Shown: one piece after another, positions 1 to 64,000 of the stretch
Layout: the number at the start of each line of letters is the position of its first letter
Position numbering within the stretch: the stretch's first letter is position 1
DNA from: an uncultured Balneolaceae bacterium
GTDB lineage: Bacteria > Bacteroidota > Rhodothermia > Balneolales > Balneolaceae
Assembly (NCBI GenBank): GCA_964423345.1
Contig: CAYREV010000007.1
Location: forward strand, 23,912-87,911
Direction of reading: 5' to 3'
Length of the DNA: 64,000 nt
Notes under the pieces: model-generated
What the model was told of the DNA's origin: nothing
Seen by the model: only the letters and a program-made list of their open reading frames with translations
Databases searched by the model: none
Made by a program: the position numbers and the translations under genes

Positions 1-1940
1 GGCTCATACCGGCGGTTAAGTATCTCTTTCCCGTCTACCACGATGCGAAGGCGTACGGCCGACCGCTCCCGGGAAATCCTGTTATCCGGCCGCCGCATAT
101 GGGGCAAGAGGTTCTCCTGGGAAGGTGCATCCTCAACGTTATTATCCACCGGCCGCCCGGGAAGCGTAAAGGATACCACCAGGCTCGAATCACTTTGAAC
201 CGGCAAGCTGTAGGGAGCCTTGCTAAAGAAGTAGGTCAGAAAACCCAGAACGGCTATCAGCGATAATCCCATTATATACCGGGCCGCTTTGCTTCCCCGA
301 GCCTTCGGCAGCTCCTGTTGCCCCCCATGCTCCCTGAAAGCACGGGCCTCCCGTATAAATGCCGCGGAATCCACCTGGTTAAAACGCAGATAACGAATGC
401 GGGAGGGGTCTGCCTTTTCACTTCTCAGCTCCGGATGCCTCGCCCCTTCCAGGCGCATGCCGGTCCACTTCGTCCCCAGCCTGAAGTCAGGTTCGCTCTG
501 GCAGCCGACAACCAGTACCCTCTCTGCTCCCTTTCTCAATACCCGCTCTATCATAAGCGGATGCACCCATCCCACACAGGGAACGGAGCGGACGATATAT
601 CCCGGCAGCTCTTTGCAACGGCCGGTTTCCTCATCAATTTGGAGCTCTGCCCCGGCCGAAGCCGAACAAATGTAGGCAACATATGCCGAGCCTTCCTCAT
701 CAAGCCTGTTTTCCAGCCATCCGTCCACTTCCCTTCGCACCTCGTTGGGCTGTAGCTGCGGAAAGGATATGCCCGCGGGGTCACAGGCCCCAACGCATAT
801 GCCGCAGGACATACACTTCGAGGGATCGATGGAGGCATAATAGTCACCTCTTTTGATATCTCCCTCTTCCCTGCGCAACATGGTCACAGCATTAAAGGGA
901 CAATCTTTATAACACTGTTCACACCCATTGCACAGTGAGGGGTCGACTTCAGGTTTCGGTGGCTCTTTTTTTACCAATAGCCAGGGTACGCTGATAAACC
1001 CAATAAAACCGACCAACAGTAACAGCCAGAGCATTCCGCCCTCCAGCCGGTCGGTGAAGTAAACGGGAATCATATAAAAATAATCGATGGGCATCGCCTC
1101 CTGCATTTCCAGCATGCGGGCGGGCTTGGTCAGGTCGGCAGGCAGCCAAACCGACATAATACAGAGTGAACCGGTCACGGCCCAGGTCATCGGTTTATTG
1201 GTAATAAAGTTAGCCTTGTTAAGCCGCGACACATGCAGCCACAAGGCAATTCCTATAGCCAGCGGTATCAGCATATGGAAGAAGAAAACCAGGAAAAACA
1301 GCAGGGAGTTGAAACTGTCGTCGGTCAGGAAGGAGCGGCTGAGCGGCTCGGCAAAAATCGGCAACTGGTCCAGCATCCGGGCAGTCCCCACCGCTACCTG
1401 GTTGGCCCTTTCATCCCAGACCAGCCAGTATCCCAGCCAGCCGTCAAACCAGAGTAATGCCACCGCCAGGATGCCGGTAACCCAGGCGAGCCACCTGCCT
1501 CCACCCAGGCGCTTGGCAAAAAACATTTTGAAGGCATGAAAAAGTATAAACAACATGCATGCATCCGAGCTGTAGCGGTGGAGGGCCCTGAAAAACTCCC
1601 CTGCCGGATTCATATGCAGCAGGGAATCGTAGGCCTGGTACACACTCGGCTTATACCATAACAGCAGGACAAATCCGGAGACCAGGGCAATCACAAAAGT
1701 AAGGTTGGCGATAGCACCCGACTGGGTAAAGGGGTTGAATGCGGGAGACAACACCTTTTCCACCCACTTGTCAAGCCGTTGAAACCACCGGTTACCGATA
1801 TTAAAAAACCATTCAGCCCGAACGGTCGACTCAGGGCACTGCTCTTTTACCCGGCTTTTATAGTCGCCGTTTTTTTTGAATGAGCTGTGGTCGCCTCCGG
1901 CCAGCTCCGCCAGATTAATTTCTTCAGTCAGGGTATTCAT
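1..1940 (-). CDS. Multidomain redox membrane protein, partial (C-terminus lies beyond the window edge): cytochrome b-type di-haem domain + 2x[4Fe-4S] ferredoxin domain + MvhD/FlpD-like domain + extra TM segment
   Basis: The minus-strand frame is open from the ATG at 1940 to position 1. It is absent from the ORF track because it has no in-window stop, so this is my own translation. 'FFRALHRYSSDACMLFILFHAFKMF..RWLAWVTGI' and 'FFFHMLIPLAIGIALWLH' give two His-x13-His pairs, as in cytochrome b helices B and D. 'CNGCEQCYKDCP' and 'CMSCGICVGAC' (about nt 960-800) are two CxxCxxCxxxC cluster motifs. 'YICSASAG...VPCVGWVHPLMIERVLRKGAERVLVVGCQ' resembles the MvhD/FlpD fold but with several Cys missing. 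The start overlaps the stop of the upstream SCO1-like gene (1924-1940). Confidence 0.7.
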   Translation of the reverse strand, partial: MNTLTEEINLAELAGGDHSSFKKNGDYKSRVKEQCPESTVRAEWFFNIGNRWFQRLDKWVEKVLSPAFNPFTQSGAIANLTFVIALVSGFVLLLWYKPSVYQAYDSLLHMNPAGEFFRALHRYSSDACMLFILFHAFKMFFAKRLGGGRWLAWVTGILAVALLWFDGWLGYWLVWDERANQVAVGTARMLDQLPIFAEPLSRSFLTDDSFNSLLFFLVFFFHMLIPLAIGIALWLHVSRLNKANFITNKPMTWAVTGSLCIMSVWLPADLTKPARMLEMQEAMPIDYFYMIPVYFTDRLEGGMLWLLLLVGFIGFISVPWLLVKKEPPKPEVDPSLCNGCEQCYKDCPFNAVTMLRREEGDIKRGDYYASIDPSKCMSCGICVGACDPAGISFPQLQPNEVRREVDGWLENRLDEEGSAYVAYICSASAGAELQIDEETGRCKELPGYIVRSVPCVGWVHPLMIERVLRKGAERVLVVGCQSEPDFRLGTKWTGMRLEGARHPELRSEKADPSRIRYLRFNQVDSAAFIREARAFREHGGQQELPKARGSKAARYIMGLSLIAVLGFLTYFFSKAPYSLPVQSDSSLVVSFTLPGRPVDNNVEDAPSQENLLPHMRRPDNRISRERSAVRLRIVVDGKEILNRRYE

Positions 1941-2937
1941 CTTTCAGATTGAGGTTTACAGAGTGGTTCAATGTCTTTTCCAACGGTGGGGCATCCTCTT
2001 GAACAAGCAGGCGTGTTGCTTTCAGCAGCCATTTCTGCTGTCGGTCTCCCAGCGTAAACCGGTAGGCTATGGTGCCATTTTTGTCAATGAGTATAAAGAG
2101 GTTCGCGTGGTCAATTGCCCCGTCTTCCCTTCTTATCCGGGGAATGTTAAGCTTGTCAAGGATCTCATTGATATATCCCGCTTCTCCCGTCAACAGATGC
2201 TGATTCGGTTCCGTCAACTCATAATGGTCGGCCGTCATTTTAAGCATGTCGGGAGTGTCTTTCGACGGATCCATGGTCAATGCCATCAGCTGTACCTGCC
2301 CGGCCTCCTTCTCGTTCAGTTCAGCAAGCACCTGTTTGGCCTGTTCCAGAATCAGGGGGCATGTTTCGGCACACGAGGCGTAAACCGCGGTAAGCATTAT
2401 CACATTCTCTCCCCTGTAATCGTCCAGCGAAATGTATTCCTTGTGCTGATTGACCAGCGTAAATGAGGGCGGACTAAATTCTGTCCTCAGGCTCTCGGCC
2501 GGAAACGGTAGTTCCCCTTCACTTTTCAACGAATAAAATGAGGGAAGGGTCAACCCCACGCCCAAAACTAAAACCAATGCCAGGCAGACAGCCGGCAAGG
2601 CAGGCGTCCACCCCTCTTTCAGTAAATCCGAGAGAGGGCGATACCAAAAAATTATTACAAACGTACTGAGGATGGCGGGCTGAACGATAAACATAGCCAG
2701 GTAGATAGACTCGATCTCACCCGTGGCCGGATCATAGCCCAGGCACCAGGTTTTAAACTCCTCGGCAAAAGCACCCAGGGTGGAACCGGAAACCGGGATC
2801 ATCGAAACCGCCAGAACCAGAACGGCAAAAAAGAACAGTACCGAAAGCATGAAAACGGGAAAGCGCCACGAGGAAAAGAAAGCTTCCAGGGAATATAGGA
2901 GATGCTTTGCCTGTTCTGTAGATGGGTCTTTCTTCAT
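1924..2937 (-). CDS. SCO1/SenC-family copper chaperone (thioredoxin fold) fused to an N-terminal polytopic membrane domain
   Basis: 337-aa ORF. The C-terminal half carries 'VIMLTAVYASCAETCPLILEQ' (the CxxxC motif of SCO1/SenC) and 'LMALTMDPSKDTP'. The N-terminal ~150 aa contain 3-4 hydrophobic helices. It lies directly downstream of HCO subunit I. Confidence 0.8.
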   Translation of the reverse strand: MKKDPSTEQAKHLLYSLEAFFSSWRFPVFMLSVLFFFAVLVLAVSMIPVSGSTLGAFAEEFKTWCLGYDPATGEIESIYLAMFIVQPAILSTFVIIFWYRPLSDLLKEGWTPALPAVCLALVLVLGVGLTLPSFYSLKSEGELPFPAESLRTEFSPPSFTLVNQHKEYISLDDYRGENVIMLTAVYASCAETCPLILEQAKQVLAELNEKEAGQVQLMALTMDPSKDTPDMLKMTADHYELTEPNQHLLTGEAGYINEILDKLNIPRIRREDGAIDHANLFILIDKNGTIAYRFTLGDRQQKWLLKATRLLVQEDAPPLEKTLNHSVNLNLKDEYPD

Positions 2938-3088
2938 AATAAATGCCTACTTTTTTTAATCAAGCTGATACAGCTAAAAACCCCTCCGGCCGGTACTACC
3001 GGCCAGAAGGTGATTTTAGTACTAATCCAACGTTTAGCTTACCGTAAGGGTATTATTCAGCAATTCCCCTCAACGGCACTCTACTTTG

Positions 3089-4816
3089 TCAACGAACGAA
3101 CCAAAGGTCAGCCAGGGCTTTCCAGTTGGCGAAATAGTAGATGGCGAAAGTCAACAGGAATATAATTACGACCGTCATGGTTCCGGGCGTTTTTACATGT
3201 TCGTAATCTTCGCCTTCCTCCTCATAGCCCTTCTCAATCAGCTCATCCTTCAGGCGGGTGGAATTTTCGTCCTGCCAGCTTTTCATCGGCTGTCCCTCAT
3301 TGGAACGTCCGAAGAACACCGCTGCAACCACCAGCCCGACAAAGAGCAGCAGGCCGAGGAATGCCAGTATCCCTCCAATTCCGACCAGCCCGAGCATGAC
3401 ATGGGCAATGGGATCAAAACCGGAATCAAGGATGGAGCCGCTGAAGTCGATATCATAGTGACGGCGCGGAACTCCATAGGAACCGGCGAACGACATACCC
3501 ATCGACATGATCACGATACCTCCTCCGAAAAGGTAGGGCTGTATGCGCGCCCACTTCTTAAGATAGAACTCGCGCTGGAATATGAGCGGCACCAGGTAGT
3601 AGGCCAGCCCCATGAAAGCGAGAGTGGTCCCTCCAACTACCGTTGCATGGAAGTGTCCGGGGATCCTGAGCGTGTTATGAGCAATAATATTGATCTGTTC
3701 GGTACCCAGCGTAACCCCGGTAATGCCTCCGATAAATCCGAAGATGACAATGGATAGCAGAATGGCCGAAAAGCCCGGGTCTTTCCATGGAAGTTTTGCG
3801 AACCATCCGAAAATACCCTTGGTAAAACCTTTACGGCGCTGTGCCACCTCAAGAGATGCGGGAACCGTATAGCCGTGAATCATGGAGGCCAATACCGCAA
3901 GATACATGGCATAGGAGGTGTTCCAGATTTTCCATCCGGCACCTACACCCGGATCCACCAGCAGGTGGTGGGCCGAAGCCAGGTTTATAAAAAGAATATA
4001 GAGCACGAAAGCCCCGCGGCAAACCGTTTGATTCAGGGGTTTGGCCCCCGTTGTCATCGTAGCCATGAAATACCAGACGGCAACCATGGCACAAACATTA
4101 ATCTGCTGTGACATATGTCCGAGTCCCCACCAGAGCAGGCGGTAAAGTCCGGGATCGTACGACTCGATCCACCCCATGGACCAGAAATAGGCGGGTACCA
4201 GGGCAGCCGCACCGTGAAGAAGCGCCAAAACCGCTATGATAGCCGCGGCGGCCGCACCGAAAGTTACCAGGGGCATCGAGCCCTCGTAGGTTTTATCCCG
4301 CTTGGCTATATAGAGGGTGGCAAAAAAGTTAAAACAGACAATCAATGCCCCGACGGCAAAGAGGATGATCCCCAGGTAAAAAAGCGGATGCGCTTTCAGC
4401 GGTACGTAGGACGTCATCAGCACATCGGCCTGTCCGGCAAGGATGATATAATTGGTCAATACCGCCCCAATAGTCATCAGCCCCAGTGAAAGGTGTGCCA
4501 GCTTTTTAGAAAACAGGCGACTGTTCAACAGGCTTGTGCTTGCGAAATAGAGGATGCCCATCTCCATGAAGATGATCCAGAAGACCAGCATATTGATCCC
4601 GTGGAAGGTCAACATACGGTAGTACCAGACGCTGTCGAGCAGGTGGACGGCCGTCCAGCGGGTCAGGGCCAAACCGATAGCGGCTATGGCGCCGAGCAGG
4701 AGAAAGACAACGGCTAATACGGCATTCGCCCGCACGAAATACTGTGCGTTTAGAAATACCCGAAGACCGGTAGTAGTACAGGTTCTGAACTTGGCTAAGG
4801 CTTGTGTAGCTTTCAT
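3089..4816 (-). CDS. Haem-copper oxidase superfamily subunit I, B-family (ba3)-like but lacking the cross-linked tyrosine; putative NO reductase of the eNOR/sNOR type
   Basis: 575-aa polytopic protein. Ligand set: His72 'LTFHGINM', His234 'WWGLGHMSQQ', His283/284 'SAHHLL', His388/390 'PGHFHA'. Gln238 sits at His+4, where ba3 has Tyr237. The gene lies next to a CuA subunit II and a SenC gene, in a nirK/azurin/Rrf2 context. Confidence 0.85.
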   Translation of the reverse strand: MKATQALAKFRTCTTTGLRVFLNAQYFVRANAVLAVVFLLLGAIAAIGLALTRWTAVHLLDSVWYYRMLTFHGINMLVFWIIFMEMGILYFASTSLLNSRLFSKKLAHLSLGLMTIGAVLTNYIILAGQADVLMTSYVPLKAHPLFYLGIILFAVGALIVCFNFFATLYIAKRDKTYEGSMPLVTFGAAAAAIIAVLALLHGAAALVPAYFWSMGWIESYDPGLYRLLWWGLGHMSQQINVCAMVAVWYFMATMTTGAKPLNQTVCRGAFVLYILFINLASAHHLLVDPGVGAGWKIWNTSYAMYLAVLASMIHGYTVPASLEVAQRRKGFTKGIFGWFAKLPWKDPGFSAILLSIVIFGFIGGITGVTLGTEQINIIAHNTLRIPGHFHATVVGGTTLAFMGLAYYLVPLIFQREFYLKKWARIQPYLFGGGIVIMSMGMSFAGSYGVPRRHYDIDFSGSILDSGFDPIAHVMLGLVGIGGILAFLGLLLFVGLVVAAVFFGRSNEGQPMKSWQDENSTRLKDELIEKGYEEEGEDYEHVKTPGTMTVVIIFLLTFAIYYFANWKALADLWFVR

Positions 4817-4836
4817 ATCATTAAAATGGTTTAGAT

Positions 4837-5361
4837 TTATTCGACAATGATTTTACCGGTCATCATATGGTGCCCGATGCCGCAAAATTCGTTACATATG
4901 ATATCAAAAGTCCCCGTAGTGGTGGGAGTCATGGTCAGCACATGATCGTAACCCGGAAGGATGTGGAAATTCATGTTCATCGGCAGCAGGGAGAAACCAT
5001 GCTGCAAATCGGGTGAAGAGATATGTATGCGATAGGTCTGATCTTTTTTAAGTTTCAGAACAGGATACCAGTTCCACATCTTTCCAACCAGGTAGGCATC
5101 TCCGCCCGGGGCGGGTTCAACGATAGGTATTCCATTCATCTCCCCCACCTTGTTTGTTTCAATGAATCGGTCGGTTCGATCCAGGAAAGCGGCGGCTTCC
5201 ACTCTATAGGATTCTCCCGTACTGTTTTGCTTCCCTTTGAAGTGCCAGTACGGCATGGTTACAGACATGACCAGACACCAGACTAAAGCCAGCCCGACCC
5301 AAAGGCGCTCGGTGCCGGTTGGGGCTTTAAACCAGTTTCCAACAGGATGAAAAATACTCAT
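4837..5361 (-). CDS. HCO subunit II, cupredoxin domain with intact CuA site, single N-terminal TM helix
   Basis: 174 aa. 'DLQHGFSL' plus 'FDIICNEFCGIGHHMMTGKIIVE' gives the H...CxxxCxxxHxxM CuA ligand pattern. It is very similar to ba3 subunit II 'CNQYCGLGHQNM'. It sits 20 nt upstream of subunit I. Confidence 0.85.
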   Translation of the reverse strand: MSIFHPVGNWFKAPTGTERLWVGLALVWCLVMSVTMPYWHFKGKQNSTGESYRVEAAAFLDRTDRFIETNKVGEMNGIPIVEPAPGGDAYLVGKMWNWYPVLKLKKDQTYRIHISSPDLQHGFSLLPMNMNFHILPGYDHVLTMTPTTTGTFDIICNEFCGIGHHMMTGKIIVE

Positions 5362-5390
5362 AATGTTATATCCGTTTTTTAGTTATTTGA

Positions 5391-5540
5391 TCAGGGTAGC
5401 GTGGCATCACCCATTGATATTAATTCGATGACACCCCAGAGGGTGTAGGAGATGATGGGAATCAGCAAGCCCAGGGCTAGCAACAGCCAGATGTTGTCCA
5501 GGAACCGCTGTCCTAATGGTTTTTCTTCTTCTGATTTCAT
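5391..5540 (-). CDS. Small (49 aa) single-TM peptide, positional analogue of ba3 subunit IIa
   Basis: My own translation, since it is below the ORF-track size cut-off: 'MKSEEEKPLGQRFLDNIWLLLALGLLIPIISYTLWGVIELISMGDATLP'. It has one hydrophobic helix and fills the gap between the HCO paralogue and subunit II. The order small-II-I matches cbaD-cbaB-cbaA of Thermus. Confidence 0.4.
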   Translation of the reverse strand: MKSEEEKPLGQRFLDNIWLLLALGLLIPIISYTLWGVIELISMGDATLP

Positions 5541-5554
5541 AACGATTATTGTTT

Positions 5555-6988
5555 TTATGTTTGAGGGTACATTCGCTTATTCTTCCAGGCCTTGACCATG
5601 ATCCAGAGAAACAGCAGGCCCCCGGAAACGGCCAGCAGTCCGCCGATAGTCATAATCCCCAGGCCCGCAAATACTTCTATAGAATCGATCTGCTGTTCGG
5701 AACCGAACGATTTTCTGGCCAGTCCGTGGTATCCCGCATAACCGAAACCGGCGGCAAACAGCGCCTGCCCGAATCCAAACAGCAGGGGTTGTATAGCGGC
5801 AAGCTTCCTGCTCCGCCCCCCGGGCAGCCGTATGTCGTGTATCTCCAGCAACAGGTAGGTTACGGCCATAAATGCTACGGTTATCCCTCCCACGGCTGCA
5901 TGGTAGTGGGCCGGAATAAGGGTGTTGGAACCGTTGATCATCGCCCCGAGAATAAAACCGATGGAGGTAAGCAGCATACTGGTGACCAATCCGCCGAAAT
6001 AGGGATTTTTCAACAATCTGCCGGGCAGCTCGCCCTTGCGGCGGGCCCGTACCAAAACGACGATGATCAGAACCATAAAAACCGTGACTACGGGGAATAT
6101 GCCCCATTGCATATACCGGGTAAAACCGGAATGGTATAGCATGTTGGAAGTCCCTTTCATCGTGAGCAGCGGGGCTGCCAACACCGGGAGCGTAAAAAGG
6201 GCAAACAGGATGGCCGACCATCGATAGGGTATGGGATTTCTTTTAAGCAATTTGCCCAACAGGATAATCCACACCGACAGCATGGCTGCCACATTCACAA
6301 ACTGAAGCAGGTGCCCCCCTCCCCAGATGGTCAGCTCGTAGTAGGTTTGATCTGACAGGGTTTGGGGTGTGGCAAGCCAGGAACCGAAGAAGGTTACAAA
6401 GCTGACAATCAGCAGAATGGCCGCCGATCGAAAACCGGGCAAAGAGGAATCAGGAAACGCCCTTTCCATAGGGCGGCCGCTCGGAATGGCTGAAATACGG
6501 GAGTTCAAAACCGTACACAATACCCCGGCACCGAATATTAAGAGACCCCCGATAAAAAGAGGATGGTCGAGGACCGGTATATAATTGGACAAGACCGGTT
6601 CCACCCCGGATACAAATATGGAACTGACCACCATGCCCACTCCCGTGACCGCCAAAGCGTATCCCAGCGGGAGCAGCCTGTTGCTTTTCCCGGCGGCGGG
6701 TACCAATACAAAGAGTCCGCACAGAAATGCATATATCCAGATCAGCAGGGCCAGGTCTACATGGACCACGAGTCCCCTCTTGGCAAAAAGAGGGTCAGAA
6801 ATCAGCTCACTGATGAAAGGTGCCCTTGCCAGGACAATGATTATCGAAAACAGGCCCGACAGAAGCAGGGTCCCTATACTCAGGAAAATCCAAAGCCGGG
6901 AGAGGGTCTTTGACTCAATCCCGGCATGATCAACCCAGGACGCTACCGGGAACATTAATATTTTTTTTACCGCTGCTAACAATAGCAA
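5555..6988 (-). CDS. Divergent HCO subunit-I paralogue that retains the haem ligands but lacks the CuB His-His pair
   Basis: 477 aa. It is clearly paralogous to the 575-aa subunit I: 'NYIPVLDHPLFIGGLLIFGAGVLC' vs 'SYVPLKAHPLFYLGIILFAVGALI'; 'WGGGHLLQFVNV' vs 'WWGLGHMSQQINV'; 'IPAHYHAAVGG' vs 'IPGHFHATVVGG'. The helix VII segment 'LFALFTLPVLAAPLLTM' aligns with 'LYILFINLASAHHLLVD', so HH is replaced by AP. The track start is TTG at 6988; an in-frame ATG lies at 6955. Confidence 0.75.
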   Translation of the reverse strand: MLLLAAVKKILMFPVASWVDHAGIESKTLSRLWIFLSIGTLLLSGLFSIIIVLARAPFISELISDPLFAKRGLVVHVDLALLIWIYAFLCGLFVLVPAAGKSNRLLPLGYALAVTGVGMVVSSIFVSGVEPVLSNYIPVLDHPLFIGGLLIFGAGVLCTVLNSRISAIPSGRPMERAFPDSSLPGFRSAAILLIVSFVTFFGSWLATPQTLSDQTYYELTIWGGGHLLQFVNVAAMLSVWIILLGKLLKRNPIPYRWSAILFALFTLPVLAAPLLTMKGTSNMLYHSGFTRYMQWGIFPVVTVFMVLIIVVLVRARRKGELPGRLLKNPYFGGLVTSMLLTSIGFILGAMINGSNTLIPAHYHAAVGGITVAFMAVTYLLLEIHDIRLPGGRSRKLAAIQPLLFGFGQALFAAGFGYAGYHGLARKSFGSEQQIDSIEVFAGLGIMTIGGLLAVSGGLLFLWIMVKAWKNKRMYPQT

Positions 6989-7006
6989 TCACCATCCTTT
7001 GTTTTC

Positions 7007-7059
7007 AATAGAGCTCTTTGTCTATTATCTATATTTTTCAATAGAGTTACAAGTCTATT
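7007..7059. promoter_or_regulatory. Two direct copies of an operator-like palindrome AATAGA-N8-TCTATT in the divergent HCO-operon / Rrf2 promoter region
   Basis: 'TTTTCAATAGAGCTCTTTGTCTATTA' (arms at 7007-7012 and 7021-7026) and 'TTTTCAATAGAGTTACAAGTCTATTA' (arms at 7040-7045 and 7054-7059). The copies are 33 bp apart and lie 19-71 bp upstream of the HCO-paralogue start. A related TATAGA-N8-TCTATA is found in front of nirK. Confidence 0.4.
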
Positions 7060-7319
7060 AATAATTTTTTTTATATTTTAAATGAACCTTAATATTACCG
7101 GTTGAAGGCGGGTTGACCGGATGCAGCAGGGTGTTGCACCTGGCCTGATCCCGATCGCCAATAGGCGGCTAACCGTCATTTATAATGGACGGGCCCTCAA
7201 CCGGAATGAATTTGGAAATGGGAACAAGGAACAGTTCCTTTTAAAAAAATCGATATCTTGGGTACCGGCACCTGCGTTTGCCGTCTACGTTTGAACACTA
7301 AATCCTTCAGCAAAAGCCT

Positions 7320-7760
7320 ATGCATTTACCCCAGACTGCAGAATACGCCCTCAGGGCGATGGCATGTATCGCCCTGAAAAAAGATGAACGCCCGGTAACA
7401 TCGAAGGTACTGGCAGAGGCTACAAACATTCCCAGTCATTACCTGTCCAAAATCATGCGGAAAATGGTTGAAGCAGATCTTGTTACATCAAAAAAAGGAC
7501 ATGGCGGCGGTTTCCAACTGGCCCAATCGCCCGGGGATATCACCTTCAGGATGATCCTGGAGACGGTAGATTATGAAATAGAACCGGAAAGCTGTGTATT
7601 CGGATGGGAAAAGTGCAACAACGATGATCCCTGCCCCCTGCACAATACCTGGAGCCAGCTCAAGGATTCCTTTCACTGGTGGGCCGAAAACGTGACCCTT
7701 CAGGACGTTATAGACCACCCCGGGGAAACCGAACTTATCTTAACTCCCGGCAACGACTGA
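7320..7760 (+). CDS. Rrf2-family transcriptional regulator with three-Cys Fe-S motif (NsrR-like)
   Basis: 'MHLPQTAEYALRAMACIAL', 'IPSHYLSKIMRKMVEADLVTSKKGHGGGFQLA' (winged helix), and 'CVFGWEKCNNDDPCPLH' (three clustered Cys). It is divergent from the HCO operon and close to nirK. Confidence 0.85.
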   Translation: MHLPQTAEYALRAMACIALKKDERPVTSKVLAEATNIPSHYLSKIMRKMVEADLVTSKKGHGGGFQLAQSPGDITFRMILETVDYEIEPESCVFGWEKCNNDDPCPLHNTWSQLKDSFHWWAENVTLQDVIDHPGETELILTPGND

Positions 7761-7789
7761 ACCAACTCTTTTAGCGGACTACATCTCAC

Positions 7790-8287
7790 ATGAACCTGTA
7801 CTACCTTTCCGTCTTTATCCACATAGTATCGGCAATCTTCTGGATTGGGGGCATGCTGTTTACCGCAGCCGTACTGGTGCCCGCCTCCCGTGATAAGCTC
7901 CTGAGAAATAAAAAGGGAGCCTTTTTTACGCTTGTGGGGGTCAAATTCAGCAGGCTGTCATGGATCTTGTTTGCTGTTTTATTCATTACGGGAATAACCA
8001 ACCTGCTGGCCCGCGGCTTTCACCTGCAGGACTTTGTGTCGGCACCATTCTGGCAGAGCGGGCTCGGAGATGCCCTGGCTGTCAAACTGCATCTGTTTGC
8101 GGTTGTACTGGTAATAAGTGGCATTCATGATTTCTATGCCGGACCAAAGGCGGCCGAACTCATTGACCGGTCCCCCGGCAAACCGGAGACTCGCCGATTC
8201 CGTAAGCTGTCCAGCTGGCTGGGCCGCATCAACCTGTTACTGGGACTGGCAATCCTGTATTACGCCATGAAAATGGTCCGCGGTTAG
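7790..8287 (+). CDS. CopD-family-like four-TM membrane protein
   Basis: 165 aa with four hydrophobic helices. The N-terminal 'FIHIVSAIFWIGGMLF' motif resembles the CopD/HemJ-type 'H..aa..W.GG' helix. It lies 29 nt downstream of the Rrf2 gene and is probably co-transcribed. Confidence 0.45.
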   Translation: MNLYYLSVFIHIVSAIFWIGGMLFTAAVLVPASRDKLLRNKKGAFFTLVGVKFSRLSWILFAVLFITGITNLLARGFHLQDFVSAPFWQSGLGDALAVKLHLFAVVLVISGIHDFYAGPKAAELIDRSPGKPETRRFRKLSSWLGRINLLLGLAILYYAMKMVRG

Positions 8288-8304
8288 ACGACTTTCCAAA
8301 CTAC

Positions 8305-9567
8305 TTACTTCACAAACTGCGGATGGATGGAGAGCATCACCCAAGCCCAGGACTGAAGTCCGTCGGCATCCACACCGCGAAGCGTTTCCATTGATCCGGA
8401 AGGCGAAAGCAGGGAATATCCCACCTTCAGGGAAATATCCGAACTGAAGCTATGCGCCAGGCTGAAATCAATTTCGGAACCCAATCCTTTTTCCAGGATT
8501 TCGCCGGGCACCGTCGGGTTCACCGCCGCTTCCGCCAGTGCAAAATAGTGGTAGGTCAGTGATATGTTGGACGCTGATCCCCTTTTGTACACGGCCTGCA
8601 CATACAGGTCCTGAAGTCCCCCGAAACGGCTGTCGGCCGGCACGTTCAGGAAATAATCCATATGCCCGTAGAACTTGTGGTTGGTGGCATACAAGGTGTT
8701 AAAGGCGTGGCGGCGTGGATTGGGGTCGTCGGCCCCTCCTCCCGAGAGGTAATCGTAGCCGGCAGACAGGTGGAATGCATCCAGCTCATATCCGGCTTTT
8801 ACCGCATACATATAGGCCCTTATATTTTCCCTTGTGGCATCATCCCCGCTTTGAAGGTAAACGGTCCCTGTTGTATGAATTCCGTTAAGCCGGTACTGGA
8901 GATGGGTCCCGTAGGTATAGCGAAACTTGACCGATCCCGACGGCCGTTCAAAACCATCGGTTATTCCGATAAAGGATGCCTGGAAGTTTTCCCACTTTTT
9001 TTGCAGCCATATATATGTCAGGACCTTGTAGTTTTTAAGCGTATACGTATTACCCAGCAGGTTTTGTGCCTCCTGGTTATAGGCTCCTCCCAGGTCCAGG
9101 CTAAGCCTGCCATCCCCCTTGCGAAGCTTCAACACCAGGGCATCATGGCTGCGTCCCTGCTGGGTCCAGTTGACACTTCCCAAGAGGCGCTGGTCGTCAT
9201 AGATCAATTCCTGGCGGCCCATTTTGATTGCTGATGCATCGGCTACCTTTACCTCTGCCCATGCTTCGTGAACATTCACATTGGGTGTGTCCCCAAGCTG
9301 TTCTACTTCCCCCCAGACCCTTACATCCTGGCCGGACAGTTTTATTTTGTACAGTTCCGTTTGATACCGGAGGCTCAGGCGCGCCCGTTGGGATATAAAA
9401 AATGCCGGCTCCACATCGGCGGTTTTCATAATCCTGTACCCGTTACGATATTCAGATCGGGGCCTGAACTCCCCCTCCACACTCAATTGAGCCTTTGTGG
9501 TGGCAGGTAAAACCATCAGTAAACAGCAAAGAACAAATAAACGGCTAACGGCTTTGTAAAAATTCAT
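8305..9567 (-). CDS. Outer-membrane beta-barrel porin (alginate-export-family-like)
   Basis: 420 aa with signal peptide 'LLMVLPATTKAQ'. The N-terminal 'EGEFRPRSEYRNGYR' motif and alternating beta-strand pattern resemble Alginate_exp-type porins, which are often found next to N-oxide genes. Confidence 0.5.
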   Translation of the reverse strand: MNFYKAVSRLFVLCCLLMVLPATTKAQLSVEGEFRPRSEYRNGYRIMKTADVEPAFFISQRARLSLRYQTELYKIKLSGQDVRVWGEVEQLGDTPNVNVHEAWAEVKVADASAIKMGRQELIYDDQRLLGSVNWTQQGRSHDALVLKLRKGDGRLSLDLGGAYNQEAQNLLGNTYTLKNYKVLTYIWLQKKWENFQASFIGITDGFERPSGSVKFRYTYGTHLQYRLNGIHTTGTVYLQSGDDATRENIRAYMYAVKAGYELDAFHLSAGYDYLSGGGADDPNPRRHAFNTLYATNHKFYGHMDYFLNVPADSRFGGLQDLYVQAVYKRGSASNISLTYHYFALAEAAVNPTVPGEILEKGLGSEIDFSLAHSFSSDISLKVGYSLLSPSGSMETLRGVDADGLQSWAWVMLSIHPQFVK

Positions 9568-9603
9568 GTCTTGAGAGATTTTAAATTGAAATGCCTATAC
9601 ATA

Positions 9604-9641
9604 AAACCGGGGGAGCCGTACTTAAACAACTCCCCCGGTTT
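9604..9641 (-). terminator. Intrinsic terminator downstream of the azurin-like gene
   Basis: A 10-12 bp GC-rich stem, AAACCGGGGGAG / CTCCCCCGGTTT, followed on the minus strand by TTTTAT. Confidence 0.6.
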
Positions 9642-9671
9642 CTTAAGATGGAAAGCCCTTAGTTCCGATAA

Positions 9672-10151
9672 CTAAGTTGCCTCCCTTTTTACAGTCAGGA
9701 TACCTTTCATACCGCCCGAATAGTGGCCCGGGAAGGTACAGATGTATTCGTACTCGCCCGGTTTGTCGGGAGCCGTAAAGGTAACCTCTACGGTTTCCCC
9801 TCCTCCGGCCAGGCCGGTATAGGCCAGGATCTGGTCCTCCATATCCGGTGCGATATATTCGTTGTCGGATGCTCGTGCCGAGGCGATAGCCACAGCAGTT
9901 GCATCCGCATCGGATTCCAGAAGAACGAAGTTGTGGGCCATAGCCACTTTCGGAAAGTCGCTGACCGTAGTCAGTTTAACGATGACCTTCTGGCCCGGCA
10001 GGACTTCGATATTAGTGACCGTAAACTTCAACTGGTTGGTTCCCTCCATTTCGATGACTTTGACGGCCGGGTTATCGGCCAGCCCGACCTGGGCTATTAA
10101 CAGCATCGGTAACAGGAGTAACAGTGATTTTATTTTTTTGATCGTTTCCAT
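9672..10151 (-). CDS. Azurin-like blue copper protein (cupredoxin), secreted
   Basis: Signal peptide, 'AMAHNFVLL' (His ligand), and 'YICTFPGHYSGGMKGILTV' (Cys-x2-Pro-Gly-His-x4-Met, as in azurin 'CTFPGHSALMKG'). Confidence 0.85.
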   Translation of the reverse strand: METIKKIKSLLLLLPMLLIAQVGLADNPAVKVIEMEGTNQLKFTVTNIEVLPGQKVIVKLTTVSDFPKVAMAHNFVLLESDADATAVAIASARASDNEYIAPDMEDQILAYTGLAGGGETVEVTFTAPDKPGEYEYICTFPGHYSGGMKGILTVKREAT

Positions 10152-10200
10152 GGTTGTATTCCTCTTGGATTATTTAATTATAAATTCAGTATTCGATTAA

Positions 10201-11331
10201 TTACTTGATGTCGGCATCAAAGATGTCCGGGCGTTTCTTGCCTTCCACATTGATGATACCGAGCATGCCTTTATGGGCAACCCTGCTGAGGGCGTGGTCG
10301 ACCAGCTTGACCGGTCCGGGTACGGGGAAATCCATTTCAAAGATGCCGCAGCTTCCCGGTGCCACATGGCAGGTTTGCACATATCGTTCCGGCTTGCTGG
10401 CAATGGCCCCTTCTCTCCAGGCTTTGGTGAATACATTGCCGATGGGGTGGAAATTGCTGGTCACATTCGGCCCGCCGGTAACCAGGTAGATACGCGCGGT
10501 CTCGCCGGTTTTGACATTGAGCGCTCCATACCGGTTGTCGGTGATGGCCTGGGATTCGCCGTTCAGCAGTACATAATTTGGATTTTCATCGATCATGGCC
10601 TGCGTATTGAAAAGGTGCATACCCTTCTCTCCCGCTTCCCTGTTGGTATATACCTCGTGCTGTCCGAAGTAGAACTCGTGATCTACCGGGGGAAGACCCT
10701 CTTCGGGCTCTACCAGTATCATGCCGAACATTCCGCTGCTGATGTGGTAGTCCATGCGTGGGACCGCACAGTGATAGATGAAGGCTCCGGGGTACATCGC
10801 CTTGAATTTCAGCTTGGTGGATTGGCCGGGAGGGCACAGGGTGGCTTCGGCTCCTCCGCCGGGGCCATAAACCGCGTGGAAGTCCACGTTGTGAATCATG
10901 GTATTTTCAGAGAGGTTCTTATGGGTCAATATTACCGTATCGCCCTGGCGTACACGCACCATGGGGCCGGGTACCTGCCCGTTGTATGTGAGATACTTGA
11001 ACTTGACGCCGTCTTCGATTTCGGCGATGACCTCCCGGCTTTCGAGCGTGATCTCATGGATTTTGGGCTTTCGGCGCTTGATCGGCCCGGGGATGTCGGT
11101 AGGATCGGCGGCAACCCGCTGAACCGTGGGAATATTTAGCATGGAAGCCGGGGTGAAATCGCCCGCCTTGCCAACTTCTTTGGCCTGCCCCACCTTGGGG
11201 AACCCCATGCCGGCCAGGAACCCGCCTGAGAGCAGGGCCGCGCCCGTGTTTCTCAGAAACCTTTTTCGAGACTGGGTAGGCTTGTCGTTAACGGCAGTGA
11301 TTTGATCGGAAGTATAATTTTTGCTTTCCAT
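10201..11331 (-). CDS. nirK: Copper-containing nitrite reductase NirK with Tat signal
   Basis: 'RKRFLRNTGAALLSGGFLAGMG' twin-arginine leader; 'HNVDFHAVYGPGGGA' and 'YHCAVPRMDYHISSGMFG' type-1/type-2 Cu ligand motifs; 376 aa two-cupredoxin size. Confidence 0.92.
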   Translation of the reverse strand: MESKNYTSDQITAVNDKPTQSRKRFLRNTGAALLSGGFLAGMGFPKVGQAKEVGKAGDFTPASMLNIPTVQRVAADPTDIPGPIKRRKPKIHEITLESREVIAEIEDGVKFKYLTYNGQVPGPMVRVRQGDTVILTHKNLSENTMIHNVDFHAVYGPGGGAEATLCPPGQSTKLKFKAMYPGAFIYHCAVPRMDYHISSGMFGMILVEPEEGLPPVDHEFYFGQHEVYTNREAGEKGMHLFNTQAMIDENPNYVLLNGESQAITDNRYGALNVKTGETARIYLVTGGPNVTSNFHPIGNVFTKAWREGAIASKPERYVQTCHVAPGSCGIFEMDFPVPGPVKLVDHALSRVAHKGMLGIINVEGKKRPDIFDADIK

Positions 11332-11355
11332 CTTATCGGAGTGTTTTATTCGAAT

Positions 11356-11375
11356 TATAGATTTAATTGTCTATA
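11356..11375. promoter_or_regulatory. Operator-like palindrome TATAGA-N8-TCTATA between the putative nirK promoter and the nirK start
   Basis: It has the same architecture (6-bp arms, 8-bp spacer, ATAGA/TCTAT core) as the two sites at 7007-7059. It lies 25-45 bp upstream of the nirK ATG. Confidence 0.35.
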
Positions 11376-11399
11376 GATAATTTTGTCTACTAATAGTAA

Positions 11400-11415
11400 T
11401 TCAATAGTCATGCCA
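11400..11415 (-). promoter_or_regulatory. Sigma-54-like -24/-12 element (TGGCAT-N5-TTGAA) facing nirK
   Basis: The minus strand reads TGGCAT GACTA TTGAA. The GG and the spacing are correct, but the -12 element is TTGAA rather than TTGCA. It lies about 70 bp upstream of the nirK ATG and about 115 bp from the TTGCA-N4-TGCAA palindrome pair. This geometry matches the stronger yceI promoter. Confidence 0.3.
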
Positions 11416-11519
11416 AACCCCTGTATTGCATAAAATTCTTTTTAAAAAGCTGCTCATCACCTTTCAGATGGGAAATATGATCGGGCATTAAATGCTGGAA
11501 AGAGCATGTGAAACGGGAG

Positions 11520-11578
11520 TATTGCAGAATTGCAATACCGCGAAATCTGGAATCTGGCAGATTTGCAATCCTGCAAAT
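11520..11578. promoter_or_regulatory. Pair of TTGCA-N4-TGCAA palindromes (candidate enhancer/UAS for a sigma-54 activator)
   Basis: TATTGCA-GAAT-TGCAATA (11520-11537) and ATTTGCA-ATCC-TGCAAAT (11561-11578). Both have perfect 7-bp arms, and their centres are 41 bp apart. Confidence 0.5.
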
Positions 11579-11768
11579 AGGTGTTATAGCCCCCCCTCCT
11601 ATCTATAAAAGTTCAGATACCCGGATTAGCATTCGTTACCCTCCCGATTTGACATGCCATACATACATTTTCAAAAAAACAGTTAATAGAACAGGTTCCA
11701 GTTTGAAATAAAGTTAGATTATTCTACATTATTTAATAATTAAGATAAAATAGTATTAAATATTATAT

Positions 11769-13859
11769 ATGGACATGAATGGCCCAAATTCCGCTCCCGA
11801 AAAACGATGGTCCCGTCCCCTTGTGATCCTCGTATCGGCGTTTCTGCTGTTTGAAACCATTACCGGCCTGCTGATATACTTTCTTCCGTTCAGTATCAGC
11901 AACCAGATGATGATCCTTGTCCACACCGGCATTGGGATCGCATTCTGTATCCCCTACCTGGTGTACCAGGTACAACACTGGCTCAGTCAGCGCCAACGAC
12001 CGCTCAGTGAAATCAAGCTTACAGGGTACATCTCCATGTTCGCTGCCCTGGCAGCCGTCATATCGGGACTGGTCCTTACATGGCAGGCCCTGTTTGAAGT
12101 CCGTATCAGCTATACATGGGACAAGATCCACCTGTTCTCTACTTATGTGCTGCTGGCCTCACTGCTACCACATATTGTGCTCATTGTCATACGCGACTAC
12201 AAGGCACGCAACAATCCGGTGATGAAACCGGTGATCGAATCCGAAAAGAATTTCGGCATAAGCAACCTCTTTGCCGTGCTTGCACAATTTGCGCTGGTAT
12301 TACTGCTTATATATGCTTTTGAGCCGACTCCCGTCGATAATAGCCTTCCCGAAGATTACCACTATACGGACGAAAGCGGCGACCGGCCCTTTGCGCCCAG
12401 CCTGGCAACCACCGAAAACGGCGAGGGCATCGATGACCTGCTGCTGGGAAAATCGGAAACATGCAGCAGTTCGGGATGCCACGAACAGATCGGAAAAGAG
12501 TGGGAGGCCAGCGCTCACCGCTACTCGGCTATGGACCCGGCTTTCCGGGCCGTCCAGACCGCCATGGGTAATCAGGAGGGACCCATGTCTACCCGTTATT
12601 GCGGTGGTTGCCACGATCCCATCTCCCTGTTTTCCGGAACCAAGAACCTGTTCAGCGACAGCCTGACCAATAAGATGGGCATGGACGAAGGGGTCTCCTG
12701 TGTCTCCTGCCATGCCATCAAGCAGGTGGATGTATCAGGAAATGCCGATTATGTGATTGCACCGCCCGAACGCTATATCTTTGAACTGAAAGACGGTAAG
12801 ATGGCCAAACTGATCAGTGATTTTCTGATTAGGGCCTACCCCCAGAAACATATCGACACCTTCCAGCGGCCACTGCTGAAAACTCCGGAATTCTGCGGAT
12901 CCTGTCATAAACAGTTTATAGACGAAGAGATCAATAACGTCGGATGGGTACAACTGCAGAACCAATACGACAATTGGCGTAAGAGCCGGTGGAATCATCC
13001 CAAAGAACCCACAAAAACCATTCAGTGCCGGGAATGCCATATGCCCCTCACAGATTCCTTTGATCCTGCCAGCGGGGACGATTTGGATTACAACCGTACC
13101 AAGGACGACGGGAAGCACCGGGACCATCGATTCCTCGGAGCCAACCAGCTGATACCCACCCTGCTGGACCTGCCGGGAGCCGAAGAGCACGTCAAACTCA
13201 CCGAAAAATGGCTAAGGGGTGAAATAGAGATTCCGGAAATCGCCGACAAATGGCGAACCGGGCCCGCAGTGCCCATCAACATTGTTGCTCCGAGAGAGAT
13301 AACCGCAGGCAATGACCTTGAGATAAGCATTGTCATAAGCAACAACAAAACAGGACACCACTTCCCCACCGGACCGCTCGATATCATTCAATCCTGGCTG
13401 GAGATTGTGGTGACAGATCAGGATGGAAACGAGATATTCACTTCCGGAACCCTGGACGAAAATAATTTTATCGAACCCGGCTCCTTTATTTTTAAAGCCG
13501 AACCGGTAGACCAGTACAATAATGTTATCGACCGGCACAACCTATGGGAAATGGTGGGCGTACGATACAGCCGGGCCCTCTATCCCGGCCATTCCGATAA
13601 CGCCGACTTCCGGATACCCCTGCCCGATTCACTGGGCCGGAAAAGCAGTGTTTCCATGAACATACCGGGCGACAAGCTCAACACCGATAAACACCAAACC
13701 ATTTTGAATATCAGTGCCCGTCTTCAGTACCGGAAAATAAATCAATACCTGATGAATGCGGTTTTCGGCAATACCTACGACAACCCCACCGCCACTGTTA
13801 CTACGATTTCAAGCGACCGGGCCGATGTAACCGTACTGAAAACAGACGCAACCTATTAG
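11769..13859 (+). CDS. Membrane-anchored multihaem cytochrome c (N-terminal ~5-TM domain + periplasmic domain with five haem-binding motifs)
   Basis: 696 aa. The N-terminal ~190 aa hold five hydrophobic helices with several His. Haem motifs are 'CSSSGCH' (CX4CH), 'CGGCH', 'CVSCH', 'CGSCH' and 'CRECH'. Confidence 0.8.
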   Translation: MDMNGPNSAPEKRWSRPLVILVSAFLLFETITGLLIYFLPFSISNQMMILVHTGIGIAFCIPYLVYQVQHWLSQRQRPLSEIKLTGYISMFAALAAVISGLVLTWQALFEVRISYTWDKIHLFSTYVLLASLLPHIVLIVIRDYKARNNPVMKPVIESEKNFGISNLFAVLAQFALVLLLIYAFEPTPVDNSLPEDYHYTDESGDRPFAPSLATTENGEGIDDLLLGKSETCSSSGCHEQIGKEWEASAHRYSAMDPAFRAVQTAMGNQEGPMSTRYCGGCHDPISLFSGTKNLFSDSLTNKMGMDEGVSCVSCHAIKQVDVSGNADYVIAPPERYIFELKDGKMAKLISDFLIRAYPQKHIDTFQRPLLKTPEFCGSCHKQFIDEEINNVGWVQLQNQYDNWRKSRWNHPKEPTKTIQCRECHMPLTDSFDPASGDDLDYNRTKDDGKHRDHRFLGANQLIPTLLDLPGAEEHVKLTEKWLRGEIEIPEIADKWRTGPAVPINIVAPREITAGNDLEISIVISNNKTGHHFPTGPLDIIQSWLEIVVTDQDGNEIFTSGTLDENNFIEPGSFIFKAEPVDQYNNVIDRHNLWEMVGVRYSRALYPGHSDNADFRIPLPDSLGRKSSVSMNIPGDKLNTDKHQTILNISARLQYRKINQYLMNAVFGNTYDNPTATVTTISSDRADVTVLKTDATY

Positions 13860-13872
13860 AAGTTTATTCAGC

Positions 13873-15669
13873 ATGTCCAGAAGAAAAAAACGAATTCTCT
13901 ACACCTCCCTCTTTTCAACTGCCATATTTCTGCTGGCCGGCTGGCACATTTGGGAAGATGATGAAAGGAAAATCTACCTGCCGGGAGAAGAAGTACAGGG
14001 CGTAACCACTCGCCTGAACCGGGAGATCCCCAAAGACTTTAATGCTTTCACCTTTAGCGATGTTACGGACAAGTCGGGTATCGACTTTACCCATTTCAAC
14101 CACAGGAGAAGTTCCCGGCTTCCCGAGGACATGGGTTCCGGGCTCGCCTGGTTCGACTATGATAACGACGGATGGGACGATCTGTTCCTGCTTAATTACT
14201 CTCTTCCCCTGGGTGATCAACATAAAGATCCCGATCAGACTCCGTCCAGAAGCAAACTGTACAGGAACAACGGGGACGGTACTTTTACGGATGTAAGCAA
14301 ACAGTCGGGCTTGGACCTGGCGGTCAGGGGAATGGGCGTAGCTGCGGCCGACTACGACAACGACGGGTGGACCGACCTCATTATAACAACCTACGGAACC
14401 AACCGCCTTATGAAAAACAACGGAGACGGAACCTTTACAGATGTAAGCAAGGAAGCGGGCATCGATTTCGGACCGGGCTTCTGGGCCGGGGCATCGTGGG
14501 GGGACTTCAACCGCGACGGAAATCCGGATCTTTATATTACGGGGTACGTCAAATTTGAAGATTTCGACTTGTCGGGCGAGAAACTTGCGGTTGAGGAACC
14601 GCCCAGCATCAATCCCTCCTCCTTTCTTCCCGAACGCAACCTGTTATATCAAAATAACGGGAACGGAACTTTTACAGAAATATCCCGCCAGACAGGTACG
14701 ATCAACGCTACCGGGCGCAGCCTCTCGGCCTCTTGGGTGGATGTGAATAACGATTTATGGCCCGACCTGTATGTGGCTAATGACGTCTCCGACAATATCT
14801 TATATCTCAACAACGGCGACGGTACATTTAGCGATATTAGCCATACCGCCCATGTGGCCGACTACCGGGGGGCCATGGGGCTGGCTACCGGCGACTGGGA
14901 CGGTGACCTTGACATGGATCTTTTTGTGACTCACTGGATCGCCCAGGAAAATGCGCTTTATACCAACCGCCTGCGCGATACCCTGCAGTCGTCTTCCGGA
15001 AGGCTTCGTTTCAAAGATGATTCGGCCAACCATGGCCTGGGACAATCCTCGCTGGATTTCGTGGGTTGGGCAACGGCTTTTACCGACTTCGACCTGGATT
15101 CGCGGCCGGATATCTTTATAGTCAACGGCAACACCATCCAGTATCCGGACAATCCCGAAAGACTAAAACCGATGACCGACCAGATATACTGGAATGCCGG
15201 AGCCAAACGAGGTTTTTACGATGTCTCAAAATTAAGCGGCTCCTATTTTGCCAAGGAGTTTGTCGGGCGCGGCGGTGCATATGCCGACTTTGATCATGAC
15301 GGAGATCCCGATTTGGCCATCATCAACCACGGTGGCAAGGCTGTATTGCTCGAAAATAATCAACATAGCGGAAACCATTGGCTGAGCATCAGGCTGGAAG
15401 GCACCGAAAGCAATCGTTCGGCCATAGGTGCTCATATTCGCATCACCACGGCAGAAAAAGTACAGGTGAAACAGGTGGGTTCCCAAAGTTCCTATCTCTC
15501 GCACAACAGCCTGGAACAACATTTCGGTTTGGGCAAGCACCGCAAAGTGGATACCCTGGAAATCAGGTGGCCCGGGGGTAAAATTGATACCTTCCCGGAT
15601 ATCAAGGCGAATCAGGTTCTGATCATAAAAGAAGGATCAACTGAATCATCCATCATGGCAGTCAATTAA
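13873..15669 (+). CDS. CRTAC1-family protein (FG-GAP/VCBS repeats + ASPIC/UnbV C-terminal domain)
   Basis: Repeated 'DYDNDGW.DL' / 'NNGDGTFTDVS' FG-GAP-type calcium-binding repeats. The C-terminal 'AIGAHIRITTAEKVQVKQVGSQSSYLSHNSLEQHFGLG' is typical of ASPIC/UnbV. Confidence 0.85.
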   Translation: MSRRKKRILYTSLFSTAIFLLAGWHIWEDDERKIYLPGEEVQGVTTRLNREIPKDFNAFTFSDVTDKSGIDFTHFNHRRSSRLPEDMGSGLAWFDYDNDGWDDLFLLNYSLPLGDQHKDPDQTPSRSKLYRNNGDGTFTDVSKQSGLDLAVRGMGVAAADYDNDGWTDLIITTYGTNRLMKNNGDGTFTDVSKEAGIDFGPGFWAGASWGDFNRDGNPDLYITGYVKFEDFDLSGEKLAVEEPPSINPSSFLPERNLLYQNNGNGTFTEISRQTGTINATGRSLSASWVDVNNDLWPDLYVANDVSDNILYLNNGDGTFSDISHTAHVADYRGAMGLATGDWDGDLDMDLFVTHWIAQENALYTNRLRDTLQSSSGRLRFKDDSANHGLGQSSLDFVGWATAFTDFDLDSRPDIFIVNGNTIQYPDNPERLKPMTDQIYWNAGAKRGFYDVSKLSGSYFAKEFVGRGGAYADFDHDGDPDLAIINHGGKAVLLENNQHSGNHWLSIRLEGTESNRSAIGAHIRITTAEKVQVKQVGSQSSYLSHNSLEQHFGLGKHRKVDTLEIRWPGGKIDTFPDIKANQVLIIKEGSTESSIMAVN

Positions 15670-15671
15670 AT

Positions 15672-16535
15672 ATGAAAAAGATTTTTATTCCCACATTTTT
15701 AATCCTGGGGTTGCTGTTCCTGGTCATCACCTACTTCAAATATGCCCCCTCCTCTACTTCAGATGCATCCGATACAGGAGAAGGAAAACAGAAATCCACT
15801 GAAGTTATTGAGTTCTGGAACCACTACGACCGGGCAACCGACTTGCGAACCGCAGGAGAGTTTCAGCAAGCGACGGCAAGATACCGGGAAGCCCTCAAGA
15901 TTGATTCCACCCACTCTAATGCCCTCTACTATATGGGCAATATGCAGATGGTACTGGGCGACTATGCCGATGCCGAAAAATACTGGAACCGTTTGATCAG
16001 GCTTAATCCTGCCAGCGCACGCGCCCATATTCAACTGGGAACCCTTTACAGTTGCAGTGAAGAATTGAATAAACAACTGTACCACCCTCCAAAAGCCTTT
16101 GCCCATTTTAAAAAAGCCATGGAGATTAACCCCGAGGATACCGGTCCCATGCTGCAGATGGCCAAGATGGACCTCGTCAACAATCGCCTGAAAGAGGCCC
16201 GACAGAAACTGGCCGATGTTGTTTCCAGTAATTTCAGAAGCACGGAAGGCATCTTTTTACAGGGATACCTGGCCTGGAAAGATAAAGGTGCCGATGAAGC
16301 TACCACATACCTGGAAAAAGCCGCGGCCATTGTGAAAGGTGACGATGAACGATATGCCAATGCGGGCGAAGGTGAAACCTCGGGGGGAGACGATCCATTG
16401 GCCATGGCTGCTCTTCGTTGTAACCTGTACAGCGACCTTATCAAAAATTTGATTACCGCCCATCTGGAAGGGCGTTTATCCGGTACGGAACAGGTATACC
16501 GCAGCTTCGACAGGGAAATCGCTTCCTCCTCCTGA
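15672..16535 (+). CDS. TPR-repeat protein with N-terminal TM/signal anchor
   Basis: 287 aa. TPR-like 34-aa repeats ('ATARYREALKIDSTHSNALYYMGNMQMVLGDYADAEKYWNRLIRLNP'). It starts 2 nt after the CRTAC1 gene stop. Confidence 0.75.
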   Translation: MKKIFIPTFLILGLLFLVITYFKYAPSSTSDASDTGEGKQKSTEVIEFWNHYDRATDLRTAGEFQQATARYREALKIDSTHSNALYYMGNMQMVLGDYADAEKYWNRLIRLNPASARAHIQLGTLYSCSEELNKQLYHPPKAFAHFKKAMEINPEDTGPMLQMAKMDLVNNRLKEARQKLADVVSSNFRSTEGIFLQGYLAWKDKGADEATTYLEKAAAIVKGDDERYANAGEGETSGGDDPLAMAALRCNLYSDLIKNLITAHLEGRLSGTEQVYRSFDREIASSS

Positions 16536-16772
16536 CTGCCTATCCACTCCCCGAATGAATTATTGCCGGCTTAAAAAAATCAAAGCACTACTTTATTTAG
16601 TATTTAAGAGTATTTTATCTTAATTTAAGATGTATTGATTAGGAGTAACCTGACCCGGACGATAACCATCGAAAAGATCATCTTACCCAATTGAAATTAA
16701 TATCTGCACATGGCAACGACCCTACCGGTTTGAGCCTCTCAATATGAACCTTGAAAAACTGAGGACAACACC

Positions 16773-17225
16773 ATGAGTAATCAGGAACACCTATATGAAA
16801 TTGACATAAGCTGGGACGAAAACCGCATGGGAACGATGCGATCTCCCGTACTCGACGATGAGATACGGGTTGCCACACCCCCCGAATTCAATGGGGGTAT
16901 CGAGGGGATTTGGTCGCCGGAACATCTCTTCGTTGCTTCCATCAGCAGTTGTTTCATGACTACTTTCCTTGCTATTGCTGAATATTCGAAAATGGATTTT
17001 GAAAACCTTCAGGTTAATGCCATCGGCAAACTTGATAAAGTGGATGGGAAATTTATGGTCAGTGAAGTCACACTGAAACCGGTACTGGAAATTCATGACG
17101 AAAAATTTGCCGATAAGGCACGACGCCTCATGGAAAAAGCGGAGGCCGCGTGCCTGATCTCCCGGTCCGTAAAGACCGTTATTCATTTTGAGCCGAAGGT
17201 TGTAATTGGCGCCCTGAATTCCTAG
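16773..17225 (+). CDS. OsmC/Ohr-family peroxiredoxin-like protein
   Basis: 150 aa. 'WSPEHLFVASISSCFMTTF' and 'AEAACLISRS' are the two conserved Cys-containing segments of the OsmC family. Confidence 0.8.
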   Translation: MSNQEHLYEIDISWDENRMGTMRSPVLDDEIRVATPPEFNGGIEGIWSPEHLFVASISSCFMTTFLAIAEYSKMDFENLQVNAIGKLDKVDGKFMVSEVTLKPVLEIHDEKFADKARRLMEKAEAACLISRSVKTVIHFEPKVVIGALNS

Positions 17226-17236
17226 AACGTCCATCC

Positions 17237-18583
17237 ATGGAATATTACCGGAAATTTATCTCTTCTGTGGAATCGCTATATTTTCGAGGTGGTTTGCCAA
17301 CCTCACAAAATATAAACAGGGCCAAGGAGCACAAGATGGCAAGCGGGATAACATCCACTAACTCTCTTAAGCACGATCCCTTGTGGTCGGTTACCTTCGC
17401 CTGCTTTATGCTGGCAGCCCTAACGGGCTCCCTCTACCGCTACGGCATGATCGGCACCCTCCCCTGGGAATTGAGCCTCGACAATATTCGCCATGCACAT
17501 TCCCATCTTATGTTCTTCTCCTGGGCCGCCCCCCTCCCTCTCTATATATTCCTGCTAAAAATGAAGGGATGGGTCAACAGCCGGGATACCGCCATTCGAT
17601 GGATGAAAATATCTCTTTGGGCCTGCCTGGCTTTTGGACTTATATCCTACCCATTTTTTCTACTATACGGCTATCATCCGGTGCCGGTCGGTTCCTCGTC
17701 CCTTCCCCTGTCGGTTATCATGTCCGGCATGGTCATGCTCTCATGGTACCTCTACATGGGTAGTTATCTTACTCTAAGAAAAAAGTTGAGCAACCGAACC
17801 AAACCGTGGATGGAAGCTTCCATGTTCATGCTTTTTATCTGTTCACTTGGGGCATGGGGCGTTGCCCTGGTACAGGCACTGTTTCCGGAAGCCCATTTAA
17901 TGATGAAAGGGCTGACGCATTTTTTTCTTGCGGCTTTTACAGAAGGGTGGGTGGTTCTGGCCCTGCTCTCGATGCTGCTTGATGCCCTACCGCTGGATAA
18001 GCGCGCGCTTCCCCTATCCCAGCATACCCTTATCGGCATGATCGCCATAGGTGCACCCCTGACATTTCCCTATGGTATTTCTGAAACCCTTTTGTCTCCC
18101 CTCCTGCTGGTTGTTGCCCGTTTTGGGGGACTGGTTATTGCCACCGCTTTGCTCACCCTTCTTTACGGTATGTTTAAGTCGGCAACATGGGAAAAATCCC
18201 TTTGGAAATGGGTTCTCGGATTGCTTCTGCTCAAGGCCCTAATGCAGCTCAGTGCCTCCCTCCTGCCCTCCGGCTTCTGGCTTTCGGAACCTACGTTCCG
18301 GGTGTTGTACCTCCATCTGCTCCTGCTCGGGGCATTCACATTGGGCATGGTAGGATGGCTTCATCATAATTCAGAAGCACCCGACAGGCCCTATACCTTA
18401 TTTGCCTGGACTGTAGCTATTTTATTGGTCAGCCTGGTCACACTGAGCCCACTATGGCCCGGTTCCTGGAGAGGCATGTGGATTTTCTATTTTGTTTGGG
18501 GCGCTACCCTGCTGCCGGTATTAGCCCTTGCCTATGAATGGATAACCTTAAAAGTAACATACGGGGATACTTCGCATGAGTGA
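17237..18583 (+). CDS. Polytopic membrane protein with conserved His motifs (NnrS-like or HCO-helix-like; function unknown)
   Basis: 448 aa with about 12 hydrophobic helices. Motifs: 'RHAHSHLMFFSWAAP', 'LTHFFLAAFTEGW', 'LYLHLLLLGAFTLGMVGW'. The true start is probably the internal Met at 17336 ('MASGITS'). It lies 12 nt after the OsmC gene. Confidence 0.6.
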   Translation: MEYYRKFISSVESLYFRGGLPTSQNINRAKEHKMASGITSTNSLKHDPLWSVTFACFMLAALTGSLYRYGMIGTLPWELSLDNIRHAHSHLMFFSWAAPLPLYIFLLKMKGWVNSRDTAIRWMKISLWACLAFGLISYPFFLLYGYHPVPVGSSSLPLSVIMSGMVMLSWYLYMGSYLTLRKKLSNRTKPWMEASMFMLFICSLGAWGVALVQALFPEAHLMMKGLTHFFLAAFTEGWVVLALLSMLLDALPLDKRALPLSQHTLIGMIAIGAPLTFPYGISETLLSPLLLVVARFGGLVIATALLTLLYGMFKSATWEKSLWKWVLGLLLLKALMQLSASLLPSGFWLSEPTFRVLYLHLLLLGAFTLGMVGWLHHNSEAPDRPYTLFAWTVAILLVSLVTLSPLWPGSWRGMWIFYFVWGATLLPVLALAYEWITLKVTYGDTSHE

Positions 18584-18683
18584 TATCAGAAATGAAGAGG
18601 ATATCAGTAAACTGGTTCACACCTTCTATCAAAAGGTGCAAAAAGATAGCTGCAACGGGAAGGCAAACTTGAAGAATAAATAA
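18576..18683 (+). pseudogene. Possible remnant of a truncated-haemoglobin (trHb group II/III) gene, N-terminal 25-35 codons only
   Basis: My own translation: 'MSDIRNEEDISKLVHTFYQKVQKDSCNGKANLKNK*'. The 'I..LV..FY.KV.KD' segment matches the conserved N-terminal helix of trHbs (for example 'IAKLMEIFYEKVRKD'). The reading frame then stops, and no continuation exists in the other frames. Confidence 0.3.
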
Positions 18684-18718
18684 TATGAAGAGAATTAAAA
18701 CCCACTAGATGAATTGAC

Positions 18719-19162
18719 ATGCCAAAAATTGCACGGATATTTATTAAAACCGGACTGCTCTTCTTTCTAGCTTCCCTGCTGGCGGGCATTGCACTCGAAG
18801 TAGACTCGTGGAGTTTTCCCGCCCTGATGCCGCTCTTCTGGCATATGCTTATGGTGGGCTGGATAACCCAAATCATTTTTGGGGTTTCTATCTGGATGTT
18901 TCCGGGCCGAACACGCGACAAGGGATTTCGGGTGTATTACTGGAGCTGGCTCACCTATATACTGTTAAATACCGGATTGGCACTGCGAATTATCGCCGAA
19001 CCCTTGATCGCCCTATCCGGCCACGAATTTTGGGATATCCTCGCCGTCTTATCGGCTGCATTTCAATGTGCTTCGGGAATTACCTATATCATCGATATGT
19101 GGCCGCGCATTCAATCCAAAGAACAACTGATTAAAAACAGAAAGAAACGATCGGCCGGTTAA
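18719..19162 (+). CDS. Four-TM membrane protein, His-x6-GW motif family (paralogue of 19192-19608)
   Basis: 147 aa. 'WHMLMVGWITQIIFGVSIWMFP' parallels 'IHIEIMLFGWIIQLTLGTAYWILP' of the next ORF and resembles the helix-X region of cbb3/NOR-type HCOs. Confidence 0.55.
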   Translation: MPKIARIFIKTGLLFFLASLLAGIALEVDSWSFPALMPLFWHMLMVGWITQIIFGVSIWMFPGRTRDKGFRVYYWSWLTYILLNTGLALRIIAEPLIALSGHEFWDILAVLSAAFQCASGITYIIDMWPRIQSKEQLIKNRKKRSAG

Positions 19163-19191
19163 TTCATTCATAACCTCTAAAATATTCACTC

Positions 19192-19608
19192 ATGCCTGCT
19201 CCAAGCCGGTGGATGATCCGCTGCTCTTTTGCCTATTTGATTTTTGGTTTCCTTCTCGGTGGAATCCTGCTGACCCACAAAGCCTATCCTCTGCATCCTT
19301 CAGTCTGGTTCCTGCTTCCCATTCATATTGAGATTATGCTCTTTGGCTGGATCATCCAGCTGACATTGGGAACAGCCTACTGGATTTTGCCCCGTTTCCT
19401 GGAAAGTCCCCAGCGGGGAAAACCGGTATTGGCAGTCATAATGGTCATCTTTTTGAACCTGGGCATCTCCTTTGTTGTTGTCGATGCCTTGGTGTCTACG
19501 GACATTCCCCTAAAGCTTTACGGAAGGCTATTGGAACTCGCAGCCGTTGCCCTATTTATCTCACTGCACTGGAAACGGGTGGTAGCCTATCAAAGAAGCC
19601 TCAGTTAA
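19192..19608 (+). CDS. Four-TM membrane protein, His-x6-GW motif family (paralogue of 18719-19162)
   Basis: 138 aa with the same topology and motif as the preceding ORF. Confidence 0.55.
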   Translation: MPAPSRWMIRCSFAYLIFGFLLGGILLTHKAYPLHPSVWFLLPIHIEIMLFGWIIQLTLGTAYWILPRFLESPQRGKPVLAVIMVIFLNLGISFVVVDALVSTDIPLKLYGRLLELAAVALFISLHWKRVVAYQRSLS

Positions 19609-19637
19609 AATTAAGCAAACCCATTAAATAATTTTTC

Positions 19638-20924
19638 ATGTCATTTGATTCAAAATATACAACAGCAGAAGAAGCAGTTAAGCTTATCAATTCCGGCGAT
19701 CGGATCTTTATCCACAGCGTGGCGGCCGCTCCACAGCCGTTGATCAACGCAATGACCGATCGGGCCCCGGAACTTGATGATATTGAAATTGTACACTTGC
19801 ACACCGAGGGAGAAGCACCCTACGCCGAGCCCGAATACAGCGACACCTTTCATACCAACGCACTTTTTGTGGGGGCCAATGTACGAAAGGCCGTTAACGA
19901 AGGCAGTGCCGATTACCTACCGATATTTCTTAGTGAAGTCCCCGGCCTCTTTCGCCGCAATATCCTGCCGGTTGACATGGCCCTGGTGCAGGTTTCTCCC
20001 CCCGACAAACACGGCTATTGCTCTCTGGGTGTTTCGGTAGATGCCAGCCGGGCAGCCCTGCAGTGTGCCGAGAAAGCCATCGCCCTGGTCAACCCCAACA
20101 TGCCACGAACACACGGAGACGGCATATTCCACGCCAGCCGTTTTAATGCCTTGGTCGAAAGCGAGGAACCGCTGCATGAGCTTGCCCTACCCGAGCCGAA
20201 CGAGGTGGAGCAAAAAATCGGCCGAAACTGCGCCGGACTGGTTGAAAACGGGGCTACCCTGCAGATGGGTATAGGGGCCATTCCCAATGCCGTTCTGCAG
20301 GCTCTTCATGGCCATAAAGACCTGGGCATCCATACCGAAATGTTTAGCGACGGGGTTATAGACCTGGTAGAGCGAGGGGTCGTTAACGGCAAGAATAAAA
20401 CCACTCACCCTGAAAAAATCGTGGCAGGTTTTGTAATGGGCAGCAGGAAACTGTACGACTTTGTAGATGACAACCCCATGCTTGCCATGCTGGATATAGC
20501 CTATGTGAACGATACGGCCGTCATCCGTAAAAACCCAAAGGTAACCGCCATCAACAGTGCCATTGAAGTCGATATTACCGGACAGGTATGCGCCGATTCC
20601 ATCGGAACCTACCACTACTCCGGGGTAGGCGGACAGATGGACTTTATCCGCGGGGCTTCACTCAGCGAAGGCGGCAAACCTATTATCGCCCTGCCTTCTA
20701 CCACCGCCAAGGGGGAAAGTAAAATCGTGCCCTACCTTAAACAGGGAGGGGGCGTGGTTACTACCCGGGCCCACGTTCATTATGTGGTTACAGAATACGG
20801 GGTGGCTAATCTGTATGGGAAAAATCTAAGCCAGCGTGCCAGGGCACTGGTTGAAATAGCCCACCCCGACCACCGTGAAGAACTGGAACGGGCAGCAGCA
20901 GAACGGTTTAACCATACGCACTAG
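19638..20924 (+). CDS. Acetyl-CoA hydrolase/transferase family protein (4-hydroxybutyrate CoA-transferase-like)
   Basis: 428 aa. 'TAEEAVKLINSGDRIFIHSVAAAPQPLINAM', 'LQMGIGAIPNAV', 'HTEMFSDG' and 'SAIEVDITGQV' are typical family motifs. Confidence 0.85.
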   Translation: MSFDSKYTTAEEAVKLINSGDRIFIHSVAAAPQPLINAMTDRAPELDDIEIVHLHTEGEAPYAEPEYSDTFHTNALFVGANVRKAVNEGSADYLPIFLSEVPGLFRRNILPVDMALVQVSPPDKHGYCSLGVSVDASRAALQCAEKAIALVNPNMPRTHGDGIFHASRFNALVESEEPLHELALPEPNEVEQKIGRNCAGLVENGATLQMGIGAIPNAVLQALHGHKDLGIHTEMFSDGVIDLVERGVVNGKNKTTHPEKIVAGFVMGSRKLYDFVDDNPMLAMLDIAYVNDTAVIRKNPKVTAINSAIEVDITGQVCADSIGTYHYSGVGGQMDFIRGASLSEGGKPIIALPSTTAKGESKIVPYLKQGGGVVTTRAHVHYVVTEYGVANLYGKNLSQRARALVEIAHPDHREELERAAAERFNHTH

Positions 20925-21058
20925 ATAAGGCCGGCCCGGGGCCCGCTCTTATGAAATAAATCCACATAAGGATAGATTTATTCAACAAGATGCTTCACGG
21001 CTTTCCCCTGCAGGAAACCAAGGGTTGCCCCTCATTTTTAAATCTGCCTGAACGGTAA

Positions 21059-21106
21059 ATTGCAGATTTGCAATCTCCCGTTTTTATCTATTGCACGAGT
21101 GCAATA
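21059..21106. promoter_or_regulatory. Pair of TTGCA-N4-TGCAA palindromes (candidate sigma-54 activator UAS) upstream of the porin gene
   Basis: ATTGCA-GATT-TGCAAT (21059-21074) and TATTGCA-CGAG-TGCAATA (21089-21106). Centres are 31 bp apart. Confidence 0.5.
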
Positions 21107-21220
21107 AAATCAATCTTCCCCCTTGGGCACGGGAAAAAAATAATAATATCAATCTTCATTTTAGTGCTTTAGAGGGCATCCAGGGAATATTTTCTCATTT
21201 TTTTCCAAAATCCGCCAGTT

Positions 21221-21236
21221 TGGAACGCATCTTGTA
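21221..21236 (+). promoter_or_regulatory. Sigma-54-like -24/-12 element TGGAAC-N5-TTGTA
   Basis: It has the same TGGAAC -24 box as the yceI promoter and the correct spacing, but the -12 box is TTGTA instead of TTGCA. It lies 60 bp upstream of the ATG at 21296 and about 125 bp downstream of the palindrome pair. Confidence 0.4.
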
Positions 21237-21295
21237 TAACTAAAAGCGAAACGATTAAAACATGTTGTACTAATCCAAACAAAAGAGGCTATACC

Positions 21296-22585
21296 ATGAA
21301 ACACCTATACAAACAAGTTACCCTGGTTCTTATCGCACTACTCGTTGGTACGGGAACCTTATTTGCCCAGCAGACCCGAGATCTGCAATTTTTCCGCTAT
21401 CCGGATCAGCGCGGGATTAATATGTTCGAAGCCCCCTTCCAGACAGACGTCGAATTTGACGGCGTTCAGGTTCGCCTGGGCGGTGCAAGTACCCTGCAAT
21501 TCCAGGGAATCACTCAGGATAATACGGCCGGTACGCTAAGCGAACTCGAATCCAACTTCAACCTGGCAACGGCAAACCTGGATTTTGATGTTGCTCTTGA
21601 AAACGGACTCCGTATGCATCTGCGCACCTATCTATCCTCCCAGCACCACCCCGAAGCCTGGGTGAAAAGTGGGTATTTACAGGTTGACCGGCTGGATTTC
21701 ATCCAGGAAGACCTGATGTCGGACCTGATGGATAAAGTTCGCATCAAGCTCGGCCACATGGAGATCAACTACGGCGATGCCCATTTCCGCCGAACGGATA
21801 ACGCCATGGCTCTCTACAATCCGTTTGCAGGAAACTACCTCATGGATTCTTTCTCCACGGAAGTAGCGGGAGAGCTCTATTACTACGACTACAATAAGGG
21901 CATCCTGGTCATGATTGGCCTGTCCAATGGCAAACTGAACCAGTCCGTGGTGGCCTCCGAGCCCGAAACCACTCCCAATTTTTACGGGAAACTGGGCTAT
22001 GACAAACAGATGAATGATGATATGAGATTTCGCCTGACGGCCTCGTTCCTGACCTCCGGTGAAAGCGGCTCCCTGTATCTCTACTCCGGAGACCGCGCCG
22101 GATCCCGCTACTATAGCGTAATGGATGAAGGCTTCCGCAGCGGACGCTTTGCACCCGACTATACCGTATCCGGCTTTGCACCGGGCGGGCCCATTGCCGG
22201 GGAAATGACCTCCTTCATGATCAACCCCTTCGTGAAGTTCCAGGGACTCGAGTTCTTCGGGCTGTATGAAAATGTTTCCGGCAAACGTGCCACCGAAACC
22301 GACACCCGCACATTCAACCAGTATGGTGCCGAGGTGCTGTATCGTTTCGGAGCCGGTGAGGACTTCTACCTCGGCGGCCGATACAACCTGGTGGAGGGAA
22401 CGACCGTGGGAGGCGATATCGAAATTTCCCGACTCAATATCGGCGGCGGCTGGTTCCTCACCAAGAACGTACTGACCAAGCTCGAATATGTAACCCAGAG
22501 CTACGACGGTGACGGATACACCGGCAGTAAGTACGAGGGTGGAGAGTTTAACGGAATCATGCTCGAAGCCGCTATCAGTTTCTAA
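21296..22585 (+). CDS. Outer-membrane beta-barrel protein (porin-like), function unknown
   Basis: 429 aa. Signal peptide 'LIALLVGTGTLFAQQ', alternating amphipathic strands, and a C-terminal aromatic residue ('MLEAAISF'). Confidence 0.6.
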   Translation: MKHLYKQVTLVLIALLVGTGTLFAQQTRDLQFFRYPDQRGINMFEAPFQTDVEFDGVQVRLGGASTLQFQGITQDNTAGTLSELESNFNLATANLDFDVALENGLRMHLRTYLSSQHHPEAWVKSGYLQVDRLDFIQEDLMSDLMDKVRIKLGHMEINYGDAHFRRTDNAMALYNPFAGNYLMDSFSTEVAGELYYYDYNKGILVMIGLSNGKLNQSVVASEPETTPNFYGKLGYDKQMNDDMRFRLTASFLTSGESGSLYLYSGDRAGSRYYSVMDEGFRSGRFAPDYTVSGFAPGGPIAGEMTSFMINPFVKFQGLEFFGLYENVSGKRATETDTRTFNQYGAEVLYRFGAGEDFYLGGRYNLVEGTTVGGDIEISRLNIGGGWFLTKNVLTKLEYVTQSYDGDGYTGSKYEGGEFNGIMLEAAISF

Positions 22586-22613
22586 CGCATAGCCCACCTC
22601 CCCCAACCCCTAA

Positions 22614-22648
22614 GCGGTGCTGCTATAAAAGGCAGCATCGCTTTTTTT
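22614..22648 (+). terminator. Intrinsic terminator after the porin-like gene
   Basis: GCGGTGCTGC-TATAAAAG-GCAGCATCGC stem-loop (one G-U pair) followed by TTTTTTT. Confidence 0.7.
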
Positions 22649-22801
22649 ATGCTCCTGTTTTCTGCCTGTTCCCTCCTATGATTAATAGCTATGGCAAATG
22701 CTTACTGTCCATTGGGCTAACGGCCAAGCCGGTGCTATAACTACCGTTGGAATTTGCCTAACAGGTATAGCAATGGAAGGTGTAGTTGTAGCTAAATTCG
22801 G

Positions 22802-23167
22802 TCAGAGCCGGGGAGACAACAGGCTTTCAACCTGATGCAAAAGCTCATCAAAAAAGAAAGGTTTGATAAGAAAGGCTACCGATTCGAATCCCTCGAGATC
22901 AAACGGATTGTCATAAGATCGAATAACAAGCAAGGGAGGGGAAATCGAAAATCTGCTATATGCCGAACGAAAACTATCCAGGTCGTCATGCAGTATATCC
23001 AAATCTACCAATATAAGGTCGGGCCTGCAGTCCCGGAGAGTATCCAGCAGGGATTGAAGGTCGGGAACCGACAGGCAATCGTACTGCTCATCCTCCAAAA
23101 CCAGCGCAACGGACTCCCGAATTGCTTCTTCGGGTTCTGCAACTACTATCATGGATTTTTTCGACAT
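22802..23167 (-). CDS. Stand-alone response-regulator receiver domain protein
   Basis: 121 aa. 'MIVVAEPEEAIRESVALVLEDEQY...PDLILVDLDIL' has the CheY-like acidic pocket and phospho-acceptor Asp context. There is no output domain. Confidence 0.7.
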   Translation of the reverse strand: MSKKSMIVVAEPEEAIRESVALVLEDEQYDCLSVPDLQSLLDTLRDCRPDLILVDLDILHDDLDSFRSAYSRFSISPPLLVIRSYDNPFDLEGFESVAFLIKPFFFDELLHQVESLLSPRL

Positions 23168-23341
23168 GACCGGCAGGGATGGTTAACATTTTCTGTTATT
23201 CGTTCTCAATAGATAATGCAATAGTGATACCAAACAGGCAGTCAGGCCTCTCTTTTCTTTTCAAACGGGATTTAACTAAACGGCAGGGACAATAATTGTT
23301 TAAAAGGCTGGTCCTGCCTCCCTTTGCCAATCATACATCTG

Positions 23342-23387
23342 TTGCATTCCTGCAAGGGAAATCAAATGACGGTATGCAAGTATGCAA
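23342..23387. promoter_or_regulatory. Pair of TTGCA-N4-TGCAA-type palindromes (candidate UAS) upstream of the yceI operon
   Basis: TTGCA-TTCC-TGCAA (23342-23355, perfect) and ATGCA-AGTA-TGCAA (23374-23387, one mismatch). Centres are 32 bp apart and lie about 118-150 bp upstream of the -24 box. Confidence 0.5.
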
Positions 23388-23495
23388 ACCACCTGAACGA
23401 GTTGGGCTTGTGCGATGTTTCGAAAATAGCCAGCCATGTTCCGGAGTGCTTATAGACCTATTTTCCCCTGGAAATTTTAGGTGAGCCGACGGTTT

Positions 23496-23511
23496 TGGAA
23501 CGATGATTGCA
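23496..23511 (+). promoter_or_regulatory. Sigma-54 promoter TGGAAC-GATGA-TTGCA
   Basis: It matches TGGCAC-N5-TTGCA at 10 of 11 specified positions with correct GG/GC spacing. It lies 47 bp upstream of the ATG at 23558. A sigma-54-dependent response regulator is encoded about 2.5 kb downstream. Confidence 0.65.
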
Positions 23512-23557
23512 TCTATAATAAGTAAACAAGGCAATCACCAACCCTAATCCCTCAATT

Positions 23558-24163
23558 ATGAAAAAAGCAACGATACTTAACTGGCTCATTTTCGCCTTCA
23601 TGCTCATCCCCTTTGCAGTATTTTCACAGGCGGCCGACTATACCATGTCACCCTCAAGCACCATGATCATCACGGGGACCTCCACCATCCATGACTGGGA
23701 AGCCGATGTAGAGGAGCTGCAACTTACCGTGGATATTAATCCGGACATGATGCTATGCGACAGTACAGCCGAAGCATTGTCGGCACTAACAGTAACCGTT
23801 CCGGTAACATCCATAGAAAGCGGCAAAGGTGGAATGAACAATAAGATATACGGTGCATTGGAATCGAAGAAGCATCCCAATATCACCTTTAAACTCGCAG
23901 ACGCCCGACTTACCGATATGAAGGAAAACGCCTTTACCCTGCAGCTGAAAGGAAACCTGACCATTGCCGGATTTACCCGAGAAGTAACTTTTCCCGTAAC
24001 CGGCATGAAGGAGAACGAGAAGGGCTATCGATTCAAAGGCAGCTACGGATTAAACATGAAAGACTACAAGGTTGATCCTCCCTCGGCTATGTTCGGAGCA
24101 ATCAAAAGCGGAGAAGAGGTGGAAATTGCGTTCGATATTCTATTAACCAGAAATAACCTGTAA
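23558..24163 (+). CDS. YceI-like domain protein (secreted)
   Basis: 201 aa. Signal peptide; 'ITGTSTIHDWEADV' and 'LKGNLTIAGFTREVTFPV' resemble the YceI lipid/polyisoprenoid-binding barrel. Confidence 0.65.
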   Translation: MKKATILNWLIFAFMLIPFAVFSQAADYTMSPSSTMIITGTSTIHDWEADVEELQLTVDINPDMMLCDSTAEALSALTVTVPVTSIESGKGGMNNKIYGALESKKHPNITFKLADARLTDMKENAFTLQLKGNLTIAGFTREVTFPVTGMKENEKGYRFKGSYGLNMKDYKVDPPSAMFGAIKSGEEVEIAFDILLTRNNL

Positions 24164-24186
24164 ACCACCTTCCATGGCCCCGGCAA

Positions 24187-24885
24187 ATGAATACATTCAC
24201 CGAATATATTCGCTCCCCTATTCCGATAAATAAGATACTGCTGTCTGCAATACTTCTTATTTTCCTCCCCTTTCATGCCGGGGCTCAAAACAATCCACAG
24301 GGGCAAATAAAAATTGAAGAGGGAGGCAAACTATGGATCAGCGGTTCGGCCACCATCGTCGACTACACCTGCAAGGCCAGAGAACTGTCCGGCAACGGAA
24401 CCATAAAATACAAGGGGCAGCCCCGGAAAAACGTACGAGAGAGCGGCGATGTAAACATAACCGTGAGCATCCCTGTTCATTCGCTGGATTGTGGCAAAAA
24501 GCCCATGAACCGGGATATGTATGAAGCCCTAAAAGCAAACAGCCACCCCAATATCCACTATGAGCTTCTGGATGCCTTACTGGTTGACAGTACTTCTGCA
24601 AACGGCAATGAAGGCCCATCCTGGATGAACATCAAAACCACCGGCATCCTTGAAATTGCCGGCGTCAGGGATACAACGGAAATCCTCATCAGGGGAAAAA
24701 TCACAGATAACAACCGGTTCAGGGTCAAGGGAAGTAAACATATATCCATGGATACTTTTAATATCGATCCCCCTACGGCCCTGCTGGGATTGATAAAGGC
24801 AAACAAGGAACTTACCGTCAAGTTTGATGTAGCTGTCAGAATTAAAGGCACCCGGCAAAACCCGGGTATAACCGGGCGGAAATGA
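24187..24885 (+). CDS. YceI-like domain protein (second copy, secreted)
   Basis: 232 aa. 'ISGSATIVDYTCKA' and 'TTGILEIAGVRDTTEILIRG', with the same architecture as the preceding ORF. Confidence 0.6.
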   Translation: MNTFTEYIRSPIPINKILLSAILLIFLPFHAGAQNNPQGQIKIEEGGKLWISGSATIVDYTCKARELSGNGTIKYKGQPRKNVRESGDVNITVSIPVHSLDCGKKPMNRDMYEALKANSHPNIHYELLDALLVDSTSANGNEGPSWMNIKTTGILEIAGVRDTTEILIRGKITDNNRFRVKGSKHISMDTFNIDPPTALLGLIKANKELTVKFDVAVRIKGTRQNPGITGRK

Positions 24886-24927
24886 TTTCCGCAAGGCGAC
24901 TTAACAACTAACCAACAACTGTTCGCC

Positions 24928-25908
24928 ATGTATACTTTCAAAAAGATTTTGGTTCCAACCGACTTGTCCGACAACGCTTCTGCAGCCTATCCACTGGCCC
25001 AGGAGATAGCCGCCCGATATGATGCCACCGTTGATTTTATTCATATCATCCCCATGCTGCACTATTTTCATGAAAGCATGGATACGCTGAATATCCCGCT
25101 GAATATGGAAAAAGATGTCTATCCCAAAATTCAGAAGCGAACTGCTGATAAAATAAACGAACTGATGAGCAGTTTTTTACAGCCTCAGAACAAGGGAAAG
25201 GGAGTGGTAACCATAGCAAGAAAACCGGCGATTGAAATTGCAGATTTTGCCGAAGGTAACGGTTATGACCTAATAGTAATGGCCACCAACGGCCAGCATG
25301 AATCGGACCTTTTGAGGGGAAGCATCACCGAAAAAGTTATAAGGTATGCCCATACCCCCGTCCTGACCACACAGATTGCAGACCCTGAACGTTTCAAGAC
25401 CCTGCTGCTACCCACCGATGGGTCTATGACCTCGCTTGAAGCCCTGCCCATAGCCGTTTCCATGGCCCTAATCTTTAACGCTTCCATCACTTTATACCAT
25501 GTGCTTGAACTGCATGGATCAATGACGGAAAGCGCCCCCAGAGATCCGCATAAAACTGTCGAGGAAAACATACATAATACCCTGTACAGAGCGCTGGAGG
25601 AATTCCTCGAGAGCCAACCAAACAGCAATACCGAACTGCGGCGGGGCGATAACAATGAAAATCAGCTGGTGTATACCGAGGGAGCCTCCAGTGCAACCAT
25701 CAATGTGAAAACCGTCATTGAGAAAGGTGTATCGGCCCATCATGCCATTACCAGCTATGCCGGCAGCCATGCGGATATGGTTATTATGGCTACGCACGGG
25801 CGCAGCGGACTGGCTCACCTGCTGCTGGGTTCCACGGCCGAGAAGGTTGCACAGCACCTGGATTTGCCGGTGCTAACGGTCAAACCCGACCTGCATACCG
25901 TCACATAG
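24928..25908 (+). CDS. Universal stress protein, tandem UspA domains
   Basis: 326 aa. 'KKILVPTDLSDNA', 'DLIVMATNGQH...GSITEKVIRYAHTPVL', then a second 'LLLPTDGS' ... 'DMVIMATHGRSGLAHLLLGSTAEKVAQHLDLPVLTV'. Confidence 0.85.
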   Translation: MYTFKKILVPTDLSDNASAAYPLAQEIAARYDATVDFIHIIPMLHYFHESMDTLNIPLNMEKDVYPKIQKRTADKINELMSSFLQPQNKGKGVVTIARKPAIEIADFAEGNGYDLIVMATNGQHESDLLRGSITEKVIRYAHTPVLTTQIADPERFKTLLLPTDGSMTSLEALPIAVSMALIFNASITLYHVLELHGSMTESAPRDPHKTVEENIHNTLYRALEEFLESQPNSNTELRRGDNNENQLVYTEGASSATINVKTVIEKGVSAHHAITSYAGSHADMVIMATHGRSGLAHLLLGSTAEKVAQHLDLPVLTVKPDLHTVT

Positions 25909-25975
25909 CCGATGCCGGGCCGGCTTTGGAAAACCGCTCCCGGTAATACTTGCAGAATCACCTGTGGGGATTTCA

Positions 25976-27322
25976 CTAAATACCCATACGCTCCATCTTG
26001 CGGTAAAGAGTTGAGGGGTCAATTCCCAGCAGCCGTGCGGCCTCGGTCTTATTGCCATCGGTACGTTTAAGCACGCTCATGATATGGTGTTTTTCAAAGG
26101 TTTGGACCGCCTCCTCCAGGGAATCATGATCGTAGTCTACCTTCCCTTTGGATTCACTGATGCTTTTGGGCAGGTCGTCAAGAGTTATAAATTCGTCACT
26201 ACCCAGCAGTACGGCCCTTTCAATAATATTTTCCAGCTCCCGCACCTGTCCTTTCCACTCAAACGACATCAGGGCTCCCATAGCCTCGCTGGTTATACCC
26301 TGAACAGGCCGGTTCAGCTCCCTGCTGTACTTTTTAAGGAAATGTTGAGCCAGCAGGGGGATATCCTCCCGCCGTTCCTGAAGGGTGGGCAAGGGTATCT
26401 CCACAACATTCAGGCGGTAATAGAGATCTTCCCTGAAATTGCCTTTTTCAACTTCCTCTTCAAGGTTTTTGTTGGTGGCCGCTACAATCCTCGTATCGAA
26501 ACTTACCATCCGGTTTGAACCAATGGGCTTAACCTCTCGCTCCTGAATGACCCGAAGCAGGTTAACCTGTTGACTCAGCGGTATTTCTCCCACCTCATCC
26601 AGAAAAACCGTTCCCTTGTGGGCAGCCACAAAAACCCCATCCTTGTCATTGATAGCCCCCGTAAACGCACCCTTTTTATGCCCGAAAAGCTCCGACTCAA
26701 TCAGGTCCCTGGGAATCGCACCGCAGTTTATCGCAATAAACGGCTTGGAGGACCTGTTGCTATGGGAGTGTATGGCCCTGGCTACCAGTTCCTTGCCCGT
26801 ACCGCTGGGGCCGGTAATCAGCACATTGCTGTTGGCGTCGCTTACCCTTTTAACCATCCGGTAGACCTCCTTCATCGCCGGGCTTTCACCTATAATGTGA
26901 TTGAAGTTGAACTCCTGGTCGATCTGCTCACGGAGGTATTTGTTTTCCTGCACCAGCTTTTTCTGTTTCAACAGATTCTCAATTCGTACAATCACTTCAT
27001 CAAAGTCGAGGGGTTTGAGGATATAGTCGGCTGCCCCCTTCCTCAAGGCCTGTATGGCTGTTTCCACCGTTGCATGGGCGGTAATGATAATAGTCAGGGT
27101 ATCCGACGATCGCCTGAGGGCATGTTCAAGGACCTCTATTCCCTCGACTTTGGGCATCTTAAGGTCCGTTATCAGGATATCGTAGGAGTGCTCGTTCAAG
27201 GCTTCAATGGCCTCTTCCCCGTCAGCAACGGCCTTGCACTGGAATCCCTCTTCCCGCAAAACTATGGACAGTGAATTCCGAATTTCCTCTTCATCGTCGG
27301 CAATAAGTATGGTTCCTATCAT
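25976..27322 (-). CDS. Sigma-54-dependent response regulator (NtrC/AtoC family: REC + AAA+ + Fis-type HTH)
   Basis: 'ILIADDEEEIRNSL...ILITDLKMP' (REC), 'GPSGTGKELVARAIH' (Walker A), 'ESELFGHKKGAFTGA' (GAFTGA loop), 'AARLLGIDPSTLYRKMERMGI' (HTH). Its start overlaps the kinase stop by 4 nt. Confidence 0.92.
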   Translation of the reverse strand: MIGTILIADDEEEIRNSLSIVLREEGFQCKAVADGEEAIEALNEHSYDILITDLKMPKVEGIEVLEHALRRSSDTLTIIITAHATVETAIQALRKGAADYILKPLDFDEVIVRIENLLKQKKLVQENKYLREQIDQEFNFNHIIGESPAMKEVYRMVKRVSDANSNVLITGPSGTGKELVARAIHSHSNRSSKPFIAINCGAIPRDLIESELFGHKKGAFTGAINDKDGVFVAAHKGTVFLDEVGEIPLSQQVNLLRVIQEREVKPIGSNRMVSFDTRIVAATNKNLEEEVEKGNFREDLYYRLNVVEIPLPTLQERREDIPLLAQHFLKKYSRELNRPVQGITSEAMGALMSFEWKGQVRELENIIERAVLLGSDEFITLDDLPKSISESKGKVDYDHDSLEEAVQTFEKHHIMSVLKRTDGNKTEAARLLGIDPSTLYRKMERMGI

Positions 27323-28641
27323 AGGGTTGTTGCTTTATGTTCAAGGGGCAGGCTTATTACAAAAGTGGTCCCTTCTCCGTAGTCGGAATCAACCTCTATG
27401 GCACCCCCCATCTTGGAAATGATACCGTGGCTCACCGACAGTCCGAGACCGGTGCCGCTGCCCACGTCCTTGGTCGTATAAAAAGGCTCAAATATTCGTT
27501 TAATATCTTTCTCGGGAATTCCCTGTCCCACATCCCGGATAGAAATTTTTACTTCTCCCTGCTCCTCCCATGTTTTAATGGTAACCCGGGGATTTTTAAC
27601 CGATTGCATCGCATCCACGGCATTCATCAGCAAGTTGACGATCACCTGGTGTATGTGATCCGGAACCCCCTCTATTTCGGGCAGGCCGGACGACAGGTTA
27701 AGATCAAAATCCACTGAACGGCAACGGGCGTCGTGCCTCAGCAGGCCCACAGCCGATCGAATAACCTCATTCAACTGTGTCATCTTCGTCTCCAGGCTGG
27801 ACGGCCGGGCAAAATCGACCAGATCCCTTACAATCTTGTTTATGCGTTGTATATGTTCCCGTACCTTGGCAAGCTGATCCTGCACAAAAGGCTCGTCACT
27901 TTTTCGCTGGCATACCTGTACCAGCGAGGAGATGGCGGTTAGCGGATTTCCCACCTCATGGGCTACCCCGGCAGCCATATGCCCCAGCGTGGCCAGGCGT
28001 TCGGAATGCTGTATCTGCTCCTCTTTAATTTTCAGGTCAGTCAGATCCCTTAAAATTTGGGAACGGCCCACAATCTCTCCTTTCTCGTCCCGGATATAGG
28101 ATTCCGTTAGATTGACCAGCACTTTGCTGCCCTCCTTGTTCAGCCTTTCCGTTTCATAATTCGTTACATAACCCCGGTAATGCATACCGAAGTCTATGCA
28201 TTCCAGCTCTTTCTGCTCAATCATTTCGTCGGGCAGCAGCACCTTGATCGACTTGCCGATAATTTCATCCCTGTTCCATCCGAAAATCTGCTCCGCCCCC
28301 TGGTTCCAGGAGGTTATGACCTTGTTATTATCCAGCGTTATGATTGCATCCGCAGAGTGTTCGATAATATTGCGGTACCGCTGTTCCGTCACATCCAGCT
28401 GCTCCTGGTACAACTCCCGGTAGTTGTAAACGGTCCACGCCGCCCAAACAACAAGTAACAGGGAAACGATAACCCCTCTGCTAAAATAGAGGATCTGCAG
28501 GGCCTGCGGAGATGTATCGTCCATAAATACGATCTTGATGATTTCGAACACCCCGAAAAAGAGCCCCAGGATCAACAGCGACATGAAAAGCAGATATCCG
28601 ATACGGACATGCTTTAAAAAGTGAAGAATGCCTTTCCTCAT
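27319..28641 (-). CDS. Sensor histidine kinase (2 TM + PAS + HisKA + HATPase_c)
   Basis: 'AAGVAHEVGNPLTAI' H-box; 'DAIITLDNNKVITSWNQGAEQIFGW' PAS; 'GTGLGLSVSHGII' G2 box. Confidence 0.9.
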   Translation of the reverse strand: MRKGILHFLKHVRIGYLLFMSLLILGLFFGVFEIIKIVFMDDTSPQALQILYFSRGVIVSLLLVVWAAWTVYNYRELYQEQLDVTEQRYRNIIEHSADAIITLDNNKVITSWNQGAEQIFGWNRDEIIGKSIKVLLPDEMIEQKELECIDFGMHYRGYVTNYETERLNKEGSKVLVNLTESYIRDEKGEIVGRSQILRDLTDLKIKEEQIQHSERLATLGHMAAGVAHEVGNPLTAISSLVQVCQRKSDEPFVQDQLAKVREHIQRINKIVRDLVDFARPSSLETKMTQLNEVIRSAVGLLRHDARCRSVDFDLNLSSGLPEIEGVPDHIHQVIVNLLMNAVDAMQSVKNPRVTIKTWEEQGEVKISIRDVGQGIPEKDIKRIFEPFYTTKDVGSGTGLGLSVSHGIISKMGGAIEVDSDYGEGTTFVISLPLEHKATTL

Positions 28642-28877
28642 CGTTTCAATCGATTGTTAGTAGTATTGTACCGGCTAAAATAGTAGGTAATGTTTATGAG
28701 GCTTCAAAAATAAACATATTTCCCCATTCCCGCCCCCAGGTAGCCGAAATATCTCAACTATTACATTTTAAGATGAACCGTTTATGAAGTTAACAACACC
28801 TTTTACCCGGATAATCCTTCCGCCTTTTACCTTTTAACGGCTAACAGCAATAGCAAAAGTTTTCTTATGTTATTCCC

Positions 28878-29591
28878 ATGGACTTCCATTATTCAATTAT
28901 CGGCACAAATATTCAACGTCTTTCAGCCATGGCTCTACTTGCCGGGCTGATGCTATGTTTAACCCCCTTTGCCTCCGGTGCTCAAACGTCCGATGGCATC
29001 ACCCTTGCCCGCATTGAATACCGGGGAGGGGGCGACTGGTACAATAATCCTTCCGCCCTCGGAAATCTTATTTCGTTTACCCAAAGCAGGGTACCCATTA
29101 CCCTGGACCGGGAGTACGACGATGTTTCCATAGGTAGCCGCGACCTCTTCAGCTATCCTTTTGCATTTATGACGGGACACGGCAACATAACCGTTAACGG
29201 CGCCGAGGCCGCCAATCTGAGAAATTACCTGCAGAATGGAGGTTTCCTCTATGTAGATGATGACTATGGCCTGGACAAGCATTTCCGGGAGATGATAGGC
29301 CGTGTATTTCCCGACGAAGAGTTAATCGAATTGCCATTTGACCACCCCATCTACCATCAGCTTTTCGACTTTCCCGACGGGCTGCCGAAAATCCATGAAC
29401 ACGACGGCAAAGCCCCACGGGGCTATGGCATCTTCATTGACGGCCGGCTGGCACTCTACTATACCTATGAATCCAATCTGAGTGACGGGTGGACCAATCC
29501 GGAAGTGCACAACGATCCCGAACCGCTGCGGCAAAAAGCCCTGCAGATGGGAGCCAACATTCTCATATATGCCCTTACCAACAGCCGTTAA
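28878..29591 (+). CDS. DUF4159-like secreted protein
   Basis: 237 aa. 'ARIEYRGGGDWYNNPSALGNLISF' and 'FAFMTGHGNI...GGFLYVDDDYG' resemble DUF4159 (GATase1-like fold). Recognised from memory only. Confidence 0.45.
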   Translation: MDFHYSIIGTNIQRLSAMALLAGLMLCLTPFASGAQTSDGITLARIEYRGGGDWYNNPSALGNLISFTQSRVPITLDREYDDVSIGSRDLFSYPFAFMTGHGNITVNGAEAANLRNYLQNGGFLYVDDDYGLDKHFREMIGRVFPDEELIELPFDHPIYHQLFDFPDGLPKIHEHDGKAPRGYGIFIDGRLALYYTYESNLSDGWTNPEVHNDPEPLRQKALQMGANILIYALTNSR

Positions 29592-29718
29592 ATCTACCTG
29601 GTATTCTTCATCTCTTGAAAAACCGCTATACGATCTATGAATCATCATTCTTCTTTTCACTGACTGATATTTTCTTGATATTAGTGATCCGTCATTTATT
29701 AACTTACCGATTCAAATT

Positions 29719-30162
29719 ATGATCATCCCAATAGCGAGCGACCATGCGGGTTTTGAAGCGAAGGAAAAAGTCAAAAAAATGCTGGAAGAGCTGGGGCATA
29801 TGCCCGTTGATTTTGGCACTCACTCGGAAGATTCTGTCGATTATCCGGAATTTGCAGTACAGGTTGCCCGCAAAGTCAACGATGGCGAACATGATCAGGG
29901 CATACTGATATGCGGAAGCGGTCAGGGGATGTGCATGACGGCCAATAAATTTAACAATATCCGCGCCGCCCTCATCTATAGTGAAAAGTCGGCCGCACTC
30001 ACCCGGCAGCATAACAATGCCAACGTCCTGTGCCTGCCGGGCAGGGAGCTGAACGATGAAGAGCTCAAGGAAATCCTGCAGGCCTGGTTTGAAGCTGATT
30101 TTGAAGGGGGCCGTCACGAACGCAGAGTTAAGAAAATACACACCCTAACCGAGAACGATTAG
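29719..30162 (+). CDS. rpiB: Ribose-5-phosphate isomerase B
   Basis: 'IIPIASDHAGFEAKEKV', 'ICGSGQGMCMTANKF', 'NANVLCLPGR'; 147 aa. Confidence 0.9.
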   Translation: MIIPIASDHAGFEAKEKVKKMLEELGHMPVDFGTHSEDSVDYPEFAVQVARKVNDGEHDQGILICGSGQGMCMTANKFNNIRAALIYSEKSAALTRQHNNANVLCLPGRELNDEELKEILQAWFEADFEGGRHERRVKKIHTLTEND

Positions 30163-30165
30163 CGC

Positions 30166-31464
30166 ATGAAGCCATTAGCAAAAAAAGATTCGGAAATATA
30201 CCGCCTGCTCGACGAGGAGCGTCAGCGGCAGAACGACAACCTGGAACTGATTGCCTCCGAAAATTTTGCCTCAAAAGCTGTAATAGAGGCTATGGGCTCA
30301 ACCCTCACCAATAAATATGCGGAAGGTCTGCCGGGAAAACGCTATTACGGCGGATGTGAAATTGTAGACCAGGTGGAAAACCTGGCCCGGGAGAGGGCAA
30401 AGAAACTCTTTGGGGCGGAATGGGTAAACGTACAGCCGCATTCGGGCGCACAGGCCAACGCGGCGGTATATCTCAGCTTTATGGAAGCCGGGGAAACCCT
30501 GCTGGGGCTGGACCTCTCTCACGGAGGGCACCTGACGCACGGTTCGCCGGTCAACTTCTCGGGGATCCTCTATAATTCGCAATTTTACGGAGTTGACAGG
30601 GATACCGGACGAATTGACCTGGACAAGGTCCGCCAAAAAGCACAGGAGGTCAAGCCCAAGCTGATATCCATCGGTGCCTCCGCTTATCCCCGTGATTTCG
30701 ACTATGCGGCATTTCGGGAGATAGCCGACGAAGTCGGTGCTTATCTCTGGATGGATATGGCCCATACCGCAGGACTCATTGCCATGGGACTTCTAAACGA
30801 CCCCCTGCCTCACTGCCATGTAGTGACAACGACCACCCACAAGACCCTTAGAGGTCCCCGGGGCGGCATGATACTGATCGGCAAAGACGGCGAGAATACA
30901 CTGGGAGTGAAAGCCCGGAAATCGGGCCGCACCAAAAACTGGAGCGAAGTGCTTGACTCGGCTGTCTTCCCCGGCACGCAGGGCGGGCCGCTGATGCACG
31001 TAATTGCCGCCAAAGCGGTATCCTTCGGGGAAGCGCTGGAGGATGATTTTAAAGCCTATCAACAGCAGGTACAGGCCAATGCCAAGACCCTGGCCGAATC
31101 ATTCCGGTCGATGGATTACAAGCTGGTAAGCGGCGGAACCGACAACCACCTCATCCTGGTTGACCTGAGAAATAAAGGGCTCACCGGCAAAATTGCAGAG
31201 GAGTCGCTCGACGAGGCAAAGATCACCCTTAATAAAAATATGGTTCCCTTCGATACGGAAAGCCCGTTTGTAACTTCCGGCATTCGCATCGGTACCCCGG
31301 CCATGACTACCCGCGGTTTTGGTACGGACGAATTTAAAGAAGTTGCCCGTCTCATTGACAAGGTACTGCAGGATCCGGAGAATGATGATACCATTGATGA
31401 AGTTCAGAAGCAGGTAAGCGAACTCTGCGAGGAGTTTCCCCTTTATGATTTTGTAACCGCCTGA
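30166..31464 (+). CDS. glyA: Serine hydroxymethyltransferase
   Basis: 'LELIASENF', '[16 protein letters not shown]', '[15 protein letters not shown]' (PLP-Lys motif); 432 aa. Confidence 0.95.
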
Positions 31465-31555
31465 GAAATGGAACACCCCGAATTTGAAACGTTAAAACCG
31501 GTATCTGCCTCAAGGTAGGGATCCCGGTTCCGACTGATATTATTCATAACTGTTT

Positions 31556-32407
31556 ATGGCACCAACTGAAGAACGACAAATTATGGCCGGAGACCCTCCC
31601 AAGGCTCAACAGCCGGCCGACCGAACCACCGACATGTCTTTCCTGGAACACCTGGAAGAGTTGCGGTGGCGCCTTATCAAGGGGTTTGGAGGGGTGGCCC
31701 TCGGAGTGATCATAGCCGTTTTCTTTGGCGATTTCCTGGTAAACAAGGTTATGCTCGGGCCAACCAGGGCCGATTTTATAGTCTACAAGTTCCTGGGAAT
31801 CGATGCCATAGACCTCACGCTTCAAAGCAGGAAGCTCCCCGGACAGTTTTTCACCTATTGGGGAACCCTGATCCTGATGGGGGGCATTATCGGATCTCCC
31901 ATTTTATTTTATCAGCTTTGGGCTTTTGTGGAACCGGCCCTGGAAAGTGATGAAAAATGGAAATCACGCCTTCACACCCTGTTTATAACCTCTTTTTTCC
32001 TGTTGGGCGTAAGTTTCGGTTATTTTGTGCTTGTGCCTTTCGCCCTTCAGTTTTTCAGCCAGTTCCAGATATCGGATGTCATCCATAACGATTTCGATAT
32101 CAACGAGTATTTCAGCTCACTCTCCATGTGGGTTATCTCCTGCGGTGTCATCTTTCAACTTCCGGTCGTAAGCTATTTCCTTTCGAAGTTCGGCCTTCTC
32201 ACCCCCGAATTCCTGATCAAATACCGGCGGCATTCCATCGTCTTCTGTTTTATCATATCGGCTTTCCTCACCCCGCCCGACCCTATTTCACAGATAATCA
32301 TAGGCATCCCGCTTATACTGCTCTACCAGTTTTCCATCTGGGTCAGCCGCCGTGGAGTCCGGCAGCGTGAAAAGGAGTTGCTAAAAGCATTCGGAAAGAG
32401 TGAATAG
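31556..32407 (+). CDS. tatC: Twin-arginine translocase subunit TatC
   Basis: 'MSFLEHLEELRWRLIK' is the conserved TatC N-terminus; six TM helices. The real start may be the internal Met at 31634 or 31583 rather than 31556. Confidence 0.9.
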   Translation: MAPTEERQIMAGDPPKAQQPADRTTDMSFLEHLEELRWRLIKGFGGVALGVIIAVFFGDFLVNKVMLGPTRADFIVYKFLGIDAIDLTLQSRKLPGQFFTYWGTLILMGGIIGSPILFYQLWAFVEPALESDEKWKSRLHTLFITSFFLLGVSFGYFVLVPFALQFFSQFQISDVIHNDFDINEYFSSLSMWVISCGVIFQLPVVSYFLSKFGLLTPEFLIKYRRHSIVFCFIISAFLTPPDPISQIIIGIPLILLYQFSIWVSRRGVRQREKELLKAFGKSE

Positions 32408-32507
32408 GCCGGTGAGGTTATCAGATACCTTCACAATTTCCATTTTTCTCAGCCGTTAAAATCCATTACCTTTGTGGGCTACATAATAATGATCACATAG
32501 ATGCTAA

Positions 32508-33029
32508 ATGAAATACCTCAGAAACATTCTATTCGTTCTTGCAAGCCTCTTGTTCATCCACTCCTGTGGACAGGATCCGACCGGTCCCGATTTCAGTGGG
32601 GCACCGGCCCCTTTTGATACCACAACTGCGGTCAGCGACACCACCACTCCCGATGGTTTGACCATCTACACTATCCGGGAGGGATATGGGGCCTTCGAGG
32701 TGATCAGCAGGGACCAGGTAAAGGTTAAATATACCGGGCGAACCGAAGACGGTACTATTTTCGACAGCACCTATAGAGACGGTTTTACCAATGCACGCAC
32801 CCTTCAAAATCTGACGCCGGTACCTATCAACACCGGTTTCTCACAGGTATCTCCACTCATAGATGGTTTCCGCCGCGGCATTATCGGCATGCGCCCGGGC
32901 GAGAAAAGAACGATTGTGGTACCTCCTTCCCTGGGTTACGGTGATGCAAAAGAAGGGACCAATGGTTTCGACCTAAAAGACAAAACACTGATTTTCGATA
33001 TTGAGCTGGTCGAAATCGTGACCCTTTAA
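32508..33029 (+). CDS. FKBP-type peptidyl-prolyl cis-trans isomerase, lipoprotein
   Basis: Lipobox 'LFIHSCG'; 'VKVKYTGRTEDGTIFDST', 'GFRRGIIGMRPGEKRTIVVPPSLGYG', 'LIFDIELVEI'. Confidence 0.88.
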   Translation: MKYLRNILFVLASLLFIHSCGQDPTGPDFSGAPAPFDTTTAVSDTTTPDGLTIYTIREGYGAFEVISRDQVKVKYTGRTEDGTIFDSTYRDGFTNARTLQNLTPVPINTGFSQVSPLIDGFRRGIIGMRPGEKRTIVVPPSLGYGDAKEGTNGFDLKDKTLIFDIELVEIVTL

Positions 33030-34114
33030 CGGTCGGGCAAGTACCGGCGGGTAATCCGCCGGTCAATGGAGACGAGAATCTCGTACGAAATGGTATCCAG
33101 CTTCTGAGCCATCTTTCCGGCCGTCAACCGCTCGGTATCCAGTATCGTCACCTCCGTCCCGGGATCAATCTTGTCTTTCCCTAAAAAGACCATAAAATAA
33201 TTCATGGTGATGGTGCCAACCTGGGGATAGGGCTCCCCTTCGATACGTACGTGTATCTTCCCGCTTAACGCTCTTCGCAGGCCGTCGCCGTACCCTACCG
33301 GCACCACCCCTATAAAGCCATCTCCCGGGGCCTGCCACCTGCCCCCGTAACTGACCGTGTCTCCACGGGCGACAGGCTTCACCTGCACCAGGCGGCTTTT
33401 CCAGGCCAGGGCCGGCTTAAGCCCTTCGACATCCGCCGGTGAGGGAGGATAGCCGTAGAGTCCGATACCAACCCTCACCAGGTCAAAGACCGAGCCTTCA
33501 TAATATAGGGCGCCCCCGGTATTGCCGACATGGGTACGTAATCCATCCGGAAATTTCGCCCGCAACTGGCGGAATTGTTCAAGCTGCCTGTAGGCTTTCT
33601 CCGATTCCGGTGCGTCGGCCGTTGCCAGGTGCGTATAGATACCTGTACAATTCAAACCATCGTACTGATCCATCTTCTCCCTGACTGCATGAACCTCGCC
33701 GGGTAGCAGGCCCAGCCGCCCCATCCCCGTATCGAAATTCAGATGATAGCCTGTCCCCTTCTCAAGGAGATCAAAATGAACCGGGCGGCTGACCGTAGCC
33801 GTCAGATTATGAGAAACATATGCTTCCGCATTCCCCTCTTCCGGAACGCCAAATACAAGTATGGGAAGTTCGATGCCGGCCTCTCTAAGTTCAATCCCCT
33901 CTTCCACATCGTTTACAGCCAGCCATTCCACGCGGTCTCCGAGAGCACGAACCACTTCCACGCTGCCGTGCCCGTAGGCGTTGGCCTTGACAACCGCCAT
34001 AACCCCGGCAGTGCCGCCTGCACGTTTGCGCAAAAAATCCAGGTTGCTCCTGATATTGTCCAGGTCGACAATCACCTCGGAATGGTAGTTGGATAACTTA
34101 TCTGGGCTTTTCAT
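33026..34114 (-). CDS. alr: Alanine racemase
   Basis: 'MAVVKANAYGHG' PLP-Lys motif, 362 aa, C-terminal 'ISYEILVSI..R' motif. Confidence 0.85.
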   Translation of the reverse strand: MKSPDKLSNYHSEVIVDLDNIRSNLDFLRKRAGGTAGVMAVVKANAYGHGSVEVVRALGDRVEWLAVNDVEEGIELREAGIELPILVFGVPEEGNAEAYVSHNLTATVSRPVHFDLLEKGTGYHLNFDTGMGRLGLLPGEVHAVREKMDQYDGLNCTGIYTHLATADAPESEKAYRQLEQFRQLRAKFPDGLRTHVGNTGGALYYEGSVFDLVRVGIGLYGYPPSPADVEGLKPALAWKSRLVQVKPVARGDTVSYGGRWQAPGDGFIGVVPVGYGDGLRRALSGKIHVRIEGEPYPQVGTITMNYFMVFLGKDKIDPGTEVTILDTERLTAGKMAQKLDTISYEILVSIDRRITRRYLPDR

Positions 34115-34118
34115 GGAT

Positions 34119-35714
34119 TTAAAACCAGGTTTTTTTCAGGTCTTTCAATATCACACGGGCCGCGTTCAGGCCGGCCGCTCCAAAAACACCTCCCCCCGGG
34201 TGGCAGGAGGCCGACGACAAATATAAGTTTTCAATCGGAGTCTTATACCGGCTCATCTCGGGTATAGGCCTGAACATAAACATTTGATCGAAACTCATCT
34301 CCACATGCATCACATTCCCCTTTGGCATCCCGTGCTTGCGTTCGATATCGAGAGGCGACTGTATATACCAGTCGATAAGCTTGCCTTCCATATTGGGGGC
34401 GTAACGGCATACCACTTCATATATCCTGCGGGCTTCCCGTTCCCGGATATCGTCCCAGTGAAGGCCCTCCTGCAACTCATAGGGATGCCACTGCGCCCAG
34501 GCGTAAAGGGTATGGCCCCCGTCGGGTACCATCTCAGGGTCAATAGCCGAAAAGGTCATGGCCAGGACGGCCGGCTTTTCGGGCGGTTTCTTCTGCATAT
34601 AATCGCCGATGGCATTCCTCATATACTGAACCGAGGGTGCCAAAAGCTGCATGCCGTTATGAATATACGGATCTTCCGGACAGGCGCTATACCGTGGGAG
34701 CTCTTCGACAGCACAGCGAATAACCATCCCGAAACCGTTGCCAACATTAATATTTTCAATTTTTTTATACATGCCGGCCTCCAGGTGCTCCCGTCCCACC
34801 AGCTTCATCATGGTAGTCTGCACATGGGCGTTTGAGACGATGGTCTCCGACCGGTATTCCTCCCCATCCCCGGTCCTCACTCCTATGGCCGATCCGTTGG
34901 CCACCATGATATTTTCCACAGGTGCCCCCGTAACAATCCGCCCTCCATGTGCCTCCAGAAAATTTGCCAGGGCCCGGCTAAGCATACCGCTGCCACCCTC
35001 CGGGTGAGCGGCACCGCTTTGGTGAAGCATGGATTGCCACCCGGCAAAATCACCGGTGGCGGGATGGTCGGGAGTGGGCCCCGACTGGGCGGCAAACCAC
35101 ATGATGGCTGCCTTGAGATGTGGGTTTTCAAAAGCGTCGTCCACCACTTTCCCATAACTGCTCAATATCTTCTGCAAGCCCGCCGACTGCTCCCCCTTTT
35201 GGAACATTCCCCCTTCCCGTATCTGTCCCCTGGCCAGTTCGGTAACGATATTCCTGCCGCTGGGCGGTACCAGGAAAGACTTAAGCACGCCCCTGTTGAT
35301 CCTTGTCCAAAAATCAACAAAATCACGATAGTTGCCCACATCTTCAGGAGCTACTCCCGCAATGGACTCCAGGGTCCTTTCCAGATCCTTGAAAAAATGT
35401 ATGACTCCTTCCCCTTCAGGCACCGGATACGACATGACCGGGTCCATCTCAATGTAGTTCAATCCATATTCCTCCAGCTTCAGATCTTCAATGATATCCG
35501 TCTGGTGTATCATTATATGGACCGACGATCCCACATCCATACGGAATCCCCCCGGATACTTTTCAGACTTGAACATGGTCTCCGTACTCACCGCACCGCC
35601 TATATCCTCGCGCCGTTCCAGAACACATACCGAGTACCCTTCCCGTGCCAGATAACAGGCTGTTACCAAGCCGTTATGGCCGGAACCTATAAGGATTATA
35701 TCGTATTTATTCAT
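34119..35714 (-). CDS. FAD-dependent oxidoreductase of the phytoene desaturase (CrtI-like) family
   Basis: 'YDIILIGSGHNGLVTACYLAREGYSVCVLERREDIGGA' dinucleotide-binding fold; 531 aa; C-terminal 'LYLSSASCHPGGGVFGAAG'. Confidence 0.8.
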   Translation of the reverse strand: MNKYDIILIGSGHNGLVTACYLAREGYSVCVLERREDIGGAVSTETMFKSEKYPGGFRMDVGSSVHIMIHQTDIIEDLKLEEYGLNYIEMDPVMSYPVPEGEGVIHFFKDLERTLESIAGVAPEDVGNYRDFVDFWTRINRGVLKSFLVPPSGRNIVTELARGQIREGGMFQKGEQSAGLQKILSSYGKVVDDAFENPHLKAAIMWFAAQSGPTPDHPATGDFAGWQSMLHQSGAAHPEGGSGMLSRALANFLEAHGGRIVTGAPVENIMVANGSAIGVRTGDGEEYRSETIVSNAHVQTTMMKLVGREHLEAGMYKKIENINVGNGFGMVIRCAVEELPRYSACPEDPYIHNGMQLLAPSVQYMRNAIGDYMQKKPPEKPAVLAMTFSAIDPEMVPDGGHTLYAWAQWHPYELQEGLHWDDIREREARRIYEVVCRYAPNMEGKLIDWYIQSPLDIERKHGMPKGNVMHVEMSFDQMFMFRPIPEMSRYKTPIENLYLSSASCHPGGGVFGAAGLNAARVILKDLKKTWF

Positions 35715-35754
35715 TGTTAAAGACTATGGCATTTTATAACATGCGGTCGGCCAA

Positions 35755-35831
35755 GGAGTCTGTCGGACTTAGCTAAAACTACTGCAAAAGCGTCATATTT
35801 TCGTAACGATTTCCTAAGTCCGAAAGACTCC
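35755..35831. repeat. Long inverted repeat (18-bp arms, one mismatch, 41-nt loop) in a divergent intergenic region
   Basis: GGAGTCTGTCGGACTTAG (35755-35772) pairs with CTAAGTCCGAAAGACTCC (35814-35831). It lies between the oxidoreductase start (35714) and the sppA start (35891). Confidence 0.6.
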
Positions 35832-35890
35832 AAGGTACACTTATTAAACAGGCAACGTTCAATTTTAGAAATTTTAAACCCCACTTCAGA

Positions 35891-37681
35891 ATGAAATTTT
35901 TTCAAAACCTGGTAGCTGCCACCCTGGGAACTCTCATAGCCCTCTTCCTGGTGTTCATTGTTCTCTTTATAACCCTGGCCAGCAGCACCGGAGAACCCGA
36001 ACCCTACATACGGGAAAATACGGTCCTTAAAATTGATATAAGCGGCAATCTCCCCGCTCAGTCTACAAAAGACCCGCTCGAAGAGCTGTTCAACCGCGGC
36101 AGGTATAATAAGGTGTCGCTTGAAACATTAAAAGAGAACCTGGCAAAAGCCAAAAGCCATGAGAGGGTAAAAGGGGTTTGGCTGGAGATCGACTTCGTTA
36201 CCGAGGGATGGGCTAATCTTGAGGAGGCCCACCGCATGATCAAGGCTTTCAGGGACAGCACCGATAAATTTGTATATGCCAGCACCAACGATTTGGGATT
36301 CAACGAGCAGGGGTATTACCTGGCAACGGCTTCCGACTCGATATTTTCTCCTCCCGAATCATTTTTTGAATTCGACGGCTTCTTTACCCAGGTCGCATTT
36401 TACAAGGGACTATTTGACAAAATAGGCATAGATGCCAATATAGCGAGGGTCGGCAAATATAAAAGCGCCGTGGAGCCATACATGCGCAAAGAATTCTCCG
36501 AAGAAAGCAAGCTGCAGCTCTCGGCCCTCATCGACCAAAGCACCTCTACCTTCATGGAGGCAGTAAGCCGAAAAACCGGCTTGAGCACTTCTCACATCAA
36601 TAGCCTGATGAGTGACAGTCCCCGGCTTCTGGCCGGCTTTGGCTATGAAAATGGCCTTATCGACTCACTGATGTATACCGATGAAGTGGAACAGCAAATC
36701 AAAAAGAGGATAGGCATTAAAGAGAATGCTGATCTCAAAACAGTATCCAATGCCAGGTACGCCAGGGTGACGAGGCAAAGTGCCGGCTTAAAAAGCGGTG
36801 ACGATAGCAATAAAATTGCCGTTATCTATGCTGACGGGCCCATACTGCCCGAAATGAACGGTGGTAACCCATTCGACAAACAGCAATATATAACCACCGC
36901 TTTCTTCGATGAACAGCTTGGTGAGATCCGGGAGGACGACCGGATCAAGGCATTGGTCGTCCGGGTCAACAGCCCGGGAGGTTCGGGCAGCACCTCCGAT
37001 GCCATACTCAGAATGCTTAAAGAGGTCAAAAAGGATATGCCCGTGATTGTATCCATGGGGCCCGTGGCCGCATCGGGGGGATACTACATTTCCATGGAAG
37101 CCGACACTATTGTGGCCTCCCCCACAACCATAACCGGATCCATTGGAGTCTTTGCGACAAAATTCAACACCAAGCAACTCTTTAACGAGGAATTGGGCAT
37201 TACCTTCGACGAGGTGAAGTCGCACCCCCATGCAGGCTGGCTGTTGCCAACCACCGATTTTACTCCTTCCGAGGAAAAGGCGTTCAACCAATTTGTTGAA
37301 ACGTTTTATGACACCTTTATAGGCAAGGTGGCCGATGCCCGCGGGCTCAGCAGGCAACAGGTGCATGAGGTAGCCCAGGGTCGGGTATGGACCGGTGAAG
37401 CGGCCTTAAACCATAACCTTGTGGACGTGCTGGGCGGTCTGGATAAGGCGATGGAGATTGCAGCCGAAAAAGCCGAACTGAAAGAGTATGCCATAGAAAC
37501 CTATCCAAAGCGAAAAGATATTTATGAGTTGCTGATGGGATCTGCCGAAATGAAAGCCCGATCTTTCTTAGGGGACCGTTGGTTCTTCAACTCCCAACTG
37601 GAGCAAGCAAGCCGAACCCTCTCCATACTGAAAAGGAAAGGGCCGCTTGCTTATTTCCCTTACGAAATCACCATACAATAG
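35891..37681 (+). CDS. sppA: Signal peptide peptidase SppA (67K type, two S49 domains)
   Basis: 596 aa. N-terminal TM, 'VVRVNSPGGSGSTSDAI', 'MGPVAASGGYYISMEAD', 'TGSIGVF'. Confidence 0.85.
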   Translation: MKFFQNLVAATLGTLIALFLVFIVLFITLASSTGEPEPYIRENTVLKIDISGNLPAQSTKDPLEELFNRGRYNKVSLETLKENLAKAKSHERVKGVWLEIDFVTEGWANLEEAHRMIKAFRDSTDKFVYASTNDLGFNEQGYYLATASDSIFSPPESFFEFDGFFTQVAFYKGLFDKIGIDANIARVGKYKSAVEPYMRKEFSEESKLQLSALIDQSTSTFMEAVSRKTGLSTSHINSLMSDSPRLLAGFGYENGLIDSLMYTDEVEQQIKKRIGIKENADLKTVSNARYARVTRQSAGLKSGDDSNKIAVIYADGPILPEMNGGNPFDKQQYITTAFFDEQLGEIREDDRIKALVVRVNSPGGSGSTSDAILRMLKEVKKDMPVIVSMGPVAASGGYYISMEADTIVASPTTITGSIGVFATKFNTKQLFNEELGITFDEVKSHPHAGWLLPTTDFTPSEEKAFNQFVETFYDTFIGKVADARGLSRQQVHEVAQGRVWTGEAALNHNLVDVLGGLDKAMEIAAEKAELKEYAIETYPKRKDIYELLMGSAEMKARSFLGDRWFFNSQLEQASRTLSILKRKGPLAYFPYEITIQ

Positions 37682-37683
37682 CC

Positions 37684-38529
37684 ATGGAATTGGGACGGTT
37701 TCATATCGAGCAATTGAGCGAGGGACAGTTCGAATTTTTTTCGGACGGGACGGTTCACCGAAAGCCCGTGGATGAGTCGGCCGATCCCCGCCCCTCCCTG
37801 TCGGGCAAACGCAATTCCGCCCTGATAGGTATCAACCCCATATTGATAAGCAATGGCGAGGATAACATCCTGCTCGATACCGGATTGGGCTGGGGACTCG
37901 ATGCCGGTAGCGGCTACGATGACATATCCAATGTAGTTACCAACCTCGACATATTTGATATCGATCCCGAAGCGGTTTCCCATGTGGTGCTGACGCATCT
38001 TCACTATGACCATGCCGCAGGCTCTTCATTTACCGACGCCTCCTCCGCCACCCGTCCCACCTTCCCCAACGCCACCTATTATGTACAGAAAAGGGAATGG
38101 GATTATGCACTGGAACAGGTGGAGTCGGGCATGGATATCAAGGGAATAGGATACCGGCTGGACGACTTCTACCGGCTGGTGGCAGACGGACGCGTGGAAT
38201 TCATCACGGAAGATTTCATGACCCTGACGGAAGGGGTGGAAGTAATGTGGACCGGGGGCCATACACCGGGGCACCAGGCCGTTCGCATCCGGGACCAGGG
38301 CAAGACTGCATTTTACCTGGGGGAGCTGCTGCCGAACGAATCTCACCTTAACCGGTATGCCATGCGCCAGATGGATGTACACCCGCTGCAGGCCAAAAAA
38401 ATGAAAATACAGTTATTGAAATCGGCTTATGAAAGCAAGGCGGTACTGTTCTTCTATCATTCGCTCTTTTCTAAAGTGGGTCGGCTGGAAAAGGATCAGA
38501 AAAGGTATGTGCTGAAAGAGCTGAACTAG
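37684..38529 (+). CDS. MBL-fold metallo-hydrolase
   Basis: 'VVLTHLHYDHAAG' (HxHxDH). I chose the ATG at 37684 ('MELGRFHIEQL') instead of the track start 37579, which overlaps sppA by about 100 nt. Confidence 0.8.
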   Translation: MELGRFHIEQLSEGQFEFFSDGTVHRKPVDESADPRPSLSGKRNSALIGINPILISNGEDNILLDTGLGWGLDAGSGYDDISNVVTNLDIFDIDPEAVSHVVLTHLHYDHAAGSSFTDASSATRPTFPNATYYVQKREWDYALEQVESGMDIKGIGYRLDDFYRLVADGRVEFITEDFMTLTEGVEVMWTGGHTPGHQAVRIRDQGKTAFYLGELLPNESHLNRYAMRQMDVHPLQAKKMKIQLLKSAYESKAVLFFYHSLFSKVGRLEKDQKRYVLKELN

Positions 38530-38530
38530 T

Positions 38531-40054
38531 TCACTCCTTGTTCATTGATATCAGAAACTCCTCGTTCGACTTCGTTCCCTTCATCTTGTTGAGAAGAAAC
38601 TCCATCGCTTCAAATGCATTCATCCTGTTCAGGTAACGGCGCAACAGTACCACCTTCTCTCTTTCTTCATCGGGTACGATAAGCTCCTCGCGCCGCGTTC
38701 CGCTTTTAAAGATATCCATTGCCGGAAATATACGACGATCGGCCAGGTTACGGTTCAGCACTACCTCCATATTACCGGTACCTTTGAACTCCTCGAAAAT
38801 GAGATCGTCCATTCGCGAGCCTGTCTGCACCAGTGCGGTAGCCAGGATAGAAAGGCTCCCCCCATTTTCAATATTACGGGCCGAGCTGAACAGCTGCCGG
38901 GGTGCTTTCAGCGCTTCCGAATCGATACCGCCCGACATCGTTCGGCCGGAACTCGGTGCACAAATGTTATAGGCCCTGGCAAGGCGTGTAATAGAATCCA
39001 TCAGCAGCAAGACATCATGGCCGCTCTCCACAAGGCGCTTGGCCTTTTCAAAAACAATCTCGGATAGGCCCACATGGTTTTCGGGGCGTTCATCAAATGT
39101 GGAAGCAACCACTTCCGCATTATCTACGTTACGCTCCATTTCGGTTACTTCTTCAGGCCGTTCGTCAATCAGTAGAATAATTACTTTCGTATTGGGATTA
39201 TTCTCGTTTACTGCGTTTGCTATATTACGGAGAATGGTTGTTTTTCCCGTCTTGGGTTGCGCTACAATCAACCCGCGCTGCCCTTTCCCCAGAGGGGCAA
39301 AGAGGTTTATAATACGCGTGGTATACTCATTGGCCCTGTGCTCGAGGTTAAACCGTTCTTCGGGATAGATTGGCAGAAGGTCCTCAAAATCCTCCCTGTT
39401 ATCCATGTCATGCGGTATCTTTCCATTCACACCGTCTACCCTCAAAAGGGCAAAATACCGCTCCCCTACTTTCGGGGGCCTGATTATACCGATGACGCAA
39501 TCACCCTGTTTCAGCCGGAAACGCTTGATTTGCGAAGGCGACACATAAATGTCGTCCGGACTGGCCTTATAGTTATAATTTACCGAACGCAGGAAGCCGT
39601 AACCGTCAGGAAGTATTTCAAGTGTACCCTCCTGTATCAGGTAAGGTCCCAGTCCCGGCTCGATTTCTTCCAGGCGCTCTTCCAGGGTAGGGGCTTCCGA
39701 TTCAGGCAGGATATCGTGAACGCTTTTTTTCTTCTTACCCTTCTTTTTTCCTCCCTTGCCGGATGAACCGGAACGGCGGGAACGAGTATTCCTGGAATCT
39801 GAATCATTATTTTCGGTCTGGTAGGGTTGGGTATGCTGGGTATTATCCTGCTGCCTTCCTTCATCATCAGCTTCAGAAGAGTCCTTATTCTCCTCGCCAA
39901 CCGTCTTACGAATCTTTTCAATAAGTTCGTTTTTACGAAGTCCTCCAGGCTTTAACCCCTGCTTCCGGGCAATTTTTTGAAGCTCGCTAACCTTCTTCTT
40001 GGAGAGCGAGTCTATATCTTCAATGGTTACACCATCGGTTTGGTTATCCGACAT
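38531..40054 (-). CDS. rho: Transcription termination factor Rho with low-complexity N-terminal insertion
   Basis: '[23 protein letters not shown]' Walker A, '[12 protein letters not shown]', '[14 protein letters not shown]', '[21 protein letters not shown]'. A D/S/R/K-rich insert spans about residues 50-115. Confidence 0.95.
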
Positions 40055-40178
40055 AATGATCTAATGAATCCGTTTTATTGAGATGAATAAATAGTTCTAA
40101 GGTTCTAATATGACTCTAATAGGGAATTGATCTACACTGCTATCATAAAAAGGTGGAGAAAATCAGGGTAGATATGAC

Positions 40179-41477
40179 TCAACGGTTGTTAGCGGAAGAG
40201 ATTAACCAATCCTGAACCGTATCGTAAAAGTAAAAACTTCCTGCAAAAATTACTAATTCCGATTTAAATTCCTCAAAAAGCGACTGCCGTTCCGTGTCGC
40301 TCACCGGAAACTGCTTAACACCGGGTAATTCGCTCCTTACAGCCTCTATGCCGGCTGCCCGGGGTGAATCCATTCCATGATAAAATATTTTCTTGAATTC
40401 CGAAAATTCATTTAAAACCTCAGGGCTTACCTTGTCGCGCATCAGGGAAAGTACCAGTACGGCTTCCTCAACACTACCTACAGTATCTACCGACTTCATC
40501 ATGGCACGAACCGCCTGAAGGTTATGAGCCCCGTCAAAATACCAGCGGCGGCTTTTCACAAGCTTTTCAAAGCGGGCAGCCATGTTGAATTCCGCTACTC
40601 CGCGCCTGAAGTCCTCCCGGCAGACGGCAAAGGTGTTTCCCATTAAATTGCAGACATGCCAGGCCGCCGCAATGTTATTGGCCTGAATGGGATGGGCCAG
40701 CTTACTAGCCAAACGAATTACCTCCTCCCCGTATTGCAGCAGGAAACAGCCATTATCATACTGCGGGTTAAGGCTTTCTGCATATCTGACCGGTGCATTA
40801 CGCTCAGAGGCAATGCCTTCCAACACCTTTCGGGCCTCATCTCCCGTATTTCCCAGCACAAGAGGGATCCCTTCCTTTATGATTCCTCCCTTCTCAGCGG
40901 CAATATCGGGGATAGTGTCGCCCAGTATATCGGTATGATCCCTGGAAATGTTGGTTATAACCGCCACTTCCGGCCGAATAATATTGGTGGCATCCAGTCG
41001 TCCTCCCAAACCAACCTCTATAACGGCCAGGTCTACCTCTTGTCGGGAAAAATACCAGAAAGCTATTGCCGTACTCAACTCAAAATAACTCAGCTTAAAG
41101 CGACGGAGTTGTCTTTCTTGCTCCTTGAAAAAGGATAGCATCGCTTCATCAGTTATGGGATTCCCGCCTACCGTGATTCGCTCGTTGAACGAACGGATGT
41201 GGGGAGAGGTATAAACCCCCGCCTTGTAGCCGGCCTGCCGGTATACCGATCCCAGGATAGTACAGGTACTCCCCTTTCCGTTCGATCCTGCTACATGCAC
41301 CGCGGGAAACGCCTGCTGGGGATCCCCTATTGCCCTACAGAATGACCGAAAAGATTCCAGGTCAAATTTTGCGGCTTCCTTGCCGTCATGCTGGAAACGG
41401 GGCATGGCCTCCAGGTAAGCGTGTACGTCATTTATGGTATCGACAGCCTTCAAATTAAGTTCAGATTGCAATTTCAT
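40179..41477 (-). CDS. folC: Bifunctional folylpolyglutamate synthase / dihydrofolate synthase
   Basis: 'VHVAGSNGKGST' P-loop, 'AVIEVGLGGRLDATN', 'ITNISRDHTDILG'; 432 aa. Confidence 0.85.
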   Translation of the reverse strand: MKLQSELNLKAVDTINDVHAYLEAMPRFQHDGKEAAKFDLESFRSFCRAIGDPQQAFPAVHVAGSNGKGSTCTILGSVYRQAGYKAGVYTSPHIRSFNERITVGGNPITDEAMLSFFKEQERQLRRFKLSYFELSTAIAFWYFSRQEVDLAVIEVGLGGRLDATNIIRPEVAVITNISRDHTDILGDTIPDIAAEKGGIIKEGIPLVLGNTGDEARKVLEGIASERNAPVRYAESLNPQYDNGCFLLQYGEEVIRLASKLAHPIQANNIAAAWHVCNLMGNTFAVCREDFRRGVAEFNMAARFEKLVKSRRWYFDGAHNLQAVRAMMKSVDTVGSVEEAVLVLSLMRDKVSPEVLNEFSEFKKIFYHGMDSPRAAGIEAVRSELPGVKQFPVSDTERQSLFEEFKSELVIFAGSFYFYDTVQDWLISSANNR

Positions 41478-41533
41478 TCTTAGCTTTAAGGTGCTAACTT
41501 ACGAAAGTAATTAAAGTAGTATCCGTTCAATTT

Positions 41534-42616
41534 ATGATCTATAAAAAATTGCTGCGCCCCCTCCTGTTTCGCCTGGAGGCCGAAAAAGCCCATGAGGCCA
41601 CCTATCGTTTTGCTGAAACAGCCTCGCGAAACTCCTTTCTAAGACTGCTGGCCCGAACATTTTTAAGTTACCAGTCTCCTAAACTGTCCCAGGACATATG
41701 GGGCCTTCCCTTCAGGAATCCGGTCGGGCTTGCCGCCGGTTTCGACAAAAACGGAAAGATACCTGAGATTATGGAAGCCTCGGGCTTCGGTTTTGTTGAG
41801 GTTGGCAGCATTACGGCCAAGCCGAATACCGGAAATCCGCCTCCTCGTGTTTTTCGACTACCTGAAGACGAGGCCCTCATCAACCGCATGGGGCTTAACA
41901 ACGACGGGGCAAAAACCGTTGCAAAACGACTTAAAAATAAAAAAATATCCATCCCCCTCGGCATCAATATTGCCAAAACCCACGATCCCTCTATCATGGG
42001 AGATGAGGCCATAAGCGATTATATCTTTAGTTTCAGGGAGGCCCAGAAGGTAGCCGATTATGTGACCGTCAATATTTCCTGCCCCAACACCCGCGAAGGC
42101 AAGACATTCGAAGATCCCATGGTTCTCGACAAGCTGTTGACCGCTCTCAAGCTGCGCGACGATGCCAGCGTCAAGCCGACCCTGGTTAAATTCTCGCCCG
42201 ACATAGCACGCGACGAGCTACAAAAGCTGCTTGAAATATGTGAGCATCACCGTGTGCACGGCTATGTGGTTTCCAATACGACGGCTTCACGCGTCAACCT
42301 TTTAACAGAGGGTGATGAGCTCAAAAAAATAGGTGCCGGAGGCCTAAGCGGCCCCCTGCTTGCTTCCAAAAGCATTGAACGGATTCGCTGGATCAGCAAA
42401 GCCGTAAAAGGGCAGAAACCAATTATTGGTGTAGGCGGCATAAACTCTTTTGAAACGGCCCTGGAGATGATCAAAGCGGGGGCCGACCTTCTGCAGGTGT
42501 ATACCGGTCTCATTTATGAGGGTCCCGGCCTCGTCAAGCGGATAAACCGTGAGCTGGTGCGATACCTGAAAACGGAGGGGCTCGATTCCATCCACCAGAT
42601 CTCTAAACACAAGTAG
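41534..42616 (+). CDS. pyrD: Dihydroorotate dehydrogenase (quinone), class 2
   Basis: 'FRNPVGLAAGFDKNG', 'GFVEVGSIT', 'NISCPNT', 'GVGGI', 'LLQVYTGLIYEGPGLV'. Confidence 0.9.
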   Translation: MIYKKLLRPLLFRLEAEKAHEATYRFAETASRNSFLRLLARTFLSYQSPKLSQDIWGLPFRNPVGLAAGFDKNGKIPEIMEASGFGFVEVGSITAKPNTGNPPPRVFRLPEDEALINRMGLNNDGAKTVAKRLKNKKISIPLGINIAKTHDPSIMGDEAISDYIFSFREAQKVADYVTVNISCPNTREGKTFEDPMVLDKLLTALKLRDDASVKPTLVKFSPDIARDELQKLLEICEHHRVHGYVVSNTTASRVNLLTEGDELKKIGAGGLSGPLLASKSIERIRWISKAVKGQKPIIGVGGINSFETALEMIKAGADLLQVYTGLIYEGPGLVKRINRELVRYLKTEGLDSIHQISKHK

Positions 42617-42639
42617 GTTTTTCTTCCTGCTACAAGGCT

Positions 42640-45237
42640 TTATTGTACGGCCGCCAGTGGAATACGAAAGGTACATCTGGTTTGAGATGCTGCTGCACGG
42701 GCGGGCAGCGGTTCAAAGTTAAGCCATCGATCGATCGCCCTTTCAACGGCCTCCCTTAGCCGTTCATCCACCGGCGGCGAACGCAAGGTGTGGGAAACCA
42801 CCTGCCCCTCCAGGTTTATCGTCATCCTGTATACCAGTTGGTAATCGTCCTTCACCTCTACTTCCTGCGGGTACATGATTTTATCAAGAAATTGCTGCAT
42901 GCTTCCCTCTACCTGCAGGCTTATGCCCTTCCCTTCGCAGGTGCCCGGGGTGATGGCACGTTCTTTATACTCCAATGCCGCCTCCAGCAACTTCAGCTGG
43001 GGCACCTCCCTGGCATCCGGGAAGGCCCTTTTGTATTCTTTAATGGCCGAACGCACACTGTCCCAGTATGCCCCCTCCAGGGGCTTCTGTTGAACAGGTC
43101 CCCCGATATGGTCTCCGGATGCCCGGAGGCCTATTACAGAATCTTTTGCTCCGCCCTGCCTCCAAACAAATATTGAATCGCTGTGCGCTTTGGCAAGGTT
43201 AACATACTCCCGCACAGACCTGAAATATATGTAGGGAGCAAGGCGGGATGTTTGGTTGTCCAGCGCCAGCTGCCTGAACGCTTCGGCCTTTTGAGGGGCC
43301 GGGGAATCGGGATGCTTTGCTATCCGCTCCATTTTATCCCGCAACACTGCCGAGGAATCAACCCTGCTATTGGAGAGGGATCCGCCCTCCAGCCGCCGGG
43401 ATACCTTAGCGGCGTATTCGGTATGGGGGAATCTGTTCAGTATGGTATCGGCCCAGTACCTGGCCTCTTCCCCCTTACCGCGATCGCTCTGTAATTCAAA
43501 CAGGGCGTACATGGCACGTTGTACCAGTGGACTTTCCGGATATTTGCCAATCACCTCATTATAATAATAAGCGGCACTGTCCGGCATCTGCAGATTCAAA
43601 AAGAACAGGCTTCCCAACTCATACAGGGCCTGTGCCCGTTTCTGCCGATAAGAAGATTTTTGTTCCGGTGTAGAGGGTATCTCGCTCAGATCAAGTTTCA
43701 ATGCCCGGGTGCCGGCTAATTTCGCATTCCCCGCTGAATTTTCGGAATCCCCCTGCCTCAATGCTTGAGCTCCTGCCCTTCGTACCGCTTCGGCCCTTCG
43801 CCAGTTATCCATTAGCGGGCGTTCACCCCAAACCACCCTAAACTCGTTAACGGATTCCCTGACCAGCCGGGCATTTCTATAATTTAAAAAACCGTAAACC
43901 GTCGACTTTACATTATTCTCACCGGATCTGCCTCGGTTGAGGTTCAACAACCTGTTACTGCGGACCTCCTCCCGTTCAAGTCTCTCTTCAATCTGTCGCT
44001 TTTTCCGACTGCGGGCTTCCGCTATAACCGAATCGAGCTCTGCCGGTGGTAGCGACCCAAGCCATAGCAGGCTGTCAAGCCGGGCGGCGGTTTCCTTTAA
44101 AGACGTATACCTGTGATAAGCCGATGCAAGCATCCGGGCATCCCGTTTCTCTCCTTCAATCTCCAGTGATGAGGCATAGGTGGATGAGGAATCAAAATAG
44201 GCAGCAGCTTTACTTAAATCCCCATGTTCCTCGCTGAAAATTTTACCCATCCGGTAATAGATACGTCCCTGTATATCCCTGGGTAGCCGGTCAACTTCCA
44301 TACGCAGCAGCCGGTTATACAGCACCTTTGCCCCGGCTATCCGGCCCTCCATTTCCAGGGTGCGGGCTACCTCATAGCGAATGTCGGCTCTACGTGAAAA
44401 GTTTTTGTCATCTTTTGCCATCGACCGGTAGATCGAAATAGCCATATCCATGTTCCCCTCTTTTCTCGCCACTTCGGCCCTTTTCATATCAGACCAGTAG
44501 ATATACTCGTAGTCGGGGTAAAAAGTTCGAACCTGCCCAAAGGCGTATATAGCTTCTCCAAAGCGGCCCTGTTCCTCCAACACCTGTCCGTACAAAAAAT
44601 AGGCGCGGCTTTTCATCTCATTGCGAGGCAGATTCCTTATTGCTGCACCCAGGAAACTGGACGACTGTTCCCAGTTTTCCCGCATGGCAAACAGCTCTCC
44701 CAGGAGCAGTTCCGCTTCTGCAAGAGTGCGGGGTTGCCAGAAAACGGCATCAAGCTCGTTCAGCAGGTAGGATATGCCCTCCCCGAATTCTTCACCGGCC
44801 AGTAAAGCCTTCCCCTTCCAAAGAGTCGCTTCCGCCTTAAGACGGTCTTTGCCGGTAAGGGCTTTCAGCTCTTCAAACTTCTGGATGGCCTGAAAAAAAT
44901 CTCTCTGGTAGTAATATGATTTTCCAATCAACAGCAGGGCGTCATCCGTCCACTTGGAATCCGGAAACTTTCGGAGAATCTGTGCGCACTTGTCAATGGA
45001 TTTCTGAAATTCCGGGTTGGATACCGCCAGGGGCCGGATATGAACGCTTATGGGTTGGGAGGGATCCAGGTTTACCTCTTGTTCCTTAATTTTTTCAAGG
45101 CCCTTGCTGTAGCTTTTTTCGGCGTTGTAGAAGCTGTTATAGTGAGCCCGAAAATTGTCCAATGAGCTTTTGACTCCCGTACACCCGGCAAGGTAAATCA
45201 ACAGAGGCAGAAGGGCTATGTAGTTTATCCATTTCAA
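42640..45237 (-). CDS. Large TPR-repeat lipoprotein (size and architecture similar to PorW/SprE; C-terminal TonB-C-like segment)
   Basis: 865 aa. Lipobox 'LIYLAGCTG' and many TPR-like repeats. The C-terminal ~80 aa ('QLVYRMTINLEGQVVSHTLRSPP...AIDRWLNFEPLP') resemble a TonB C-terminal fold. The PorW/SprE assignment is speculative. Confidence 0.55.
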   Translation of the reverse strand: MKWINYIALLPLLIYLAGCTGVKSSLDNFRAHYNSFYNAEKSYSKGLEKIKEQEVNLDPSQPISVHIRPLAVSNPEFQKSIDKCAQILRKFPDSKWTDDALLLIGKSYYYQRDFFQAIQKFEELKALTGKDRLKAEATLWKGKALLAGEEFGEGISYLLNELDAVFWQPRTLAEAELLLGELFAMRENWEQSSSFLGAAIRNLPRNEMKSRAYFLYGQVLEEQGRFGEAIYAFGQVRTFYPDYEYIYWSDMKRAEVARKEGNMDMAISIYRSMAKDDKNFSRRADIRYEVARTLEMEGRIAGAKVLYNRLLRMEVDRLPRDIQGRIYYRMGKIFSEEHGDLSKAAAYFDSSSTYASSLEIEGEKRDARMLASAYHRYTSLKETAARLDSLLWLGSLPPAELDSVIAEARSRKKRQIEERLEREEVRSNRLLNLNRGRSGENNVKSTVYGFLNYRNARLVRESVNEFRVVWGERPLMDNWRRAEAVRRAGAQALRQGDSENSAGNAKLAGTRALKLDLSEIPSTPEQKSSYRQKRAQALYELGSLFFLNLQMPDSAAYYYNEVIGKYPESPLVQRAMYALFELQSDRGKGEEARYWADTILNRFPHTEYAAKVSRRLEGGSLSNSRVDSSAVLRDKMERIAKHPDSPAPQKAEAFRQLALDNQTSRLAPYIYFRSVREYVNLAKAHSDSIFVWRQGGAKDSVIGLRASGDHIGGPVQQKPLEGAYWDSVRSAIKEYKRAFPDAREVPQLKLLEAALEYKERAITPGTCEGKGISLQVEGSMQQFLDKIMYPQEVEVKDDYQLVYRMTINLEGQVVSHTLRSPPVDERLREAVERAIDRWLNFEPLPARAAASQTRCTFRIPLAAVQ

Positions 45238-45356
45238 AATTCAGGCAATCTTTATAAGCAAAAAGGCTTTATGGTTTATGAGGGGTGTGGCCAGCGGTTA
45301 ATCGGCAACTGCATTATTGCCAAACCTTTTTTATAGTACCTCTCGCTCGTTATGCA

Positions 45357-46790
45357 CTATTCTATGGTGCTGACCTTAATCATATTGGTGTGTCCCCTTT
45401 TGGCAATGGGCATGCCGGTAGCTATAATGACCCGGTCGCCCTTGTCGACCATACCTTTATTTTTCAAATAATCTTCCATCAGTTTTACACTCTTGTCGGT
45501 ATCGAATATTTCATCAATCTTGACAGCTCGCACTCCCCATACCAAACCAAGCTGACTCCGCACTTTTTCACTTTCCGTAAAAGCCACAATGGGGACCTTT
45601 GGCCTGAACTTGGCTATGCGCCTTGCCGTACTCCCCGAGTGGGTGATGGTGCTTATGACTCTTGCATCCACATTATCGGCCAGGCTGATACAGGAGTAGG
45701 CCAGTGATTCAATTACCTGCTTTTCTTTCCATTCCGGCTTTCGATATTCCAGGCTGTGGTAAATTCCGGGTGCATTGGTTTCCACCGAACGGCAAATCTT
45801 GTCCATTGCCCTGACCGATTCTACCGGATACTCCCCGGCCGCTGTCTCTCCGGAGAGCATAACGGCGTCGGTCCCATCCATGACTGCATTGGCCACGTCT
45901 GAGCTTTCCGCACGGGTAGCCCGGGGATTGTGTATCATGGAATCCAGCATCTGTGTAGCGGTAATAACCGGTTTTCCTGCTTTCCGGCACTGCTGTATGA
46001 TCGTCTTCTGCACCAGGGGCACCCGCTCACTGTCAATTTCGATGCCCAGGTCTCCCCGAGCCACCATGATTCCGTCCGACTCTTCAATGATATCCCCTAT
46101 AACGCTTACGGCCTCCGGTTTTTCAATTTTGGCAATGATACCGGCCTGGCTTCCCGCCGCCCTGACCCTGGATATCACTTCCTGCACGTCGGCTGCCGTC
46201 CGCACAAACGACATCGCTACATAATCCACCTCCTCGTTTAATGCATGGTCGAGATCCTCAATGTCCTTTTCCGTCAGGGAGGGCATGCTGATTTTGACAT
46301 CCGGCAGGTTTACCCCCTTACGCGATTTGAGCATACCGCCTACCACCACCTGGGCAATAATGTCGTCGGTATTTTTTTTCACAACCTTCAGCTCCAGCAG
46401 CCCATCATCCATCAAAATTTTGTTGCCCGTCTCGGCATCCCGGGCAAGGTTTTCATAATCAATGGGAATCCTCTCCGAGGTCCCTTCAATATCGTCCGAC
46501 GTCAAGGTAACGTACTGTCCCGCCTCCAGCTGCCGACTTCCCCCCTTCATCTCTCCCACCCTGATTTTGGGTCCCTGCAAGTCGGCCAATATGGGAATGC
46601 TGAGTTCATATTTATCTGCCACCTCCCTTATCAGGCTGATCACCCGGCTGTGTTCCTCGTGAGTACCGTGGGAAAAATTGATGCGGGCTAAATCCATACC
46701 GTTCCGGGTCAGATCTTCAATCATTCCCCTCGTATTACTGCTGGGTCCCAGAGTGCAAACAATTTTGGTTCTTCGGTCACTTAGATTCAT
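45357..46790 (-). CDS. pyk: Pyruvate kinase
   Basis: 'RRTKIVCTLGPS', 'ARINFSHG', 'ILADLQGPKIR', 'MVARGDLGIE', 'ITATQMLDSM'; 477 aa. Confidence 0.95.
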   Translation of the reverse strand: MNLSDRRTKIVCTLGPSSNTRGMIEDLTRNGMDLARINFSHGTHEEHSRVISLIREVADKYELSIPILADLQGPKIRVGEMKGGSRQLEAGQYVTLTSDDIEGTSERIPIDYENLARDAETGNKILMDDGLLELKVVKKNTDDIIAQVVVGGMLKSRKGVNLPDVKISMPSLTEKDIEDLDHALNEEVDYVAMSFVRTAADVQEVISRVRAAGSQAGIIAKIEKPEAVSVIGDIIEESDGIMVARGDLGIEIDSERVPLVQKTIIQQCRKAGKPVITATQMLDSMIHNPRATRAESSDVANAVMDGTDAVMLSGETAAGEYPVESVRAMDKICRSVETNAPGIYHSLEYRKPEWKEKQVIESLAYSCISLADNVDARVISTITHSGSTARRIAKFRPKVPIVAFTESEKVRSQLGLVWGVRAVKIDEIFDTDKSVKLMEDYLKNKGMVDKGDRVIIATGMPIAKRGHTNMIKVSTIE

Positions 46791-47105
46791 TAAATATCTG
46801 CTTGTTAATAATGTTATAATTTTTCCGAATTTGAACTACAACCGGTATACGCATTAAAAGTATTTCTGTGTATCTCACAAAATATCAACTTAAACGTTAA
46901 AGGTGAATCGACAAACCGAATGACGGTACCTCCGCGCCAACCGGCAGGACGGAAAATACCCCGTAATTATATAGGTTTACAAAATTAGAATTATATTTCC
47001 CTTCTGCCTGTTTGGACAATAACATTAATATGTGACTTTTAAAGTACTCACATTATAATATATTACATCTAAAAGAGCAGTATTCTTTGGCTGATCCGAA
47101 CGTTT

Positions 47106-48554
47106 ATGTATTCATATTCCACACAGAAATACCTTTTATATTACCTTGCAGGGGTGTTTACGGTCCTCTCCTGTGCTCGCGCCTACAATCCTGATATTGA
47201 ACGGGGATCCAATTTCAAGTTCCGGGAAGGATTTCCGGAAGTGCGCATCTCGGCAATTGGGCTGCTGAGTGAAACCGATGAACCCGGCATCAATGTATCG
47301 ACCGACATCGTTTACGGAAGCCTCATTTATAAAGAACGTGATGGAAAATCGGAAGCCCGGTTTACCATCGAGATTCAAATAGTACCCCAGGTTGAATCTG
47401 ACGAGGCCGTAAACCTCTCATCCAAAACGGAACAGCAAAGCTTTTCCATAAGCAGGGGAAACTCCGATATTACGCACAGCCAGGAAGTATTCTCCTACGA
47501 TACGAGGGTACCGGTCAAGCCCGGCAATTACCAGATCAATGTAACCGTCATAGACCAGCACTCCGGGAAGAGCATTACCCGCCGCACCCAGACCTACATT
47601 CCCGACCCCGATGACAACACCGTGTCAAATTTCACCAATATACAGCTGTTGGGTAAGGATATGGATGTGCAAAACCCCGCCTGGTCCCCCATCACCACCT
47701 ATGATGTACCCGGAAGCATAGATTCCCTGATGTTCAGGCTGCAGGTTACCAACAACGACGCCGATGCACCGCTGACCATCAACTCCAGGCTGATCCGTTT
47801 TAAGTCTGATACCACCGTCGCCCGCCCGATGCACTATAACAACTACAGTCCATCAAGCATACAATACAAGGGGATTGACTATGACCGGGAAGAAGAGCTG
47901 CAGAGTAACCGGAGGACATTAACACAGCCCGGCAGTGTATTAATCGAATATAAATACGCCCAGCACAAGCGTGGAAATTACCGTTTTGAGGTAACAAACG
48001 AGGTCGAAAATGAAGAGGAGGAACGCTTCAAAGCCCGTGATTTCGGGGTAAAGAGCAAAAATTATCCTTCTATTAAATCGGCCAGGGAGCTGGCCCGCCC
48101 CCTCCACTATCTGATGGATGAGGATGAATATGAGGAACTGATGGCCATCAACAATCCCGACTCACTCAAGCAGGCCGTCGATCGCTTCTGGCTGAGAAGC
48201 CTGAAAAACAAGAATGACGCCCGGAGCGTACTGAAAATGTATTACCAGCGCGTGGAGGAGGCCAACAAGCAGTTCTCCAATTTCAAGGAGGGCTGGAAAA
48301 CCGATCTCGGCATGATTTACATCCTATTCGGCCCGCCCTGGTATATAGACCGGCGCCTGGACCAGATGGTCTGGTCCTATTCCTACAACCGGAACGATCC
48401 CGAATACAACTACCTGTTCCGGACCCCCAAATTAAAATCGGAATTTTTTCCTTTCCAGAACTATCTGCTGCAGCGTCAGCAGCAGTATTTCAACATCCAG
48501 TACCAGCAGGTCCAACTGTGGCTCTCCGGACAGATATTACGCCGCAGCATATAA
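47106..48554 (+). CDS. GWxTD-domain protein
   Basis: 482 aa. C-terminal 'FKEGWKTDLGMIYILFGPP' GWxTD signature. N-terminal lipoprotein-like signal ('VLSCA'). Confidence 0.8.
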   Translation: MYSYSTQKYLLYYLAGVFTVLSCARAYNPDIERGSNFKFREGFPEVRISAIGLLSETDEPGINVSTDIVYGSLIYKERDGKSEARFTIEIQIVPQVESDEAVNLSSKTEQQSFSISRGNSDITHSQEVFSYDTRVPVKPGNYQINVTVIDQHSGKSITRRTQTYIPDPDDNTVSNFTNIQLLGKDMDVQNPAWSPITTYDVPGSIDSLMFRLQVTNNDADAPLTINSRLIRFKSDTTVARPMHYNNYSPSSIQYKGIDYDREEELQSNRRTLTQPGSVLIEYKYAQHKRGNYRFEVTNEVENEEEERFKARDFGVKSKNYPSIKSARELARPLHYLMDEDEYEELMAINNPDSLKQAVDRFWLRSLKNKNDARSVLKMYYQRVEEANKQFSNFKEGWKTDLGMIYILFGPPWYIDRRLDQMVWSYSYNRNDPEYNYLFRTPKLKSEFFPFQNYLLQRQQQYFNIQYQQVQLWLSGQILRRSI

Positions 48555-48836
48555 TTCTACCCCGGCCAGACAGCGGGCTATCGACCAGCTGGACCAGGTC
48601 CGCAGCGTGAGATCGATGCGAACCCGCAGCTGGAACAGAATCCGGGTTACTAATTCGTAATAGATAAACTACCATTAAAAAAGGCTGCCCCGCACTTGAG
48701 GGATAGCCTTTTCTATTTTTTGTTAGCCCGAAAAGGCAATGTTGAATTCAAGATATTTAGCAGAAGGCTGCTTCCTGTAGGATCCGCAATTTTAGGCTCC
48801 CATTAACTGCCCTTACCTACTACTTTTTTTAGTCAT

Positions 48837-48870
48837 AAAAAAATGGCCGCCCCTGAAAAGAGGCGGCCAT
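48837..48870 (-). terminator. Intrinsic terminator downstream of the SusD-like gene
   Basis: ATGGCCGCC / GGCGGCCAT 9-bp stem with a 10-nt loop, followed on the minus strand by a T7 run. Confidence 0.7.
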
Positions 48871-48903
48871 TTTAAATTCGGCTATATCGTTGACTGTTAC
48901 AGC

Positions 48904-50277
48904 CTAGTTGTCATAGCCTGTGTTCTGCACGATGTTGGAGTTGGCACGGATCTCAGAATCGGGAATCGGAAGTGCCACCCGGTAATCATCTGATGCGATC
49001 GTGGTCGAACGAAGTGATTCGGTATCACCGGGGATGATATCCCGGCCCGTTCGAATCAGGTCATACAGCCTGAATCCCTCCATGGCCAGTTCAAGACGGC
49101 GCTCTCTGAGCACGTTTTCAACTGAACCGGTCGCATAATAGCTGGCGCCCAGTCCCCTGTTGGAGGTGATTTTGTCCAGCTCGAGCTTGGCATCAGCTTC
49201 CCGGTTGCTATTGGCCAGGGCCTCAGCATAATTGAGAATAACTTCAGCGTAACGAATGATGCGCACGTTATCCGTGCCGGTATTCTCATCCGCATATTTG
49301 CTGACCATGCGGTGTGTGGAACCGTCCGAAGAGTACAGGTCCAAACGCACGTCGCCCGCATCATGCTCATTAAAGAGATCGTCCGTAACCTCCACATCTC
49401 CGTAGTTGGTATCACGGTAGATACGGGCAATACTGTCCGATCCGGGGTTGTCCGATGAGGTAAAAGCGACCTCAAACAGAGACGCCGGTCCGGAACCTGA
49501 CTCCCAGGTTGCTACCAGGGCGCCCGCCGGGGTAATGGAGAAGTTGCCGGAGTCAATAATCTCCTCGGCAGCCGTAATGGCATTCCCGTACTGCTCTGTA
49601 TAGAGGAAGTAACGGGTTTGCAGGGCTTTGGCTGCCCAGTAATTCAGCTCTATGGTGTTCGTATCGGAGGGATCAAGCAGGCTTACGGCCTGTGCCAGGT
49701 CGGCTCCGATATTTGACCAGACGTCGGCAATGGCATCACGTGAAGGATACAGATTGCCTTCGCTGTAGGTAGTGACATAGGGTACGCCCAGTGCGGGATC
49801 CCCGCCGGCAACATACTGTTGGCCGAAAGCCAGCAGCAGGTTCATGTGGGAAAGAGCCCTAAGAGCATACGCCTGCCCACGGTAGTGGTCTACCTCCGGT
49901 GTGGATTCGATGTCGGCATTGATGGCGATGTTGGCGCCGGCAATGACTTCATAGTAGACATCCCAGTAACCGATGGCCAGTCCGCTGTTTACAGTAAAGT
50001 CGAACTCATCCTGTCCCAGGAATCGACCTGTGTTACCGTTAGAGAAGGCGTTGTCCGACATCACCTCGGCCGAGACCGGAAAGTCCCGCCCGTAAAGTGC
50101 AACTCGGTTTAAATCGTCATATGCGCCGTAAACGGCGAGCTTGATGTCCTCCGATGACTGTATAGCCTCGTCAATCGGTTTGGACTGATCTACGGAAGGG
50201 CTGAGAAAATTTTCGCAGCCGCTACCGATACCTGCTACAAGGAGCAGTACAGTAAGATATTTTATAATGTTGTTCAT
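48904..50277 (-). CDS. SusD/RagB-family outer-membrane lipoprotein
   Basis: 457 aa. Lipobox 'GIGSGCE', immediately downstream of a SusC-like gene. TPR-like helical N-terminal half ('AYALRALSHMNLLLAFGQ'). Confidence 0.85.
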   Translation of the reverse strand: MNNIIKYLTVLLLVAGIGSGCENFLSPSVDQSKPIDEAIQSSEDIKLAVYGAYDDLNRVALYGRDFPVSAEVMSDNAFSNGNTGRFLGQDEFDFTVNSGLAIGYWDVYYEVIAGANIAINADIESTPEVDHYRGQAYALRALSHMNLLLAFGQQYVAGGDPALGVPYVTTYSEGNLYPSRDAIADVWSNIGADLAQAVSLLDPSDTNTIELNYWAAKALQTRYFLYTEQYGNAITAAEEIIDSGNFSITPAGALVATWESGSGPASLFEVAFTSSDNPGSDSIARIYRDTNYGDVEVTDDLFNEHDAGDVRLDLYSSDGSTHRMVSKYADENTGTDNVRIIRYAEVILNYAEALANSNREADAKLELDKITSNRGLGASYYATGSVENVLRERRLELAMEGFRLYDLIRTGRDIIPGDTESLRSTTIASDDYRVALPIPDSEIRANSNIVQNTGYDN

Positions 50278-50288
50278 GGTGTTACTAT

Positions 50289-53200
50289 TTAGAAATTGGC
50301 TTTAATTCCGAATGTAATGGACTTCAACGGCGCTGAGTTCAGGTCGAGGAATCCATTGGCCGGCGTGTCGGGATCATACTTCAGATCCTCGTCAAAAGTA
50401 TACGTCCAGAGGTTCGTACCATTGAAGTATACCATGGCCGACTTGAGGCCTACATTTTCCAGATATTTCGCCGGAATGTTGTACCCCACATTTAGGCTGC
50501 TCAGCCTCAGGTAGTCGCCGTCGTAGAGCCGGCGGGAAGAGGTGGAGCTGGAGTTTTTGTTACCGATAAATGCGATCGGTTTGGGATTCTTAGCAATATC
50601 GCCCGGCTCTTCCCAGTAATCGGTCATAGATGCATACTGCCCGAAGAAGGGGCTGTAGGCACCGTCGGACTTCATATAGAATGCCCAGGAGTCATATACC
50701 TTGTGGCCGAAAGCATAATAAAGATCGGCACTGACGGTAAATCCATAGGCATCGAAGCGGGTATTAAAGCCGCCGAACTTGGTAGGCTGTGCATTACCGC
50801 CCTGGTAGTATTCGTCGGCCGCATTGTAATCATTGGTCGTCGTTCGGCCTCCGTTGCCGTCGTCCATGTACCACAGCGGGTCACCGTTGGCGGGATCCAC
50901 ACCGGCCCACTCTTTCATGAACCAGGAATCAACCGCATATCCTACCACTGCCCGGTAACGGGTACTGGTGGTAATCTCTACAGGTTCACCGTTAAGATCT
51001 ACCGGAAGTTCGGTAATCTCGTTTTTAAGCGTGGTAAAATTACCGCCGAGGCTCCAGGCGAAATTCTTGCCCTGAACGATGTTGGCATTCAACTCAACCT
51101 CCAGACCTTTGTTATACAGCTCTCCGGAGTTTTGCAGCTGGGAAGAATGTCCCGTGGTGCGTGAAAGCGGCACATTGAAGAGCAGGTCGTAGCTGTTCTT
51201 TTTAAAAGCCACAACAGAACCTGAAATACGATCGAGTGCTTCAAACTCAACCCCTATATCCAGGGATTTTGCTTTCTCCCAGGTAAGGCCCGAGTTACCC
51301 AGCTGTCCCGGCTGGAAGTTGGGGTAGTTGTTGTAGCTTCCGGTAAAGGAGGCCAGGGCCTGGTAGTTGTTCAGGCCGATAGAGGCATTCCCCGTAAGGC
51401 CGTAGGAAGCGCGAACCTTAAGGAAATCGAGCCATTCCATATCCTGGAAAAACTCCTCTTCGGTCAGCTTGTACCCAAGTCCAACGGACCAGAAAGTACC
51501 CCATCTCTTGGCTTCGGAAAAGCGGGAGTTCCCCTCACGGCGAAGGCTGACGTCGGCCAAGACCTTGTCGCTAAAGGTATAGTTAACCAAGCCGGTAAAG
51601 GACTGTACGGCCCAGTCGGAGGTAGAACCGCTAACCCAGTTCGGAGATGCCGTACTGGCAAGATTTACCAGGCCGGCGGCGGCATACCCTTCCCCGTAGG
51701 CACCGAGGAATCGGTTGTAGTTGCGCTGGCTCTCTGAAATCAGCTTGACATCAAAAAGATGATCTTCCTTCGGCTGAAATACATACTGGAGGTTGTTTCT
51801 CCAGACGTAGTTGAAGTTCCGGGTATCGTAGTCCGAAACCGAGCCGCGTACATCTTCACTGTCCCCGTAGTAGGGGTTATTGTAATATTTCTCCTCCGTC
51901 AGGATGTAATCAATAGAGAAATTGGTCGTAAACGACAGGTTCTCCATAATATTTACATCCACCGTGGTATTGTTTATCAGCCGGTAGTTGGTTTTTCGGT
52001 CGATATCCATCTCCTGAACAGCCACCGGATTGTAGAGGAAAGTACCGAAGCTGTCGGTTTTCGGGGATCCGTCATCATTGTAAACTTTATAGATGGGTGG
52101 CAGGAAGAATTCCGAAAGTACCGGGTTGCCGAAATATCCGGCTCCCTCGAGGATACCATCCTGATTGACATAGGAACCGTTGAACGAGTTATTGAGCCTT
52201 ACCCTGTCGTCAAAGCGATGCTGAATGTTCAGTTTTCCCGAAATACGATCCAGGCTGGTACCGATGGTTTGCCCCTGTTGCTCAAAAAAGCCTGCCGAGG
52301 CGTAGAAAGTCGTGCTTTCATTGCCACCGCGTGCAGAAATATCGTAAGACTGCTGAACGGCAGCATCGTTGGTAACAACATCGCCCCAGTTGGTGTTTGT
52401 TTCACCGTCCCATCCACTTGAACCTATAAAGTTGTCGACCTGATCTCTCGTACCTTCAAGTCCAAATCTTTGCAGGTAGTTCCCTGTGGCGTCATAATAG
52501 AGTTGATCCCATTGCTCGGCATTCAACGCTCCAGGTCCGGCAACGGCCCGGTCGTTAAATCCGCGCTGCATGGCAACGCTGTAGGTTACATCTCCTTCGC
52601 GACCGTCCTTGGTTTCAATAACGATTACGCCATTGGAACCGCGGGCTCCGTAGGGTGCCGTGGAAGAGGCATCCTTCAGAATGGTTACCGATTTAATATC
52701 GGAAGGGCTCAGGTTGGCCAGAACGCCCAGCGAGCTGGTTGCCCCGGAAGCGGCATTGCTCCCGCTGACAACGGGTACCCCGTCAATTACATAGAGGGGG
52801 GAAACGCCGGCATTGATAGAGCTGAGTCCTCGTATACGAATCTGCTGGACCGCTCCGGGCGTACCGGTTGAAGCCGATATGCTGGCACCTGTAACATTTC
52901 CTTTAAGTACCTGGTCGACTGAAACAGCCGGTATATTTTCAAAACTTTCCGAGGATACCGTAGATACCGACCCGGTAAAGTTTTGTTTTTCTACATTGCC
53001 ATAGCCTGTGACGACTACTTCGCTAAGTTCGGTTACTCCGGCCATCATCTCTACATTTATAACAGAGCGGCCGTTGATGGCAACTTCCTGCTGGTTAAAT
53101 CCGATAGAGCTGAAAACGAGTGTACCGGTATCTGAAGGTACATTCAGTTCATATTTCCCATCCGAATTGGTAGCTGTACCAATGGTGGTTCCTTGATATA

Positions 53201-53333
53201 AGACTGTGACTCCCGGTAACGGGTTTCCGTCGTCCGATGCGGTAACCGTACCTGATACGGTATGTTGGGCCGCTGCCGTTGACGCAAACACGAAACCAAA
53301 AGCACACAGAATAGTTAGTGCCTTTAATTTCAT
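50289..53333 (-). CDS. SusC/RagA-family TonB-dependent outer-membrane transporter
   Basis: 1014 aa. Signal peptide; CarboxypepD_reg-like N-domain ('VSGTVTASDDGNPLPGVTVL'); plug ('SVTILKDASSTAPYGARGSNGVIVIETK'); C-terminal 'FGIKANF'. Confidence 0.92.
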   Translation of the reverse strand: MKLKALTILCAFGFVFASTAAAQHTVSGTVTASDDGNPLPGVTVLYQGTTIGTATNSDGKYELNVPSDTGTLVFSSIGFNQQEVAINGRSVINVEMMAGVTELSEVVVTGYGNVEKQNFTGSVSTVSSESFENIPAVSVDQVLKGNVTGASISASTGTPGAVQQIRIRGLSSINAGVSPLYVIDGVPVVSGSNAASGATSSLGVLANLSPSDIKSVTILKDASSTAPYGARGSNGVIVIETKDGREGDVTYSVAMQRGFNDRAVAGPGALNAEQWDQLYYDATGNYLQRFGLEGTRDQVDNFIGSSGWDGETNTNWGDVVTNDAAVQQSYDISARGGNESTTFYASAGFFEQQGQTIGTSLDRISGKLNIQHRFDDRVRLNNSFNGSYVNQDGILEGAGYFGNPVLSEFFLPPIYKVYNDDGSPKTDSFGTFLYNPVAVQEMDIDRKTNYRLINNTTVDVNIMENLSFTTNFSIDYILTEEKYYNNPYYGDSEDVRGSVSDYDTRNFNYVWRNNLQYVFQPKEDHLFDVKLISESQRNYNRFLGAYGEGYAAAGLVNLASTASPNWVSGSTSDWAVQSFTGLVNYTFSDKVLADVSLRREGNSRFSEAKRWGTFWSVGLGYKLTEEEFFQDMEWLDFLKVRASYGLTGNASIGLNNYQALASFTGSYNNYPNFQPGQLGNSGLTWEKAKSLDIGVEFEALDRISGSVVAFKKNSYDLLFNVPLSRTTGHSSQLQNSGELYNKGLEVELNANIVQGKNFAWSLGGNFTTLKNEITELPVDLNGEPVEITTSTRYRAVVGYAVDSWFMKEWAGVDPANGDPLWYMDDGNGGRTTTNDYNAADEYYQGGNAQPTKFGGFNTRFDAYGFTVSADLYYAFGHKVYDSWAFYMKSDGAYSPFFGQYASMTDYWEEPGDIAKNPKPIAFIGNKNSSSTSSRRLYDGDYLRLSSLNVGYNIPAKYLENVGLKSAMVYFNGTNLWTYTFDEDLKYDPDTPANGFLDLNSAPLKSITFGIKANF

Positions 53334-54257
53334 ATTAAGAAAGATTTGGATTTGGATTTATCGTACCCCCCCCTAAACCGGCAATAGTGTCGCTGCACTA
53401 ATGTGGCTCATGAGAAGGAATATTTGATATAGATCAAGGGGTCCGCCGTTTCTCAACAGCCGGGGTACCTTGAGATCGTGTTTGAATTTCAGAAGAGTAA
53501 ATGGGGGGTGACTCCTTATAATTAATGCCCTAAATTAGCACGTTGTAAGACTCCCCGTTGTAAAATAAAAAGAGAGGATATCCTGCTCCTCCTATTTTAT
53601 TACCATCTGATTTTACATAAAGAAAGCAAATTAGCCTTTTAAAACCAATACGCCATTGCCCATCCCCAGAACTTCCATTCCCGATCCCTTTCCCCAAACT
53701 TTATATAATCCCCCCCAGATACTTTTTAAACAGCATTTTTATCCACCTGACTATGAATGAAAACCCGTTTGTAAAACCTTGTAATCACATTTCCGGGGAA
53801 ATAGCTACCGGCATTCAAATGAAACCCCCGGTTACTTAAAAATTTTCGCAAAAGAAATATAGCCTTTCGCCGGTAACCGGCCACAGCTGAAATGCCATTA
53901 GTTATTTAGGCTTGAACCCTATATTCCCGTTTTTCTTCAAAAAAAACCTGAATATAATACCTGCGGGTTAAATAGATAAACCGGGCTGGCCACACCGCTT
54001 ATTACAGCATACCAATGTTTGTAAAATTTTGTTTTTTTATCCCTAAAAATTACTTTAATTATAGAATGGGGACGATCGGAATAGATCGATGATCTGCTCA
54101 AACAATGCAGATCTCCCTTTAAAGCGGTTATATAATACTCTTGGGGAATGATGTTCAGCTATCGCTAAAATCTTGGGGATTCTAGTTTAGCTTTACCTTT
54201 CTCCTATTATTTAATACTGCTTTTCAATTACCTAACTAACAAATAAAGAGGTTATCT

Positions 54258-57200
54258 ATGCTTAGAAAGCTACTTTCTATGGCCCTCGCCTTGTTGCTCC
54301 TGCCCGCCTTCGTGCTGGCGCAGGGATCCATCACGGGTACCGTGTCGGATGCTGCAACAGGAGAAACCCTGCCCGGCGCCAACGTCGTGGTACAGGAGCT
54401 CAATCGCGGTGCGGCCACCGATACTGAAGGACGATTTGTAATCGACAATGTGCCCAACGGTACATATACCCTGACCAGTTCATTCGTCGGTTATAAAAAA
54501 TTCGAAACGACGGTAGAGGTCAGCGGTTCTGAAACCACGCTGAACATTGAACTGGAACCCGACTACTTCGGTCTCGAAGAGGTTGTGGTTACCGGTGTGG
54601 GTACCGGAACCCAAACCACCAAACTGGGCTTCTCTGTAGGCAAGGTTGGTGAGAAACAACTGTCACAGGTTACCGCTGCCGACCCGGCAAACGCCCTTCG
54701 CGGGAAAGTTTCCGGTGTAACCATTGTTCAGGCTTCCGGCGACCCGTCGGCTGCTCCGGACATTCGACTCCGCGGTTCCACTTCCATAACCGGTGATCAG
54801 TCACCGCTTATTATTGTGGACGGAGTTATCACCTCCGGTAGTCTCCGCGACATCAACATGGAAGACGTTAAGTCCATCGAGGTTGTTAAAGGTGCGGCTG
54901 CCGCTTCCATCTACGGATCGCTGGCCGGTAATGGAGTAATCCAGATCATTACCAAGCGTAACGCCGACAAGGTGGATGAGCCCCAGTTTACCATCCGTTC
55001 CGAATACGGATTTTCGGAGATCGCTGATAAGTACCCGATCGCAACCAAGCACCCGTTCATTAACGATGCTACACTGACCTCCGGCGGACAGTATGTGGAT
55101 ACATGGCCTGGCTATGAAAACTACGACAGCGACCGGCGTTTCGACAACGATTTCCCGGTACTGTATGACAACGTAGAGGCCCTGTTTACAGGAAAGCCGT
55201 TCAATACCAACAACTTCTCACTGGCCAACTCCGGTGAAGACTATAACTATATGGCTTCCTTCGAAAACTTCAACCAGGGTGGTGTACTCGAGCCCGTGGA
55301 AGACTATGTACGGAATACCGTTCGATTGAACGCTGACTACACGCCGAACGACAAGCTGGCTGTAAACTTCAGCGCTTCCTACATCAACGTGGATTCCCCG
55401 AGGTTTGAAGAGCAGGGACAGGGAGACAACTTCTTCTACTCCGTGCTGACGGCCATGCCGTTTATGGATCTGACCGAGAAGAATGAAGACGGGGAGTTCA
55501 GCAACGACCCGACCGGCTACGACATCCAGGGTTCCAACTTCCAGAACCCCCTGTATGTTGCCGAACAGCGTGATTTCCAGTTCAACCGGGATCGCATTAT
55601 CGCCGGCGCCAAGCTTCAGTATAAGTTAACCGACTGGCTCTCGGCCAACGGCCGTCAGTCACTGGACAAATCCTACCGTCAAAATACTACGTTCTATCCG
55701 AAGGGGTATATTACTCCGACGCCGAGTGCAAGTATCAATGACGGTTATGAAAGCCGCACTTCCATTGTCAGCAGTGCCGCCATTACGGAACTGTGGTTAG
55801 ACTTCCAGAAGGAGTTTGACGACTATAATGTGAACGCCATCGTAAAGTACCTCTATGAAGATCGCAATTTTGAGCGATTCTCGGCCGAGGGTAGCAACTA
55901 CGTGGTGGCAGGAATCCGCGACATCGGAGACCTGACCCAGAACCAGGAGATTGACTCCTATCAGCAGACCATCCGGGCGGAAAACATCTTCCTGAATGTG
56001 GATGTTGACTACCAGGACAAGATCATCGCCTCGGGCCTTATCCGCCGCGACGGTTCGTCCATGTTTGGTTCTGAAGAAAGATGGCAGACCTACTACCGGG
56101 GATCTGTAGCTTACCGAATTACCGAAGATGTGGACATCAACAACATCAACGAATGGAAAGTCCGCGCCTCCTACGGTACTTCCGGTAACCGTCCTCCGTT
56201 TGAAGCTCAATATGAAACCTTCAGCGCCAGCCAGTCTGGTATCTCGCCCAACATTCTGGGTAACAACGAGATCAAGCCTTCCACGGTTGCTGAAATGGAA
56301 GTGGGTACAAACATTACCTTCTTTGACAGGTACAATGCTGAGATCAACTACGCCATGACAACCACCACCAACGACTACCTGTTGGTACCGCTGTCAAGCG
56401 TAGCCGGTTACAATGCCCAGTGGCAGAACATCGGTGAAATCGAAAGCACCTCTTTCGAGGTTGCCCTTAACGGACAGTTCTACAACACCCAGGATTTATC
56501 CTGGAGTGCAGGTCTGACCTTCGACAAGACCACCCAGGAAATCACCGACCTTGGCGACGTACCACCGTTCACGCGAAACATCGGGGGCTCCGCCCTTCCG
56601 CTGTTCCGGGTTGAAGCCGGTGTGCCTTATGGCGCCATGTACGGTAACCTGGCTCTGACGTCACTCGACCAGCTTACTGTTGTAAACGGTGAAGTAGTTA
56701 ACAGCGGCGTTGATGTAAACGGCGACGGACAACTAACCACCGCCGATTACGAGGTCAACTCACACGGTTACGTGGTACCCAAAGGGACTCACGGTACTGT
56801 ACAGGAGCAGATCACTTACCAGGTCGACGAGAACGGTGAGAAAACCGTCTCCCAGATCGGTAACACCACTCCCGACTTCCAGATGGGCCTATCCAATACC
56901 CTGAACTACAAGGGCGTTGGGCTTTATATCCTTCTGGATTGGTCTAGGGGACAGGACGTATACAACTATACGAAGCAACTCCTGTACTTCAACAACCGTC
57001 ACAAGGACCTGCAGGACTTTGCTGCTCAAGGTTTCGACGTTGGATATGCCGACGGTTCTTCACAAATCTATAATGGCGCCAGCGCCTCCTCCTACTTCGT
57101 AGAGGATGCCAGCTTCATTAAGCTGCGTGAAGTAGCCCTCTCCTATACACTTGCCGGGTCCAAGCTCGGTACCGTGGGAGATTATGTCGACGAAATCAGG

Positions 57201-57356
57201 CTGTCGGTTACCGGACGCAACCTCCTGACCTTTACCGATTACACCGGTTGGGATCCGGAAGTGGCCCTGCGTACAAACGCTACCAACTTCCGTTTGGATG
57301 AGTATGCGTATCCTAACTACAGAACTTATACTGGTTCAATCCAGATACGATTCTAA
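54258..57356 (+). CDS. SusC/RagA-family TonB-dependent outer-membrane transporter
   Basis: 1032 aa. 'ITGTVSDAATGETLPGANVVV', 'IEVVKGAAAASIYGSLAGNGVIQIITKR', C-terminal 'GSIQIRF'. Confidence 0.92.
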   Translation: MLRKLLSMALALLLLPAFVLAQGSITGTVSDAATGETLPGANVVVQELNRGAATDTEGRFVIDNVPNGTYTLTSSFVGYKKFETTVEVSGSETTLNIELEPDYFGLEEVVVTGVGTGTQTTKLGFSVGKVGEKQLSQVTAADPANALRGKVSGVTIVQASGDPSAAPDIRLRGSTSITGDQSPLIIVDGVITSGSLRDINMEDVKSIEVVKGAAAASIYGSLAGNGVIQIITKRNADKVDEPQFTIRSEYGFSEIADKYPIATKHPFINDATLTSGGQYVDTWPGYENYDSDRRFDNDFPVLYDNVEALFTGKPFNTNNFSLANSGEDYNYMASFENFNQGGVLEPVEDYVRNTVRLNADYTPNDKLAVNFSASYINVDSPRFEEQGQGDNFFYSVLTAMPFMDLTEKNEDGEFSNDPTGYDIQGSNFQNPLYVAEQRDFQFNRDRIIAGAKLQYKLTDWLSANGRQSLDKSYRQNTTFYPKGYITPTPSASINDGYESRTSIVSSAAITELWLDFQKEFDDYNVNAIVKYLYEDRNFERFSAEGSNYVVAGIRDIGDLTQNQEIDSYQQTIRAENIFLNVDVDYQDKIIASGLIRRDGSSMFGSEERWQTYYRGSVAYRITEDVDINNINEWKVRASYGTSGNRPPFEAQYETFSASQSGISPNILGNNEIKPSTVAEMEVGTNITFFDRYNAEINYAMTTTTNDYLLVPLSSVAGYNAQWQNIGEIESTSFEVALNGQFYNTQDLSWSAGLTFDKTTQEITDLGDVPPFTRNIGGSALPLFRVEAGVPYGAMYGNLALTSLDQLTVVNGEVVNSGVDVNGDGQLTTADYEVNSHGYVVPKGTHGTVQEQITYQVDENGEKTVSQIGNTTPDFQMGLSNTLNYKGVGLYILLDWSRGQDVYNYTKQLLYFNNRHKDLQDFAAQGFDVGYADGSSQIYNGASASSYFVEDASFIKLREVALSYTLAGSKLGTVGDYVDEIRLSVTGRNLLTFTDYTGWDPEVALRTNATNFRLDEYAYPNYRTYTGSIQIRF

Positions 57357-57382
57357 TAATTTAAAGCTAAAAGGTATTAGCT

Positions 57383-59107
57383 ATGAATATGACACATAAA
57401 CTAAAAGTATCTACTCTCTTCCTGGCCATTGCGCTGGTAGTGAGTAGCTGCGCTGATCTCAGCGTAGAGAATGTTAACGATCCGGATCGCGAGCGAGCGC
57501 TTGCGAATCCTGCGGATCTGGTTAGCCTGCTGGAAGGATCAACTTCCAGTGTCTTCTTTGAAACGACCAACCTGTGGGGTGTCCACATGGACGGTCTGGC
57601 AGACCAGATGACGTCTACCAACAAGTACCTGAGTTTCTGGGATTATGCAGACGAACCCAGAGACCGTATTAACAACCGCACCACCTTCGCGGATGCTGTC
57701 ATTATGAACAGCCCGTGGAGCGACTACAATGCGGGGGTTTCTACGGCCAACACCATTATCCAGAAGATTGAAGGCGATGGTGATTCCATCGTCCTGGAAA
57801 ACGGTGATGATGTTACTCAGAAAATGCTGGCATCCGCCTACTTCCTGCGGGGCGTATCCCGGGGATACATCTCCATGATCTACGATCAGGGTTATGTCGT
57901 TGATATCGACACCGACCTGAGTCAGCTTGAAGTAGTGCCTGCAGCCGACATCGCCAACGCGGCTATCGGTGATCTCGACAAGGCCAAGACGGTTGCCGAC
58001 GGTATCGGAGCCTCTTTCGCCTGGGATTTCCTGCCGGCCGGGGTTAGCTGGGATCTTGCCGAATTCAAAACCATTGCGAATTCATATGCTGCAAGATTCC
58101 TGGCCGCCATGCCGCGCACCAAGGCGGAAGGCGACTCTCATGACTGGGATCGCGTTCTGAGTTATGCCGACAAGGCTGTTGGCGGACCGGATGCACCGGC
58201 AACTATGGACGGCTTCTATGCCATCTCCGTATCTCCGTATGTGTTCTACAACAACCTGCAGGACTGGTCGGGCTTTGTACTGTCTGACAACTCAGGCTAC
58301 CTGCCTACCGACCTGAAGGTGCTGCACATGCTGGATCCGAACTATCCGACGAATTACCCGCCGGCTCCGGAAGTGCTGGACCCCGCCGAGAGTAGCGATC
58401 AACGTATCGACTACTATTTCTACACGCCTAACTTCGGCTTCCTGAACCCCGCACGGCGCCGTTCCATCTTTTCCAACTATTGGAATATGAGAACATGGTG
58501 CCAGAACTTCTGCGGTGCAGGTGGATATCCAATCGTATACTTCCTTCCTGCGGAAACGGATTACCTCCGCGCGGAAGCATACCTGCGTAAAGGGGATAAA
58601 CTCACGGCTTCCACTATCCTGAACGATAGCCCGTACGGAAGCGGTGTTACCGACCTGGCCGTTGACCTTGCTGCCAATCAGCTGGGTGATATAGACTACG
58701 ACGGATTGTCGGGAGGCAACTCTATTGCCGCAACCGCCAGTGACGGACAGTTCCAGCGTGCACTGCTCCGAGAGTATTCCGTTGAACTGGATCTCATGGC
58801 AGGAACCGGAACCCAGTGGTTCTTCATGCGCCGATGGGATATGCTCCTTCCGGGAACAGCCCTGCACTACGCCATACCCGGCGAAGAGCTGGAAATCACC
58901 GGGCGTGAGTACTACACCTTCGGTGGTGCCGATTATGCCGGCGAAGAAGGTACGGCAGACGGCTCCAACAGCTGGAAGGACCTGCCGGCACCCAAGGTTC
59001 AAAGCAAGGCTATGCAATCTAACGGAATGTATAGTCCCAGAGTTAAAGATCTCGGAAATTATTCCGTGGACTTTAACGCAGGAGATCGCAAGAAAGGAAA
59101 TAACTAA
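57383..59107 (+). CDS. SusD/RagB-like outer-membrane lipoprotein
   Basis: 574 aa. Lipobox 'LVVSSCA', directly downstream of a SusC-like gene, helical N-terminal region. It is more divergent than the first SusD-like gene. Confidence 0.7.
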   Translation: MNMTHKLKVSTLFLAIALVVSSCADLSVENVNDPDRERALANPADLVSLLEGSTSSVFFETTNLWGVHMDGLADQMTSTNKYLSFWDYADEPRDRINNRTTFADAVIMNSPWSDYNAGVSTANTIIQKIEGDGDSIVLENGDDVTQKMLASAYFLRGVSRGYISMIYDQGYVVDIDTDLSQLEVVPAADIANAAIGDLDKAKTVADGIGASFAWDFLPAGVSWDLAEFKTIANSYAARFLAAMPRTKAEGDSHDWDRVLSYADKAVGGPDAPATMDGFYAISVSPYVFYNNLQDWSGFVLSDNSGYLPTDLKVLHMLDPNYPTNYPPAPEVLDPAESSDQRIDYYFYTPNFGFLNPARRRSIFSNYWNMRTWCQNFCGAGGYPIVYFLPAETDYLRAEAYLRKGDKLTASTILNDSPYGSGVTDLAVDLAANQLGDIDYDGLSGGNSIAATASDGQFQRALLREYSVELDLMAGTGTQWFFMRRWDMLLPGTALHYAIPGEELEITGREYYTFGGADYAGEEGTADGSNSWKDLPAPKVQSKAMQSNGMYSPRVKDLGNYSVDFNAGDRKKGNN

Positions 59108-59124
59108 CGTTTCTTTTCAAACAA

Positions 59125-59158
59125 CAAAAAAGGCCTGCATTGCTGCAGGCCTTTTTTA
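59125..59158. terminator. Bidirectional intrinsic terminator
   Basis: A6-AGGCCTGCA-TTGC-TGCAGGCCT-T6, lying between the convergent SusD-like (+) and lipoprotein (-) genes. Confidence 0.75.
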
Positions 59159-59237
59159 TTTTATAGCTATATGGTTGCTACCGGCAAATCAAAATCATTA
59201 CCCCCCCTTCTTGCTACTTACTACTTGCTACTATTTA

Positions 59238-59744
59238 TTACTGTTTTGCCTCTTCAAGCGGAAGCGCTTCTATATATACCGGGTAATCCCTGGGAACGAC
59301 AACGGTAATGGAGCTGGAATCACTTTTCATAAATTTCATAATCCCCTGAACGGAAATAAGGGGCGGATTGATCACTTTGTATTTGGGTTCATCCTCTGAA
59401 AGCTCATTCCGGTTGATGCTATTAAAATGTTGAGCCAGACGAAGTCCGATGGACCGATTTTCTATGGGGGTCCCCACCTTTCTTCCCGTAGTTTCCATAG
59501 AATCCACCACCAGGTAGGTGGACGGAAGGGTTAATGTACCTTCCATACCCTCCTGCATCGTTCGCACATGATCGAACTTCCACCGGTCGATCTTTATCCA
59601 GTCGCTTTTTGTAACATCATCAATCCGGTTGAAATCCAGTTTTATAACGGTCCCTTCTATCCGCCGCGTATCGGGAGTGCAGCCGGCATCAATCAGGGTA
59701 ACGGCAATCAACAGGGTAATTATAGTCTTGACAGTATTATGCAT
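59238..59744 (-). CDS. Hypothetical lipoprotein
   Basis: 168 aa. Signal peptide with lipobox 'LIDAGCT'. No recognisable domain. Confidence 0.5.
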   Translation of the reverse strand: MHNTVKTIITLLIAVTLIDAGCTPDTRRIEGTVIKLDFNRIDDVTKSDWIKIDRWKFDHVRTMQEGMEGTLTLPSTYLVVDSMETTGRKVGTPIENRSIGLRLAQHFNSINRNELSEDEPKYKVINPPLISVQGIMKFMKSDSSSITVVVPRDYPVYIEALPLEEAKQ

Positions 59745-59850
59745 AATCGGTTCAGGCTTAAGTGATTTATTTTAAGAGAGTGGCAAACATACTATTAAAT
59801 CGAGAAAATTGATACAGCCGAAATCGGTTACGGCCTCATTATTACTAACC

Positions 59851-61332
59851 CTACTGTTCCTGCAGCACATCGCCGCTCAGCCATTGGTCCACCACCAGAT
59901 ACTCGTTTTCATTGATCTGGGGGTCGCTCCGGTCAAGGATATAGACCTTAAAGGGAAACACCTCCGACTGCCTGCGTTCCTGCCGGAACACATAATTGTA
60001 CCTGGAATCGTACTGATTGGTCGAATAGGACCACTGAACGTAGTTAAAGGTGGTCCGGGAATAAGAGGGGGGACCAAACAGCACGTAAATCATACCAAAA
60101 TCGGTCTTCCACCCCTCCTTGTAGCTTGAATAGTATTTATTGGCCTCTTCCACCCGCGTATAATAGAGGCGTATCACATCCCTCGCCCGGTTGGCGTTTT
60201 CAATATGCCTGATCCAGAATTCGTCAACCGCTCTTTTCAGTGAATCGCTGTCTTCAATAGCGAGCATCTTTTCATAGTCCTTGTCATCCATCAGGTAATA
60301 GAGGGGCCTTGCAAGGTCCCTGGCGCTGCGCACAAAGGGGAACCCCTTCCGCTTGACGCCGAAGTCAAAAGCCCTGACCAAGGTCTTGCCCGTTCGCGTA
60401 TTTTTGACCGTAACCTGGTAGCGGTAATTGCCGATTTCGGGAACGGGAAAGCGCACGCGATAGGTAAATACTTTATCTCCCGTCCTGATACTCCTCTCCT
60501 GTGAATAGAGAACTTCAGAATGGTCATAATCAATGCCTTCCCGCTGCAGGGTGGAAATGGCATAGGTGGGGGCACTCATCCTTTCGGCAGGCCGGTTGTC
60601 GGAACGGTATTTTATCACTTCCGAATATATTTGAAGGGAATCATCGGAGATGTCGCTGGTAAGCTGTGATTCAAACCGGATCTCTTCATATTTCCCGGTA
60701 ATATCGTAGGTGGTAATGGGTATATATCCTTCATCTATACTGGAACTGTCCAGGGCCGAAACCGATACATTGGAGAGGCCGAACTGTTCGGATGACAGAT
60801 CCGGGATGATGACGGTGTCCGTCAGCGTTTTGGAATTCCCTGATTTCTCGTCAGCCACCGAAACATACACTTCGTACACTCCGGCCGAAGGCACCTCGAA
60901 ATCCCTCTCAAGTTTTACGGGTTCTACCTGTTCCGGATCCTTTGTACCGTCAAAAACAAGGTTTTTACGCTCGGTGAAATTAATTGCGCCCCCTTCCGCC
61001 TTATTTTTTTTAATGATTTCATAAGTAACGGTAAATCCGGCCGACTCTTTAGCCGAAAAAAGCGAATCATTGCGATAAGTTATTAAACTGGAAGGGACTA
61101 TATCGGTGGTAACAGTAATAATTGACCGGTTGTCATTATTGTAATACCCATAAGAACTCACGCTGAAGGAGGGATAACCCGGTTCAAATACCAGGTTCTG
61201 GTTCCGAAAAATGGTATCCGGCCCGGTAGTGGAACAGGACCAGAAAAGTGCGGGAAGCACCAGAACAAGCAGGATAACACCTGCCTTGTAAAATATCCGT
61301 TTCTCTGTTAACACCCTTCTTATCATACGCAA
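59851..61332 (-). CDS. GWxTD-domain protein (paralogue of 47106-48554)
   Basis: 493 aa. 'YKEGWKTDFGMIYVLFGPP'. The C-terminal ~170 aa align closely with the first GWxTD protein ('ARDLARPLYYLMDDKDYEKM' vs 'ARELARPLHYLMDEDEYEEL'). Confidence 0.8.
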   Translation of the reverse strand: MRMIRRVLTEKRIFYKAGVILLVLVLPALFWSCSTTGPDTIFRNQNLVFEPGYPSFSVSSYGYYNNDNRSIITVTTDIVPSSLITYRNDSLFSAKESAGFTVTYEIIKKNKAEGGAINFTERKNLVFDGTKDPEQVEPVKLERDFEVPSAGVYEVYVSVADEKSGNSKTLTDTVIIPDLSSEQFGLSNVSVSALDSSSIDEGYIPITTYDITGKYEEIRFESQLTSDISDDSLQIYSEVIKYRSDNRPAERMSAPTYAISTLQREGIDYDHSEVLYSQERSIRTGDKVFTYRVRFPVPEIGNYRYQVTVKNTRTGKTLVRAFDFGVKRKGFPFVRSARDLARPLYYLMDDKDYEKMLAIEDSDSLKRAVDEFWIRHIENANRARDVIRLYYTRVEEANKYYSSYKEGWKTDFGMIYVLFGPPSYSRTTFNYVQWSYSTNQYDSRYNYVFRQERRQSEVFPFKVYILDRSDPQINENEYLVVDQWLSGDVLQEQ

Positions 61333-61428
61333 GCTGTTTGCCGGCTTTTACCAATAGAACAGAAACAGTTTAATAAAAATTGCGAATATCAGACAGGATA
61401 TTTCAAATAATTCTTACCGAACAAGCAT

Positions 61429-62598
61429 TCATTCGACGGTATAGCGGGGCAATTCGGAGGGAATTCTCACCAATACTTCATAGTTAAGATTGTTCTGCAT
61501 TTCGGTAAAGGAGGATACGGGCATCTCCTCTTCTCCCTGTTTTCCTATTATCACCACCTCGTCCCCTTTCCGAACATCGGGAATATCGGTTACGTCGATC
61601 GTCAGCATATTCATATTTACCAGGCCGGCCACCGGCGCCCGTTGCCCTTTTACCAGCACAATACCCACGTTGGTCAGGTTGCGCCCGAAACCGTGTGAAT
61701 ATCCGATGGGCACGGTTGCGATCTGCTGTCTCCTGCTGGTCTGGTAGGTGGTGCCGTAGCCGACAAATTCTCCCGCATCTACGGTTTTGGTGCTCATGAC
61801 CCTGCTTTTCCAGGTCATGATTCTTTTCAGGGGATCCTTGTGTACCTTGCGGATATCGGAGTGGTTTTTCAGGAATTTCATATAGGTTTCGCGGTTCGGC
61901 CAGAAACCATACTGGGCAATACCGATGCGCACCATATCCATGATCGTCTCCGGATAATTCAATACCGCAGCCGAACAGGCGGTATGATTGTACGTAGCTT
62001 CAATCCCTTTCTCCCTAAGCAGGGCGCAGTAGTTATTGAAATTTTCAATCTGGCGGGTGACCCGCACGTGGTTGCTTACGCTCTCCGCCCCCGCATAGTG
62101 GGTGCATATACCCTCCACACGTATTAAATCTTCATGGGCCTTGATCATTTTTACGGCCTTAATCAGGCGTTCCCGGTTCAGGCCCGTCCGGTTCATGCCG
62201 GTCTCCAGGTGGAGATGTATACGCGCCGGTTTTTCATGTTCCCCGGATCGCTTAATAGCCGCTTCCAGTCGGTCCAGTTCAAATATGTAAAACGATACCT
62301 CTTCCTCAATAGCCCAATCAATGGTTTTGTTGTTGATCATTCCCATGATCATTACCCTGCTATCCGGCTTCTTTTTGGCTTTGCATGCACGGCGGGCCTC
62401 GTCGGCACTGAACACTGAAAAATGCCGTATCCCGCACTGTTCCGCCATCGGCACAAACTGTTCAATGCCGTGTCCATAGGCATTACCCTTTATGACCGAA
62501 GAGAAAACCGTATCGTCTCCTATAAAATCCTTGAGAAATGAGATGTTTTGCTTAAAAGCCGACCGGCTTAATTCAATATGTGCGGGCGCAAAATCCAT
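61429..62598 (-). CDS. Alanine-racemase-family PLP enzyme (second copy)
   Basis: 389 aa. 'SSVIKGNAYGHGIEQF' PLP-Lys motif, 'RIHLHLETGMNRTG', 'VPIGYSHGF'. Confidence 0.75.
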   Translation of the reverse strand: MDFAPAHIELSRSAFKQNISFLKDFIGDDTVFSSVIKGNAYGHGIEQFVPMAEQCGIRHFSVFSADEARRACKAKKKPDSRVMIMGMINNKTIDWAIEEEVSFYIFELDRLEAAIKRSGEHEKPARIHLHLETGMNRTGLNRERLIKAVKMIKAHEDLIRVEGICTHYAGAESVSNHVRVTRQIENFNNYCALLREKGIEATYNHTACSAAVLNYPETIMDMVRIGIAQYGFWPNRETYMKFLKNHSDIRKVHKDPLKRIMTWKSRVMSTKTVDAGEFVGYGTTYQTSRRQQIATVPIGYSHGFGRNLTNVGIVLVKGQRAPVAGLVNMNMLTIDVTDIPDVRKGDEVVIIGKQGEEEMPVSSFTEMQNNLNYEVLVRIPSELPRYTVE

Positions 62599-62643
62599 TT
62601 ATTGCTGATTCGTTATTTGTTATACGTTTTTGGTTAATTGTTA

Positions 62644-62733
62644 CCGGCCTGTTCACCAAAGCTTACGAAAGAAAGCGCAGGCGACTTACGGGCCTGGCCG
62701 CCGAAGCTCCCCCAGGGAAGCGCGGGAGGCTTG
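62644..62733. repeat. Degenerate 2 x 45-bp tandem repeat in the M20 / racemase intergenic spacer
   Basis: CCGGCCTGTTCACCAAAGCTTACGAAAGAAAGCGCAGGCGACTTA followed by CGGGCCTGGCCGCCGAAGCTCCCCCAGGGAAGCGCGGGAGGCTTG. About two thirds of positions are identical, and most differences are A/G transitions. Confidence 0.55.
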
Positions 62734-62760
62734 CCGGTTTCTGAATGCTGGCTTCTGATT

Positions 62761-63939
62761 TCAAACCTCCTCACCGGGGTCTTCATTTCCCATGACCTGC
62801 TCGATGATACCGGTAAAGATCCTGACGCCGGTCGGGATAATATCATCGGGAAAATCGTAATTGCCGGCATGCAGGGCCGGCTGGTCCTCACCCGATCCCA
62901 GGCCGAATAGCGCTCCTCTGTAAGCCTTGGTAAAATGTCCGAAATCTTCCGACCATCCAAAAGGCTCATCCTTTCTTATGGTCTCTATTCCCTGCTGTTG
63001 GGCGGCTTTCTCGAGCAGGGAAACCGCCTCCTCATCATTCCGGGTGGCGGCAAACCCTTCCACCCATTCGGTTTCCACATCCAGTCCGTAGGTTCCCGCC
63101 ACTTCTTCGGCCAACTCCACGGCCCGCTCTTTTAGTTTCAGCAGCGTTTCATCATCATAGGTTCGCAGCGTAGCCATAATCTCGGCAAAACCCGGGGAAG
63201 TGCCGTAGGCCTCCTCACCCAGCCTTGCATGAATAATGGTAACCTTGGCAGCATGATCCAAAGAGGTATAGAACTGCGGAAGGGACGAATAGGCATTGAT
63301 CAGCTGGGCCACCGCCAGGGCCGGGCTTCTCCCCTCTTCGGGGTGTGCCGCATGCGAGGTCTCCCCTTGAAGCTGAACATTCAGTCCGATGGAAGCAGCC
63401 GCAAACGTCCCCGCACGAGTTACCACCCGGTGTTTTTTAAAACCCGGAAGGTTATGAAGGGCAAAAACAAAGTCAGGCTCCAGCTTCTCAAAAGCGGGGT
63501 CTTCCAGTACGCGCTGCGCACCCTGCCCCGTCTCTTCCGCCGGTTGAAACAGCAAAAGCACCTCACCGGCATAATTCATGCCACCTGCCAGTTCCCGGGC
63601 CACCCCGCACATGATCGCCATGTGTCCGTCATGGCCGCACTTGTGGCCGGTGTCTTCATTCCGAGAACGGTAATCAAATTCATTTTCCTCCGGAATGGGA
63701 AGGGCGTCAAGCTCGCACCGTAACAGCAGCCGGGGGCCTTCCCCCTCTCCCGGGAATCGGGCCAGGATTCCGTGTCCCCCGACCCCGGTAGTCAGGTCGC
63801 TGCAGCCGGTGCCTTTCAGAAACTCCACTATTTTTCGTGCGGTCTGCTCCTCTTTCCCGGAGAGCTCTGCAATAGAATGCAGCTGATGCCTTAACTCAAT
63901 CAGTTCGTCCATATCCGTATGACTGCTGTTTAAAACCAT
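62761..63939 (-). CDS. M20-family amidohydrolase (N-acyl-amino-acid amidohydrolase / hippuricase-like)
   Basis: 392 aa. 'HKCGHDGHMAIM', 'LLFQPAEETGQGA', 'FALHNLPG', 'GETSHAAHPEEG'. Confidence 0.8.
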   Translation of the reverse strand: MVLNSSHTDMDELIELRHQLHSIAELSGKEEQTARKIVEFLKGTGCSDLTTGVGGHGILARFPGEGEGPRLLLRCELDALPIPEENEFDYRSRNEDTGHKCGHDGHMAIMCGVARELAGGMNYAGEVLLLFQPAEETGQGAQRVLEDPAFEKLEPDFVFALHNLPGFKKHRVVTRAGTFAAASIGLNVQLQGETSHAAHPEEGRSPALAVAQLINAYSSLPQFYTSLDHAAKVTIIHARLGEEAYGTSPGFAEIMATLRTYDDETLLKLKERAVELAEEVAGTYGLDVETEWVEGFAATRNDEEAVSLLEKAAQQQGIETIRKDEPFGWSEDFGHFTKAYRGALFGLGSGEDQPALHAGNYDFPDDIIPTGVRIFTGIIEQVMGNEDPGEEV

Positions 63940-64000
63940 GAATATCTAAAAGGGGCTTTGCGCCCGCTTCGTTCAACTACCTGCCCAATACTCCTTCCGG

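Follow-up and report, generated by a model that had tools for sequence, protein, structure and literature searches.

A subunit I paralogue without a CuB/FeB site at the head of an eNOR-type operon, with a possible role in haem handling

The first gene of an eNOR-type operon encodes a second, divergent homologue of subunit I, from which two of the three histidines that hold the second metal are gone. Sequence comparison is best explained if this 477-aa protein, for which (together with its homologues) the name HCOx was coined here, is a functional member of an undescribed family that arose by duplication of an eNOR-type subunit I. The gene contexts in which the family recurs tentatively suggest that HCOx is a helper protein of subunit I descent that binds haem and acts in assembly or redox reactions, and not an NO or O2 reductase. 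Such a protein would keep the 12-helix fold and both ancestral haem pockets, putatively loaded with haem, and would assist in the maturation of haem enzymes that face the periplasm, acting as a scaffold or relay for bound haem and perhaps also as a redox helper. In the window (the whole 64-kb stretch of DNA that was analysed), its client would be the haem-A(s)-dependent eNOR encoded just downstream, with which it would be co-induced from an Rrf2 (NsrR-like) operator.

The HCOx gene and its product

HCOx is encoded on the minus strand at 5555..6988 and was characterized as a subunit I paralogue without a CuB/FeB site by BLASTP, Pfam, AlphaFold2 and homologue alignment. Its open reading frame starts with TTG and specifies 477 aa; an identical database protein (P0001) is annotated at 475 aa, two codons shorter. 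As an earlier note on this DNA had proposed, the product is a paralogue of the adjacent subunit I (27% identity over 465 columns, E 1e-21, in BLASTP against the 575-aa protein), and every one of the shared sequence blocks quoted there is present. The Pfam family COX1 (PF00115) matches with 55.4 bits against a cut-off of 34.8 bits, the AlphaFold2 model (pLDDT 93) has 12 transmembrane helices and an N-terminal helix, and the top Foldseek matches of this model are COX1 and ba3 subunit I (TM ~0.7). By all three of these measures HCOx has the 12-TM subunit I fold of the HCO superfamily. Neither the protein query nor the family profile matched an HCO chain among the solved structures (PDB), and there was no match in an NCBIfam search or in an Rfam search of window positions 1-8000. 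Histidines are found at positions 21, 76, 142, 226, 286, 361, 363, 384 and 421, exactly as the earlier note had listed them.

Organization and regulation of the operon

That HCOx is the first gene of its operon, as had been read from the window, was confirmed, and in 59 of the 68 loci that could be assessed an operon of the same make-up begins with it. The genes that follow, all on the minus strand, encode in order a 49-aa membrane peptide, a CuA subunit II, eNOR subunit I, SenC, and a cytochrome b-FeS-FlpD protein. The conserved 49-aa peptide (5391..5540), which has a single transmembrane segment, was recognized from its open reading frame and from homologues of 48-57 aa at the same operon position in six loci. 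The position of this peptide resembles that of the small extra subunit in ba3-type enzymes. Subunit II (4837..5361), identified by domain and motif, is a cupredoxin with the CuA motif C-x-E-x-C-G-x-x-H-x-x-M; it is the sole subunit II of the operon and, if it also partners HCOx, would be shared with the true subunit I. Its presence downstream of HCOx is conserved at 59 of the 68 loci assessed. At stand-alone HCOx loci, a small cytochrome c or cupredoxin takes its place.

The 575-aa subunit I (3089..4816) has all six metal-binding histidines (H72, H234, H283, H284, H388 and H390). Gln238 replaces the cross-linked tyrosine of ba3 (Y237), and the K-channel analogues S311, H314 and T317 are conserved. 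Glutamine in place of the active-site tyrosine is the criterion for eNOR (PMC8756737), and by Gln238 the protein is classed as eNOR-type. A domain search identified the next product as a SenC/SCO1 copper chaperone with N-terminal transmembrane helices (1924..2937). The last gene (1..1940) encodes a fusion of an N-terminal cytochrome b domain, two [4Fe-4S] clusters and an FlpD/MvhD-like domain; its start and the stop of senC share 17 nt, and it runs off the start of the window with 646 aa visible. This gene lies downstream of SenC in 55 of 80 loci and is independent of HCOx, because it is also present in eNOR operons that have no HCOx.

Just upstream of the HCOx start are two copies (7007-7026 and 7040-7059) of a palindromic operator, AATAGA-N8-TCTATT, which are its only two matches in the whole 64 kb (0.21 expected). 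The motif is also found upstream of the first operon gene in nine loci. Both copies are presumed to be binding sites of a divergently transcribed Rrf2-family (NsrR-like) regulator identified by domain search (7320..7760, plus strand); of 72 loci that could be assessed, 27 have a divergent Rrf2 gene no more than 2.5 kb away. NirK and a cupredoxin are encoded near the operon; a pseudoazurin gene is found at 9672..10151 of the window.

Residues kept and lost in the HCOx family

Conservation was assessed among 255 HCOx homologues, reaching down to 27% identity. The retention of His76, His226 and His361/His363, which the earlier note had read from one sequence, is borne out by the alignment: H76, H226 and H361 are present in all 255 homologues and H363 in 254. 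H76, H361 and H363 correspond in the alignment to subunit I residues H72, H388 and H390, and the sequence contains the bis-His ligands of a low-spin haem, in helices II and X, as well as the proximal histidine of a high-spin haem. Haem binding is predicted at two sites, one with H76 and H363 as low-spin ligands and the other with H361 as the proximal ligand facing a lone distal His226 with Gln229. The haem-propionate anchors R425 and K426 are kept across the family. W222, His226, Gln229 and Y136 are invariant on the distal side, Y136 at the position of ba3 Y133 and Gln229 matching ba3 V236 at the end of the ligand channel. M293 and T290 are invariant too; with E218, they may line the former CuB cavity, as reasoned from helix depth. 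The signature R55-H76-Y136-E218-W222-H226-Q229-P268-P273-T290-M293-H361-Y362-H363-R425-K426 persists down to 27% identity, and about 48 positions are invariant in an alignment of 55 sequences. R55 aligns with eNOR R53 and presumably also with the arginine that forms a hydrogen bond to the haem a formyl in aa3 oxidases, which is taken as a lead only.

In helix VII, BLAST places H283/H284 of subunit I opposite A272/P273 of HCOx, and a profile-profile alignment, shifted by about five residues, places H284 opposite P268; in neither does any histidine stand opposite the pair, in agreement with the earlier reading that the CuB His-His pair is lost. None of the 255 homologues has such a pair at the homologous position: HH occurs anywhere in residues 250-300 in only three, at a non-homologous position, and 119 have no histidine whatsoever in this interval. 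Because these counts and both helix-VII alignments agree, the loss is family-wide and independent of alignment. A hidden conserved pair, which the earlier note had named as fatal to its proposal, was found in no orthologue. Of the features that it had singled out for comparison among orthologues, the loss of HH is conserved, but Tyr285 and His286 are not invariant: Y285 is present in 182 of the 255 homologues, and position 286 is variable (R in 104, Y in 48, H in 41). The second metal is canonically held by one histidine of helix VI and two of helix VII; with two of these three gone and only H226 remaining, the comparison supports the view that HCOx cannot form a canonical tri-His CuB/FeB site, and conservation lends support to the core idea of the earlier note, a real, selected protein able to bind two haems without that site.

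Other hallmarks of eNOR are missing as well. The position of the diagnostic glutamine is F230 in HCOx (F in 148, V in 48 and L in 21 of 255 homologues). The K-channel analogues S311/H314/T317 of eNOR, which match ba3 S309/T312/T315, align with non-conserved R, Q/R and I, and no conserved K-type proton pathway is found on the cytoplasmic side. The histidine that would match ba3 H376, a proton-loading histidine, is absent. H283/H284, Q238, S311/H314/T317, H380, E85 and E323 are 100% conserved in eNOR, and none of them is conserved in HCOx.

The invariance of His226, Gln229, W222 and Y136 would suit a haem-only enzyme or NO/O2 binder, an unlikely alternative that is close to an idea in the earlier note. 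A five-coordinate His361 haem with a distal His226/Gln229 pocket would be fed by the low-spin haem and would bind or turn over NO (by cis-haem reduction or NO dioxygenation) or scavenge O2; with protons taken up from the periplasmic side, such a reaction would be non-electrogenic. The Rrf2/NsrR-like operator before the operon and the NirK and cupredoxin genes nearby are consistent with such chemistry. The residues also argue the other way, since every eNOR-invariant catalytic and proton-path residue except the haem ligands is gone from HCOx, and we know of no precedent for an HCO protein that reduces NO or O2 efficiently without its second metal.

Distribution and rate of evolution

HCOx is encoded in at least 594 species genomes from many phyla, and its homologues form 687 clusters at 50% identity with E <= 1e-30. 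The earlier note had allowed that the gene might be decaying; with full-length open reading frames and so broad a spread, there is no sign of this. A functionless duplicate in decay, to which the loss of two canonical metal ligands might have pointed, has a negligible probability and is refuted by the conservation data: it is at odds with the many phyla, the full-length open reading frames and the approximately 48 invariant positions, and with the conserved synteny and independent domain fusions of the family.

The median identity of homologues to the window proteins is 42% for HCOx, 41% for SenC, 68% for subunit II and 67% for subunit I. By this measure HCOx evolves as fast as the assembly factor SenC and much faster than the catalytic subunits, which counts against a haem-only enzyme. 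The closest relatives of HCOx are about 74% identical, and synonymous sites are therefore saturated. An HMM of the family scores eNOR subunit I at 172 bits and has no match to A-type COX1.

Genomic contexts and candidate functions

HCOx is repeatedly found among genes for haem and cytochrome maturation. It is fused to UbiA (haem O synthase) inside an eNOR operon, and UbiA genes are present in 28 of the first 85 loci. In three loci (L092-L094) HCOx overlaps a COX15/CtaA (haem A synthase) gene by 23 nt; among the 91 loci that precede these, a single one has CtaA. A stand-alone HCOx lies beside CtaA and a HemN-like gene in L003, and HCOx heads A-type (aa3-type) cox clusters with Cox11, Surf1, SCO1 and CtaB in L090 and L017. 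An HCOx::TPR fusion occurs in cytochrome c biogenesis operons between ResB/CcsA and another gene, the visible product of which has what we read as a CcmI/CycH-like N-terminal motif. These recurrent neighbours and fusion partners (CtaB, CtaA, Surf1/Cox11, SCO1 and ResB/CcsA) point away from a catalytic NO/O2 role, as do the SenC-like evolutionary rate and the loss of the active-site glutamine, the K-channel analogues and the histidine matching ba3 H376. A haem-only enzyme would leave unexplained why HCOx is fused to TPR repeats in Ccs operons, why it is found in A-type cox assembly clusters and why it is coupled to CtaA and CtaB. An assembly or haem-handling role was not among the candidates of the earlier note, which were a pseudo-catalytic partner, a sensor, a haem-only NO-binding protein and a new active-site chemistry.

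Several considerations weigh against the assembly helper nonetheless. Only a minority of the loci supply the links to haem pathways, as 59 of 68 close relatives have only the eNOR structural genes and SenC nearby. The invariant His226, Gln229, M293 and T290 are more what one would expect of a reactive pocket kept intact than of a passive carrier, and the buried haem pockets of HCO proteins are not obviously suited to passing haem to another protein. The pairing with small carriers and the cytochrome b/nirS context fit electron transfer or NO chemistry equally well or better: seven of nine stand-alone HCOx loci have an adjoining gene for a class I or class II cytochrome c or a cupredoxin, and one HCOx relative is fused to a di-haem cytochrome b directly upstream of nirS. 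Both observations also favour a haem-only enzyme.

The same contexts, in all of which HCOx is accompanied by a periplasmic redox protein, could also indicate a di-haem electron relay, another unlikely alternative to the assembly helper. His226 would perhaps be the sixth ligand of the second haem, which would account for the retention of one of the three CuB histidines and would place two haems, each with two histidine ligands, close to the periplasmic face, where they could feed eNOR independently of bc1. Electrons could come from quinol or from the cytochrome b-FeS-FlpD protein and pass to the CuA subunit, a cytochrome c, a cupredoxin or NirS. In canonical enzymes an Arg/Lys pair mediates entry from CuA, and this pair is kept in HCOx; the fusion to a cytochrome b domain and the cytochrome b-FeS-FlpD gene in the same operon are likewise in keeping with a relay. 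That gene also occurs in eNOR operons without HCOx, however, no conserved quinol-site residues were identified in HCOx, and the links to CtaA, CtaB and Ccs proteins would be poorly explained. A transmembrane wire is impossible because both haems lie at the same membrane depth.

The tight operon linkage (59 of 68 loci), the single subunit II per operon and the loss of catalytic residues might instead reflect a permanent structural pseudo-subunit, which would heterodimerize with eNOR subunit I and stabilize the complex, its haems serving only to stabilize the fold. This is very unlikely: the whole signature is kept in stand-alone and non-eNOR copies, invariant H226, Q229 and M293 would have no explanation, and some eNOR operons (L081 and L083) are without HCOx. 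On the evidence of these operons, HCOx is dispensable for eNOR in some lineages. The eNOR of Rhodothermus marinus is reported as an isolated, NO-reducing enzyme, in a main text that does not give its subunit composition. A sensor, as considered in the earlier note, is less attractive because fusions of HCOx to signalling domains were not found, nor were such domains regular neighbours of it.

Within the favoured assembly or redox helper, a more specific and rather improbable version makes HCOx the missing redox and handling partner of haem A(s) maturation under O2-poor, NO-rich conditions, acting with the cytochrome b-FeS-FlpD protein and CtaB/CtaA. HCOx would take haem O or haem A into its ancestral pockets and would give or take electrons for haem A synthesis or insertion when O2 is scarce; the TPR-fused relatives would have the equivalent part, in haem redox or handling, in the System II maturation of cytochrome c. 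If true, this would account for the ability of denitrifiers to make an NO reductase that needs haem A where oxygen is scarce or absent.

Enzymes of the eNOR type are reported to be a large share of environmental NO reductases, and hence also of the sources of N2O (PMC11214002). That many eNOR-type operons open with a second gene as large as that of subunit I is a gap in the published picture, and surveys that count COX1 matches would score HCOx genes as oxidases or NO reductases. An assembly or haem-relay factor would be the first paralogue of an HCO catalytic subunit to be recruited for cofactor handling, with a bearing on how haem A enters subunit I and how haem-A enzymes mature at low oxygen; a haem-only reactive protein would be a new type of active site in a very well-studied superfamily.

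Comparison with known systems

Nitrogenase offers a functional parallel: NifEN, a paralogue of NifDK stripped of catalytic features, is a scaffold that holds or matures the cofactor ahead of its transfer. The role proposed for HCOx follows the same logic, in an unrelated protein family. CtaA/Cox15 and Surf1 are membrane proteins that bind haem through histidines and act between CtaB and subunit I, but HCOx has no sequence or fold relation to either, its only Pfam family being COX1. The CtaA-CtaB fusions known in some bacteria (PMC9145763) parallel the HCOx::UbiA fusion. HCOx is no simple replacement of CtaA or Surf1, because it co-occurs with CtaA (L092, L003) and with Surf1 (L090). In the Pfam search, HCOx matched neither COX15-CtaA (PF02628), genuine CtaA being adjacent in L003 and L092-L094, nor NnrS (PF05940), of which a genuine gene is found elsewhere in L092. 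The candidacy of HCOx as a replacement for haem A synthase was ruled out as a rule by its overlap with genuine CtaA in L092-L094.

The nearest relative by sequence is eNOR subunit I (Murali et al. 2024, PMC11214002), which HCOx resembles in fold, operon, haem ligands and Arg-type propionate anchors; both have a tryptophan at H-4 and a glutamine at H+3 (Q229 in HCOx, Q237 in eNOR). Unlike eNOR, HCOx is without H283/H284, Gln238 (F, V or L instead), the K-channel analogues and H380, has E218 in place of R226, and is about 100 aa shorter, without the extra C-terminal helix. The gNOR and the NO-dismutase-like relatives of qNOR are, like HCOx, members of the HCO superfamily in which a canonical active-site histidine is not conserved (PMC11214002). 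Whereas gNOR has one histidine replaced by aspartate, keeps a metal site and is the catalytic subunit, HCOx has lost two histidines with no conserved replacement ligand there and is encoded beside a complete catalytic subunit.

A 'scaffold protein' of Ferrigenium (preprint) belongs to the same type of operon, with eNOR II, eNOR I, haem O synthase, Sco1 and cytochrome b-FeS proteins. Its gene follows the cytochrome b-FeS gene, the position that HCOx has in L092, and the match is positional only. The protein was detected in the proteome, and the preprint does not describe its fold and ligands. No Gallionellaceae names appeared among the top 120 matches to a proteobacterial HCOx query, and a literature search for the term 'scaffold protein' returned the Ferrigenium preprint alone.

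HCOx was also considered as 'orf1' (CbaD) of the norSY-senC-orf1 operon of nitrifiers. The orf1 product of sNOR operons has about 190 aa and six transmembrane helices, and is encoded by a gene of about 570 bp after senC (PMC3475470); with its 477 aa, 12 transmembrane helices and COX1 fold, HCOx was ruled out as its counterpart. The enzyme adjacent to HCOx is eNOR (Gln), not sNOR (Asn).

Origin and spread of HCOx

Within a known superfamily, the 477-aa subunit-I paralogue HCOx and its homologues form a genuine and widely distributed variant that is essentially undescribed. The HCOx ORF of the window is intact (477 codons with a TTG start, 6988..5555 on the minus strand); the identical database protein, P0001, is annotated two codons shorter. 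An AlphaFold2 model built with 55 homologues as input (mean pLDDT 93, pTM 0.93) predicts twelve transmembrane helices and a short N-terminal helix, and the best PDB matches found by Foldseek are subunit I of aa3, ba3, bo3 and cbb3 oxidases (TM ~0.65-0.74). The paralogy with the adjacent subunit I proposed in the earlier note was borne out by BLASTP against the 575-aa protein at 4816..3089 on the minus strand (E 1e-21; 465 columns aligned with 27% identity) and by a Pfam COX1 score of 55.4 bits (threshold 34.8 bits), and histidines 76, 226, 286, 361 and 363 lie exactly where that note had placed them.

Aligned with Thermus ba3 subunit I (E ~1e-45), the 575-aa protein has all six canonical metal histidines and carries Gln238 at the position of the cross-linked Tyr237 of ba3 (GHMSQQ versus GHPIVY). 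Published active-site criteria assign Tyr to oxygen reductases, Asn to sNOR, Glu to cNOR/qNOR and Gln to eNOR (PMC8756737, Table A4), and the protein is on its sequence eNOR subunit I. In Rhodothermus marinus, eNOR is an NO-reducing enzyme with haem A(s) at each of its two haem sites (PMC11214002). An HMM of HCOx scored eNOR subunit I at 172 bits and matched no haem-copper oxidoreductase (HCO) chain in the PDB, nor any A-type COX1; HCOx is therefore a derivative of the eNOR lineage and not a deep HCO branch.

The first homologue search gave 649 matches. HCOx relatives form 1,602 clusters at 50% identity (E <= 0.001), 687 of them with E <= 1e-30, and occur in at least 594 species genomes, in groups that include Balneolaceae, Myxococcota, Planctomycetota, Verrucomicrobiota, Spirochaetia, Calditrichota, Gemmatimonadota, Acidobacteriota and Pseudomonadota. 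No NCBIfam model covers the family, and the main text of the paper defining eNOR, sNOR, gNOR and nNOR mentions no second subunit-I-like gene. The 'orf1'/CbaD protein of nitrifiers and Bacillus, which has six transmembrane helices, is different from HCOx.

Residues retained and shed

Conservation was counted in an alignment of 255 HCOx sequences reaching down to 27% identity. The four haem-site histidines said to be retained are indeed nearly invariant: H76, H226 and H361 are present in 255 of 255 sequences and H363 in 254. Other residues are almost as constant (R425, M293 and W222 in 254; K426 and Y362 in 253; Y136 in 252; Q229 in 250; E218 in 241; T290 in 239). Of Tyr285 and His286, whose possible invariance had been raised, the latter is variable (R, Y or H) and the former is found in 182 of 255. 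The helix VII HH pair of subunit I lies opposite A272-P273 of HCOx by BLAST, and about five residues away by profile-profile alignment. The loss of the CuB His-His pair claimed from the single sequence is independent of these details, since any HH within residues 250-300 occurs in only three of 255 sequences, never at the homologous position, and 119 lack His in this stretch altogether; the loss is family-wide and selected. Neither a hidden conserved pair nor decay of the gene, the two outcomes that the earlier note had set against its own claim, was found, and decay is excluded.

A profile of 119 eNOR subunit I sequences was compared with the HCOx profile. Residues invariant in eNOR but unconserved in HCOx include H283/H284, Q238, E85, K296 and E323; S311/H314/T317, which lie opposite S309/T312/T315 of the ba3 K-path; and H380, at the position of ba3 H376 near the a3 propionates. 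Common to both profiles (eNOR/HCOx numbering) are R53/R55, the helix II His, W80/W84, Y137/Y136, W230/W222, the helix VI His, Q237/Q229 (the ba3 V236 position), W248/W240, the H-x-H and R451-R452/R425-K426. HCOx thus retains the residues that holding two haems would require; its second-metal site and its proton path from the cytoplasmic side are gone. In helix VI, the invariant Arg226 of eNOR (the ba3 Arg at H-8) is replaced in HCOx by Glu218 (~95% conserved), a charge swap that could mark a remodelled periplasmic-side ion pair. D288 of eNOR has no conserved counterpart in HCOx.

The eNOR operon and its regulation

HCOx is the first gene of a tightly spaced operon on the minus strand of the window. 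It is followed by a conserved 49-aa single-TM peptide (MKSEEEKPLGQRFLDNIWLLLALGLLIPIISYTLWGVIELISMGDATLP; 5540..5391), subunit II with its CuA motif (5361..4837), eNOR subunit I (4816..3089), SenC (2937..1924) and a cytochrome b-2x[4Fe-4S]-FlpD fusion (1940..1), which overlaps senC and runs past the window start. The peptide is probably a small eNOR subunit; homologues of 48-57 aa are encoded upstream of subunit II in six compared genome loci (L081, L082, L085, L086, L087 and L092). In the fusion protein (~700 aa), a di-haem cytochrome b N-terminal domain is combined with two [4Fe-4S] ferredoxin motifs and with an FlpD/MvhD-like domain. Its gene is the last of the eNOR operon (for example, L029:12948-15104), and is present in 55 of 80 HCOx-anchored loci; eNOR operons that lack HCOx have it too.

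Among the 68 of these 80 loci with enough downstream sequence, 59 match the window in the order and strand of subunits II and I. Five eNOR-anchored operons were sampled: all five possess the cytochrome b-FeS-FlpD gene, and three possess HCOx (L082, L086 and L087; absent from L081 and L083). Median identities to the window proteins are 42% for HCOx and 41% for SenC, versus 68% for subunit II and 67% for subunit I.

A tandem palindrome, AATAGA-N8-TCTATT, is located upstream of the operon (7007-7026 and 7040-7059); these are its only two matches in 64 kb, where 0.21 would be expected. In nine related loci of Balneolaceae, Gemmatimonadota and Rhodothermales the operon's first gene is preceded by the same palindrome; one of these loci (L081) is an eNOR operon without HCOx. 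Beyond the palindromes lies a divergent Rrf2 regulator (7320..7760), for which the pair is a candidate operator. In the same direction as the Rrf2 gene, 7790..8287 (+) encodes a 165-aa CopD-like/DUF4149 membrane protein with a possible link to copper supply for CuA; the two genes are also paired in the closest locus, L001.

HCOx outside the standard operon

The contexts of HCOx outside the standard operon are the most informative data on its function, and members from all of them keep the full signature (R55, H76, Y136, E218, W222, H226, Q229, P268, P273, T290, M293, H361, Y362, H363, R425 and K426). One eNOR operon encodes a fusion of HCOx with a UbiA-family haem O synthase (database protein P0233; L085:2629-4875); in this locus a 48-aa ORF of its own encodes the C-terminal helix of eNOR subunit I. 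In L092-L094 the genes for the small peptide, subunit II, eNOR I, SCO1 and cytochrome b-Fer4 come first, then HCOx (P0267), then a genuine COX15/CtaA gene that overlaps HCOx by 23 nt; eight contigs carry this HCOx gene, of which these three were examined. HCOx as a general replacement of CtaA is ruled out by this overlap. The Ferrigenium eNOR operon described in a 2026 preprint contains genes for both eNOR subunits (II and I), for haem O synthase and Sco1, and for cytochrome b-FeS proteins related to the cytochrome b-FeS-FlpD fusion. It also encodes a protein detected in the proteome that, from its operon position, is a candidate counterpart of HCOx of L092.

Stand-alone HCOx of L003 is located beside divergent Rrf2, HemN-like and CtaA genes. 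HCOx heads two A-type cox clusters, followed in L090 by DUF2244, coxB, coxA, cox11, coxC, surf1, x and ctaB, and in L017 by SCO1, caa3 genes and ctaB. Among the loci compared, 28 of 85 have a UbiA gene, and CtaA occurs only in L003 and L092-L094. Distant members with C-terminal TPR repeats (L089:4233-6239 and L088:324-2324) directly follow System II cytochrome c biogenesis genes: ResB and CcsA by Pfam matches in L089, and in L088 a partial, putatively ccsA-type ORF with a WGxxWxWD-type motif read by eye. A decahaem cytochrome c is encoded in L089 too, and the gene following the fusion there has a putative CcmI/CycH-like motif, likewise read by eye. A cytochrome b(N)::HCOx fusion (L084:2-2287) lies directly upstream of a putative nirS, identified by sequence inspection and with tblastn relatives in other loci.

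Possible roles of HCOx

We argue from these comparisons that HCOx is not itself an NO or O2 reductase, because it has lost catalytic and proton-path residues, evolves as fast as an accessory factor and is optional among eNOR operons. The reading of the earlier note is partly supported: a protein that could bind two haems and has no second-metal site stands, and the comparative evidence leans away from the catalytic roles it had entertained. Instead, the evidence points towards a protein that would service the haem cofactors of periplasm-facing respiratory enzymes, since HCOx recurs with haem O and haem A synthases, with Surf1, Cox11 and SCO1, and with System II haem-handling genes; such servicing is the common denominator covering most of its contexts. 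We therefore tentatively favour a role for HCOx as a haem-binding scaffold, relay or redox helper descended from a catalytic subunit, which would be alike in logic to that of NifEN.

Haem servicing leaves unexplained the invariant distal pocket (H226, Q229, M293 and T290). A haem-only protein reactive with NO or O2 is a rival reading that we think rather unlikely. Also unexplained is the pairing with small electron carriers: beside stand-alone HCOx lies a cytochrome c of class II in L002 and L004 or of class I in L039, L043, L057 and L058, or else a cupredoxin in L047, and operon-linked HCOx of L027 likewise has a class I cytochrome c as neighbour. An equally unlikely rival is an electron relay with two haems, in which H226 may become a sixth ligand. 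Less likely still is a purely structural pseudo-subunit.

Neighbouring genes

Nearby genes, within 7 kb, encode NirK, a cupredoxin, a porin and a multihaem cytochrome. This denitrification neighbourhood (8305..16535) comprises a porin of the Alginate_exp type (L087 also has one after its eNOR operon), a 159-aa cupredoxin, NirK, an FG-GAP/ASPIC protein, a 696-aa membrane-anchored multihaem cytochrome with homologous copies in L008, L009 and L035, and a 287-aa protein that is TPR-like by eye. Two adjacent paralogous mini-proteins of 147 aa (18719..19162 (+)) and 138 aa (19192..19608 (+)), 25% identical and each with ~4 TM helices, weakly match the N-terminal ~100-150 positions of Pfam COX1 (E 2.5e-5 and 3.4e-8, both short of the cut-off). 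L013 carries the same pair downstream of its eNOR operon (10455-11002). A 448-aa polytopic membrane protein with the motif RHAHSHLM and no Pfam match (17237..18583 (+)) is 33-35% identical to a 421-aa protein (L081:9095-10360) encoded directly after the cytochrome b-FeS-FlpD gene of a Rhodothermales eNOR operon, and L086 has an unannotated 450-aa gene at the corresponding position.

Follow-up and report, generated by a model that had tools for sequence, protein, structure and literature searches.

A putative bidirectional sigma-54 enhancer between a receiver-domain gene and a yceI operon in the Balneolaceae, and the small regulon that may share its dyads

The spacer that separates a stand-alone receiver-domain gene from a yceI operon in an uncultured Balneolaceae bacterium probably contains a bidirectional enhancer of paired dyads that serves two sigma-54 promoters, with the adjacent NtrC-type enhancer-binding protein (EBP) and PAS histidine kinase as the likely activator, and a small regulon under the same control. 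The region was analysed within a window of 64 kb, that is, the whole stretch of DNA considered here, and in the related loci of other members of the family. The observation made in an earlier note on this sequence holds, and strong comparative evidence favours its interpretation. To our knowledge, gene regulation is essentially unstudied in the Balneolaceae (phylum Balneolota), which are halophilic bacteria of soils and sediments.

The receiver gene and the yceI operon are 390 bp apart, and the dyad pair lies in the middle of this spacer, with one outward-facing promoter on each side (Table 1), which is why it looks like a bidirectional enhancer. This arrangement suggests a bidirectional sigma-54 control region, in which the dyads would represent the upstream activating sequence. 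Measured centre to centre, the receiver promoter is 124 bp away from dyad 1, and the yceI promoter is 123 bp away from dyad 2; the centres of the two dyads are separated by 32 bp, or ~3.05 helical turns, in agreement with the three turns reported previously, so that both are found on the same face of the DNA. The earlier note had assigned the yceI promoter one mismatch, the correct spacing, and a distance of 47 bp from the ATG, and its coordinates are exact. The site departs from TGGCAC-N5-TTGCW at a single position, its GG and GC doublets are exactly 10 bp apart, and the yceI ATG (23558) lies 47 bp past its final base, with a predicted transcription start at ~23520-23523. The palindromes, which had been described as a TTGCA-N4-TGCAA pair 118-150 bp upstream, are roughly where they were said to be, dyads 1 and 2 starting 154 and 122 bp, respectively, ahead of the first base of the promoter; the first is a perfect inverted repeat, and the second is imperfect, with one mismatch. 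A search for the pattern TGG-N8-TTGCW also matches the divergent site at 23217-23232(-), 50 bp before the receiver ATG. This second promoter is an addition to the earlier note, which missed the apparent bidirectionality of the spacer.

Table 1. Predicted genes and candidate regulatory elements of the window, in order of position.
Feature	Position	Strand	Description
Putative nirK-azurin-porin operon	8305..11331	-	Same gene order in relatives
Porin	8305..9567	-	nirK operon
Azurin-like cupredoxin	9672..10151	-	nirK operon
nirK, copper nitrite reductase	10201..11331	-	TIGR02376, 388 bits (cut-off 296)
Sigma-54-like promoter of nirK	11400..11415	-	TGGCAT-GACTA-TTGAA; -12 C replaced by A
nirK dyad cluster	11522..11576	.	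Three sites (11522, 11555, and 11563) that overlap or adjoin one another
Dyad pair of the porin-like gene	21060..21104	.	TTGCA-GATT-TGCAA and TTGCA-CGAG-TGCAA, separated by 31 bp; precedes ORF 21296-22585
Candidate sigma-54 promoter, -12 GT variant	21221..21236	+	TGGAAC-GCATC-TTGTA; serves ORF 21296-22585
Porin-like gene	21296..22585	+	429 aa; no Pfam or NCBIfam family; signal peptide, C-terminal Phe
Stand-alone receiver-domain protein	22802..23167	-	121 aa; Response_reg, 29.5 bits (just under the cut-off of 30.2)
Candidate divergent sigma-54 promoter, receiver-domain gene	23217..23232	-	TGGTAT-CACTA-TTGCA
Dyad 1, enhancer candidate	23342..23355	.	TTGCA-TTCC-TGCAA; perfect 5-4-5 inverted repeat
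Dyad 2, promoter-proximal to yceI	23374..23387	.	aTGCA-AGTA-TGCAA; one mismatch, in the left arm
Candidate sigma-54 (-24/-12) promoter of yceI	23496..23511	+	TGGAAC-GATGA-TTGCA
YceI-like lipid/polyisoprenoid-binding protein 1	23558..24163	+	PF04264, 67 bits; signal peptide
YceI-like protein 2	24187..24885	+	23 bp downstream of YceI 1
Tandem universal stress protein (Usp)	24928..25908	+	Third operon gene; Usp, 160.6 bits in two stretches
NtrC-type response regulator (EBP), candidate activator	25976..27322	-	REC, AAA+ with GAFTGA, Fis-type HTH
Cognate PAS histidine kinase	27319..28641	-	PAS, HisKA, HATPase; 4-bp overlap with the EBP start

The receiver protein has an atypical acidic pocket, in which the candidate residues Asp55 and Lys102 are retained. 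On the opposite side of the spacer, the gene calls of the yceI-yceI-usp operon stand as first proposed, and the Usp gene follows the second yceI gene after a gap of 42 bp. The membership of Usp is limited to this clade, however, a Usp third gene being found in only two of the related loci (L003 and L005). A sigma-70 promoter for yceI was considered and rejected, given that no -35 partner accompanies the TATAAT at 23514-23519, a hexamer that the relatives do not keep as such; a scan of the spacer for sigma-70-type promoters in the yceI direction found no candidate. An RNA element was also rejected, there being no Rfam match in the region at E values of up to 1, and the leader, with a fold z-score of 0.29, being unstructured.

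One explanation of these matches is chance similarity, with no regulatory role. This would account for the yceI promoter taken alone, since the window contains one match to TGGCAC-N5-TTGCW with no more than one mismatch, against 1.81 expected, and at least one match was present in 81 of 100 shuffles, which means that a one-mismatch sigma-54 match by itself is not beyond chance in 64 kb. The description of this promoter as “textbook” is thus an overstatement where the window alone is concerned, and what sustains it is the conservation of the site in 29 of 31 tabulated regions. Chance does not account for the enrichment of the dyads, by contrast, with seven TGCA-N4-TGCA sites in the window, against 0.76 expected, and eight matches to TTGCA-N4-TGCAA with at most one mismatch, against 2.22 expected, neither of these numbers being reached in any of the 100 shuffles. 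Seven of the eight dyad matches fall in three intergenic clusters, at ~11522-11576, 21060-21104, and 23342-23387. Isolated dyad-like matches at 40648 and 59136, which have neither a partner nor a promoter, were taken as chance. A promoter matrix trained on other genomes only was also run over the whole window, and its three top sites were 23496(+), with 22.9 bits, 21221(+), with 18.5 bits, and 23217(-), with 16.9 bits, followed by the next site at 13.2 bits.

The comparison with other genomes provides the principal evidence. The nearest relatives of the YceI protein of the window are 55-61% identical, and belong to the Balneolaceae, including Fodinibius, Aliifodinibius, and Halalkalibaculum; the DNA runs that contain the window sequence are soil metagenomes. 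A scan of species-representative genomes recovered 39 related loci, and, according to tblastn with the window proteins, the order porin-like(+), receiver(-), YceI(+), YceI(+), EBP(-), kinase(-) is kept in approximately 30 of them, with EBP orthologues that are 64-86% identical at that position, and a receiver-like ORF at its own position in most loci. The cultured relatives that share this layout include Fodinibius salsisoli (L005, with Usp), Fodinibius sediminis (L015), and Aliifodinibius salipaludis (L024). The palindromes, on whose conservation in orthologous promoters the earlier note had made its proposal depend, are kept in approximately 30 genomes. In these genomes, the same four elements occur in the same order and orientation, and the surrounding DNA and the N4 spacers have diverged. 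Given a fixed order, orientation, and spacing of four elements in spacers that are otherwise unalignable, chance similarity is effectively refuted by the comparative data, and retains a negligible probability.

The geometry of the elements varies little among the 31 tabulated regions, in which the dyads are 32 bp apart in 24 cases, 33 bp in six, and 31 bp in one. The plus-strand promoter, which reads TGGAAC-N5-TTGCA in 29 of the 31, is located at 112-144 bp from dyad 2, and the minus-strand promoter, TGG[TC]NN-N5-ATTGCA, is found 101-134 bp from dyad 1 in 27 of the 31, and farther off in L010 and L019. Three loci (L027, L031, and L032) miss the strict promoter pattern, and carry a -12 GT variant where the promoter would be expected, and the A variant of dyad 2 is common to the nearest relatives, L003, L005, and L013. 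As for the assignment of the dyads as an enhancer, EBP enhancers usually comprise at least two dyad-symmetric sites, ~80-150 bp upstream of the promoter, and the 31 genomes present paired dyads on one face of the DNA at 101-144 bp from the promoters. When the five closest spacers are aligned, identity per column is 58%, and the invariant columns are concentrated in the two promoters and the two dyads; between these four islands, they are single and scattered. In the count matrix of 148 dyad sites, the information is confined to TTGCA and TGCAA, with none in the N4 spacer or the flanks, as expected for a dyad that is contacted by a protein.

The distances between promoters and dyads cluster at ~101/109/121/133 bp and 122/132/141 bp, in steps of ~10-12 bp. 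The Rayleigh test returns p values of 1e-3 to 1e-5 for this clustering when related genomes are counted as independent, whereas, if repeated distances are dropped, significance is lost on the plus side and p is ~0.003 on the minus side, a result that is only suggestive of the toleration of indels between dyad and promoter in whole helical turns. No conserved IHF site was visible between the enhancer and the promoter in the alignment, where A-tracts are found in some relatives only. No RNA run was found to contain the window sequence. In two metatranscriptomes, the operon of one relative (L033) is represented by fragments, which are internal pieces with a depth of ~1-5 and no 5' ends.

Judging from synteny and co-occurrence, the neighbouring EBP is the most likely activator at the dyads. 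It is the sole EBP of the window, as had been claimed, neither tblastn nor a six-frame GAFTGA scan having found another. Its Pfam matches are Response_reg, Sigma54_activat (244 bits), AAA_lid_14, and HTH_8, and it has the Walker A, Walker B, GAFTGA, and R-finger motifs (at residues 171, 218, 239, and 297). The kinase and EBP genes are located just downstream of the yceI-yceI-usp operon, convergent with it, and the pair is syntenic with the yceI operon in all of the approximately 30 genomes that bear the elements. Four YceI loci have no adjacent kinase/EBP pair (L002, L028, L035, and L037), and two of these, L002 and L028, are second copies in genomes that also carry a regulated copy. With strict matching, the motifs are present in none of these four loci, as opposed to 28 of the 30 others (Fisher p = 3e-4), and this distribution, together with the synteny, lends support to the earlier nomination of the EBP as the candidate activator. 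The recognition helix of its HTH, IDPSTLYRK, is invariant in 30 orthologues. Helices of this type are common in the NtrC family, so the invariance is consistent with a link to the dyads and is non-diagnostic.

The dyads and the promoters may nevertheless be functional with the dyads bound by a different EBP encoded elsewhere, and the neighbouring pair regulating something else. The window covers just 64 kb of the genome, and several EBPs are commonly carried by bacteria of this group. The kinase/EBP operon also has no dyads of its own, none having been found upstream of it in the dyad searches of the window, and there is thus no sign of autoregulation through TTGCA-N4-TGCAA, in contrast with autoregulated systems such as zraSR. 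Even so, this explanation is unlikely, as the pair adjoins the dyad-bearing operon in approximately 30 genomes, with EBPs that share 64-86% identity, the loci that lack the pair also lack the dyads, and neither the HTH helix nor the half-site varies. With regard to the sigma factor itself, an RpoN-box scan found no rpoN, either in the window or among the 44 loci retrieved, which represent a small part of any genome, and we infer the presence of sigma-54 from the intact GAFTGA EBPs of all the relatives and from the promoters.

The palindrome recurs at two other promoters of the window, as the earlier note had observed, and it is also found in the orthologues of the respective genes. The first of these genes is porin-like, and its product probably forms a barrel in the outer membrane, given its signal peptide and C-terminal Phe. 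The ORF is monocistronic, with a terminator at 22612-22643, and its promoter lies 131 bp downstream of the dyad pair. Of the 31 copies of this gene examined, in the window and the related loci, 27 have both dyads and TGG-N8-TTG upstream; those without the elements are L002 and L028, which are the EBP-less paralogue clusters, L037, and one copy whose upstream sequence is too short. The -12 GT is itself kept at these 27 promoters, 23 of which have TTGT, and the other four TTGCA.

The second gene is nirK, which is preceded by a dyad cluster 121 bp upstream of its sigma-54-like promoter. In the two closest orthologues retrieved, L040 (Fodinibius saliphilus) and L041, TGGTAT/TGGCAT-N5-TTGCA is found at the same distance from the ATG as the nirK promoter of the window, and the promoter-proximal dyad, ATTGCA-N4-TGCAAT, is invariant, whereas three more distant nirK orthologues have neither a sigma-54 promoter nor a dyad. 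No plus-strand sigma-54 promoter was found, either by eye or with the matrix, for the multihaem cytochrome gene at 11769, and the enhancer of nirK thus appears to be one-directional. An Rrf2 gene (7320-7760) and operator-like dyads also adjoin nirK. No description of nirK under the control of a sigma-54/two-component EBP was found in the literature. The presence of the same dyads and sigma-54 promoters before the porin-like gene and nirK points to one small regulon, which would be composed mostly of genes for periplasmic or outer-membrane proteins, with nitrite reduction added in this clade.

In other bacteria, nirK and Usp are typical genes of anaerobic regulons, and their presence among the targets, together with the 5-4-5 geometry of the dyads, which resembles the TTGAT-N4-ATCAA layout of Crp/Fnr-type boxes, would also be expected if the dyads were the operators of a non-EBP dimer, of the Crp/Fnr type, for example, which would modulate or repress transcription, with the EBP acting from solution or from other sites. 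The FNR-like regulators of denitrification genes are reportedly the subject of a review by Rodionov et al. in 2005. A dimer of this kind is highly improbable here, given that the dyads are paired, with a spacing of 31-33 bp, at 100-145 bp from sigma-54 promoters, rather than at -41.5 of a sigma-70 promoter, and that they co-occur with the EBP. In addition, the window ORFs scanned include no Crp/Fnr gene, and the spacer has no other conserved candidate site for an EBP.

If the neighbouring EBP is the activator, the membrane-anchored PAS kinase would phosphorylate the NtrC-type regulator, and the phosphorylated dimers would occupy both dyads through the Fis-type HTH, where they would assemble into an active AAA+ ring. 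The looping of the DNA would bring this ring to the sigma-54 holoenzyme in the closed complex at either promoter, and the GAFTGA loop and ATP hydrolysis would lead, in turn, to the formation of the open complex. The induced stand-alone receiver could, speculatively, serve as a phosphate sink. Two N-terminal membrane helices with a very short joining loop seem to precede the cytoplasmic PAS domain of the kinase, which, with this topology, would sense a membrane-associated or cytoplasmic signal. The PAS domain has a weak similarity (E ~1e-6) to the haem-PAS sensors DosP and FixL; a haem-PAS identity was set aside, given the weakness of this match and the apparent loss, as judged by eye, of the proximal histidine of FixL.

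By analogy, the mode of action would be that of the NtrC/glnAp2 paradigm, and the layout appears to be closest to that of ZraR at zraP/zraSR in E. coli. At glnAp2, NtrC (NR-I) has two dyads, approximately three turns apart, 100-140 bp upstream of the -24/-12 promoter, each of which is bound by a dimer with the REC-AAA+-Fis-HTH architecture, and phosphorylation leads to the formation of an oligomer that acts by looping. The half-site of the Balneolaceae dyads shares the TGCA of the NtrC site, TGCACC-N5-GGTGCA, but the TGCA-N4-TGCA dyad has 14 bp overall, as opposed to 17 bp, nitrogen-assimilation targets are absent, and the enhancer is common to two outward-facing promoters. The EBP scores 449 bits against an NCBIfam ntrC cut-off of 559, which argues that it is not an NtrC orthologue.

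ZraS carries a periplasmic metal sensor, whereas the PAS of the Balneolaceae kinase appears to be cytoplasmic, with next to no periplasmic loop. ZraR binds a single target, which lies between the divergently transcribed zraP and zraSR units (PMC8249747). The likeness to ZraSR (HydHG) consists of an NtrC-family regulator with its kinase, one binding region between divergent units, and periplasmic or envelope targets, and the EBP aligns with ZraR over its full length (1ojl, E = 2e-95). The scores are far apart, however, with 416 bits against the NCBIfam equivalog cut-off of 760 for the EBP, and 200 against 479 for the kinase compared with ZraS. The Balneolaceae kinase/EBP operon also differs from zraSR in being convergent and downstream, rather than a divergent unit, with no preceding dyads.

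The best family matches are AtoC (476 bits) and AtoS (308 bits) of E. coli, the latter of which also has a PAS domain, but the respective cut-offs of 714 and 646 are far higher, there are no ato genes nearby, and the targets are unrelated. The closest solved structures to the EBP are those of ZraR and of the Aquifex aeolicus proteins NtrC1 (4l4u, full length, E = 1e-114) and NtrC4 (3dzd, E = 1e-95); AtoSC and these Aquifex proteins have the same domain order as the Balneolaceae proteins. The control of a nitrogen-oxide-related gene by sigma-54 and an EBP is a point of likeness to NorR at norVW, and the Rrf2 gene and operator-like dyads next to nirK recall NsrR. NorR is said to use multiple enhancer sites; it has a GAF domain instead of a receiver, and binds GT-N7-AC sites, and the EBP reaches only 341 bits against the NCBIfam cut-off of 476. 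With NCBIfam scores well below the cut-offs, the indication is that the EBP is not an orthologue of AtoC, ZraR, NtrC, or NorR. In the literature, no match was found to the TTGCA-N4-TGCAA dyad, and neither a study combining the Balneolaceae with sigma-54 nor anything relevant on sigma-54 with YceI and Usp was found.

The cytoplasmic PAS, the nirK and Usp targets, and the weak similarity to DosP and FixL point loosely to oxygen limitation, the redox state, or nitrogen oxides as the signal. More tentatively, and with some doubt, this may be an oxygen, redox, or nitrogen-oxide system that is found throughout the Balneolaceae, with a sigma-54 envelope regulon composed of the porin-like protein, the YceI pair, Usp, and a feedback receiver, which includes the dissimilatory nitrite reductase gene nirK in this clade, where an Rrf2 (NsrR-like) operator over the sigma-54 start would provide a second input. 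If this were the case, denitrification would depend on sigma-54 and a two-component system, and not on FNR or NnrR.

The switch described here is well supported, but is an ordinary one, and it leaves the knowledge of the sigma-54 mechanism unchanged. It nevertheless offers a testable regulon, in which a single kinase/EBP pair and a defined dyad of 14 bp are combined with four promoters of the window, and its clean geometry, with a 32-bp spacing and equidistant promoters, provides a natural data set for the drift of enhancers in distance and phase. For the biology of the Balneolaceae, the arrangement would tie the still poorly understood YceI proteins and an outer-membrane protein that belongs to no family to a regulated stress or respiratory response, and suggests an unusual sigma-54 route to the expression of nirK.

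The sigma-54 promoters predicted around the porin-like gene and the yceI operon differ in their -12 element. That of the porin-like gene (see the table) carries a GT form of this element, which is kept in 23 of the 27 orthologous porin-like promoters among the related loci from other genomes (sites in L001-L038), with TTGCA being found in only four, while the yceI and receiver promoters of those same genomes retain TTGCA. This conserved departure from the consensus may give the promoter a different basal level of expression or a different dependence on the activator. The receiver protein itself (22802-23167, minus strand) retains the candidate phospho-acceptor Asp55 and Lys102, with AEPEE at the usual place of the acidic DD pocket and a Pfam score just below the cut-off (29.5 vs. 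30.2), and it may be an atypical receiver or a pseudo-receiver.

At several promoters, the TTGCA-N4-TGCAA dyads, the putative enhancer sites, overlap with an offset of 8 bp, forming TGCA-N4-TGCA-N4-TGCA arrays of three half-sites. This overlap accounts for the odd distance at the nirK site of the window, where the two perfect dyads lie 41 bp apart. A dyad with one mismatch at 11555 brings the spacing back to the usual 33 bp.

The nirK promoter of the window (11400-11415, minus strand) has TTGAA as its -12 element and may be a weakened one in this organism; in the two closest orthologues the element reads TTGCA and stands equally far from the ATG. Two tandem 16-bp dyads, which begin approximately at the predicted transcription start, are also kept in the nirK leaders of the related loci L040 (Fodinibius saliphilus) and L041, and look like a putative repressor operator. 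An Rrf2-family gene is found near nirK in the window, and at the equivalent relative position in L040 and L041, which makes an NsrR-like input of nitrite or NO plausible.

Features of the window and of related loci (L numbers) in other genomes; positions without a locus number are those of the window
Feature	Position	Strand	Remark
SCO1/SenC	1924-2937		
COX1-family oxidase	3089-4816		
COX2-like protein	4837-5361		
Second COX1-like protein, divergent	5555-6988		only 55 bits
Rrf2-family regulator gene	7320-7760	+	near nirK
Tandem 16-bp dyads, TAGACAAAATTATCTA and TAGACAATTAAATCTA	11358-11389	-	between the nirK sigma-54 promoter and ATG 11331
Multihaem cytochrome c	11769-13859		
Two short ORFs	18719-19162; 19192-19608		weak COX1 similarity
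Predicted sigma-54 promoter, porin-like gene	21221-21236	+	-12 is TTGTA, not TTGCA
Overlapping-dyad arrays	L009 929-982; L033 2074-2119; L001 3556-3601; window 11555-11576		
Second-copy porin-like/yceI/yceI clusters	L002 4575-7292; L028 4595-7274; L037 634-3214		

The left third of the window (1924-20924) appears to be an island of respiratory and nitrogen-oxide genes, which, in addition to its oxidase and cytochrome genes, includes Rrf2, a CopD-like protein, nirK-azurin-porin and, beyond these, an FG-GAP/ASPIC protein, a TPR protein and OsmC. Among the genes of the island, the divergent COX1-like ones could encode unusual haem-copper NO reductases. Elsewhere in the window, and with no relation to the sigma-54 finding, are two GWxTD-domain proteins (47106-48554, plus strand, and 59851-61332, minus strand) and a SusD-like gene (48904-50277) adjoining an ORF of 1014 aa (50289-53333).

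Some genomes have a second copy of the porin-like gene and of the two yceI genes, side by side in the same orientation; receiver, dyads and EBP (the NtrC-type candidate activator) are all missing there. Accordingly, the porin-like protein and the two YceI proteins seem to constitute a functional module, which exists in regulated and unregulated versions.
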